A stretch of 32,000 nucleotides of DNA, taken from NCBI GenBank assembly GCA_963789185.1, contig CAWBJU010000022.1, forward strand, positions 181,853 through 213,852, read 5' to 3'. Positions within the stretch are counted from its first letter, which is position 1, and every line of letters begins with the position of its first letter. The translations under genes and the position numbers were made by a program. Positions 1-32,000 of the stretch are shown piece by piece. A model generated the notes under the pieces. The model made no database searches. It had not been told where the DNA came from and worked only from the letters and a program-made list of their open reading frames with translations. The stretch is from an uncultured Acidobacteriota bacterium (GTDB lineage Bacteria; Acidobacteriota; Blastocatellia; Pyrinomonadales; Pyrinomonadaceae).

Positions 1-373
1 AGAGTAGTGTGGGTGGAAAGCCACATCGCGGCACTGCTAGGGATTTCGCATAAATATCCTAAAACACGGATACAGGTACATTCTTTGCATCTCCGAAAAA
101 CGGTTGGTCTCCCCAAATGTTCCAACTCTGATATCTCACGAATCCTAAGAGTGAGATTTATGTTGATAAGAACGGCTCACGAGGCCTCGGTAGTAAGCAA
201 TTCCGAGGCGCCCAGGTTCTCAAGGTGCACGTGACCGGTCGATTATTACTCGGAAGAACGCGCCGTCCTTGCTCAGCGGTTGTTCTTCAAGCTGGCTTCT
301 TAAGCTGATCAAGTTTTCCTAACAGCTTTAAGGAGGTCCCTTCAAAAAAGTTATGTTTCGGGAAGGAGCCCAA

Positions 374-3300
374 ATGAAGAAATTGTTTTATGCCTTCATG
401 CTTGCGTCCCTGACTCTCTGCCTTTCAGCCGTAGTGGCTATGGCCCAGAGCAGCGCGGGTGTGACAGGAACAGTAAAAGACAGCAACGGCGCAGTGGTCG
501 CCGGAGCTGACGTTAAATTGACAGACACCAAGACCGGTGCGGAACTCAACACCAAGACAAACGATCAAGGTGTGTATAACTTCCAGAAAGTTGCGCCGGG
601 AACTGGTTACAAGCTCACGTTTACAAACGCCGGTTTCCAGACACTGGTTATCAACGATGTCGCACTCGGCGTCGACACCACTTCAACTCACAATGCTGAA
701 TTGACCATTGGTGAAGTGACGGGAACGGTGGTCGTCACGGCTTCGAATGAAGTTACGCTGAACACCAGCGATGCCAGTATCGGAAACGTGATCGGAGAGC
801 GCAGACTGAAAGAACTCCCGATCCAAATTCGCAATTCCCCTGCCGCGCTCATCGGTCTGCAAGCGGGCGTCGTAGGTAACAACGTTGGTGCGACCGGCGG
901 CAACCGTATCGGTTCCGTCACCGGCGCGCGCACGGACCAGGGCAACATCACGGTCGACGGTATCGACGTGAACGACCAGACAACTGGCCAGTTTGCGGCG
1001 ACTGTTGGTAATGCTCCGATCGACGCGATCCAGGAATTCCGTGCTGTGTCGACGAACCCCGGTGCTTCCGATGGACGAAGCAGCGGCGGCCAGGTCGAGT
1101 TGGTGACGAAGAGCGGTACGAATGAGTTTCACGGAAACCTTCGTGAATACAATCGCACCGCAGCTACGGCAGCCAACACGTTTTTCAACAACAAAAACGG
1201 AATTCCCCGTCCGGCGTTGACGCGAAACCAGTTTGGCGGCAGCATCGGTGGGCCGATCGCGAAAGACAAGCTCTTCTTCTTCTTTGACTATGAAGGCCGA
1301 TGGGATGCGCAGCAGGTAACCAATCTTCGAATTGTTCCGCTGCAGCACTTCCGTGAGGGCCGGGTTGCGTTTCAGAATCAGACCGCTGGATGTCCAACGA
1401 GTCCGCGACTGACAACGGCCCCGCAATGTATCACCATTCTGACGCAGGCGCAGGTTGCGGCATTGGATCCACTGGGAGTTGGCGGAGACGCATCATTGTT
1501 GAGCTTCGTCAACGAGCGTTATCCGTTACCGAACGACCTGTCGGCAGGTGACGGAATCAACACGGGTGGTTTCCGCTTCAACTCACCATCGAGACGAAGG
1601 GACAACACCTACACGACGCGCATCGACTTCAACCCCGCTTCAGCTCACAAGCTGTTTGGCCGGTTCAACATTGCTCGTCGTCAACAGACAGATACGGTTA
1701 ACACCGTTGCCGCTCAGTTCCCGGGCGACCCCGAAACAGGTCAGATTATCGTTCGCGATTACACCTGGGTCGTTGGTCACACGTGGACCGCGAGCCCGAC
1801 GTTTGTGAACCAAATTACGGTTGGTGCTGCTCGTTCGGGCTTGCTTTTCCCGAATAACTTCGCGCCGGCATTCCCAAACTCCTTTACGTTCGGAGCGGGA
1901 TTGTCAGCGCCGTTCGCGAGCATCAGTTCACAGGATCGCTTCGTGCTCGTACCGACTTATCGTAACGATGCGACCTGGACCAAGGGAACCCACTCGATCG
2001 AGTTCGGCGGTTCCTTCAAACCAACCAATCAGCAATCCGGACTCGTCAACGACTTTAACTTCGTGACAGTCGGATTGGGTGGAGCGCTCACAGCTCTTAA
2101 TGCTTCACTAAGACCGGCCACCATTCGCAATAACACGGCAGCAAGAGGAAATTACGATGCAGCGTTCGCATTCCTTTTGGGTCGTTATTCAGGCGTTCAA
2201 ACCAACTTTAACTACGATCCGAGCGGTACTGCGTTCGCTCCGGGAACCGGAAAAGTACGCAACTATCGCTACGACGAACTTGAGCTCTACGTACAGGACA
2301 ACTGGAGAGTCCGTAACAACCTGACGCTGAACCTTGGCGTCCGTTGGCATCTCTCTCCGGCTCCATACGAGAGAGACGGATTCCAGGCAGCGCAAGACGT
2401 CGACATGCGTCAGTTGTTCGACCTTCGTCAGCGTAATGCAGCGGCGGGAATCTTTGGTGCAGACGCCGAGCCGTTGCTGCGCTACGACCTGGTCGGTAAA
2501 GGCAACAATGCTCGCGCGCTGTACGAAACTGACCTGAATAACTTTGCTCCTAGATTTGGCTTTGCCTACACGCCGGCATTCAAGGACGGTTTCCTTGGCA
2601 AGCTCTTCGGCGATAGCAAGACCGTGATCCGAGGCGGAGCCTCCGTGACTTACGATCGGCCCAGCGGCGCGATCACGTTTATTCAGGATCAGGTCTCTTA
2701 CCTGTTCGATAACTCAGCGACAACGCTGTTCCCATTGGGTGGCAGCGCGAATGCCGCTTTGACGAACAATCCGCGCTTTACGACCATCGCTCAGTCGCCC
2801 GTTCAGAATGCGGCGCCTGTCATTACGCGGCCGTTCACGCCGTTTGGCATAGACGGTCTGGCCAGTGGCGAGTTCAACTACGCTGTGGATCAGAGATTCC
2901 GTATTCCGTACTCGATGCAGTACAGCTTTGGCTTCCAACGTGAGTTGCCCGGTGATTTTATCCTCGAGGCTTCTTACGTGGGTCGTCAGGGCAGGAAGCT
3001 CTTTTCGCAGGCTGACGTTGCCCAGGTATTGAACTTCCGGGATCCCGATTCCGGTCAGTTCCTGCTCGACGCTTTCAACGGCTTACAGCACCAGTTGTTG
3101 AACGATCTTCCGATTACGGCCCAGCCGTGGTTCGAGAACCGGGTGCTGGGTGGAACTCAGACCGTCCTCGACTTTGTGTCGTTGGAGGCTCTCCGCGGTA
3201 ATACGGCGGATGCGATGTTCGTGCTTTACCTGATTGGTGCCACGGAACCAAATGTGGGAATGAGTGCGCAATTCGGCACCAACGTCTACATTTCCAACCA

Positions 3301-4084
3301 GGGAGCGTCTTCCTACGACGGCATGCTGGTGAGCTTGCGGAAGCGTTTCTCGCAGGGTCTCCAGTTTGACTTCAACTACACCTGGTCGCACTCAATCGAC
3401 AATGGTTCCAGTATCACGAATACTGTTACCGGTGGATTGGTTTGCGATATGACCAACCTCCGCGTCTGCCGTGGAAATTCTGACTTCGACATTCGTCACC
3501 TCGTCAATGCGAACTTCATTTACGAGTTGCCGTTCGGTCGTGGACAGCGCTTCGGCAGCGGAATGCCAGGATGGGCGAACCAGATCATCGGTGGCTGGGA
3601 AGTTAGTGGTATATTCACAGCTCGCAGCGGTCTGGCATTCGGCACCACAAGTGGTACCTTCCCGGTGGGCTTCAACTTCAATAGCCCGGCGGCGATCAAC
3701 ACTGGTGCTAACCTTGCGGCTCTTCGCGCACGGATTCACGATGTTGGAAGTACGATTCAGTTCTTCGACGACCAGACTGACGTGTTCGATCCGCAAAACC
3801 CGACAGCGGGCGCTCTTCGTTTCCCGCGTCACGGCGAGATCGGCAGCCGTAACATCCTTCGTGGACCAGGCTTCTGGAACCTCGACACGGCAGTCATGAA
3901 GAATTTCAAGATGCCATGGTCAGAGAGCCAGTCGCTTCAGATCCGTTGGGAGTCCTTCAATCTTTTCAACCATCACAGCTTCGGTTTGCCGGCTGCGAAC
4001 ATTGTTGGAGCGACCTTCGGACAGATCACCACTTCGGCAAGTGCGGCTCGCGAAATGCAATTCGCGATTCGCTATAGCTTCTAA
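374..4084 (+). CDS. TonB-dependent outer-membrane receptor with N-terminal carboxypeptidase-regulatory-like domain
   Basis: Track ORF is 353..4084. I prefer ATG 374, preceded by AAGGAG at 363-368, which gives the signal peptide MKKLFYAFMLASLTLCLSAVVAMA|Q. There is a CarboxypepD_reg-like segment (GVTGTVKDSNGAVVAGADVKLTD) and a plug-like segment (NVIGERRLKELPIQIRNSPAALIGLQAGV). The long beta-rich body ends in an aromatic residue (FAIRYSF), as in OM barrels. Confidence 0.85.
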   Translation: MKKLFYAFMLASLTLCLSAVVAMAQSSAGVTGTVKDSNGAVVAGADVKLTDTKTGAELNTKTNDQGVYNFQKVAPGTGYKLTFTNAGFQTLVINDVALGVDTTSTHNAELTIGEVTGTVVVTASNEVTLNTSDASIGNVIGERRLKELPIQIRNSPAALIGLQAGVVGNNVGATGGNRIGSVTGARTDQGNITVDGIDVNDQTTGQFAATVGNAPIDAIQEFRAVSTNPGASDGRSSGGQVELVTKSGTNEFHGNLREYNRTAATAANTFFNNKNGIPRPALTRNQFGGSIGGPIAKDKLFFFFDYEGRWDAQQVTNLRIVPLQHFREGRVAFQNQTAGCPTSPRLTTAPQCITILTQAQVAALDPLGVGGDASLLSFVNERYPLPNDLSAGDGINTGGFRFNSPSRRRDNTYTTRIDFNPASAHKLFGRFNIARRQQTDTVNTVAAQFPGDPETGQIIVRDYTWVVGHTWTASPTFVNQITVGAARSGLLFPNNFAPAFPNSFTFGAGLSAPFASISSQDRFVLVPTYRNDATWTKGTHSIEFGGSFKPTNQQSGLVNDFNFVTVGLGGALTALNASLRPATIRNNTAARGNYDAAFAFLLGRYSGVQTNFNYDPSGTAFAPGTGKVRNYRYDELELYVQDNWRVRNNLTLNLGVRWHLSPAPYERDGFQAAQDVDMRQLFDLRQRNAAAGIFGADAEPLLRYDLVGKGNNARALYETDLNNFAPRFGFAYTPAFKDGFLGKLFGDSKTVIRGGASVTYDRPSGAITFIQDQVSYLFDNSATTLFPLGGSANAALTNNPRFTTIAQSPVQNAAPVITRPFTPFGIDGLASGEFNYAVDQRFRIPYSMQYSFGFQRELPGDFILEASYVGRQGRKLFSQADVAQVLNFRDPDSGQFLLDAFNGLQHQLLNDLPITAQPWFENRVLGGTQTVLDFVSLEALRGNTADAMFVLYLIGATEPNVGMSAQFGTNVYISNQGASSYDGMLVSLRKRFSQGLQFDFNYTWSHSIDNGSSITNTVTGGLVCDMTNLRVCRGNSDFDIRHLVNANFIYELPFGRGQRFGSGMPGWANQIIGGWEVSGIFTARSGLAFGTTSGTFPVGFNFNSPAAINTGANLAALRARIHDVGSTIQFFDDQTDVFDPQNPTAGALRFPRHGEIGSRNILRGPGFWNLDTAVMKNFKMPWSESQSLQIRWESFNLFNHHSFGLPAANIVGATFGQITTSASAAREMQFAIRYSF

Positions 4085-4110
4085 TTTGTGTTCACGTAAC
4101 ACCTTTCCAC

Positions 4111-4142
4111 GGGCTCTCACGAAAGTGGGAGCCCGCTTTTTC
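4111..4142 (+). terminator. Rho-independent terminator after the receptor gene
   Basis: GGGCTCTCAC (4111-4120), GAAA loop, GTGGGAGCCC (4125-4134). This is a 10-bp stem with one G-U pair, followed by GCTTTTTTC. Confidence 0.7.
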
Positions 4143-4156
4143 TTGTGAGATCCGCC

Positions 4157-5149
4157 ATGCAAAAAAAATTGACTAGCATCGTCACGCTATTTCTGGTTCT
4201 TGTTGCGATCCAAGTCTATTTACCTTCCGCCATGGCCCAGGGCGGATTAACGATTTTCGGGGACGTGCGCATCACCAGTGATGGCAACACACTCGTTCCC
4301 AAGGACGTGCTGTTGTTACTGAGGCGTATACCGGACGGCGAGGTGGCTCGGCAAATCGTTTCGAGTCGTGGCCGTTACCGGTTCACTAATTTGAAAGAGG
4401 GCGAGTACGAAATTGTCGCGGAGGCCGAGGGCAAGGAGATCGGGCGCTTGACGCAGATCAGAATCGGCGGCATGACTTTGAGTAATAGTCCTTACGGCTA
4501 TCAGAACGATCTCGAGATTCGCTGGAGATCAGGTGCAGCTGCATCAGTCGGAGGAGTTATTTCCGCTGCTGATGCTTATGAACGACCCGCTTCTACCAAA
4601 CCGATTTTCCTGAAAGCTGAGGAAGCGGTAGCGAAAAAGAAATTCGATCAGGCAGTCACGCTGCTGAAACAGGTTGTGGAAACAGACAACGCCGACTTCC
4701 AGGCGTGGACCGCACTCGGCACTGTTTACCTCGCGCAAGAGAAATTTGACGACGCGCGACAGGCTTACGAACATGCGATCTCAGTGAAGCCTGAATCTCC
4801 ACGCGCTCATTTCAACCTCGGAAAACTGCTGTCATCGCAGAAGAAATTCGAGGAAGCAATCGTGCCACTAACCAAAGCCGTTGAGCTGCAGCCGACATCA
4901 GGCGACGGCAACATGCTGCTCGGCGAAGCCTATCTCCAAGTCAAGAAAGGCTCGAAGGCGATTCCGTATCTCAACGAAGCCGCGATACATGGTCGCCCAG
5001 ACGCTCACCTTCGCCTTGGCTGGCTCTACAATGCGGCCGGCTTGAAAGACAAAGCGGCGATTGAATACGAAGAGTACCTGAAGAAAAACCCTGAATATCC
5101 GGAGCGAAACAAGCTAAAGGAGTACATCCTCGCTAACAAAAAGAGTTAA
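4157..5149 (+). CDS. Secreted TPR-repeat protein with N-terminal carboxypeptidase-regulatory-like beta-sandwich
   Basis: Track ORF is 4145..5149 (GTG). I prefer ATG 4157, giving the signal peptide MQKKLTSIVTLFLVLVAIQVYLPSAMA|Q. The N-terminal part (RYRFTNLKEGEYEIV) is beta-sandwich-like. The C-terminal half has clear TPR units (AWTALGTVYLAQEKFDDARQAYEHAISVKPESPRAHFNLGKLL...). Confidence 0.75.
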   Translation: MQKKLTSIVTLFLVLVAIQVYLPSAMAQGGLTIFGDVRITSDGNTLVPKDVLLLLRRIPDGEVARQIVSSRGRYRFTNLKEGEYEIVAEAEGKEIGRLTQIRIGGMTLSNSPYGYQNDLEIRWRSGAAASVGGVISAADAYERPASTKPIFLKAEEAVAKKKFDQAVTLLKQVVETDNADFQAWTALGTVYLAQEKFDDARQAYEHAISVKPESPRAHFNLGKLLSSQKKFEEAIVPLTKAVELQPTSGDGNMLLGEAYLQVKKGSKAIPYLNEAAIHGRPDAHLRLGWLYNAAGLKDKAAIEYEEYLKKNPEYPERNKLKEYILANKKS

Positions 5150-5160
5150 ACTCCGCAGCG

Positions 5161-6480
5161 TTGCGCTTCGTTTTCACTAAACTCTTTTATTTCCTGCTGG
5201 CCCTGGCGTTCGTCCCCCTCGCATTATCCGGCGGACGCCCGTGGCTGGCATGGCTCGCACTCGGTTACAACCTTCTGCTGATCGCCGTCGCTATCGTCGA
5301 CGCGCGCCTCAGCAAGCTTCCCAAAAACTTAAAAATCTATCGCGAGTTCGGTGGCCGCTTCGCAATGGGCGCTGAAACCGAGGCGAGGATTCATATTCAT
5401 AATGGATCCAACCGCAACATCTCACTAAAGTTGAAAGATGAGTATCCGCCGCAGATGATCCTGAGCGGATCACGCGACGTGGATTTGCGCGTTGACGCAC
5501 ATAGCACGGCGACTTTGATTTACGGCGTGACACCGCCGCGACGCGGCAGGTTTGAGTTTGGGCACACGGCCGTTCGCTTTCGTTCGCTGCTCAATCTCGT
5601 GTGGTGCGAGACGCGCGCGTCGGAACCGATCACTGTCAAAGTTTATCCAAACATGCGGCGGGCACGAGAAGCGGAGTTGAAAGCGCTGGGCGCGCGGTCA
5701 CTCGTCTCCTCACATCGCAAGACTTCCTGGCGTGGCGAAGGACGCGAGTTTGAATCGATGCGCGACTACGTTCGCGGCGACGAGTTGCGCCACATCTCAT
5801 GGACCGCAACCGCACGCCGCGGAAAACTGACCACGCGGCAATATCAAATCGAACGAGATCAAACCATCCTCATCGCCCTCGATGCCGGACGGTTGATGAC
5901 CGCGCGTATTGAGCAGGAGACGAAACTCGATTCGGCTGTTCACGCCACCCTCGCGTTGTTTTCAGCGGCGGCGCGGGCCGGCGACAACGCGGGCCTCGTA
6001 GTGTTTGGCCGCCGGATCAAGAGCTATCTCGCACCGAGTCGCGGGCGCGATCACATCGAAGCAGCACTCGAAGCACTCTACGCTGTCGAACCAGAGATGA
6101 TCGAGCCTTCTTATCCTCATGCGTTTGAGTTCATCGCCGCCAACAGCAAGCGACGCGCCCTCGTAATCCTGTTGACTGATCTGGTTGACGAAGAAGGTTC
6201 GAAAGAGTTGCTGACGTCGCTTCACCTGTTGCGGCCGCGCCATTTGCCGCTCGTAGTTACGATCGCCGATCGTGATTTGAAAGCAGTGGTGCGTGAAACG
6301 CCTGACACGATTCGTTCAGTGTTTACTCAATCTGTGGCGGAAGAGATCATTCATCACCGTGAGGCGGCGCTTCGTTTGGTTGAATCCACTGGCGGCCTCG
6401 CGCTTGACGTAACCGCCGCGGCGCTTGCGCCGGCTTTACTCGAAACTTATTTGCGCGTGAAAGAACGCGGGCTGTTGTAA
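5161..6480 (+). CDS. DUF58 family protein (vWA-like, normally the partner of a MoxR AAA+ ATPase)
   Basis: 439-aa ORF with a TTG start. It has two N-terminal TM helices and the DUF58 signature region FESMRDYVRGDELRHISWTATARRGKLTTRQY, followed by a vWA-like ILIALDAGRLM segment. Confidence 0.8.
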   Translation: MRFVFTKLFYFLLALAFVPLALSGGRPWLAWLALGYNLLLIAVAIVDARLSKLPKNLKIYREFGGRFAMGAETEARIHIHNGSNRNISLKLKDEYPPQMILSGSRDVDLRVDAHSTATLIYGVTPPRRGRFEFGHTAVRFRSLLNLVWCETRASEPITVKVYPNMRRAREAELKALGARSLVSSHRKTSWRGEGREFESMRDYVRGDELRHISWTATARRGKLTTRQYQIERDQTILIALDAGRLMTARIEQETKLDSAVHATLALFSAAARAGDNAGLVVFGRRIKSYLAPSRGRDHIEAALEALYAVEPEMIEPSYPHAFEFIAANSKRRALVILLTDLVDEEGSKELLTSLHLLRPRHLPLVVTIADRDLKAVVRETPDTIRSVFTQSVAEEIIHHREAALRLVESTGGLALDVTAAALAPALLETYLRVKERGLL

Positions 6481-6487
6481 GACTTCG

Positions 6488-7441
6488 TTATTTGTGGCCG
6501 GCAAATAGCAGGTAGGAATACAGCGCCACACCAGTCACCGCCGCGACGCTGTATTTGATTCGCGGATCGATCAGCGCCGGTGAAATAAATCCCTCGATAA
6601 TTCCCGCGATCACCAATAGCATCGCTACTCCGACCATCAAGCGAACTGCTTCCATCCCTCGCGTTTTCAGTGCGTCCGCGCGAGTTAGATCGCCGGGCAT
6701 GATTATCGCGGTCCCAACCAGTAGTCCCGATCCTCCGGCGATAAAGATACAGGTCAGTTCGATCACGCCGTGGGCCACCATGAACGTCACCAAATCGTTT
6801 CCGAAACCGGCGCGATAAGTTAGTGCGAGAACTGAGCCAATATTCGCGCCGTTATACGCGAGATAAAAAAGCGTTCCCACCCCGAATGTCGCGCCGAATG
6901 CAAACGTGTAGATCGTGACCATGATGTTGTTGGTCATGATCCCGCTGGCGCCGACCTGATTGGCTTCGTTGAGCGATTCCCACCAATGCGTCTTGGTTTC
7001 GATGACCGTTTCTCGAAACGCTGCATCGACGCCGATAAGTTCGGAAAATTCCGCGTCGTACCGCGTTCCGACAAAACTAAGGACGCCGAAGATGAAAAAG
7101 ACGAAGAACGATACGAAGGTATAGCGCCAGGTGCGGCGAAACGTTCGCGGCAGTTCGTGAGTGAAGTAGTTAAGAATCCTTTTGCCGCCCTGCGCGTCCG
7201 CGCGATAGATGCGGCCGTGGGCGCGAATGACGAGACTGTTGAGATAGTTAACAAGGCGCGGATCGCGCGACTCAGCGCGCGCGATGGCGAGGTCCGACGC
7301 AGTGCGACGATAAATGCGGCCCAGCTCGCGCACCTCTTCGCGGTTTAAGCGCCGCAGCGACGCGTAGTCGAGCAGCCTAAGCAGTTCCTCCAACCGTTGC
7401 CAGGCGTTTTTCCGTTGATTGATGAATCGATCCTGAGGCAT
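6488..7441 (-). CDS. SpoIIM-like / DUF95 polytopic membrane protein
   Basis: Track ORF is 6488..7471. I prefer ATG 7441 (MPQDRFINQRKNAWQRLEELL). The protein has a cytoplasmic helical N-domain and then multiple TM helices. The family assignment is from memory of the PF01944-type architecture, which often accompanies MoxR/DUF58 loci. Confidence 0.6.
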   Translation of the reverse strand: MPQDRFINQRKNAWQRLEELLRLLDYASLRRLNREEVRELGRIYRRTASDLAIARAESRDPRLVNYLNSLVIRAHGRIYRADAQGGKRILNYFTHELPRTFRRTWRYTFVSFFVFFIFGVLSFVGTRYDAEFSELIGVDAAFRETVIETKTHWWESLNEANQVGASGIMTNNIMVTIYTFAFGATFGVGTLFYLAYNGANIGSVLALTYRAGFGNDLVTFMVAHGVIELTCIFIAGGSGLLVGTAIIMPGDLTRADALKTRGMEAVRLMVGVAMLLVIAGIIEGFISPALIDPRIKYSVAAVTGVALYSYLLFAGHK

Positions 7442-7465
7442 CGAGGCTTTATACTTCACACACGA

Positions 7466-8341
7466 ATGCAACGTCTAGTGGAATGTGTTCCAAACTTCAG
7501 CGAGGGCCGAAATCCGGAAACGGTCCGGCAGATTGCCGCAGCAATCGGGTCGGTTGAAACGGCCTGTGTGCTGGACCGGCACATCGATCCGGATCACAAC
7601 CGCTCAGTAATCACGTTTGTTGCGACGGCCGAGCACGTCGTAGAAGCCGCGTTTGCGGGGGTCAAGTGCGCGTCCAAATTGATCGATATGCGCCGGCATG
7701 AGGGTGTGCATCCTCGTCTGGGAGCGACGGACGTCTTGCCGTTTGTTCCTATTCGCCGCGTCACGATTGACGACTGTGTCACGCTCGCTCATGAGACGGG
7801 AAGTATGATTGCGCGCGACCTCTCGATTCCCGTTTACTACTACGAACGAGCGGCGTTGCATCCGGAGCGAGTAAACCTCGAGGATGTTCGTCGCGGAGCG
7901 CGGTCACAAATGGTGCCCGATGAAGGTCCCGATCGATTTCATGATTCCGCTGGAGCAATCGTGGTCGGTGCGCGTCCTTTTCTGATCGCCTTTAATGTCG
8001 TACTGCGCAGCGACGACGTTGCCATCGCTCGGCGCATCGCTCGGACCATCCGGGCCAGAAACGGTGGGTTACCGTTCTTGAAAGCACTCGGATTTCAATT
8101 GCAGACGCGCAATCTCGTTCAGGTGTCGATGAATTTGGTGAACTATGAAGTCACTGGAATGGGAGACGCTTACAACGCTATTCGACGTGAGGCAGACGCG
8201 CTCGGCGTGGACGTCGCAAGCACGGAGATTGTGGGACTTGTGCCGCGAAATGCGCTGGATCGGGACGCGGAATATTTCCGCAAGCTTGAGAGTTTTTCCG
8301 AGGAAACGATTTTGGAAAACCAGATCGAGAAGTGTTACTGA
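7466..8341 (+). CDS. ftcD: Glutamate formimidoyltransferase
   Basis: Track ORF is 7397..8341. The canonical N-terminus MQRLVECVPNFSEGRN begins at ATG 7466. At about 291 aa, the length fits the transferase domain alone, with no cyclodeaminase domain. Confidence 0.85.
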   Translation: MQRLVECVPNFSEGRNPETVRQIAAAIGSVETACVLDRHIDPDHNRSVITFVATAEHVVEAAFAGVKCASKLIDMRRHEGVHPRLGATDVLPFVPIRRVTIDDCVTLAHETGSMIARDLSIPVYYYERAALHPERVNLEDVRRGARSQMVPDEGPDRFHDSAGAIVVGARPFLIAFNVVLRSDDVAIARRIARTIRARNGGLPFLKALGFQLQTRNLVQVSMNLVNYEVTGMGDAYNAIRREADALGVDVASTEIVGLVPRNALDRDAEYFRKLESFSEETILENQIEKCY

Positions 8342-9780
8342 GATCCGAGGCCGATGATCTGTTGGCGCAGTCGTTTGTCTTTCTGCATCAGTCTCAAATA
8401 GGTTGTTTCTTCGGCGGCCGCTTTTGCGCGAACGAGCCGGTCAGGTAACAGCGAGAGCAAAGGCTCGAGCTGCCCCTTCAATTTGAACCCGATGTTGCGG
8501 ATCTGAAAACGATCCCAATCCCCGTTTTCCGTGCCGCGAAGTTGAAAGATCATTGGACCTTTGGCCAGTGCGCGCAGCGTCCTGGGCGGTGTCCGGTATC
8601 CTTTTCGTGTCGCGATCTTCTTCTCTTCCTTTTCAGCGAGCGTCACCAACTCGCGGCGCATCGGACGGAACCCCAATTTCCGATAGAACCAGAACGCACC
8701 TGACTCAATTCCTTCTTCATTCTCGTGCCCGATCTGATACGGATCGAGCGTGAATGCAGTGGCGCCTGTGAAGTGGTGCATAACGTTGAGCATGCGAGCA
8801 TAAAGCCAGGCCGTTTCGCCATCGCGAAACGTGTAGTAAAGGTTGAACCCGCTTTCCATCCGCTCGAAAAGCGTGAGCGATTCAAAGTAACCAACAGGCA
8901 CGCCGTTCTTGTAAATCATTGCCCCGTGAACCGCTCGCAACGGCAGACGTTTTTCACGCGGCAGGCCCACGAGGAACAGTTCAACACCACGACCCAAATC
9001 GGCGTGGTAAACATGCTTCGGATCGCCGTGCGTGAAACCGTAGAGCTCGCGGTACCGGATCGTCGAGGCGTCGCGTGTACGGTCGAGCGCACTTTCACCT
9101 TCGCGCAACGAGAGTTTTCGCAGTGGCGGCGACGGTTGGACCACTTGCTCGTTGAGATCGATGTCGCGACGTTGAATCAAAGGACCGTGGTGGTAAAACA
9201 ATTTCCTCGCCGGAGCGCGAAGACCGGTGCGCGTCGCGCGATACGGCGGCTGCCATTGCACGTAAAGGTTCTGTGAGTCGTAGAGTTCGGCTCTTTGGTC
9301 GTCAGTTGTGGGAAGTTCGCTGAAGCGATCAATCAACCAGGCGAGTTCAGAGCGACCGCCGCGCGCTGCACGCAACCAGTCGCGGTAAGGAACGTGGGCC
9401 TCGACGAATGCATCTTCGGCCAGCAACGGCATGAACCGCGGCCACGTCGCCGCCAGGCGGTTCTCGTCTTCAAACCAGTCCCAGTAGATCGACGTCTGCG
9501 ATGGGTATCGTTGGACCAACGAGCGAACGATATGAAAACCGAATGTGTCGGTGACAGGCGTGCCTTCGATGCCGGAAAGCTGCGGATGTTCGAGTGGACC
9601 GACGTCCACGCCCTGTTCGCTCAACCACGCGACTCGTTGCGCAAAGCCGCGTAGCTCTTTTTCAGCGGCGCGCATTACCTCCGCGCTTTGAGGGTACGCA
9701 CGAACGAAAAGCAGTAGCTCGTGATAGCGAACGAGCGAATCCGTATCCTCAAACTTCGTCCGCGACAGGCGACGCAGCAA
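8335..9780 (-). CDS. Hypothetical protein, helical N-half and GNAT-like C-half
   Basis: 481-aa ORF with a TTG start and good coding character. C-terminal motifs resemble an acyl-CoA N-acyltransferase fold (GAFWFYRKLGFRP). The start is uncertain: the frame stays open and protein-like up to the stop at 9907-9909, with no ATG, GTG or TTG. Confidence 0.6.
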   Translation of the reverse strand: MLRRLSRTKFEDTDSLVRYHELLLFVRAYPQSAEVMRAAEKELRGFAQRVAWLSEQGVDVGPLEHPQLSGIEGTPVTDTFGFHIVRSLVQRYPSQTSIYWDWFEDENRLAATWPRFMPLLAEDAFVEAHVPYRDWLRAARGGRSELAWLIDRFSELPTTDDQRAELYDSQNLYVQWQPPYRATRTGLRAPARKLFYHHGPLIQRRDIDLNEQVVQPSPPLRKLSLREGESALDRTRDASTIRYRELYGFTHGDPKHVYHADLGRGVELFLVGLPREKRLPLRAVHGAMIYKNGVPVGYFESLTLFERMESGFNLYYTFRDGETAWLYARMLNVMHHFTGATAFTLDPYQIGHENEEGIESGAFWFYRKLGFRPMRRELVTLAEKEEKKIATRKGYRTPPRTLRALAKGPMIFQLRGTENGDWDRFQIRNIGFKLKGQLEPLLSLLPDRLVRAKAAAEETTYLRLMQKDKRLRQQIIGLGSQ

Positions 9781-9862
9781 GGCCTGGACCTGCTTCGCTT
9801 CTCTTGGCCCAAACGTGGTTCTTAATTCGTCGAGTTGATCGAGCAGCGCCGTGCCCCCTTGA

Positions 9863-10693
9863 CTACGCTCGTCGGATAAACTTCGCGGCGATCCAACCGA
9901 GCAGTATCAACGCGGATAGGATGACCCAGTTGTAGCGATCGCCGTAGGTTACGCCGGGATAGTGATGGCTGATCATGATGAACACCACCGGCACTGCCAT
10001 GAACGTGTTTTGCTTCGATCTCAGCTTGGCCTGCGCCGAGTGGCGCTCGTCAGGTTTGCGGCCCTCTTTGAGTGCGGCGATCATTCGTTTTTGCGCCGGC
10101 AGGATATGCATCCACACGTTCGCGGCCATGATGGTCCCAAATATTGCACCCATGTGAATGTAAGCCGCTCGCGCGCTGAAGATCTGAGTGAGAGCAAAAG
10201 ACATTGCAACGATGAGGACATAAGCCACGACCGCGAACACCTTTTCGTTGCGTCCCAACGGTGAAGCCATCATGACGTCGTAAATGAATCCACCGGCGAG
10301 AATCGCACCGATTCCCAACGCCACCGCAACGCCGATACTCAGTTCGCGCACGTCGGGATCGATCAACGCTCCGCCGCCGAGATAATAAATTAGCACCAGC
10401 AACGCAAAGCCGCTGATCCACGTTGTGAACGCCTCCCAGCGAAACCAGTGCAACGTGCGAGAAACTAGATCGGGGACTTTCTTTCGCTCGACGACGTAGA
10501 AACCGCCGCTATGGACCATCCACAGTTGCGGCGTGACGCCTGTGTTCAAAGCCGCTTTCTCTTCTTCGGTCAGCCTCGCGTCGAGCCACGTGAAGTAGTA
10601 GGTGGTCCCTACCCACATGATGCCGGCAAAGACGTGTACCCAACGAAATATTAGATTGAGCCATTCGCTGAGGGTCGGGTCGAGATTGATCAT
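9863..10693 (-). CDS. puuD: PuuD-like membrane urate hydroxylase domain protein (Urate_ox_N type), without a cytochrome c domain
   Basis: 276 aa and polytopic. The N-terminal motif WLNLIFRWVHVFAGIMWVGTTYYFTWLD is as I recall it for PuuD/Urate_ox_N. The protein contains no Cys, so it has no CxxCH heme site. It lies 6 nt downstream of the HIU hydrolase gene. Confidence 0.65.
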   Translation of the reverse strand: MINLDPTLSEWLNLIFRWVHVFAGIMWVGTTYYFTWLDARLTEEEKAALNTGVTPQLWMVHSGGFYVVERKKVPDLVSRTLHWFRWEAFTTWISGFALLVLIYYLGGGALIDPDVRELSIGVAVALGIGAILAGGFIYDVMMASPLGRNEKVFAVVAYVLIVAMSFALTQIFSARAAYIHMGAIFGTIMAANVWMHILPAQKRMIAALKEGRKPDERHSAQAKLRSKQNTFMAVPVVFIMISHHYPGVTYGDRYNWVILSALILLGWIAAKFIRRA

Positions 10694-10699
10694 CAGGCT

Positions 10700-11044
10700 T
10701 TAGCTGCCGCGATACGTCGAGTATCCGTACGGACTGATGAGCAGCGGCACGTGATAGTGCTGCGACGCGTCGTCGACGTTGAACACAACCGTTACCTGCG
10801 GATAGAAACATGAGACGCTGAGACCCGAGAAATAAGGCTCGGTATCGAAGACGAGGCGATATGTGCCGTCGGCGATAGGTCGGTCGACCAGGAAGAACGG
10901 TTTGACGCGACCGTCGTCATCGGTCCATGCGTGGCTCAACTCGGTCCAGCTCTCGTCAGTGTTCTGCGCTTCGAGGCTGACGGCGACACCGCTCGCCGGC
11001 GCTCCGCGCGACGTATCGAGAATATGGGTTGAGATCGTGCTCAT
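10700..11044 (-). CDS. uraH: 5-hydroxyisourate hydrolase (transthyretin-like)
   Basis: Track ORF is 10700..11305, but its first 87 aa overlap uraD in another frame. The real start is ATG 11044 (MSTISTHILDTSRGAPASG), giving 114 aa that end in the family signature YSTYRGS. Confidence 0.9.
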   Translation of the reverse strand: MSTISTHILDTSRGAPASGVAVSLEAQNTDESWTELSHAWTDDDGRVKPFFLVDRPIADGTYRLVFDTEPYFSGLSVSCFYPQVTVVFNVDDASQHYHVPLLISPYGYSTYRGS

Positions 11045-11052
11045 TGTGGTGC

Positions 11053-11571
11053 TCAGTGTACCAGCTTTTTGAGCCGTATTTCCGTTATCTTTGCTTGTTC
11101 CGCTGCGGCGATGCGAAGTTCGGCGTCGGGTTCGTTGCTGAGGCGCTCGCGTAGGAGTTCGAGCATTTCGGCCGCTGATTTTCCCGTGGCGCAAACGATG
11201 AATATGAAGCCAAATTTTTGTTCGTAGTCCTGGTTGAGTTGGGCCAGCGCGTCGAGTGTTTCCTTGGTAGCGACTTGCACTCCAGCCTGTTCCTGGCCGG
11301 ACCATTGTTTCGATTGAGACGAGACTCTGTCAGCAGCCTTTTTCTCTCCGAGCTTTTCTCCGATACGGGGGTGACTGTGAAACGCTTCGAGCCAATCGGA
11401 GGGTTCCAGCGACCACCACATCGCGTTACCTAAGCGCGTCAGTCCGTCGATGCCTGATGCGTACTGCCGGAGCTGCACCATCGCTTCAGCCCACCTCACT
11501 GATCCGCAGCATTTTAGAAACTCTTGCAGTGCTTCGTCCGGCGGCAGTGCTTCTAACGACTCGTAATTCAT
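11053..11571 (-). CDS. uraD: 2-oxo-4-hydroxy-4-carboxy-5-ureidoimidazoline (OHCU) decarboxylase
   Basis: 172 aa with the HPRIGE motif (AFHSHPRIGEKLG). It overlaps the allantoicase stop by 4 nt. Confidence 0.85.
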   Translation of the reverse strand: MNYESLEALPPDEALQEFLKCCGSVRWAEAMVQLRQYASGIDGLTRLGNAMWWSLEPSDWLEAFHSHPRIGEKLGEKKAADRVSSQSKQWSGQEQAGVQVATKETLDALAQLNQDYEQKFGFIFIVCATGKSAAEMLELLRERLSNEPDAELRIAAAEQAKITEIRLKKLVH

Positions 11572-12566
11572 GAGTCGACCAGTTTCCCGTAAACGCGCAA
11601 CCGGCTGACGCCGCCGTCCGGGTAAATGTTGAAGCGAATGTGCGACGCAGCGCTAGTCTCCAACAACTCGCGATCGAAATAGTGACGCGTATGCGCTTGT
11701 AACTTCGTGCGCGGCAGGAGACTGGTCCATGCCACGGAAAGATCTGAAAGGTCCGCACCGGCGTCTGTGGTGTGATAGGTTTCCAGTGAACAACTGTCGG
11801 GAAAGTTGCCTTTGAAATGTGATGTGTCTACCTCAATTGACTGAATCAATCCTGGCCGCGCGAGTTGAATGATCGACCAATCGTGGCCTGGGCCTCGGCG
11901 CCGTTTTGTTTCCCACCCGTCGCTCATGTTCGCGGCCCGGCCCGGCATGATCATGTTATGACGATGACCGAAGAACATATCGCTGCACGAGATAACCAGC
12001 GCGCCGTTCTCCGCTGCGGCGAGATCGATGCTGCCACCGGAACGTTTGAGCCGGTCCCAGTCGGGAGAGACGATGCCGTAAACACGCAGACGCGCGACGC
12101 CGCCGTCGGGATAGATCTTGAAACGCAGATGCGTGATTCGCTCGTCGTATTTGATCGGGAAGTGGTTTTGACTGTCGCCTGCGAGAGACATCTGCGGCAA
12201 CAGTGGAATCCATTGGACCGATTCGTCCGTCAACTCTTCGACCGTCGGTAAACCGTCGAATGTCGCGCCCTCGAGCGAACAATGTTCGGGATAGTTACCA
12301 CGGAAGTAACTCGTATCGACGGTGATCCCGCGAACGATCCCGGGCAGGCCAAGACGGATGATGCACCAGTCGAACCCCGGAGTGCGTCGCCTCCGGCTCT
12401 CCCACCCGTCCATCCATTTCCCGCGGTCGGTGTATTCGCCCTCGCGCCAAACGGGCGCGCTCGCCTTCAATAAATTCTCTTTCGGCGCAAAGAAATCGTC
12501 GTTGGCAAACAGCACCGCCCCACCGAGTTTCTCCGACGCAAGATCGATTAGTTCAGTGAACTCCAT
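11568..12566 (-). CDS. alc: Allantoicase
   Basis: Track ORF is 11568..12593. I prefer ATG 12566 (MEFTELIDLASE); the upstream extension is just a translated repeat array. There are two allantoicase repeats with DGWESRRRR and DGWETKRRR motifs. Confidence 0.9.
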   Translation of the reverse strand: MEFTELIDLASEKLGGAVLFANDDFFAPKENLLKASAPVWREGEYTDRGKWMDGWESRRRRTPGFDWCIIRLGLPGIVRGITVDTSYFRGNYPEHCSLEGATFDGLPTVEELTDESVQWIPLLPQMSLAGDSQNHFPIKYDERITHLRFKIYPDGGVARLRVYGIVSPDWDRLKRSGGSIDLAAAENGALVISCSDMFFGHRHNMIMPGRAANMSDGWETKRRRGPGHDWSIIQLARPGLIQSIEVDTSHFKGNFPDSCSLETYHTTDAGADLSDLSVAWTSLLPRTKLQAHTRHYFDRELLETSAASHIRFNIYPDGGVSRLRVYGKLVDS

Positions 12567-12569
12567 AAT

Positions 12570-12605
12570 CACAAAGAGGCACAAGAGGCACAAAAGGCAC
12601 GAAGA
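12570..12605. repeat. Array of four 9-nt units GCACAARAG; forms the left arm of a 31-bp inverted repeat
   Basis: Plus strand reads CACAAAGAG GCACAAGAG GCACAAAAG GCACGAAGA. Positions 12570-12600 match the reverse complement of 13029-13059 at 28 of 31 positions. Confidence 0.85.
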
Positions 12606-12617
12606 AAAAAGCCAGGT

Positions 12618-13007
12618 TCAGGTCAAGATGTACTTCTTGATTTCAAGCTTTGGACCGCCGAAATTGATTAGCAGTCCGTGTTGCATGCCCGTTGCCCTAA
12701 GATAACCTAGCAATTGTGCAGTGTGACCATCAACCAAGGCGCTACAACTCTTTATTTCGCAAATCAGGATTCGCTCTAGCAAGATATCGGTTCTGAATAG
12801 GCCAAGCAGCGTACCATCCTCGTCAAATACTCGAATGCATTCTTGCTGCTGCGCACGAATACCCTGTTTTCGAAGCCGATGTGCCAGCGCATTCTCATAA
12901 ATCTTTTCGGTAAAGCCGCTGCGCAAATACTTGTGAATTTCAAGACTCGTTCGTCTAACCAAATCAGAAAGCCTGAGGATCTCGCCGTCGTGAGGAACGG
13001 TTTTCAT
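12618..13007 (-). CDS. GxxExxY protein (PD-(D/E)XK nuclease superfamily, PDDEXK_3 / TIGR04256-like)
   Basis: 129 aa with the motif GFTEKIYENAL (G-x-x-E-x-x-Y) and a nuclease-like D...E-x-K (TDILLERILICEIKS). A good SD (AGGAGAGAG) precedes ATG 13007. GC is visibly lower: 26/60 over 12618-12677, against 35/60 in alc at 12481-12540. Confidence 0.85.
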   Translation of the reverse strand: MKTVPHDGEILRLSDLVRRTSLEIHKYLRSGFTEKIYENALAHRLRKQGIRAQQQECIRVFDEDGTLLGLFRTDILLERILICEIKSCSALVDGHTAQLLGYLRATGMQHGLLINFGGPKLEIKKYILT

Positions 13008-13028
13008 ATCTCTCTCCTATTCTGTAAT

Positions 13029-13061
13029 GTGCCTTTTGTGCTTCTTGTGCCTTTTTGCGGC
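13029..13061. repeat. Array of 9-nt units CTYTTGTGC; forms the right arm of the inverted repeat
   Basis: Plus strand reads GTGC CTTTTGTGC TTCTTGTGC CTTTTTGCGGC. It is the inverted counterpart of 12570-12600. Confidence 0.85.
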
Positions 13062-13069
13062 TAATTGTC

Positions 13070-14416
13070 TCACAAGAGCATAACCCCCATCGGTTGCAGT
13101 GCTAAGCCGCGATCATCGTAAATCTCTTTTCCGCGTAGAAAAGTTTTTCGCACGACACCGTTAAGCCGTTGACCATCGTATGGTGTGAGCTTGTGGCGGT
13201 GATGAAGGTCAGCGGCGTTGACCGTGAACTCTCGATACGGATCCCAGATAACGAAATCGGCATCGTGACCCGTGGCGATCACTCCCTTGCGTGACTCCAG
13301 GTTCACTTGGCGCGCCGGATTCGCACAAAGCCACTTCGCCAGATCGTGAAATGAGTATCCCCGCCGTTGAGCTTCGGTCCAAACGATCGGCAACCGCAGT
13401 TGGACCGACGAAATGCCACCCCAGGCAGCGAGAAAGTCGCCTGAGTCGCGCAACTTCATCGGCCCGGGACAGGGCGAGTGATCAGAGACGATCATGTCGA
13501 TCGTTCCGTTTGCCAAACCATCCCAGAGCCATTCACGATTCTCGCGCTCGCGAATTGGTGGACAACACTTAAACTCCGTCGCACCCGCGGGTATCTCGTC
13601 GGCTGCAAAGTAAAGATAGTGCGGACAAGTCTCGGCCGTGATCGCAACACCATCACTCCGCGCTTCACGCAATAACGGAACAGCGTCGGACGACGAAAGA
13701 TGCACGATGTGAACGCGCGTGCCAAACTCGCGGCTCAAACGAATCATCAATTTAACTGCTTCATTCTCAGCAGTTCGCGGCCGGGAATCGAGAAACGTCT
13801 GGTAATCACCACCCGACCCGCTTGGAGTAGCGCGATCGATTGGCCCAGGCAATTCAGCATGGACGATCAACAACGCATCGAGTCGCGCGAGCTCCGGCAT
13901 TGCTTCGCGCAGATCGGCCTCGGTTACGTGCTGAAACTCATCAACGCTGGACGGCACCAGAAAACATTTGAAACCAACCACGCCTGCTTCAAGCATCGGC
14001 GCAAGCTCAGCAGTGTTTCCGGGCACAACGCCACCCCAAAACCCAACGTCGATAAAGCATTTATCTCTCGCTTCATTGAGCTTGGTTCGGAACGCAGCGA
14101 GCGTCGTCGTCGCCGGAATCGAATTGAGCGGCATGTCGACGAGCGTTGTGGTCCCGCCAGCAGCGGCGGCCGCCGTTGCATGCTGAAAACCCTCCCAGTC
14201 CGTGCGGCCCGGCGCATTAACGTGCACGTGCGTATCAACCAGTCCAGGCATGATGACGGAATTCTCATCAGCCTCCACCAGCTCGCAGTCGCCGGCGATC
14301 TCTTCATAGTCACGCACAGATTCGATCACACCATCGCGCACATAGATCGATTGAGCGCCGATCGAATCCGGCAACACAACGTTGCGTCCGCGAATAATGA
14401 GATCCGGACTCGCCAT
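13070..14416 (-). CDS. allB: Allantoinase (cyclic amidohydrolase)
   Basis: Track ORF is 13070..14554. I prefer ATG 14416 (MASPDLIIRGRNVVLPD). Metal-site motifs are VDTHVHVNAPGRTDWEGF, GFKCFL, IVHAE, VHIVHLSS and VSDHSP. Confidence 0.9.
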   Translation of the reverse strand: MASPDLIIRGRNVVLPDSIGAQSIYVRDGVIESVRDYEEIAGDCELVEADENSVIMPGLVDTHVHVNAPGRTDWEGFQHATAAAAAGGTTTLVDMPLNSIPATTTLAAFRTKLNEARDKCFIDVGFWGGVVPGNTAELAPMLEAGVVGFKCFLVPSSVDEFQHVTEADLREAMPELARLDALLIVHAELPGPIDRATPSGSGGDYQTFLDSRPRTAENEAVKLMIRLSREFGTRVHIVHLSSSDAVPLLREARSDGVAITAETCPHYLYFAADEIPAGATEFKCCPPIRERENREWLWDGLANGTIDMIVSDHSPCPGPMKLRDSGDFLAAWGGISSVQLRLPIVWTEAQRRGYSFHDLAKWLCANPARQVNLESRKGVIATGHDADFVIWDPYREFTVNAADLHHRHKLTPYDGQRLNGVVRKTFLRGKEIYDDRGLALQPMGVMLL

Positions 14417-14421
14417 GGAGA

Positions 14422-15170
14422 TCAAGTAAAGACCGGCGGTGGTGGCGGCGTGCTGGGCGGTTGCGGACCCTGGCGCAACCCAAAGATCTGCTCGTAAGCG
14501 ACAGCCATGGCCGCATAGCTGATTGGCAAGACGAAGTACACCCCGATAATGCACATCAGTAGGCCCGCGAGGCTCAACAGAAAATTCAGGAAACCATTCC
14601 CAGCAGTCCCCAGAAGTTTGCGAACGCGCCTCTGAAACTCATCTTTATCGCGTCCAGTCCCTGCAGCCCGCGATCGACGATTAGCGGGTACACAAACATA
14701 AACCCGATCGAGAGGAACATGATCAACCCAATGATCGCTATCCAGAACACTGCATACACGAGAAAGACAAGCAGCATCGCTCCGCCATTTGGTTCCCCGT
14801 TTGACTGCGAGAGCATCGCGAAAAGAAAAAATACGTAGAACAGAACGTAAGCTCCGACCACGAGGCAAATAATCGGCACTACGTGGATCAGCGTTGCGAC
14901 GATGCTCTGGCCCAGGTATTCGAACCCCTTGAATAGTGTCCCGAATTCAATGGGCTCGCCCCGGCGCATCTTGAAGAACGTCAAAAACAGGCCACACATC
15001 ATCGGTCCCATCAATATTCCGAACGGAACAGCCGAGGCAATCATCCATCCGACGATGACCATGCCGAGGATCAACCAGTACTGGTTCTTGATCAGGTTCC
15101 ATCCTCCCTTAAGGCATTCGACAGGACTAACTGCGTTTCGATTGAACTCGACTGGAGGGACAGTTGACAT
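14422..15170 (-). pseudogene. The same membrane-protein gene read as one unit, needing a 1-nt frame correction near 14586-14600
   Basis: Downstream of the stop, the other frame (tail of track ORF 14422..14868) encodes a further TM helix and tail, FLNFLLSLAGLLMCIIGVYFVLPISYAAMAVAYEQIFGLRQGPQPP.... It stops 5 nt before the allB ATG. One extra T in GTTTCC would join the two frames (ATG GTT TTC CTG AAT TTT). Confidence 0.5.
14586..15170 (-). CDS. Polytopic membrane protein of unknown function (5' reading frame)
   Basis: 194-aa ORF with several TM helices (WLILGMVIVGWMIASAVPFGILMGPMMCGLFLTFF...). It ends abruptly at FANFWGLLGMVS*. Confidence 0.7.
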   Translation of the reverse strand: MSTVPPVEFNRNAVSPVECLKGGWNLIKNQYWLILGMVIVGWMIASAVPFGILMGPMMCGLFLTFFKMRRGEPIEFGTLFKGFEYLGQSIVATLIHVVPIICLVVGAYVLFYVFFLFAMLSQSNGEPNGGAMLLVFLVYAVFWIAIIGLIMFLSIGFMFVYPLIVDRGLQGLDAIKMSFRGAFANFWGLLGMVS

Positions 15171-15214
15171 TTAGTTTTTCCTTAACGGGTCAAATTGTTT
15201 TTGCGAACTTCAGA

Positions 15215-16792
15215 TTACGGGATCGGCCGCACGGGGGCGGCGATGGCTCTTGGTCCACGCAGGGGACCCATGGCTCCGCGGTCCACCTGAAAGAACATTG
15301 GCCCGCGCCGCGGCGATAGAACGCTCGAGTATGTTCCACCGTATGGCGAGCGAAAGTACGTCGAAAAGAAAGGCACGAATGTGTACTGGCCTGCTGCCTG
15401 AGGTTGATACCAAAAGCCGGTGCTTTTGAAGCGACGCCGGCGCAATTGGCCCAGGCGCGTGGCCATGACCGAACCGGTGAAGTGCTGACCTTCACCACGA
15501 TGCTGGCTCCAAACGTCGAAGTTGTCGGTGATCTTCCGGTCGCACTCAAACGTGTTTCCGCCGGTGATAATTCGACAGGAGCCGATCGATCGGTCCTGAA
15601 TCATGACCTTGCCTCTGCGAATTATGATCTCATCGGTACCTGGCTTGGCGTTGACGCGGTAGTTTCCTTCTTCTGCGACGACGGCGGAACTCGATGGTCC
15701 ACTGATCTTGATCTCGGGTAGCTCTTTTCGATCGAACCTCGCGACGTCGAGTATCGCGGAACCTCGCAACACTTTGAACGCAACCGACTCATTCGACAGT
15801 TGTTCGAGCAAGACCTCCGACTCGCCGTCAATTCGCAGGTAAAGATCCGGAAACATCGTCAACTCGGCGAAGCTGTGGCGACTGGTGCGCACTTTGTCGC
15901 CGGGTACGAGTATCGTCTTGTCCATCAACTCCTGCCACGGTTTATCTGTCGATGTGAATTCAACTCCCATTTCGACAAAATTCACTGCGCCCGGCCTAGC
16001 AGACACCACGTGAGGATTGCTGCCTCTCTGGTCGGAAGCGGGAAAGTCGACTATCGGTTCACGCCCTTCTTTCTTCTTGGCCCATGGAGAGTCTTTCTTC
16101 AGTGCATGATTTGCTTCGATCAGTTTGTCAGAACGTTCGCGGCCCCATTTATCAAACGCGTCTTCTACTTTAACGTCGGACTCACTGACAATGACGGAAC
16201 CTCCCGCGGCGACAGCGGAGCGTTTTTCCTTGACGCGACGCCCGTCGATCAATGCCTCGCCTCTGCGGACAATGAGTTCCGTTCGGCCGTCGGCGGTGTT
16301 GATGCGAAAGACTCCGGGTTGAGTGATGAATACTTCCGCGTTCGGGGTGATAACGCGGATAAGCTCGAAGCCCTGTTTGAGTGTTTCGAAGAAGTCTGAC
16401 GTGTCTTCCCAATCGTTTTTCAGCAGCTCGAAACTCAGCGTGCCTTTGTTCAGGACAAACTTCAAACGATCGTAACGATCGTCGACGAAGTGGCATTCAG
16501 TGTTTGCGTCGGCACGCAGGAGATTTCCTGGTTGCAGCAAGAGCTCGACGCGTGAGTTAGCGCCGGTGCGCAAGGTGTCCGCCTGCTTCAATTCGAGATC
16601 CGCTTCAATCGGAAACTTCGCGTTTTCACGCACGTAGACCACGTCGCCTTCCACCGCATTCGCGCGCAGACCATTGAGTACCGCCGGAATGTTTGGGATC
16701 GGCTCTTCCGGATCCTGGTCCTGCGCCGGAATGTGCACCACAAGAGCTGCTAAGGTCAGCATTAGCAACACTGTGCGACGATAGTTTGACAT
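15215..16792 (-). CDS. Secreted protein with two FecR-like domains and an Arg/Pro-rich tail
   Basis: 525 aa with the signal peptide MSNYRRTVLLMLTLAALVVHIPA|Q. There are two FecR-like beta segments (LKQADTLRTGANSRVELLLQPGNLLRADANTE and VPGDKVRTSRHSFAELTMFPDLYLRIDGESEV). The family call is by pattern only. Confidence 0.55.
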   Translation of the reverse strand: MSNYRRTVLLMLTLAALVVHIPAQDQDPEEPIPNIPAVLNGLRANAVEGDVVYVRENAKFPIEADLELKQADTLRTGANSRVELLLQPGNLLRADANTECHFVDDRYDRLKFVLNKGTLSFELLKNDWEDTSDFFETLKQGFELIRVITPNAEVFITQPGVFRINTADGRTELIVRRGEALIDGRRVKEKRSAVAAGGSVIVSESDVKVEDAFDKWGRERSDKLIEANHALKKDSPWAKKKEGREPIVDFPASDQRGSNPHVVSARPGAVNFVEMGVEFTSTDKPWQELMDKTILVPGDKVRTSRHSFAELTMFPDLYLRIDGESEVLLEQLSNESVAFKVLRGSAILDVARFDRKELPEIKISGPSSSAVVAEEGNYRVNAKPGTDEIIIRRGKVMIQDRSIGSCRIITGGNTFECDRKITDNFDVWSQHRGEGQHFTGSVMATRLGQLRRRRFKSTGFWYQPQAAGQYTFVPFFSTYFRSPYGGTYSSVLSPRRGPMFFQVDRGAMGPLRGPRAIAAPVRPIP

Positions 16793-16802
16793 GCTCGTTT
16801 GA

Positions 16803-17666
16803 TTACGATTTCAGCGTTGCCACAAAGTCGGCGAGTAAGTTCAACGCGACTTGCAGACGATAATTTGCAGTCGACCGAATGTCGTCAATGGGAGAGATCT
16901 CGCGTCGCAGCGTCGCCTGTGCCGATTTCACTGTTGCGGCGTCGGGCGACTGACCTTTCAACACGTTTTCTGTTTGCACGCAGCGGACGACGATCGGGGC
17001 TACGCTGCCGACAGCGATGCGCACGTCTTCGATCTGGCCGCTGTTCGTACGCGCTACAGCGGCAAAACAGACTTTCGAGATCGCCTGCGCTTTTCGCGTT
17101 CCAACTTTGCGATAGTAATGGGTCGCGCCGGTGGTGTTGCGCGGCAACCTGATTCTCGTCAGCAGTTCGTCAGGGCGAATCAGCATCTGCTTGTAGCCGG
17201 TGTGAAAACCCTGATACGGCAACCAGCGCGAGCCTTGCGTTGAGACTAACTCAACTTCGGCATCGTAGGCGAGCAACGCGGGTGGTGAATCCGCCGCGGG
17301 TGAAGCATTGACGATGTTGCCGCCGAGCGTGCCACGGTTCTGGATTGCGAGACCGCCGGTTTCCCCCGCCGCCTGACAGAGCATCGGAAACTCGGTGCGC
17401 AAAACTGGATGCGTTTGAACGTCGGTGTATGTTGATAGCGCGCCGAGTGTAACGTGATCGTCGTTTACTTCGATTCCGCGAAGTTCAGCCAGTTGCCAGA
17501 TATTGACGTAGTTGCGATGGTCCAACCTGCCGGCTTCGAGCAGGACCATCAGATCGGTGCCGCCGGCAAACGGCTTCCAAACTCCCGGTTCGTTCGCGAG
17601 CAGGGAAAGGACATCCGCGAGCGAAGGCGGTGTAGTGAGTTGGTAGCTTGGAATGTAGGCTCTCAT
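16803..17666 (-). CDS. Xanthine dehydrogenase family FAD-binding subunit (CoxM-like)
   Basis: 287 aa with the FAD-binding motif FAGGTDLMVLLEAG. ATGA overlap with the upstream Fe-S subunit gene (17663-17666). Confidence 0.85.
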   Translation of the reverse strand: MRAYIPSYQLTTPPSLADVLSLLANEPGVWKPFAGGTDLMVLLEAGRLDHRNYVNIWQLAELRGIEVNDDHVTLGALSTYTDVQTHPVLRTEFPMLCQAAGETGGLAIQNRGTLGGNIVNASPAADSPPALLAYDAEVELVSTQGSRWLPYQGFHTGYKQMLIRPDELLTRIRLPRNTTGATHYYRKVGTRKAQAISKVCFAAVARTNSGQIEDVRIAVGSVAPIVVRCVQTENVLKGQSPDAATVKSAQATLRREISPIDDIRSTANYRLQVALNLLADFVATLKS

Positions 17667-18124
17667 TCGATCGCTTTAACTACGGATTCGAAAATCTTCA
17701 TGTACCCGGTGCAGCGACACAAATTACCCGCGAGCGCGGTGCGAATGTCTGCCTCCGTCGGTTTTGGATTCCGTTCGAGCAGATCGACCGCGGCGAGGAC
17801 CATTCCGGGCGTGCAGATCCCGCATTGCGCTCCACCATGTTCGATAAATGCCTGTTGGACCACGTGAAGTTCTGCCTCTCCGGCAACACCCTCGATCGTT
17901 GTGATCTCGCTGCCATCAACCTGGGCCACCGGAACCAGACAACTATTAACAATCCGGCCGTCGATGTTCACCGTGCACGCGCCACACTCGCCCTCGCCAC
18001 AACCCTCCTTCGTCCCCGTGAGCTGCAACTGCTCGCGCAACACGTCGAGAAGCCGCGCCATTGGAAACACTTCCACGCGGTGTTGCCGGCCGTTAACCTT
18101 GAACGAGACTTCGCTCTTGTTCAT
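17663..18124 (-). CDS. Xanthine dehydrogenase family [2Fe-2S] subunit (CoxS-like)
   Basis: 153 aa with two cluster motifs, CGEGECGACTV and CGICTPG...CRCTGY. Confidence 0.9.
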   Translation of the reverse strand: MNKSEVSFKVNGRQHRVEVFPMARLLDVLREQLQLTGTKEGCGEGECGACTVNIDGRIVNSCLVPVAQVDGSEITTIEGVAGEAELHVVQQAFIEHGGAQCGICTPGMVLAAVDLLERNPKPTEADIRTALAGNLCRCTGYMKIFESVVKAIE

Positions 18125-20345
18125 GTCGTTCCATCAATAATTCGGGCATGAGCGGGACGTGAGTAAAACTCGTGCCGGTGGCGTTTTCGATCGCGTTCAG
18201 GATTGCCGGAGCCGCGCCATCCATCGGTAACTCGCCGATTCCTTTTGCCCCACCTGGTCCATAGGCGTACGGATTCTCTTCGAAGAAGACGCGAATCGGA
18301 GGAATGTCGACCGGCGTCGGAATGATGTAGTTCGTCATCTGGTTGTTGATCATGCGGCCGTCTTTCCACACCACATTTTCAAACAACGTGAACCCGATCG
18401 CCTGCGCCACGCCACCTTCGATCTGTCCGGCCGCGAGCACCGGATTGAGTACACGCCCGACTTCCTGCAACGCAACAAAATCTTCGACTCGCGCCTCGTA
18501 AGTCAGCTCGTCGTACGAAACTTCAGCAACGTAAACAGCCCATGCGTATGCACCATACGCGTCGCCCTGGTACTTATCGTCGTCCCAGTAAATGTTCGGC
18601 GGTGGTTGATAAGTGGCCGACGCTTTCAATGGACCAAACCGCGTCACGTAGTCGCGACATGCGGCGCGAAAGTTTGAAGCTGTGTAACCGTCGGCGAGTA
18701 ACCCGGCGCCGATCAACGTCTGCTTCAACGCTGTGACGGCAGACTCCACCAGTTTGCCGACAACCATCGACGTGCGCGACGCGACCGTCGGTCCACTATT
18801 TGGCACGCGTCCGGTGTCAGGCTGGACAATCTCGATCATGTCGACATCGACGCCAAGAGCTTCGGATGCGATCTGCGAAAAAATCGTGTTTGTTCCCTGC
18901 CCGATCTCGGTGCTCGCAGCGAGTATTTGGACCTGTCCGTCGATCGTTGCCTCAGCGGAGACGACCGACTGCAAATAAACTTCGCCGGATCCGGTGAACC
19001 CTGCGCCGTGCATGAACGTTGCGAAACCGATGCCGCGCTTTTTGCTGAATGGCCCGTGACCGTTACGCGAGTTTTCACGCGTGAACCGTTCGCGTTTCGC
19101 CTCGTAGTCGCTGAGCTGAAGCGCGCGATCCAACAACCCATTCATGTCGACGCGTTCGTGAATTACCTGACTCGTCGCGGTTGTTTCACCTTCGCGAATG
19201 AAGTTGCGACGGCGAAACTCTTCCGGCGTTAAACCAACTGCGCGAGCGACCTGATCCATGTGACGCTCCTGCGCGAAGATGCTTTGCGGCGCGCCGAAAC
19301 CTCGGAACGCACCGTGCGGCGGGACGTTCGTCGCAACTGCACGGCTGTGAATCCTGACATTCGGGCAGAAGTATGGACCGGCAGCGTGAATCGTTCCGCG
19401 CGACAGCACCACGGGCGACAGCGTGCAGTAAGCGCCGCCGTCGATCGTGAAGTCGATCTCCATCGCGAGCAGCTTGCCGTCTTTCGACACGGCGGTCTTG
19501 TGACGTGTGCGCGAAGGATGTCGTTTGGTCGTGGCTACCATGTCTTCGGCGCGGTCGTAAATGATCTTCACTGGTTTGCCAGACTTCCACGACAGCAACG
19601 CGGCGTGTCCGGCGATCAGCGACGGATACTCTTCCTTCCCACCAAAACCGCCGCCTGTTTCCGTTTGAATGATGCGAATTTTCTCTTCCGGCAGGTCGAA
19701 TAACTTCACGAGCGCTTTGTGCACGTAGTAAGGACACTGCATCGATCCCCAAACAGTTACGCCTTCTGCCGGGCTCGCAACTGCAATCGCGCCATTGTTT
19801 TCGATGTAGAGTTGTTCCTGAGCGCCCGTTTCGTACTCGCCTTCGACGATGAAGTCCGCGGTGGCCCACGCTTCGTCGACGTTCCCTTTGTCAACGAGAA
19901 ACTTTTTGAAGACGTTGTCCTCGCCCCAGACGATCTCTTTCTTCGCGAGCGACTCCGCGAGCGTAAACACGGCGGGCTGATCTTCGATCTCGATCACGAT
20001 GTTCCGCCGCGCTTCTTCGACGAGGTATTTGTCGCGGTGTGCGATCAGCAGCACGGGTTCTTCGGCGTGGTTGACGAAGCCATCGGCGAGGTATGGCTGA
20101 TCGTTCAGAATTAGCGCGACGTAGTTCGCGCCGGGAACGTCTTTAGCAGTGACGACGGTGAACTCGTCCCAGGGAATGTTGCCGCCGAAGTTGATGTTTG
20201 TAATTCGCCCGCGTGGCTTTGGACTGCGAATCGTCGCCCCGTGCAGCATGTCCGGAAACGACAGATCGTCGATATACAACGCCTGCCCAGTAACCTTCTT
20301 GCGTCCCTCTTTTCGAGGAACAGACTTGCCGATGGGGTTATCCAT
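18093..20345 (-). CDS. Xanthine dehydrogenase molybdopterin-binding subunit
   Basis: 750 aa with XDH-type motifs TETGGGFGGKEEY, FRGFGAPQ and GAKGIGELP. Its 3' end overlaps the Fe-S subunit gene by 32 nt. Confidence 0.9.
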   Translation of the reverse strand: MDNPIGKSVPRKEGRKKVTGQALYIDDLSFPDMLHGATIRSPKPRGRITNINFGGNIPWDEFTVVTAKDVPGANYVALILNDQPYLADGFVNHAEEPVLLIAHRDKYLVEEARRNIVIEIEDQPAVFTLAESLAKKEIVWGEDNVFKKFLVDKGNVDEAWATADFIVEGEYETGAQEQLYIENNGAIAVASPAEGVTVWGSMQCPYYVHKALVKLFDLPEEKIRIIQTETGGGFGGKEEYPSLIAGHAALLSWKSGKPVKIIYDRAEDMVATTKRHPSRTRHKTAVSKDGKLLAMEIDFTIDGGAYCTLSPVVLSRGTIHAAGPYFCPNVRIHSRAVATNVPPHGAFRGFGAPQSIFAQERHMDQVARAVGLTPEEFRRRNFIREGETTATSQVIHERVDMNGLLDRALQLSDYEAKRERFTRENSRNGHGPFSKKRGIGFATFMHGAGFTGSGEVYLQSVVSAEATIDGQVQILAASTEIGQGTNTIFSQIASEALGVDVDMIEIVQPDTGRVPNSGPTVASRTSMVVGKLVESAVTALKQTLIGAGLLADGYTASNFRAACRDYVTRFGPLKASATYQPPPNIYWDDDKYQGDAYGAYAWAVYVAEVSYDELTYEARVEDFVALQEVGRVLNPVLAAGQIEGGVAQAIGFTLFENVVWKDGRMINNQMTNYIIPTPVDIPPIRVFFEENPYAYGPGGAKGIGELPMDGAAPAILNAIENATGTSFTHVPLMPELLMERHEQERSLVQG

Positions 20346-20375
20346 GCCTTTTGTGTTTTTTTGTGCCTCTTGTGG
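20346..20375. repeat. Solo copy of the CTYTTGTGC repeat array, filling a whole intergenic spacer
   Basis: GCCTTTTGTG TTTTTTTGTGC CTCTTGTGG lies between the xdh Mo-subunit ATG (20343-20345) and the WD40-caspase stop (20376-20378). It has the same orientation as the 13029-13061 array. Confidence 0.7.
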
Positions 20376-23300
20376 CTAGGGCTTTGCGATTACGAGTGGA
20401 TTTGCTTCCAACTCGCGGCGATAGAATACACGCGGGCGCTGCACACTTCGCTGCTGTGGATCGGCGACGTCCGCTTCGCCTTCAGTGAACGCGATCTGGA
20501 TACCAAGCCCACGGCCTTGCGCCATCTTTTCTTCCTGCATGCGCGGCACACGATCAGTCGCGAAGTTGAGCCACTCGCGCGCGATCAGCACACCGTCCTT
20601 CGGTTCCGCGTCGGCGATCGGCGTTTTCAGTCCTTCTTCAACGAGGGCGTACGTCAGGTACCCGTGGCCCAACTGCGCCGCTTCGAGTGCAGCCTGAAAA
20701 CTCTGCGCGGCCGTAAGGATATACATTCCCTTTTCGTACGCGAGTTGCGCGAGCCCTTTTGAATTCATTGGACCACGACGCTTTTCCTCAGCTTCGAGCG
20801 CTTGTCCTGAATTGCACGCGTCGATGATCAGCAGAAGATGACCCGCATCCAAACCCTCAACGGCCGCTTCCAGTTCGACGTCTGAAATGCTATGCGAAAG
20901 CATCGTGTTCAAACCTGCTTCCGTCAATTTCGTTCGGTCGCCGGTGTAGCCGAGATCGTGTGGAATCAGATAGAAGCGTTGTGCCTGCGCAGTACCGTGT
21001 CCCGCGTAGTAAATGATCACCGTGTCTTCAGGCTCGACGCGTTTGAGCCCATCGCCGGGACCAGCTTTAAGCGTCGGTGGTCCAGGCTGGCCGGTGAGTC
21101 GCTTGATAACTGAAAGGATGTTGTCCTTCGTGGCGTTTGCGTCGAGTAGTTCGATAACTTCGACGCGCTCAAACGATCCGATTTGCGTTTGCTTGCGACG
21201 CATCTCGTCGCCGAAGCTGCGCGCATCCGCGACCGCGTACTTCAGATTGTACTGAGAGTTCGCGTATTCATTTACTCCGACGGCAATGATGTACGCCGTG
21301 CCTTTGCGTTTCAGCGTGTCGGCGCCGGCAAACACGAGCGGCGAATCCTTGCTCTTAACGTTGTCGCGATTGAAAGCATAGGCCACGAGCCGATTCGGTC
21401 CGGCAGTGACTGTGATCTCGTGCTCCACCGACACCGCGGCCTGTCCGTTCAGCACGTCGCCGCGCCATACCTTTACTAATGATCCATTCCGAAACAGGCG
21501 TAGATCGCGCGCGCCGCTTCCTTTCGGATTGTCCTTGTCAGCGGGCGCGTCGGTGACGTCGATCTTCACCTTGATCGTGCGCGCCGCAATACCGGATTCA
21601 GGCGCCGGGGGTCCAACAAGCGACAACTTCACCACCGGTTGTCGTCGATCTTTCTTCGAAACATCCTGCGCGACACGCGGGCGTTTTCCGTTAAAGACGT
21701 CAGCCAGCAGACCCGGATAGTAAAACTCGTTGAAGAACCACTCGATCGGTGCGACGTTGAAAGTCTCCTGGTTGTAGCGCCAGAGGATCTGGTTCCAGGA
21801 AACAGGCGTACCGTCAAACAAACCTTGCGGCGTGACGACCATCCACTCACTACCATCGTCGAGCGAGATCATCGTCAATAGGTGTTCGCCGCTCTTGCTG
21901 TCCCACAGAAACGTACTGCCATCGTCGCTTGATGACGCGAGCAATCGTCCATCAGGAGTGAAGTCGATCGACTGAATACTCGAAGTATGGCCCGTCAACG
22001 TGCGTAGGTCACGACGATTCTCGACGTCCCAAATCTTGATCGTGTTGTCAGACGCAGCGGTGGCAAGCAACTTTCCATCGCGACTGAAGACGAGCTTGGT
22101 AACGCCGCGCCCGTGTGCTTTCAGCACACCAATCTCACGGCCGCTCCCGACGTCCCAAAGTTTCACCTGGCCCGTCGTCTCAACTTTGAAGTCCTTCATC
22201 ATGTCGTCCGGGTCGAGCTGCTTTGAACCTTTCGAACCCTTTTGCGGACGTCCGCTCATCGCGGCGCTCATCATTGCGGTGAAATCGATGTTTGCCTTCG
22301 ACTCGAAGCCGCCGGTTGCGAGGATGCGTCCATCGACGCTAAAGGCGAGTGACTTCTCGCCCATCGTTCCGGACGAAACCATTCCGAGGGAGTTATTCAT
22401 CATAGCCGTGAGGTCGGCCATGTTTAGCATCGCGGGCATTTTGCCGGCTTTGATACTGCTCGGATCGATGGGTTTCATCAAGCCAGCCATCGGCGACGAG
22501 GTCAGATCGCGCACCTTGTTACCTGTCTGCGCGTCCCACAGCGAGATTTGGCCCATGTTTCCGATCGTGCCGATGGTCCGGCTGTCGCGACTGAATTCTG
22601 CTTCACTCGGATTGTCGGCCGAGATGGACCGTAGTTCTCGGCCTGTTTTTACGTCCCAAATTTTTATCTCGCCGGACAGTCCCCCGATCGTGGGTTGTTG
22701 TTTTGTATAGTCCGGAAAATAGATGACGACAAGTTTCGTCGAGTCAGGACTGAAGCGAACGCGTTGGACCATGTTATTTGCGGGCGGCGTCAGCGCGTGT
22801 ACCTGGTTCCCACTCGAAGTCTCCACGACCGACACCATACCGGTGTTTAAATTCATCAACGCCAACCAGCGCCCATCCGGACTCGTAGTGCCAAAGCCTT
22901 TTTCAAGCGGCTTTGCCGTGAGCCGCAGGCCACGTCCCGTGCGCAAGTCCCAACGCGTGCGGTCACCTGAATACAGATGCATTCCATCAGCGCTGAACGA
23001 AACATTGCCGGCCATGTTGGTCCGACCGCTCAGCTTGTTGAGTTGTTTACCGGTTTCGGTTTCCCAAACGATCGTGTCGGTATCGAAGCCGCCGGTGGCA
23101 ATGCGCTTTCCGTCTTCGCTGAAACCGACATAAGCATCGCCGTATGTACTCATCCCGGTGGTTGGTGCTTTCAAACTCGACAGCTCGCGTAGCGAAGTCA
23201 CATCCCAAATGCGAATGTTGTAGTTGTCAGACAAAGCAAGCAGCCGGCCGTCGTTGCTAAATTTGGCGACGCTGTAGTCTTTCGTCGTGCGTGTTAGTTC

Positions 23301-24173
23301 CTGGTCCTTTTTCGCGGTGAGGTCCCAAAGTTTGAAACGGCGCTCATCATTGACACCTGCGGCCAGCAGGCGCCTATCGGCCGTGAAGGCTAGTTGTAAG
23401 GTGTTGATTCGATCGTCAGATAGCTTGAAGCGTCGACTTTCACGGCCGCTCGTGACATCGATCAACTTCACGTGCGGTTCGGGATCGTCGCCGAGCAAGG
23501 CTAGCTGGTTGCCGTCAGGCGAAAGGGCCACCCCGCCGTCCGTGCCGTTGAATCCGACCACAGTGGGAGTCGAGTTGCTGTGCAGTGTGCGCAGTTCGCG
23601 ACCGGTTGTGATATCCCAAACACGCGCTGCGTCGCTGACTGTGACAATCTGATTATTAGAAGCGAAACCTATGAAGTAGACACCGAACGCGGCAGTGACG
23701 ACACCTTGTGGACCAGCCAGAGTTTGTACTTCGCGTCCGGTCAGTACCTCCCAAATCTTCACCGAGTTGTCAGCAGTGGCAGTCGCGATCAAACGATTGT
23801 CACGACTGAACGCTACATAGGGAGCGATGCCCGGTGCGTTCTGTCCGCTACTGGAAATGTCGCGCAGCTTGCGACCGGTGGCAGTCTCCCACAGCTTGAT
23901 CGTGTTGCTGCGCAAGGTTGCTGTAGCGAGCAGTCGTCCGTCAGGACTGAACACAAGACGCGTCGCGCCGATGATGCTGTTGTAGCCGGTTTGCAGCACG
24001 AGCTCGGGTTTTGCTTCTCTCGGTTGCTGCCCAGCTTGTGACGTGGATGTTGACGTCGCGCTTTGAATACCAAGACCACGCTGATCGACGGGCGTCGGGC
24101 TCGGCGCGGGATTCTGGGCCTGCACCACGAATGCACTCGACACGATTGCGATTAGTAGAACGATGTTTCTCAT
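20376..24173 (-). CDS. Exported WD40 (about 14 blades) plus C-terminal caspase/peptidase C14 domain protein
   Basis: 1265 aa with the signal peptide MRNIVLLIAIVSSAFVVQA|Q. Fourteen WD-like blade motifs are visible (IKLWE, VKIWE, FKLWD, IRIWD, IKIWD...). The caspase dyad motifs are VIIYYAGHG (His1059, nt 20997-20999) and LLLIIDACNSG (Cys1120, nt 20814-20816). Confidence 0.85.
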   Translation of the reverse strand: MRNIVLLIAIVSSAFVVQAQNPAPSPTPVDQRGLGIQSATSTSTSQAGQQPREAKPELVLQTGYNSIIGATRLVFSPDGRLLATATLRSNTIKLWETATGRKLRDISSSGQNAPGIAPYVAFSRDNRLIATATADNSVKIWEVLTGREVQTLAGPQGVVTAAFGVYFIGFASNNQIVTVSDAARVWDITTGRELRTLHSNSTPTVVGFNGTDGGVALSPDGNQLALLGDDPEPHVKLIDVTSGRESRRFKLSDDRINTLQLAFTADRRLLAAGVNDERRFKLWDLTAKKDQELTRTTKDYSVAKFSNDGRLLALSDNYNIRIWDVTSLRELSSLKAPTTGMSTYGDAYVGFSEDGKRIATGGFDTDTIVWETETGKQLNKLSGRTNMAGNVSFSADGMHLYSGDRTRWDLRTGRGLRLTAKPLEKGFGTTSPDGRWLALMNLNTGMVSVVETSSGNQVHALTPPANNMVQRVRFSPDSTKLVVIYFPDYTKQQPTIGGLSGEIKIWDVKTGRELRSISADNPSEAEFSRDSRTIGTIGNMGQISLWDAQTGNKVRDLTSSPMAGLMKPIDPSSIKAGKMPAMLNMADLTAMMNNSLGMVSSGTMGEKSLAFSVDGRILATGGFESKANIDFTAMMSAAMSGRPQKGSKGSKQLDPDDMMKDFKVETTGQVKLWDVGSGREIGVLKAHGRGVTKLVFSRDGKLLATAASDNTIKIWDVENRRDLRTLTGHTSSIQSIDFTPDGRLLASSSDDGSTFLWDSKSGEHLLTMISLDDGSEWMVVTPQGLFDGTPVSWNQILWRYNQETFNVAPIEWFFNEFYYPGLLADVFNGKRPRVAQDVSKKDRRQPVVKLSLVGPPAPESGIAARTIKVKIDVTDAPADKDNPKGSGARDLRLFRNGSLVKVWRGDVLNGQAAVSVEHEITVTAGPNRLVAYAFNRDNVKSKDSPLVFAGADTLKRKGTAYIIAVGVNEYANSQYNLKYAVADARSFGDEMRRKQTQIGSFERVEVIELLDANATKDNILSVIKRLTGQPGPPTLKAGPGDGLKRVEPEDTVIIYYAGHGTAQAQRFYLIPHDLGYTGDRTKLTEAGLNTMLSHSISDVELEAAVEGLDAGHLLLIIDACNSGQALEAEEKRRGPMNSKGLAQLAYEKGMYILTAAQSFQAALEAAQLGHGYLTYALVEEGLKTPIADAEPKDGVLIAREWLNFATDRVPRMQEEKMAQGRGLGIQIAFTEGEADVADPQQRSVQRPRVFYRRELEANPLVIAKP

Positions 24174-25477
24174 AAACTGTCTGCCAACGCCGAATGCTCG
24201 AGCACTAACAACCCGACAGCAATCAGCGCCAAAACGTACATTACTGGATGAATATCTCTCCTGCGGCCGACAACCAGATAAAGGCCAACGTGCGCAATGA
24301 AGCCCCAGAGTATTCCCTGGGTGATCGAAAAGGTCAGGGGGATGAGGATTATAGTCAAAAACGCCGGAAGACCTTCCTCCATTTTGACGAAGTTTATGGC
24401 AGCAACGCTTTTAAACATTGCGGCGCCGACCAGCACCAGGACGGGCGCAGTTGCGTAAGCAGGCACCATGCCCGCGAGCGGCGCGAGAAAGAAGCACGGG
24501 AGAAAACAAAGCGCCGTGAAAACGGCGGTTAGTCCGGTGCGGCCGCCGACGTTAATCCCCGCGATGCTTTCGATGTACGCGGTGCCTGACGACGTGCCCG
24601 CCAGTCCGGCGCCGAAGGTCGCGACCGAATCGACAATCAATCCCTGGCGTAGATTCTTCGGATTTCCCTCTTCGTCGAGTAGACCGCTGGCGTGTGAGAC
24701 ACCCATAAATGTGGAGATCGAGTCGAAGAGGTCGGTGAAGAGAATGGCGACGATCGCTGGTAGCAACGAAAGTTTCAGCGCACCGAGGATGTCGAGTTTG
24801 AGAAAGACGGTCTGGAAATCGGGATAGCTGAAGAGTTGAGGCGGCGCCGTGATGTGACCGCGCAGTAGAAAGAGTACAGTGACGACGAAGATTCCAGCGA
24901 GATACGCGAGCGAGCTGCCGCGAATGATCAGGAATACGATGACCGCCATTCCGATGACGGCGATCAGTGTTTTTTCGTCGAGCTTACCGAGTTTGACGAG
25001 GGTGACCGGGTCGCCTGTGATCAGTCCCGCGTTCTTGAGACCGATGAACGTCAGAAAAATTCCGATACCGGCTGCGGTGCCGATGCGGAGTTCTGACGGG
25101 ATCGCCTTTGCGATCGTTTCGCGGATCGGGGTTATTGAGATCAAAAGGAAAAGAACGCCTGCCCAGAAAACGATACCGAGTGCTGTTTGCCACCAGACGC
25201 CCTGCGTCAGGATGATCGTGAAGGTGAAGAATGCGTTGATGCCCATGCCGGGTGCGACGCCGAAGGGGAGTTTGGCGTAGAGGCCCATCAGCAGTGTCAT
25301 CGTGAAACAGAGGAGGACGGTGGCGGTTAGTGCGCCGCTGAATGCGATGCCTGTTCCCGGGGTTGAGAGGATCGACGGGTTTACGACCACGATGTAGGCC
25401 ATCGTGAAGAAGGTGGTGACGCCGGCGATTGCTTCTGTGCGGATGTTTACGGGAGTGGGGGCTGCCGGGGTCGTCAT
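24170..25477 (-). CDS. NCS2/AzgA-type purine permease (adenine/guanine/hypoxanthine class)
   Basis: 435 aa and polytopic, with the N-terminal signature IRTEAIAGVTTFFTMAYIVVVNPSIL. The stop overlaps the next gene's ATG (ATGA at 24170-24173). Confidence 0.9.
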   Translation of the reverse strand: MTTPAAPTPVNIRTEAIAGVTTFFTMAYIVVVNPSILSTPGTGIAFSGALTATVLLCFTMTLLMGLYAKLPFGVAPGMGINAFFTFTIILTQGVWWQTALGIVFWAGVLFLLISITPIRETIAKAIPSELRIGTAAGIGIFLTFIGLKNAGLITGDPVTLVKLGKLDEKTLIAVIGMAVIVFLIIRGSSLAYLAGIFVVTVLFLLRGHITAPPQLFSYPDFQTVFLKLDILGALKLSLLPAIVAILFTDLFDSISTFMGVSHASGLLDEEGNPKNLRQGLIVDSVATFGAGLAGTSSGTAYIESIAGINVGGRTGLTAVFTALCFLPCFFLAPLAGMVPAYATAPVLVLVGAAMFKSVAAINFVKMEEGLPAFLTIILIPLTFSITQGILWGFIAHVGLYLVVGRRRDIHPVMYVLALIAVGLLVLEHSALADSL

Positions 25478-25504
25478 CAGCGGGAGAGATTAACAGACTT
25501 TTCG

Positions 25505-25599
25505 GTGTCTTTCCCGCTTTGTACATGCGTTTCCCGCTTGCGTGAGTTCAATAGAAAGGGGTTTTGGAAAATCCTTTCTACATGTGTCTCACGCTTGCG
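25505..25599 (-). promoter_or_regulatory. Candidate operator/promoter region of the purine operon: 21-nt direct repeats flanking an 8-bp-stem palindrome
   Basis: TACATGCGTTTCCCGCTTGCG (25522-25542) and TACATGTGTCTCACGCTTGCG (25579-25599) match at 18 of 21 positions and start 57 nt apart. A third partial copy shares TTTCCCGCTT (25510-25519). The palindrome is TAGAAAGG (25552-25559) / CCTTTCTA (25573-25580). The region lies between a terminator and the permease ATG. Confidence 0.35.
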
Positions 25600-25609
25600 C
25601 AACGTCAGT

Positions 25610-25652
25610 AAAACAACAACCCGGAGCCACTGGCGACTCCGGGCCGTTGTTT
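25610..25652 (-). terminator. Rho-independent terminator of the small secreted-protein gene
   Basis: The minus strand reads CCCGGAG UCGCCAGUGG CUCCGGG followed by UUGUUGUUUU. The stem arms are 25620-25626 and 25637-25643. Confidence 0.6.
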
Positions 25653-25716
25653 GTTCAGCCTGCAAGGAGTTCCCCAACTTCTGCCGGCCGATTCCCTTGT
25701 TCGATCCCTATGTGTT

Positions 25717-26157
25717 CTAGTGAGCAACGATCGCGACGACGGTACTACTGTCGGGACGCCTCAGTGCTTTCTGCGTTGCACGCTCAGCGCGCGTTTTAGT
25801 TGCGGCGAGACTCATCGTATCGCCAGCCATTTGCGCTTGCGCGAAGAAGTACTGCTCGCCATACCGGCGAAACACAAGCTTCGTGTCCCTGGCGAGTGCG
25901 CTGTTAACACCAAAAGTCTGAACCATCGCGCTGACCCGACCGTTTTCACTCCGTATCTGCAACGTCTTTCGATCTGAAGTCGGATTCAAAATTCTGACGG
26001 TGTAGTCACCTGCCGGCAGACTCTTGTCTCCCACGGTAAACGTAAACGGAACGTGCGCGCGCATCGTCGGCGAAACGCTCGTTTGCGCCTGGCCGTCGAT
26101 GGCAAAAACCCCGCAGATAATCATGATTGCAATGGACAAATAAAGATTCCTTTTCAT
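25717..26157 (-). CDS. Small secreted protein of unknown function
   Basis: Track ORF is 25717..26190. I prefer ATG 26157, preceded by GGAGG, giving the signal peptide MKRNLYLSIAIMIICGVFAIDGQA|Q. The beta-rich mature part contains VPFTFTVGDKSLPAGDYTVRI. Confidence 0.65.
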   Translation of the reverse strand: MKRNLYLSIAIMIICGVFAIDGQAQTSVSPTMRAHVPFTFTVGDKSLPAGDYTVRILNPTSDRKTLQIRSENGRVSAMVQTFGVNSALARDTKLVFRRYGEQYFFAQAQMAGDTMSLAATKTRAERATQKALRRPDSSTVVAIVAH

Positions 26158-26319
26158 GGCTAAACCTCCTGAAAGTTGTCGTCCGGCCAACTAAATTGCT
26201 TTTGGCCTTCACTAACTTACGCGCACGTTTGAAGTGGATTCCCTCACGGTCGGAAAATTATTTGTTGTAGAATTTGGCTCGTTTTTTGCGGCAATTATGC
26301 GGGCCGGAAGCGTTTGACG

Positions 26320-26880
26320 ATGGAATCGCCGGAAGGCATCACGCAGCTTTTGGTCGATTGGGGTAAGGGCGATCAAGCGGCGCTCGACCGGTTGATGCCG
26401 CTCGTTTACGCTGAGCTCCGTCGTTTGGCGACAAACTACCTGCGTCGCGAACGGGTGGGCCACACGTTACAGCCGACGGCCCTTGTAAACGAGGCGTATC
26501 TAAAGCTGGTCGGGCAGAAGAACGCGAAATGGCAGAACCGGGCGCACTTTTTTGCGATCTCGGCCCAATTGATGCGGCGGATTCTGGTGGACCATGCGCG
26601 CCGGCACCAGGCTGAAAAACGCGGTGGATCGGAGCAGCAACGGCTTTCGATTACGAGCGTGGAAGAGGTGGTTGCGCAACCGGTAGTCGATCTGCTGGCA
26701 TTGAATGAAGCGCTCGATGAGTTGTCGAAAATGGATCCGCAACAGGGTCGGATTGTCGAGTTGAAGTTTTTTGGCGGTCTTTCAATCGACGAAACGGCCG
26801 AGGTAATGGGTATCGGTCATGCGACGGTGGAACGAGAGTGGAAATCAGCCCGCGCCTGGTTGCGCCGCCAACTGGAATAG
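26320..26880 (+). CDS. ECF-type RNA polymerase sigma factor (kinase-associated TIGR02999 / Sigma70_ECF type)
   Basis: Track ORF is 26314..26880 (TTG). I prefer ATG 26320. Motifs are ITQLLVDWGKGDQAALDRLMPLVYAELRRLA, LVNEAYLKL, and the region-4 HTH IDETAEVMGIGHATVEREWKSARAWLR. Confidence 0.85.
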   Translation: MESPEGITQLLVDWGKGDQAALDRLMPLVYAELRRLATNYLRRERVGHTLQPTALVNEAYLKLVGQKNAKWQNRAHFFAISAQLMRRILVDHARRHQAEKRGGSEQQRLSITSVEEVVAQPVVDLLALNEALDELSKMDPQQGRIVELKFFGGLSIDETAEVMGIGHATVEREWKSARAWLRRQLE

Positions 26881-26940
26881 TAGTGAGGGACTTGGGAGGT
26901 ATCAGCCGCGTAAATAGCTAGAGGAGTGTTTTAAGGACAG

Positions 26941-29940
26941 ATGACCCCGGAACGCTGGCAACAAGTTAAGGAGATCTTTGATTCGGCAATCAAATACCTG
27001 CCGGAACACCGCCCCGCGTTTATCTCGCAAGCCTGTGGCGGCGATGACGAACTGCGTTCTGAAGTCGAGTCGCTGATCACCTCTCACGAAAAGGAAGGCA
27101 GCTTCATCGACGAGCCCGCCTATTACGCCGCTGCCGAACTGCTCGCCAACGAAAGATCAGAACTCCCAACCGGCGACACGATCGGCAATTACGAAGTGCT
27201 TTCGTTCATCAGCCGCGGCGGCATGGGCGAAGTCTATCTGGCCCAGGACAAAAGGCTGAGCCGCAAGGTCGCGCTGAAGCTACTGCCCAGCGCGTTCACG
27301 AAAGACAACGATCGCCTCCGACGATTCGAACAGGAAGCGCGCGCCGCGTCCGCGCTCAACCATCCCAACATCATCACGATCTACGAGATCTTCCAGGCCA
27401 ACTCGACCCACGTCATCGCGACCGAGTTTGTCGAAGGTGAAACTCTGCGTCACCGCCTCGGCCGCTCATCGCTAAGCCTGAACGAAGCGCTCACGATCGC
27501 TATCCAGATCGCCGACGCACTCGCCGCCGCCCACAAAGCCGGCATCATTCATCGCGACATCAAGCCGGAAAACGTGATGTTGCGTCCCGACGGCTACGTA
27601 AAAATTCTCGACTTCGGACTCGCGAAATTAAGCGAGGAGACAACGGGAGTCATCGCCGCCGAAGCACCGACGATGCAAGTACGCACCGGTTCGGGATTCG
27701 TACTCGGCACGGCAGGGTATATGTCGCCCGAACAAGCGCGTGCACTCGTCGTCGATAATCGTTCCGACATTTTCAGTCTGGGCGCGGTGATGTACGAGAT
27801 GCTCGCACGTCGCAAGCCTTTCGAAGGCGAGACGCCGAGCGACACACTCGCGGCGATCCTGAAAACCGAGCCGACGCCTCTTCAGCACATCGTGCCGCAA
27901 CTTCCCGCGGAACTGATTCGCATCATCAACAAGTCGCTGCGCAAAGATCGTGAAGAGCGATATCAAGTCGTCAAAGATCTTTGGCTCGATCTAAAAGCAC
28001 TCAAGCAGGAACTCGAATTCCAGGCGAAACTGGATCGTTCGGTCCCGTCTGAGAACGGCGATGGTCTCACCGGCGTCATGGATCGCGCACACGCGACCAC
28101 AACCGAAGCAGCACTCAATCCTACGGAAACTCGCAGCGCCATCAACACGATCACCCAATCGATTAGCATCGAGTTAAAGCGTCACAAGATTGGCGTTGCC
28201 GTTGTGCTCGCAATTGTCCTGGCAGTGATCGGCGTCGGCGCTTTCGGAATTTACAACATCGCCAATCGCAAACCCGAAGTCGGCGCGTTTCAAAACATTC
28301 ATCTCGCACGACTCACAAATTCCGGCGACGTGATCGACGTGACGATCTCTCCCGACGGCCAGTTCATCGTTTACGTACGCAGCGACAGAAACAATCAAAG
28401 TCTGTGGATCAGGCAAGTTAGTACAGCCAACGATAAGGAAATCGTTCCGCCAAGTCCCGTTGGGTTTTTCGGCATAACTTTTTCTCCGGATGGCAACGAT
28501 CTTTACTACGCGGTAAAGGCGAACCTTGATGCCGGCACGCTCTATCGCATCCCGACACTCGGCGGCTTGCCTGTAAAAGTGCTCGAGAAAATCGATGCTC
28601 CCATCAGCTTTGCGCCGGATGGCAAGCGCTTCGTACTCGTGCGCGGAAATTATCCAAACCCTGGCGAAAGCGCACTCGTGATCGCAAATGTCGACGGCAG
28701 CAACGAACGCACACTCGCCGTTCGCCGACGTCCCGATCGCTTTTCACCTATCTTTTTTACCGGTCCTTCGTGGTCGCCAGATGGCAAGCTGATCGCCGCC
28801 ACAGTAGCGACGTCTCCCCGAATGAACAACGTCGTTTTGTTTTCTGTCGAAGACGGCAAGGAACAAGTGTTGACGCGGGACCAATGGTCGTTTGCGAGCC
28901 GCGTTCAATGGCTGCCCGACATGAGTGGCTTACTCGTTGTTGCCGGTGATGGAGTTAACAACTCGCAACACTGGGTACTCAGTTATCCAGCTGGTGAAAA
29001 ACGCCGAGTCACAAACGACCTGAGCGCGTATCGGGTAATAAGCTTGACCACCGGTGGTCAGAAACTTGCCACGATTCAGACCAATGGATTGATAAATGTG
29101 TGGGTCGCGCCGCAAGGCGACGCGGCGGAAGCGGTGAGGCTGCCAACAGGCAATGTAGGGTTCTATGCATCAGCGGGAAACAATCTGAGCTGGACCATCG
29201 ACAATCGCGTCCTTTACATGTCGAATGAGGGTGGCGTTCCGGATATCTGGATTGCCGATCCGGGTGGAGGCAACCGCAAGCAATTGACCACCCAGGGCGG
29301 CGGCAGCCCAGTCGCCACAGCCGACGGCAAGTACATAGTTTTTGTTTCGGCACGCGATGGCCAGGTGGCTATTTGGCGAATGAATATAAACGGCAGCAAT
29401 CCCGTTCGCCTGACTAGTGGTTCGATTGATGTGTTTCCTTCGCTAACGCCCGATGGCAAGTCGGTGGTCTACATCGCCAACGGTGGCGCGAAGCCGACGA
29501 TGTGGAAGATCTCGATCGACGGCGGTACGCCGGAGCGACTTTCAGATCACATAGCGAGTTCTGCTGTTGTTTCACCGGACGGAAAAATGTTGGCGTACAC
29601 TTATCCTGAATCCCCGGATCCATTTGCGCCGCCCAATCGTGTCGCAGTTGTGAACTTTCCCGACATGACGCCGGTCGCCACCTATACTTTTGGTCCGAGC
29701 AGCACGGTGCCGACGCTGATCCAGTGGAGCCCCGACGGAAAATCGATTCTTTACTCCGTCAACCGAAACAGCGTTTCGAACGTGTGGAGTCAACCAGTTG
29801 CCGGTGGTGAGCCGAAACAAACGACGTCTTTCAAGGAAAGTTTGATGACAGGTTTTGCGTGGTCCAAGGACGGCAAAATGTTTGCAGCAACACGCGGAAC
29901 GTTGATGCGTGATGCGGTACTGATCAGTGATATGAAATAG
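26941..29940 (+). CDS. Ser/Thr protein kinase with one TM helix and an extracytoplasmic TolB-like (PD40) beta-propeller region
   Basis: 999 aa with Hanks kinase motifs HRDIKPENVML, DFGLAK and GTAGYMSPEQ. The TM helix is IGVAVVLAIVLAVIGVGAFGIY. Repeated SPDG-type propeller motifs follow (ISPDGQFIVY, FSPDGNDLYY, FAPDGKRFV, WSPDGKLIA, TADGKYIVFVS, LTPDGKSVVY, VSPDGKMLAY, WSPDGKSILY). Confidence 0.9.
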   Translation: MTPERWQQVKEIFDSAIKYLPEHRPAFISQACGGDDELRSEVESLITSHEKEGSFIDEPAYYAAAELLANERSELPTGDTIGNYEVLSFISRGGMGEVYLAQDKRLSRKVALKLLPSAFTKDNDRLRRFEQEARAASALNHPNIITIYEIFQANSTHVIATEFVEGETLRHRLGRSSLSLNEALTIAIQIADALAAAHKAGIIHRDIKPENVMLRPDGYVKILDFGLAKLSEETTGVIAAEAPTMQVRTGSGFVLGTAGYMSPEQARALVVDNRSDIFSLGAVMYEMLARRKPFEGETPSDTLAAILKTEPTPLQHIVPQLPAELIRIINKSLRKDREERYQVVKDLWLDLKALKQELEFQAKLDRSVPSENGDGLTGVMDRAHATTTEAALNPTETRSAINTITQSISIELKRHKIGVAVVLAIVLAVIGVGAFGIYNIANRKPEVGAFQNIHLARLTNSGDVIDVTISPDGQFIVYVRSDRNNQSLWIRQVSTANDKEIVPPSPVGFFGITFSPDGNDLYYAVKANLDAGTLYRIPTLGGLPVKVLEKIDAPISFAPDGKRFVLVRGNYPNPGESALVIANVDGSNERTLAVRRRPDRFSPIFFTGPSWSPDGKLIAATVATSPRMNNVVLFSVEDGKEQVLTRDQWSFASRVQWLPDMSGLLVVAGDGVNNSQHWVLSYPAGEKRRVTNDLSAYRVISLTTGGQKLATIQTNGLINVWVAPQGDAAEAVRLPTGNVGFYASAGNNLSWTIDNRVLYMSNEGGVPDIWIADPGGGNRKQLTTQGGGSPVATADGKYIVFVSARDGQVAIWRMNINGSNPVRLTSGSIDVFPSLTPDGKSVVYIANGGAKPTMWKISIDGGTPERLSDHIASSAVVSPDGKMLAYTYPESPDPFAPPNRVAVVNFPDMTPVATYTFGPSSTVPTLIQWSPDGKSILYSVNRNSVSNVWSQPVAGGEPKQTTSFKESLMTGFAWSKDGKMFAATRGTLMRDAVLISDMK

Positions 29941-29954
29941 TTTCGGAGTCAACC

Positions 29955-30227
29955 ATGGATTTTCGTGTACTGCTGACGACCTTCGGCATTATCTTTCTTG
30001 CCGAGATGGGTGATAAGACTCAACTGGCGGCGATGACGATGTCGGCGCAGACGAAAAGACCGTGGGCCGTCTTCATCGGCGCGAGTCTGGCGCTTGTAGC
30101 GGTGTCCGCGGTTGGCGTGTTGGTCGGCAGTGTCATCGGTGAATATGTTCCGCTTATCTGGGTTAAGCGCGTTGCTGCTGTTGCGTTTATTGTGATCGGT
30201 CTGCTCATGCTGGCCGGAAAGTTTTAA
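29955..30227 (+). CDS. Half-size UPF0016 (GDT1/TMEM165-like) membrane protein
   Basis: 90 aa with 3 TM helices and one copy of the E-x-G-D-K-T motif (AEMGDKTQLAA). Confidence 0.8.
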   Translation: MDFRVLLTTFGIIFLAEMGDKTQLAAMTMSAQTKRPWAVFIGASLALVAVSAVGVLVGSVIGEYVPLIWVKRVAAVAFIVIGLLMLAGKF

Positions 30228-30925
30228 TGCCCCAAACTCCCCACACCGAACGTCACTTCACGTCGAGTGAAGTTGTTCGCGACACCGTAATCGGAATGGC
30301 TGATGGTCTGACGGTACCTTTCGCACTCGCGGCAGGTTTGAGCGGAGCTATCGATCAGACCGCCATTATTGTTACAGCGGGCCTGGCTGAGATCGCCGCC
30401 GGATCGATCGCGATGGGTCTCGGCGGTTACATGGCCGCGAAGAGCGACGCCGAACACTACGCTAAGGAACGGGAACGCGAGAAACGCGAAGTCGCCGAGA
30501 TCCCGCACGAAGAGATGCGTGAAGTCGCCGAAGTTTTTGAAGCGTACGGCCTCACTCCGGAGCAAACGTGGCCAATCGTAGAAGCACTGCGAAAACAACC
30601 GCGCGCCTGGGTCGACTTCATGATGCGTTTTGAACTCGGTCTCGAAAAACCCGATCCAAAACGAGCTTTGACCAGTGCCCTGACGATCGCAGGCGCGTAC
30701 GTCGTCGGCGGGCTCATACCACTCTCGCCGTACATTTTCCTGCCCAAGACCTCGGACGCGCTGCAGCTTTCAATCGTGCTCACGCTCATCGCCCTGCTGA
30801 TTTTTGGCTTCGTAAAAGGCCGATTTACCGGCACCAGACCCCTCAAAAGCGCTCTTCAAACGGCTTTCATAGGCAGTGTTGCCGCAGGCGCCGCCTTTGC
30901 CATTGCCCGGATGATCGGCGGCTAA
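30227..30925 (+). CDS. VIT1/CCC1 family Fe/Mn transporter
   Basis: 232 aa. The N-terminal helix is VIGMADGLTVPFALAAGLSGA, followed by an acidic cytoplasmic helical insert (EHYAKEREREKREVAEIPHEEMREV) and C-terminal TM helices. The start overlaps the UPF0016 stop (TAATG). Confidence 0.85.
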   Translation: MPQTPHTERHFTSSEVVRDTVIGMADGLTVPFALAAGLSGAIDQTAIIVTAGLAEIAAGSIAMGLGGYMAAKSDAEHYAKEREREKREVAEIPHEEMREVAEVFEAYGLTPEQTWPIVEALRKQPRAWVDFMMRFELGLEKPDPKRALTSALTIAGAYVVGGLIPLSPYIFLPKTSDALQLSIVLTLIALLIFGFVKGRFTGTRPLKSALQTAFIGSVAAGAAFAIARMIGG

Positions 30926-30992
30926 TATAATTTCCACAGTTTCATTTACCGGCAATAAAAATCATTGCCTGGCAATACCAAGGAGGACCTGA

Positions 30993-32000
<1,008 letters not shown>

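Follow-up and report, generated by a model that had tools for sequence, protein, structure and literature searches.

Background

Some intervening sequences (IVSs) of 23S rRNA carry an ORF inside a hairpin. In Coxiella burnetii the IVS has a 28-bp terminal stem in which an RNase III cut has been mapped to the middle, a 5' arm of tandem GACAGAT heptamers (three, although the number is variable) and a GC content lower than that of the host (PMC4990558). The element was gained horizontally and has descended vertically thereafter, and its S23p four-helix-bundle ORF is decaying and probably untranslated (PMC4990558). The IVS of Leptospira is likewise ORF-bearing, according to the mention of it in the same work (PMC4990558; Ralph & McClelland 1993 as cited there).

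Hairpins built from repeats also occur outside rRNA. Cyanobacterial STRR hairpins are found in operon spacers, such as that between hupS and hupL, and have been proposed to act in transcript stability or translational coupling (PMC2670836). REPIN-RAYT systems comprise an enzyme gene and, on either side of it, the hairpin-forming repeat presumed to be its cognate, in inverted orientation (PMC3116915, PMC3337134, PMC5581495).

The GxxExxY (PDDEXK_3) proteins are a very large family of unexplained function, entered as 'Unknown' in a 2012 survey of the PD-(D/E)XK superfamily (PMC3424549). In the literature searched, the family is named in three papers, none of which deals with its biology. The PD-(D/E)XK fold is known from mobile elements. 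Tn7 has ends with several TnsB sites and encodes TnsA, a PD-(D/E)XK nuclease, and homing endonuclease genes, of which I-Ssp6803I is a PD-(D/E)XK example, are sheltered in self-splicing introns and inteins. Here, we describe a GxxExxY gene packaged in a hairpin cassette within a 32-kb window (the whole stretch of DNA analysed) from an acidobacterium, and compare it with these systems.

Results and discussion

Anatomy of the cassette

A 129-aa GxxExxY (PDDEXK_3) gene (12618-13007, minus strand) is bracketed by 31-nt inverted arms inside the purine-breakdown (uricolysis) operon of the window. Because all genes lie on the minus strand, the purine-rich arm at 13029-13060 precedes the ORF in the mRNA. 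In this 5' arm (minus strand; CCGCAAAAAGGCACAAGAAGCACAAAAGGCAC) the purine-rich 9-nt unit CACAARAGG is repeated about 3.4 times; the arm starts immediately 3' of a TAG (13063-13061), 9 nt past the allantoinase stop. The 3' arm (12570-12600, minus strand; GTGCCTTTTGTGCCTCTTGTGCCTCTTTGTG) consists of pyrimidine-rich CTYTTGTGC units and terminates 3 nt short of the allantoicase ATG. The original prediction, which described such inverted arms of 9-nt units around the ORF between allantoinase and allantoicase, was borne out: positions 12570-12600 match the reverse complement of 13029-13059 at 28 of 31 positions (called as 29 nt at 93% by a repeat finder), and TRF reported both arms as period-9 tandem arrays. 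Across the 32-kb window, the arm pair is by a wide margin the best inverted repeat spanning at most 900 nt, the runners-up being no longer than 25 nt at 71-88% identity. The 14-mer GGCACAARAGGCAC, with up to two mismatches allowed, occurs in five copies against 0.44 expected, a count matched in none of 100 shuffles.

The GxxExxY ORF is the sole substantial ORF between the arms; its GxxExxY and D...ExK motifs are intact and its GC content is 0.47. As anticipated, it has its own Shine-Dalgarno sequence (AGGAGAGAG; 13010-13018, minus strand), read directly from the sequence, which lies in the loop outside the arm; a GGAG, GGGAG or AGGAA motif is kept in orthologs. The upstream neighbour is allantoinase (allB; 13070-14416, minus strand; stop TGA at 13070-13072). 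The mechanical ORF extends to 14554, and the likely start is the ATG at 14416 because the proteins of relatives are 448 aa long. Downstream lies allantoicase (alc; 11568-12566, minus strand; ATG at 12566-12564), with no Shine-Dalgarno sequence between the 3' arm and its ATG. No promoter- or terminator-like site was found on the coding strand of the cassette. GC content is 0.445-0.495 within the cassette against about 0.54-0.61 outside, some 10 points below allantoinase and allantoicase, in agreement with the earlier claim of a low-GC cassette. Orthologous arms in nine relatives follow the same unit grammar and end in TAGCCAC...GTGGCTA. The TAAT that had been noted just outside both arms is absent as a conserved flank in these relatives, and was ruled out as a target duplication on that ground.

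The encoded protein

The window protein matched TIGR04256 (GxxExxY; 110.4 bits, cut-off 35) and PF13366 (PDDEXK_3; 102.9 bits, cut-off 22), both over nearly its full length. Alignments A1 and A3 show no variation at the six residues that make up the GxxExxY motif and the D...E-x-K core (G31, E34, Y37, D74, E84 and K86). The AF2 model of the protein has a pLDDT of 89.4, and the best PDB folds retrieved with Foldseek were those of Cas4, AdnA/RecB nuclease, lambda exonuclease and Hjc. These are generic PD-(D/E)XK folds, all matched at a TM of at most 0.59, and a specific enzymology therefore cannot be inferred from them. A PDB search by sequence profile gave no match, and an exact-sequence lookup gave no record. 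PADLOC and PHROGs searches did not match the family; a lone 14.8-bit match of a Bacteroides protein was disregarded. A second homologue search (alignment A1) mostly returned the same Pyrinomonadaceae orthologs, and no second GxxExxY gene or paralog was present in the 32-kb window or in approximately 0.9 Mb of related loci. Searches of viral contigs yielded zero and two GxxExxY loci, and a typically viral family is therefore not indicated.

Descent and selection

The junction survey covered 80 GTDB species with adjacent allB and alc. The GxxExxY gene occupies this junction only in the closest Pyrinomonadaceae (allantoicase identity of at least 75%), in 10 lineages; these are monophyletic in a tree of allantoicase, apart from a single loss (L019) nested among them. 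The junction is empty in all outgroups, typically TGATG and mostly -1 to +30 nt in length. Empty junctions had been sought as a sign of a discrete inserted cassette, and their presence in the outgroups upholds that description. Over synonymous distances of dS 0.9-2, the gene has a dN/dS of 0.05-0.09, i.e. strong purifying selection, with a constraint like that of the neighbouring enzyme gene. Insertion at the allB-alc junction was thus a single event, dating to the ancestor of this Pyrinomonadaceae clade, and descent has been vertical since; the gene and the complementarity of its arms have been kept by selection from that time on.

Both GC and GC3 are low in all 10 orthologs. Low GC is no sign of recent acquisition here, because it is equally low in the 10 orthologs despite saturated dS, and the orthologs in 10 lineages with saturated dS led us to reject recent horizontal transfer. 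Relatives with the gene at the same site and at host-like GC had been named as the mark of ancient vertical inheritance; the shared site and vertical descent since an ancestral gain were found, but the GC is low rather than host-like. The label 'non-autonomous' attached to the putative mobile cassette is unproven, as the nuclease may be the cassette's own enzyme.

Predicted pairing of the arms and possible kinship with IVSs

In the RNA fold predicted for the whole cassette, the arm stem is the closing helix of the MFE structure and of the centroid structure alike (z = -3.2), giving a terminal stem of about 31 nt, with 2-3 mismatches, that encloses the ORF. The number of arm units varies from two to four between species and is equal in both arms of a cassette. 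Among the 10 orthologs, 91.7% of stem cells are paired and eight pairs show double changes; this level of pairing was reached in none of 500 shuffles, and slid controls gave 42-57%. A wobble-bias test for sense-strand RNA pairing found no excess of G.U-compatible mismatches in the metagenome set described below (45 vs 39, p = 0.59), nor was there an excess on the sense strand in the orthologs (11 vs 6). Since there is no wobble bias and arm mismatches are mostly transversions, pairing could be upheld in the DNA itself, or through copying of one arm from the other. Rfam searches (E <= 1) of the cassette region and 13 other cassette loci returned nothing relevant, only sub-threshold miRNA-like hairpin matches, and a self-splicing intron was rejected on this basis.

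The Coxiella 23S IVS is the closest characterised relative of the window cassette. Both are approximately 430-490 nt long with a small ORF of about 120-130 aa in the loop, have terminal inverted repeats able to form a long stem (about 20-30 bp) around that ORF, are lower in GC than their host, and were gained once and then inherited vertically. The 5' arm is in each case an array of tandem units (GACAGAT x3 there, CACAARAGG x3.4 here) whose number varies by strain or species. In contrast to an IVS, the window cassette resides in a protein-coding operon transcript, flanked by allantoinase and allantoicase, and not in helix 9, 25 or 45 of 23S rRNA (no rRNA or Rfam match was obtained). Its ORF encodes a PD-(D/E)XK nuclease-fold protein of TIGR04256 instead of an S23p/four-helix-bundle protein of TIGR02436, and unlike the Coxiella ORF it is subject to strong purifying selection and has a good Shine-Dalgarno sequence in the loop. 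RNase III cleavage has been demonstrated for the Coxiella IVS and is a proposal for the window cassette. Outside rRNA, TIGR02436 ('23S IVS protein', four-helix-bundle) genes sit in equivalent hairpins, including on cyanobacterial plasmids, and at one locus (L119) such a gene in an equivalent hairpin and a GxxExxY cassette lie 480 nt apart. The earlier comparison of the window cassette with rRNA IVSs that house ORFs is strengthened by the Coxiella stem, tandem units, low GC and mapped RNase III cut, and by the TIGR02436 genes in the same architecture. A fold that closes on a covarying stem is also in line with the earlier interpretation. The comparison ties the GxxExxY family to ORF-bearing 23S IVSs, the origin and purpose of which have been a puzzle since the early 1990s.

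On balance, we lean towards regarding the window cassette as an old, vertically inherited and still functional selfish cassette of a widespread class, the mRNA counterpart of ORF-bearing 23S IVSs. Its design is that of a promoter-less GxxExxY nuclease gene with its own ribosome-binding site between terminal inverted arrays of two to four units of about 9 nt, placed within an operon where one gene stops and the next starts, and in the direction of both. Read-through from the promoter of the uricolysis operon would transcribe the cassette; in the mRNA its arms would form a stem of about 30 bp, looping out the ORF, and the base of this stem would bring the stop of allB close to the start of alc. 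Such a stem may serve as a natural RNase III substrate, as a coupling device, or both, making the insertion tolerable for the operon. The iterated units found across phyla may be recognition sites of the encoded nuclease, which could thereby spread or preserve the cassette as well as its ORF-less hairpin derivatives, much as RAYT transposases act on REP/REPIN. As a model of operon architecture, this would let operons tolerate insertions by way of a stem that is cut by RNase III or that reunites a stop codon with the next start codon. Several observations speak against this reading: a dsRNA substrate of RNase III needs no conserved unit motif; the protein is a small nuclease with no obvious strand-transfer activity; the wobble test was null; no second GxxExxY gene turned up in the 32-kb window or the approximately 0.9 Mb of related loci; and ORF-less hairpins occur in both polarities and approximately 44% of sampled loci fall below the arm threshold (see below).

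Homing endonuclease genes in introns and inteins offer a parallel, as they too are small selfish nuclease genes in a host transcript with an RNA-level device, in our case a proposed one, that neutralises the insertion. They differ in that the cassette has no intron or ribozyme in Rfam, a plain long stem takes the place of splicing, and the flanks are separate genes.

The persistence of the cassette could also mean that it has been domesticated by the host, with the stem as a cis-acting mRNA element for transcript stability or allB-alc translational coupling, as proposed for the STRR hairpin of hupS-hupL, and with GxxExxY serving the host in, for example, RNA processing or defence. We regard this as improbable, although the long vertical persistence, at a dN/dS of 0.05-0.09 and with a constraint equal to that on the adjacent enzyme gene, would be expected of it, as would a stem base that coincides with the allB stop and alc start and an alc that lacks its own Shine-Dalgarno sequence. 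Also in its favour, operon-spacer hairpins with such proposed roles are known (PMC2670836), and REPIN-RAYT systems show that persistence of this kind can occur. Against it, the cassette was lost in L019 while the operon was kept, no known defence family was matched, decaying ORF-less copies are common, and elsewhere the cassette lies between unrelated gene pairs. The STRR hairpins themselves resemble the cassette in having arms of tandem short units (7 nt in STRR) between co-transcribed genes; they have been described without an enclosed ORF and in cyanobacteria only, whereas here units of about 9 nt in an acidobacterium carry a nuclease gene in the loop.

Cassette design across the GxxExxY family

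The selfish-cassette reading treats the window copy as one of a class, and the design indeed recurs around the GxxExxY family in several bacterial phyla. From metagenomes, 82 independent GxxExxY loci were sampled, of which 79 were usable and 73 had full flanks. Arms were scored by aligning the upstream flank with the reverse-complemented downstream flank, with a threshold of at least 13. Significant flanking inverted arms were present in 56% of the 73 full-flank loci, against 0-1% of shuffled or reversed controls and 11% when flanks were compared across loci; the remainder (approximately 44%) fell below the inverted-repeat threshold, some of them with direct instead of inverted arrays. The arms share a common grammar, on the sense strand, of CAC-RR-AG units upstream and CT-YY-GTG units downstream, with a modal period of 9 and the core C-A-C-R-R-A-G. 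Purines predominate in the upstream arm of 36 loci, pyrimidines in that of two. Arms abut the stop and start codons of neighbouring genes, and the cassettes are wedged co-directionally between these genes. The same design was found for seven distant GxxExxY genes on plasmids or chromids. Whether other GxxExxY genes are flanked likewise had been put as a question, and ORF and arms do travel together across phyla; protein similarity tracks similarity of the unit motif (3/2000 permutations).

Insertion sites in other phyla include fabD-fabG, radA-FAD protein and ade-manC. As these gene pairs are unrelated to uricolysis, the function of the cassette is not tied to purine catabolism, which weighs against domestication. 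A chance association, in which slippage-prone spacers happen to flank the gene, or a recent low-GC horizontally acquired island would fit the short-unit tandem arrays that are common in the spacers of these genomes and the GC of the cassette below its flanks. Both are very improbable: the former is excluded by the comparison of own flanks with controls, by the common grammar and polarity, and by covariation, and the latter by the 10 orthologous lineages, their equally low GC, the monophyletic distribution and saturated dS. An integron cassette (attC) was rejected as well, given the single bracketed ORF, CACRRAG units that are not RYYYAAC/GTTRRRY cores, and operon-enzyme neighbours; no integrase was found within 10 kb of the cassette. 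The grammar, written as TAGCCAC/TTCACCAC + [CACRRAG-NN]n ... [NN-CTYYGTG]n + GTGGTGAA/GTGGCTA, can be used to flag cassettes as well as their ORF-less relics.

ORF-less hairpins and their bearing on mobility

ORF-less mini-versions of the cassette were found in L103, L101, L122 and L185, and those of L120 retain the Shine-Dalgarno sequence together with the beginning of the ORF (~35 nt), a contiguous 5' block in which 32-33 of 41-42 positions are identical. Only this contiguous block was counted, gapped local alignments of the L120 minis with the full ORF being no better than shuffles. The occurrence of such derivatives near GxxExxY cassettes lends weight to the earlier suggestion of a mobile cassette. 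Together with the consistent hairpin packaging of the family, the deletion derivatives nearby suggest that the DNA or RNA of the arms is the substrate of the nuclease.

A purely DNA-level, transposon-like element is a further candidate, in which the GxxExxY nuclease would bind the arms as terminal inverted repeats with multiple sites (cf. the TnsB sites of Tn7, and REP/RAYT) and RNA pairing would be incidental, with no role in expression. We consider this account unlikely. A core motif and ~9-nt period conserved across phyla would be needless for a plain dsRNA stem, and MITE-like internal-deletion derivatives and tandem copies, presence/absence polymorphism of hairpins among close relatives, different hairpin families at the allB-alc junction by lineage, the absence of sense-strand wobble bias and the correlation of protein similarity with unit motif are all in keeping with a DNA-level element. 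However, the window copy has stayed at one site through saturated dS with its arms still complementary via compensatory changes, and a fixed copy needs some other selective reason. Strict polarity relative to the ORF and co-directional insertion with the neighbours also count against it, as do the lack of any recombinase or strand-transfer domain and of an unambiguous target-site duplication; the TA...TA bounds of many elements are indistinguishable from an extension of the inverted repeat because they are themselves palindromic. Resemblance to MITEs, TIR transposons and Tn7 extends to iterated short sites in terminal inverted repeats, internal deletions that keep the ends, and an associated PD-(D/E)XK nuclease. 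Unlike TIR transposons, the cassette encodes no strand-transfer enzyme (genes of the DDE, HUH and recombinase types are all absent from it) and shows no clear target-site duplication, is only about 490 bp long, and is inserted strictly co-directionally within operons.

REPIN-RAYT is a further parallel. Shared features are an enzyme gene between inverted copies of a presumed cognate hairpin repeat and long vertical inheritance under purifying selection. Examples of ORF-less hairpins or arrays in spacers (the L185 mini hairpin, the solo array of the window described below, and the minis of L101, L103, L120 and L122) may correspond to the dispersed hairpin doublets of the same sequence type in REPIN-RAYT genomes. 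The fold differs, being PD-(D/E)XK here (only PDDEXK_3/TIGR04256 was matched) and IS200/IS605-type HUH (Y1) tyrosine transposase in RAYT, and the arms are tandem arrays of ~9-nt units instead of a single REP palindrome. A broader extension of the selfish-cassette reading, which we advance tentatively and with some doubt, is that GxxExxY and its inverted ~9-nt arrays form a cross-phylum, PD-(D/E)XK-driven replicator akin to REPIN-RAYT, with the four-helix-bundle 'IVS proteins' perhaps driving a second; the arms might also form an 'mRNA intervening sequence', with a stem that is processed by RNase III or serves in coupling and so permits harmless residence in essential operons and in rRNA. If so, one element class would take in the long-puzzling ORF-bearing 23S IVSs, the STRR hairpins of cyanobacteria and the thousands of GxxExxY genes that lack an explanation.

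Solo arrays and other spacer hairpins

The arm array is a feature of both cassette arms, as originally described, but is not exclusive to them. A solo purine-type array (20346-20378, minus strand; TAG-CCACAAGAGG-CACAAAAAAA-CACAAAAGG-C-ATG) has the same grammar as the cassette arms and makes up the entire spacer between a gene for a 1265-aa WD40-repeat protein and that for the xanthine dehydrogenase large subunit. A partner arm for this array was not found. In the relative L185, a complete ORF-less mini hairpin with the termini TAGCCAC...GTGGCTA is situated at the same WD40-xanthine dehydrogenase junction.

ORF-less hairpins were found in both polarities relative to transcription, and their presence or absence is polymorphic among close relatives. 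Short-unit tandem arrays are generally common in the spacers of these genomes, and the allB-alc junction hosts different hairpin families in different lineages. In L034, an apparent 42-nt inverted repeat around the OHCU decarboxylase gene resolved into two local hairpins of one unit family and is not a cassette.

Architecture of the cassette

The GxxExxY gene (gxx) between the allantoinase (allB) and allantoicase (alc) genes belongs to a cross-phylum class of cassettes. The finding is real and broader than a reader of this stretch alone could see. As far as could be searched in the literature and Rfam, which has no family for these hairpin structures, the class is undescribed; the TIGR04256 curators' text, outside that scope, might mention flanking repeats.

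Every gene in this region lies on the minus strand. In coding order, the allantoinase stop codon (TGA, 13072-13070) is followed by a 9-nt stretch ending in TAG and by a purine-rich 5' arm of 32 nt (CCGCAAAAAGGCACAAGAAGCACAAAAGGCAC, 13060-13029). A 21-nt spacer containing AGGAGAGAG leads to the 129-aa GxxExxY ORF (13007-12618; GxxExxY/PDDEXK_3 scores of 110 and 103 bits), and a 17-nt spacer separates the ORF from a pyrimidine-rich 3' arm of 31 nt (GTGCCTTTTGTGCCTCTTGTGCCTCTTTGTG, 12600-12570), directly after which come ATT and the allantoicase ATG at 12566. The mechanically called allantoinase ORF (13070-14554) has a GTG start and 494 aa, compared with 448 aa in its orthologs; the true start is probably the ATG at 14416.

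The original prediction described inverted arms built of 9-nt units around a GxxExxY gene of lower GC content, and these features are borne out. Besides the HMM scores, the arms match as reverse complements at 28 of 31 positions (29 nt at 93% according to the repeat finder), period-9 arrays were called by TRF in both arms, and a two-unit 14-mer is over-represented (5 matches versus 0.44 expected, a count reached in 0 of 100 shuffles). No comparable inverted repeat within 900 nt occurs elsewhere in the 32-kb window. GC content is 0.445-0.495 in the cassette interior and ~0.54-0.61 outside. The cassette's coding strand shows no promoter-like or terminator-like sites. When the full cassette is folded as RNA, the predicted MFE and centroid structures are both closed by the arm stem (z = -3.2).

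The searched literature holds nothing on GxxExxY biology, the family name being only mentioned, and PDDEXK_3 is listed as 'Unknown' in a survey of the PD-(D/E)XK superfamily (PMC3424549). The predicted structure of the window protein (pLDDT 89) bears a generic likeness to Cas4, RecB-type nucleases and lambda exonuclease (TM <=0.59), and this modelled fold does not point to a substrate.

Cassettes across the GxxExxY family

Arms were looked for beside other GxxExxY genes and were found in two samples. The first comprised seven distant genes, whose products share 28-45% identity with the window protein and which are carried on plasmids or chromids of Sphingomonas, Gemmatirosa, Persicobacter, Bacteroides, a fusobacterium, Bernardetia and Treponema. 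Those with annotation lie co-directionally between unrelated genes (fabD-fabG, radA-FAD protein, ade-manC). Inverted tandem-unit arms accompany five of the seven, such as TTCACCACAGAGGACGCAGAGGACACGGAG / CTCTGTGACCTCTGTGTCCTCTGTGGTGAA in B. finegoldii, and in the fusobacterial copy a 22-nt direct repeat takes their place. In the Sphingomonas parapaucimobilis chromid (L094), where the cassette is located between fabD and fabG, the annotated 142-aa GxxExxY ORF (1959-2387) runs through its own 3' arm, partly translating it.

The second, independent sample consisted of 82 loci (80 from metagenomes and 2 from viral contigs; 79 usable, 73 with full flanks), of which the metagenome set represents one branch of the family; identity to the Bacteroides protein is 40-78%. 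The 130 nt upstream of each gene were aligned against the reverse complement of the 130 nt downstream. Mean score was 15.5 for the same locus, with 56% of loci scoring >=13, versus 7.5 (0%) for shuffled sequences, 8.3 (1%) for reversed, non-complemented sequences and 9.0 (11%) for arms paired across loci; ~44% of loci miss the inverted-repeat threshold. Purines dominate the upstream arm in 36 loci, pyrimidines in 2. Units have a modal period of 9 (range 8-10) and a core of C-A/g-C-R-R-A-G plus about two variable bases, and the outermost unit is mostly (T)TCACCAC / GTGGTGAA. The CACAARAGG arms of the window represent a local variant of this grammar. Neighboring genes are close, with the end of a same-strand upstream gene <=18 nt from the 5' arm in 21 of 29 cases and the start of a downstream gene <=27 nt from the 3' arm in ~21 of 32. 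Unit-motif similarity rises with protein similarity (Spearman -0.14; 3/2000 permutations), which indicates that ORF and arms travel as one unit. One protein, P0121 (255 aa), consists of two GxxExxY domains fused in tandem.

A single ancient insertion with maintained arms

The closest homologues of the window protein (78-91% identical, all ~129 aa, from Pyrinomonadaceae where named) share its position, flanked by the allantoinase and allantoicase genes within the same uricolysis cluster, which is ordered XDH subunits, FecR-like, DUF, allB, gxx, alc, OHCU decarboxylase, HIUase and urate oxidase. An allantoicase scan of one genome per GTDB species yielded 80 loci with adjacent allB and alc, spanning Acidobacteriota, Gemmatimonadota, Myxococcota and others. 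Only the seven closest Pyrinomonadaceae species among them carry gxx, to which two ENA lineages and the window are added. The empty junctions sought in relatives were found, typically measuring -1 to +30 nt (e.g. TGATG). Carriers form one clade in the allantoicase tree with a sole nested non-carrier (L019), which represents a loss of the cassette; the cassette was thus gained once in an ancestor and inherited vertically afterwards.

Purifying selection on the protein is strong (dN/dS 0.05-0.09, with dS from 0.9 to saturated). Because gxx has a low GC content in all 10 lineages (GC 0.44-0.51 and GC3 0.42-0.58, ~10-20 points under allantoicase), this is a stable property and not a sign of recent arrival. 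GC3 of gxx (12618-13007 and orthologs) lies 10-25 points under that of neighboring genes in 10/10 lineages despite saturated synonymous divergence, a stable compositional bias of the loop region.

Both arms are likewise kept in 10/10 lineages with a common grammar. The TAAT flanks originally proposed do not hold, the termini of the arms being TAGCCAC...GTGGCTA throughout. In most lineages the TAG of the 5' terminus doubles as the allB stop codon, with a gap of 0-7 nt between the 3' end and the alc ATG. Unit number varies from ~2 to 4 across species and is equal in both arms within each. In the 26-bp basal stem, 91.7% of cells are paired and 8 pairs have changed on both sides, a pairing level reached in 0 of 500 shuffles and compared with 42-57% in slid controls. 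With synonymous divergence saturated over most of the clade, a spacer free of constraint would have become random, so the arms are either constrained or continually homogenised against one another. Three population variants (L006, L009 and L013) have, relative to L004, a 1-nt deletion near the allantoinase 3' end (~3940-4000; GGGGGTTTAC in place of GGGGGTTTTAC), which takes the ORF (462 rather than 448 aa) across the 5' arm as far as the GxxExxY start.

Proposed roles of the arms

Read-through from the operon promoter would transcribe the cassette, and the arms may then pair with each other in the transcript. Near-perfect duplexes of ~30 bp are canonical substrates of RNase III. Cleavage of such a stem by RNase III has been demonstrated for the Coxiella 23S rRNA intervening sequence (IVS) (PMC4990558). 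Pairing would also place the SD-less alc start beside the allB stop at the base of the stem, and the nuclease may recognise the iterated units. Against a purely RNA-level role, G.U-compatible mismatches on the sense strand are not in excess (45 vs 39), and a unit motif shared across phyla is superfluous for a plain duplex. If the arms were instead purely transposon ends, acting on DNA, complementarity would not be expected to persist through compensatory changes, as it has, in a copy that has not moved. We lean towards a dual role in RNA and DNA; its rivals are the purely DNA-level reading and a domesticated module.

ORF-less derivatives and turnover

Mini-cassettes that share termini and units with full cassettes but have no ORF occur near them (L103, 5126-5283; L101, 3147-3250; L122, 2288-2372). 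In L120 (2210-4875), a histidine kinase gene is followed by at least five minis of ~155 nt and one full GxxExxY cassette, distributed to either side of a gene for a sigma-54 response regulator. These minis retain the SD and first ~35 nt (about 12 codons) of the GxxExxY ORF, identical in register at 32-33 of 41-42 positions, and are internal-deletion derivatives.

Tandem-unit elements also occupy junctions in the window's own clade and other Pyrinomonadaceae. In the window, a solo purine-type array (TAG-CCACAAGAGG-CACAAAAAAA-CACAAAAGG-C-ATG; 20346-20378, minus strand) takes up all of the space separating a 1265-aa WD40-repeat ORF from the gene for the xanthine dehydrogenase large subunit, and no partner arm accompanies it. 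Among relatives, the same junction holds a complete mini hairpin in L185 (TAGCCACGAAGAGCCAC-ATAAT-GTGCCTCTTTGTGGCTA) and a decayed array in L184. The HIUase-urate oxidase spacer measures 6 nt in the window (10694-10699) and is a 71-107-nt hairpin with GYACAAAG/CTTTGTRC units in L001 (8310-8419), L016 (5287-5361) and L019, so that ORF-less hairpins are polymorphic (present or absent) among members of the clade. Six gxx-less Pyrinomonadaceae (L022, L025, L026, L027, L029 and L036) have ORF-less hairpins at the allB-alc junction itself, with arms of tandem units unrelated in sequence (e.g. GCGGATGAAC, CTCTGTG), a ~60-bp stem in L036 and, in many, TA...TA bounds beginning at the stop codon. Together, the minis, the spacer polymorphism and the unrelated-unit hairpins indicate that tandem-unit hairpins are dynamic, recurrent occupants of operon junctions here.

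In another acidobacterium (L034, 6990-7760), one unit family (GTTTCAAGTTTCAG / CTGAAACTTGAAAC) builds local hairpins in one uricolysis-operon spacer after another. An apparent 42-nt long-range inverted repeat around its OHCU decarboxylase gene is spurious, being produced by these local hairpins.

Relation to known elements

We file the cassette as kin of IVS-like and REPIN-RAYT-like hairpin elements. REPIN-RAYT is the nearest analogue in evolutionary behaviour, combining an enzyme gene and inverted cognate repeats with vertical persistence and dispersed hairpin doublets, but differs in enzyme class. Cyanobacterial STRR hairpins (hupS-hupL) are a known ORF-less analogue, for which roles in transcript stability or translational coupling have been proposed (PMC2670836).

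The closest characterised object is the ORF-bearing IVS. That of Coxiella is 428-444 nt in length, holds an S23p (four-helix-bundle) ORF in its loop, has a terminal stem of 28 bp, is cut mid-stem by RNase III as mapped by RACE, carries three tandem GACAGAT heptamers of strain-variable number in its 5' part, has a GC content of 36% versus 42.5% in the host, and was acquired horizontally and then inherited vertically (PMC4990558). Genes of the IVS protein family (TIGR02436) show this same design outside rRNA, which supports a real connection with the GxxExxY cassettes. In locus L119, a TIGR02436 four-helix-bundle gene (69.5 bits) lies within a perfect 24-nt inverted repeat of short units (1282-1945), 480 nt from a GxxExxY cassette. 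The copy on Nostoc punctiforme pNPUN01 (L186) has inverted (GTCGGAR)x4-5 arrays (score 29 vs 8.5 in the control) and that of Chlorohelix (L188) is bracketed by inverted (GATGAAG)x3; two other plasmid copies have direct arrays.

Follow-up and report, generated by a model that had tools for sequence, protein, structure and literature searches.

The gene at positions 20376..24173 of the window, the 32,000-nucleotide stretch of DNA analysed here, encodes a 1265-aa protein (ORF list and translation; ATG start, stop codon included in the coordinates) that combines WD40 blades, an Ig-like domain and a caspase-fold domain and appears to be exported. It lies on the reverse strand (-), as do all features described below. 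Our preferred reading, to which we assign a probability of roughly 0.6, is that this is a long-resident accessory gene of a purine operon whose product acts as an extracytoplasmic protease, and that it is neither a purine enzyme nor a cell-death module. The product would be a Sec-exported clan-CD cysteine endopeptidase of the periplasm or cell surface, in which two fast-evolving propellers select substrates and the conserved protease domain cleaves them. Cleavage would probably occur after Arg or Lys, a preference that we propose because all characterised non-caspase C14 enzymes share it at P1 (PMC5756287). In one Pyrinomonadaceae lineage, a copy of the gene would long since have become established between those for the purine permease and xanthine dehydrogenase (XDH), and the protease would be at most co-expressed with a nitrogen-scavenging operon, its targets being proteins outside the cytoplasm.

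Probable transcription unit and gene junctions

The first gene of the unit encodes a xanthine/uracil-family permease (24170..25477; PF00860, Xan_ur_permease, E=5e-41), whose TGA overlaps the ATG of the protease gene in the ATGA at 24170-24173. Immediately 3' of the protease gene are the XDH-family Mo, 2Fe-2S and FAD subunit genes (16803..20345; Pfam and NCBIfam matches), of which the Mo subunit gene (18093..20345) starts 30 nt past the protease stop. The intervening gap (20346..20375) folds at -7.5 kcal/mol (z=-0.2), no more stably than shuffled sequence, and is thus unstructured; neither promoter-like nor terminator-like sites were found within it, and no promoter or terminator signal inside the permease-protease-XDH unit rose above chance. 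At its 5' limit, upstream of the permease gene, the unit is bounded by an intrinsic-terminator-like hairpin with a U-run (25606..25652; 18-bp stem, -30.9 kcal/mol, z=-4.0), and none of 200 shuffles was equally stable. Because of the ATGA overlap, the unstructured gap, the terminator 5' of the permease gene and the lack of above-chance internal signals, the permease, protease and XDH genes are most likely transcribed together, as judged from these sequence signals. The start-stop overlap, the 30-nt distance and the operon-like tight packing given in the preliminary description are all confirmed. Base composition is uniform.

We rejected an assembly artefact as the source of the gene, because the loci L006 and L090 have the identical arrangement (94-98% identity) and P0277 and P0278 are 1265-aa proteins with 89-90% identity over the 802 N-terminal residues that were searched. 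Orthologues that cover the full length (1250-1300 aa) bear the name "caspase family protein [Pyrinomonadaceae bacterium]", and all parts of the gene are under purifying selection, with dN/dS of 0.02-0.17 in most region-by-orthologue comparisons and a maximum of 0.29.

The purine locus across relatives

One Pyrinomonadaceae clade has the gene fixed in this position, with the permease on one side and XDH on the other: all 32 assessable species carry it there, with gaps of 12-221 nt. The permease gene lies 5' of the protease gene in most of the fixed-clade loci that reach far enough upstream, and in 23 of 35 metagenome loci. Across 76 loci, distances between caspase domains rise with those for XDH (r=0.90, Mantel p about 0.001), which argues for long residence in the operon. 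A real link in function to purine uptake or catabolism would account equally well for the fixation in a clade, the co-divergence with XDH and the conserved short distances, and the ATGA coupling with the permease gene points the same way. We regard a dedicated role of the protease in purine use as unlikely. Such a role could take the form of propellers that sense an extracytoplasmic cue, upon which the protease cuts a regulator or transporter; of maturation or turnover of an envelope component of the pathway; or of the release of purine- or nitrogen-rich material for the adjacent permease. Partial arrangements are consistent with it: L095 and L128 keep the permease-protease adjacency without an adjacent XDH gene, and five loci (L130, L044, L046, L062 and L071) keep the protease-XDH pair without the permease. 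The fixed-clade cluster also encodes an exported protein with two FecR-like domains, a further point in its favour, but the FecR gene is missing in other protease-bearing clades.

Other observations weigh against a purine role. Outside the fixed clade the gene is patchy, and some 30 related species lack it although they possess the purine cluster; in three of these (L068, L070 and L052) the permease gene ends 46-102 nt before the XDH genes. Since related species have the same operon without the gene, purine breakdown evidently does not need the protease. The other genes of the cluster, according to their Pfam families, cover the steps from xanthine to allantoin and allantoin degradation, and no signal sequence was found in the XDH 2Fe-2S subunit. 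Among 60 close metagenomic homologues, XDH is downstream in 37 and the remaining 23 lie away from purine genes, as do all sampled distant members, which adjoin efflux pumps, EamA, MerR and other genes with no recurrent partner among the sampled contexts. The purine link is confined to one lineage. The idea that the gene is a sporadic insertion unlinked to purine genes, raised in advance of this comparison of junctions, is supported in part: the species without the gene, the three direct permease-XDH junctions and the unrelated contexts elsewhere agree with it, but clade fixation and co-divergence with XDH do not.

Domain organization of the predicted protein

N-terminal region: The putative signal peptide (aa 1-19, 24117..24173; MRNIVLLIAIVSSAFVVQA, followed by QN) has a basic n-region (MR), a 15-residue hydrophobic core (Kyte-Doolittle 2.8) and a VQA cleavage site before QN. 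A lipoprotein signal was considered for these residues and rejected, because no Cys lies near the predicted cleavage site, Cys1120 being the only one in the protein. A crude rule recovers a signal-peptide-like pattern in 99 of 115 orthologues and in 82 of 119 distant family members, and the protein is likely exported, periplasmic or on the surface, a conclusion that draws on sequence features. The linker that follows (aa 20-55, 24009..24116) reads directly as rich in Ser, Thr, Pro and Gln, a consensus kept among orthologues.

WD40 blades: Fourteen blades are marked by FSxDG motifs at residues 75, 122, 170, 217, 263, 305, 351, 393, 430, 474, 527, 611, 696 and 738, every one of them paired with W[DE]. 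Pfam matches to WD40 and beta-propeller families are massive, and the strongest WD40 stretches fall in aa 605-790. Blades 1-7 (aa 56-386, 23016..24008) would form a first propeller and blades 8-14 (aa 387-790, 21804..23015), ending in the conserved EWMVVTPQGLFDG strand, a second one, whose region, in a WD40 profile comparison against the PDB, finds bacterial WD40 proteins and the propellers of Apaf-1. Propeller dN/dS is mostly 0.12-0.17, and aa 56-386 evolve about three times faster than the protease domain. Blades 11-12 contain Met-rich loops (aa 556-665, 22179..22508; 14 Met in 110 aa) that are kept in 111 of 117 orthologues, are rare in distant members (10 of 135) and occur independently of XDH adjacency.

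Spacer: Between the blades and the protease domain lies a Trp/Phe-rich linker (aa 791-845, 21639..21803; WNQILWRY...IEWFFNEFYYPGLL), which is almost invariant in orthologues and still recognisable in distant family members. A Pfam search of this linker returned no match, and model confidence there is low. It is followed by a predicted Ig/FN3-like beta-sandwich (aa 846-950, 21324..21638) with eight strands in an AF2 fragment model (block pLDDT mostly 74-89), whose Foldseek matches include FN3-like, SoxZ, macroglobulin MG and PKD domains (E 1e-4 to 1e-3).

Caspase-fold domain: Assignment of the C-terminal domain (aa 956-1265, 20379..21308) to peptidase C14-like proteins of clan CD is supported by PF00656 (E=2.1e-8, 34.6 bits against a cut-off of 21.4) and by Foldseek. 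The AF2 model (pLDDT 82.2, pTM 0.86) matches metacaspase, MALT1, GSU0716, AtMC9, procaspase-7 and legumain with a probability of 1.0, and the best matches, including metacaspase and MALT1, reach E of about 1e-8. At the sequence level, C14 and C13 enzymes of solved structure are matched only marginally (E 0.3-1.6); the family placement draws on Pfam and fold. The predicted catalytic histidine, His1059 (codon 20997..20999), lies in a YAGHG motif, and the predicted nucleophile, Cys1120 (codon 20814..20816), lies in DACNSG directly after strand 157-164 of the model. A weak profile match places both residues opposite legumain's DHG and EACESG motifs, which we take to be the sites of its catalytic His and Cys. 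Cys1120 is the sole cysteine in the 1265 aa, and 59 of 117 orthologues are likewise single-Cys. An invariant KRRG loop 12 residues past Cys1120 may serve as an autoprocessing site.

The domain order first described along the 1265 aa is thus upheld, together with the signal peptide and likely export, the Ser/Thr/Pro linker, the C14 fold and the intact dyad with its numbering. The count of fourteen blades also holds, and their arrangement as two 7-bladed propellers is what the motif series suggests. The beta-rich spacer, put at about 130 aa, is longer (about 165 aa) and resolves into the Trp-rich linker and the sandwich.

Peptidase activity is predicted from sequence and model. That the protein is instead a pseudo-protease, an envelope scaffold or binding protein whose caspase fold no longer cuts, seems to us very improbable. 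Metacaspases have a second cysteine, in the specificity pocket, that the protein lacks; this residue matters for activity and its absence marks some inactive relatives, forms without it clustering with inactive ones (PMC5756287); the marginal similarity to active enzymes would also suit a loss of cleavage. However, the His motif is present in 140 and the Cys motif in 137 of 150 diverse family representatives, the only cysteine of this exported-looking protein sits exactly at the nucleophile position, and no other part of the gene is as constrained as the protease domain (dN/dS 0.02-0.07).

A large acidobacterial family

With the caspase domain as query, 12,395 clusters at 50% identity were retrieved at E<=1e-3 and 1,456 at E<=1e-30. 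Among the best 150 representatives of the 1,456, 135 are at least 1000 aa long and end in the protease domain, and the N-termini of most resemble signal peptides. All named members are Acidobacteriota (Pyrinomonadaceae, Terriglobia or Acidobacteria), and members already go under "caspase family protein" at NCBI. The gene is one member of a very large soil-Acidobacteria family whose proteins keep to one layout: a signal peptide comes first, then a variable WD40 array, the Trp-rich linker and the Ig-like sandwich, and the caspase-fold domain closes the chain at the C-terminus. The reversed, exported architecture that the preliminary description considered unusual is correct as to order and likely export, but it is the norm within this family.

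That same description had offered a nutrient-linked sensor or effector, or a cell-fate module hitch-hiking on the operon; of these, the hitch-hiking agrees with what was observed. A module for cell fate or phage defence, comparable to conflict-system caspase-WD40 proteins and the apoptosome, is the least probable reading of those considered: caspase-WD40 fusions are a typical feature among prokaryotic proteins of the conflict and cell-death type (PMC3501461), Apaf-1 is among the matches of the WD40 profile, the NCBIfam caspase_w_EACC1 (48 bits) and PADLOC "caspase" (34 bits) models match weakly and small nuclease-like genes (PDDEXK_3, Uma2) are nearby, but the EACC1 cut-off is 140 bits, the Pfam search found neither an NTPase domain (NACHT, NB-ARC or other) nor a death-like adaptor, PADLOC gave no further defence match among six neighbouring gene products apart from generic kinase-domain models (PD-T4-6 and others) for a Ser/Thr kinase, and both the slow divergence by vertical descent in step with a catabolic gene of housekeeping type, unlike fast-turnover defence islands, and the uniform base composition speak against it. 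The signal peptide and lone Cys indicate an extracytoplasmic site, and a cytosolic executioner is disfavoured because the protein looks exported.

Comparison with known systems

The accessory extracytoplasmic protease that we favour shares its caspase fold, His/Cys dyad and WD40 repeats with cyanobacterial orthocaspases and prokaryotic C14-WD40 fusions (Asplund-Samuelsson et al. 2012, PMC3501461; Klemencic & Funk 2018, PMC5756287). WD40 is the commonest added domain among them (10.9% of 671 proteins), and N-terminal helices, possibly signal peptides, have already been noted for prokaryotic C14 homologues (PMC3501461). In contrast to these fusions, the window protein ends in its protease domain, which follows 14 blades and an Ig-like domain, looks exported, has neither NACHT nor the pocket cysteine and belongs to an acidobacterial family.

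Type I/II metacaspases (Candida glabrata 7qp0, AtMC9 8a53) and Geobacter GSU0716 (3bij) are among the top structural matches (E 1e-8 to 1e-7, probability 1.0), and their motif pattern is alike by eye (G-x-N-x-Y ... D-A; H-G; D-x-C-x-S-G), but identity is only 12-14% with a TM of about 0.5, and the window protein has no prodomain. The MALT1 paracaspase, which dominates the top structural matches, likewise has a caspase domain beside an Ig-like domain; it differs in that it is a scaffold of the eukaryotic cytosol, carries a death domain and has its Ig domains arranged differently, and the likeness does not imply common descent beyond the clan level.

Gingipains (C25), clostripain/PmC11 (C11) and legumain (C13) are cysteine peptidases that share this fold and are exported. 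Legumain resembles the caspase domain less closely in structure (E about 1e-5), and its His and Cys motifs align. By profile the caspase domain belongs to a different family from all of these (PF00656 is its sole match), and none of them is known to have beta-propellers. In the prolyl oligopeptidase S9 family and Tricorn, beta-propellers before the peptidase domain may filter or channel substrates. The likeness to these serine peptidases of unrelated catalytic fold is an analogy of mechanism, from which we would guess at propeller gating in the window protein. Apaf-1 and the STAND NTPase-WD40 platforms that activate caspases also bring together a tandem WD40 propeller pair and a caspase; unlike them, the window protein has no NTPase domain and unites its parts in a single, apparently exported polypeptide.

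A probably exported WD40-Ig-caspase family

The product of the gene at 20376-24173 (minus strand), a protein of 1265 residues, belongs to a large and previously unnamed group that we define here as the Acidobacteriota exported WD40-Ig-caspase family. The preliminary description had regarded a secreted protein with its protease behind the propellers as unusual, a view not borne out by our searches. Using the caspase domain as a query against 1.84 billion cluster representatives, we recovered 12,395 proteins at E<=1e-3, of which 1,456 reached E<=1e-30, and 135 of the best 150 matches are at least 1000 residues long and carry the domain at their extreme C-terminus. The sampled sequences follow a common plan: a hydrophobic N-terminus, many WD40 repeats, DWLVVTPDGLFDG, FFNEFYxPGLL, an LFRNGSLVKxW sandwich, and a caspase domain ending in RPRVFYRRE. 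The window protein and the representatives sampled have all of the family elements, namely the signal peptide, the WD40 array, the DWLVVTPDGLFDG / FFNEFY linker, the LFRNGSLV Ig-like domain, and the C-terminal caspase.

By a crude rule, a signal-peptide-like N-terminus was identified in 82 of 119 family members, and a PELVLQTGH-like motif follows the hydrophobic N-terminus in 70 of the best 150 family sequences. Lengths extend from ~800 to 2000 residues and blade number is variable; for instance, one homologue (P0114) has a single propeller, and at a related locus (L004) the WD40 array is split across two genes. Where a source is named, it is Pyrinomonadaceae, Terriglobia or Acidobacteria, and the taxonomy of the distant members rests on these few names; NCBI lists the proteins as “caspase family protein”. 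The lengths of the first homologues (470-860 residues) had pointed to a single propeller as the norm, or to a fusion of genes; this idea was rejected, as the short forms are assembly fragments or result from scaffold gaps within the repeats, and full-length orthologues are abundant. The exact sequence of the window protein has no entry in the assembly index.

Propellers, linkers, and selection

Small corrections aside, the structural statements of the preliminary description all hold. The N-terminus displays the features of a signal peptide (a basic residue, a 15-residue hydrophobic core, and a putative cleavage site between VQA and QN), and 99 of 115 orthologues begin in a similar manner. It is followed by a Ser/Thr/Pro-rich linker and by fourteen blades, as counted from FSxDG and W[DE] motifs, with very strong Pfam matches to WD40 and beta-propeller models. 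The spacer ahead of the protease is beta-rich, as had been proposed, but comprises ~165 residues rather than ~130, and consists of a conserved Trp-rich linker and an Ig/FN3-like sandwich. Met-rich loops (22179-22508, minus strand; aa 556-665) are inserted in blades 11-12 and contain 14 Met in 110 residues, versus 2.4% overall. They are kept in 111 of 117 orthologues versus 10 of 135 distant family members. Cu(I) or hydrophobic peptides are possible ligands. The idea that these loops track the purine context was rejected, given that they are independent of adjacency to genes for the xanthine-dehydrogenase-family enzyme (XDH).

Pairwise comparisons with ten orthologues gave dN/dS values, which are rough because synonymous sites are near saturation in most pairs, of 0.02-0.07 for the caspase domain, 0.04-0.10 for the Trp-rich linker and Ig-like part, and 0.12-0.17 in most comparisons (range 0.10-0.29) for the propellers. 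Identity is 55-70% in the propellers versus 82-97% in the protease; the former diverge roughly three times as fast. The gene is functional and not decaying.

Caspase domain and catalytic residues

The assignment to peptidase family C14 made in the preliminary description was supported by a Pfam profile search, in which PF00656 matched with E=2.1e-8 and 34.6 bits against a gathering score of 21.4; the same model is precomputed on nearly all homologues. With a diverse alignment, the C-terminal 310 residues were predicted by AF2 to adopt a caspase-like alpha/beta fold (pLDDT 82.2, pTM 0.86), and a Foldseek search with this model returned 171 matches at E<=1e-3, with metacaspases, the paracaspase MALT1, Geobacter GSU0716, procaspase-7, and legumain at a probability of 1.0. 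An earlier AF2 model of the last 460 residues, built on a shallow alignment (pLDDT 55.6), was informative on the Ig-like part only. In orthocaspases as described in the literature, the catalytic domain comes at or close to the N-terminus and the accessory domains follow; here it occupies aa 956-1265, at the C-terminus.

The predicted dyad consists of H1059 (YAGHG) and C1120 (DACNSG), at exactly the residue numbers first proposed. Cys1120 directly follows strand 157-164 of the AF2 model, and in a weak profile match (E 0.28) both residues fall on the legumain motifs DHG and EACESG, which hold the catalytic His and Cys of that enzyme. The His motif occurs in 140 and the Cys motif in 137 of 150 family representatives. 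As a single-sequence query, the caspase domain gave no match to PDB sequences; a profile retaining the WD40 columns was swamped by WD40 matches, and a caspase-only profile gave marginal ones (E 0.2-1.6) among antibody chains sharing a PEDxAVYY-like motif.

Cys1120 is the sole cysteine among the 1265 residues. A single cysteine is likewise found in 59 of 117 full-length orthologues, and several of the extra cysteines in the others lie within the signal peptide. This detail speaks for export and activity, since the loss of all cysteines but the predicted nucleophile is what would be expected of an exported thiol protease in an oxidising compartment. A point of caution is that, in metacaspases, a specificity-pocket cysteine (Cys92 of TbMC2, Cys29 of AtMC9) matters for activity (PMC5756287); the window protein has no such residue, its single Cys being the predicted nucleophile. 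The characterised non-caspase C14 enzymes all cut after Arg or Lys, owing to an acidic pocket (PMC5756287). The Asp of VADA and the Asp of DACNSG are invariant in our alignment A2 and resemble, by eye only, the pocket Asp positions of metacaspases, from which we would guess a preference for a basic P1 residue.

A near-invariant, basic loop, KRRGPMN (aa 1131-1137; 20763-20783, minus strand), starts 11 residues past Cys1120; its Arg at +12 is invariant, and the loop is disordered or of low confidence in the AF2 model. Caspases are cut between their subunits at the corresponding site, which makes this loop a candidate for autoprocessing.

Gene neighborhood and transcription unit

The closest public records are metagenome-assembled genomes of Pyrinomonadaceae (Acidobacteriota), among which one locus (L006) is 94-98% identical over the cluster, and GC content is uniform over the region. 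Open reading frames and their Pfam and NCBIfam matches reveal an unbroken gene run on the minus strand. In transcription order, it comprises a xanthine/uracil-family permease (24170-25477), the protease gene, the genes for the Mo, 2Fe-2S, and FAD subunits of XDH (16803-20345), an exported protein of 525 residues with two FecR-like stretches (15215-16792), a BPSS1780/DUF975-like membrane protein (14586-15170), allantoinase, a small PDDEXK_3 gene (12618-13007), allantoicase, OHCU decarboxylase (11053-11571), HIU hydrolase (10700-11305), and, last, a PuuD-type urate oxidase N-terminal domain.

Both junctions of the protease gene could be read in the sequence as initially reported: its ATG overlaps the permease stop as ATGA, and its own stop lies 30 nt ahead of the XDH start. 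Upstream of the permease gene, a strong terminator hairpin (25606-25652, minus strand; 18 bp with a U-run, -30.9 kcal/mol, z=-4.0) separates it from a small hypothetical gene (25717-26156, minus strand) whose product has a signal-peptide-like start and no Pfam match. The gap between the protease and XDH genes gave no structure on folding, consensus scans for promoters and terminators returned fewer sites than chance and none at the junctions, and an Rfam scan of the window revealed neither a riboswitch nor any other RNA. From these observations we infer that the permease gene probably opens a transcription unit that continues across the protease gene and into XDH; the gene overlap, the unstructured gap, and the upstream terminator are all compatible with co-transcription and co-regulation.

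The FecR-like and BPSS1780/DUF975-like genes are two further non-purine genes within the cluster, the former being restricted to the clade in which the protease gene is fixed and the latter more widespread. Small nuclease-superfamily genes between the cluster genes (PDDEXK_3 in the window, Uma2 in relatives) differ among relatives, and Uma2 directly follows the protease gene at five related loci (L094, L095, L096, L098, L128). This neighborhood tolerates insertions. The HIU hydrolase frame as listed overlaps that of OHCU decarboxylase by ~250 nt, its Transthyretin domain spans residues 91-200 only, and the corresponding gene at a related locus, L001, encodes 114 residues; the true start is probably internal. 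An outer-membrane beta-barrel protein of 1243 residues with a CarboxypepD_reg N-terminal domain (353-4084, plus strand), of a type typical of the TonB-dependent-like receptors of Acidobacteriota, is unrelated to the protease gene.

Divergent from the purine unit, on the plus strand, are genes for an ECF sigma factor (PF07638; 26314-26880) and a Ser/Thr kinase with a PD40 propeller (26941-29940). The pair also occurs at L001, together with a gene that resembles the small upstream hypothetical in size and position (145 residues, no Pfam match). For sigma factors of the PF07638 kind, control by phosphorylation is thought likely (PMC8999054), and this one may regulate the adjoining genes.

Association with purine genes across Pyrinomonadaceae

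We compared the XDH locus of 80 species-representative genomes by mapping all window proteins and ordering the loci by the XDH tree. Within the window clade, the protease gene lies directly upstream of XDH in 32 of 32 loci with enough upstream DNA (gaps of 12-221 nt), the permease gene precedes it in most loci that reach far enough upstream, and the FecR gene is present whenever the downstream DNA suffices. Two loci that branch basally in the clade, L025 and L034, have an XDH-like gene and no other cluster genes nearby; their Mo-subunit gene is 83-86% identical to that of the window, and it may be an additional copy, or the locus may have been rearranged.

Outside this clade, the protease gene has a patchy distribution in Pyrinomonadaceae: it occurs in five small groups and is absent from ~30 loci having the cluster. 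At three such empty sites (L068, L070, L052), the permease gene ends 46-102 nt ahead of XDH. A component of the purine pathway would be present wherever the orthologous cluster is, and these ~30 species representatives carry the cluster and lack the gene. Across the 76 loci with both genes, XDH and the caspase domain show correlated pairwise distances (r=0.90, Mantel p ~0.001) and an equal mean divergence of 0.15, which indicates that the protease gene has long been inherited with the locus. The simplest history is a single ancient insertion with later losses or relocations.

In a metagenome sample of 80 homologues, 75-97% identical in the caspase domain, XDH lies behind the protease gene at 37 of the 60 loci that could be assessed, with the permease ahead of it at 23 of 35; other arrangements are permease-protease-Uma2 without XDH (L095, L128), protease-XDH without permease (L130), and neither. 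Distant members adjoin MerR and an acyltransferase, RND and ABC transporters, EamA and Ogg, or a CarboxypepD_reg protein. Among 35 neighbors in non-purine contexts, surveyed by Pfam family, no partner recurred save Uma2, which accounts for five of the 35, all in one sub-lineage.

The observation made in the preliminary description stands, and its interpretation is supported in part. A dedicated role in purine use is rather unlikely; it would draw on the clade-wide fixation, on the co-divergence with XDH, and on the coupling to the permease gene, and the empty sites and the many homologues elsewhere speak against necessity. The purine-operon setting is real and lineage-specific, and it is probably incidental to the pathway.

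Proposed role and comparison with known systems

The general reading that we favor is that Sec export would place the protein in the periplasm or at the cell surface, where the variable propellers would bind a target and the conserved caspase domain would cleave it. A more far-reaching proposal would wire this envelope protease to purine and nitrogen scavenging under the promoter of the permease: the propellers, with their conserved Met-rich loops, would sense an external cue or substrate, and the protease would then control uptake by cleavage or free nitrogen-rich material. We regard this proposal as quite improbable, at roughly one chance in eight; if true, it would give the first demonstrated example of a caspase-fold enzyme that serves a catabolic operon instead of cell death or immunity.

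A role in cell death or defence is unlikely: PADLOC, in a scan that took in six neighboring gene products, gave a partial “caspase” match, generic domain matches, and no defence-system match beyond these, the EACC1-type model NF047832 reached 48 bits against a cut-off of 140, the Pfam matches include no NACHT/NB-ARC-type NTPase domain, and the protein has the look of an exported one. Equally, a pseudo-protease is unlikely because the dyad is retained.

Should the members of this family be active, a dominant soil phylum would have extracytoplasmic proteases in abundance, with possible consequences for protein turnover and nitrogen cycling, and the equation of the caspase fold with cell death would face a counter-example. 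The placement in a purine operon is a lineage-specific curiosity that provides a handle on the conditions in which one member is expressed.

Bacterial caspase homologues have mostly been discussed as cytoplasmic cell-death or defence proteins in which the protease comes first. The plan of this very large, unstudied family from soil Acidobacteria differs: its members are apparently exported, with sensor-like propellers first, the protease last, and one cysteine kept. Our literature search retrieved nothing on the family as such; what has been described, in general terms, is that caspase homologues of prokaryotes can carry WD40 repeats and possible signal peptides (PMC3501461). The window protein is one of these homologues, in an exported, protease-last form that is very common in Acidobacteriota.
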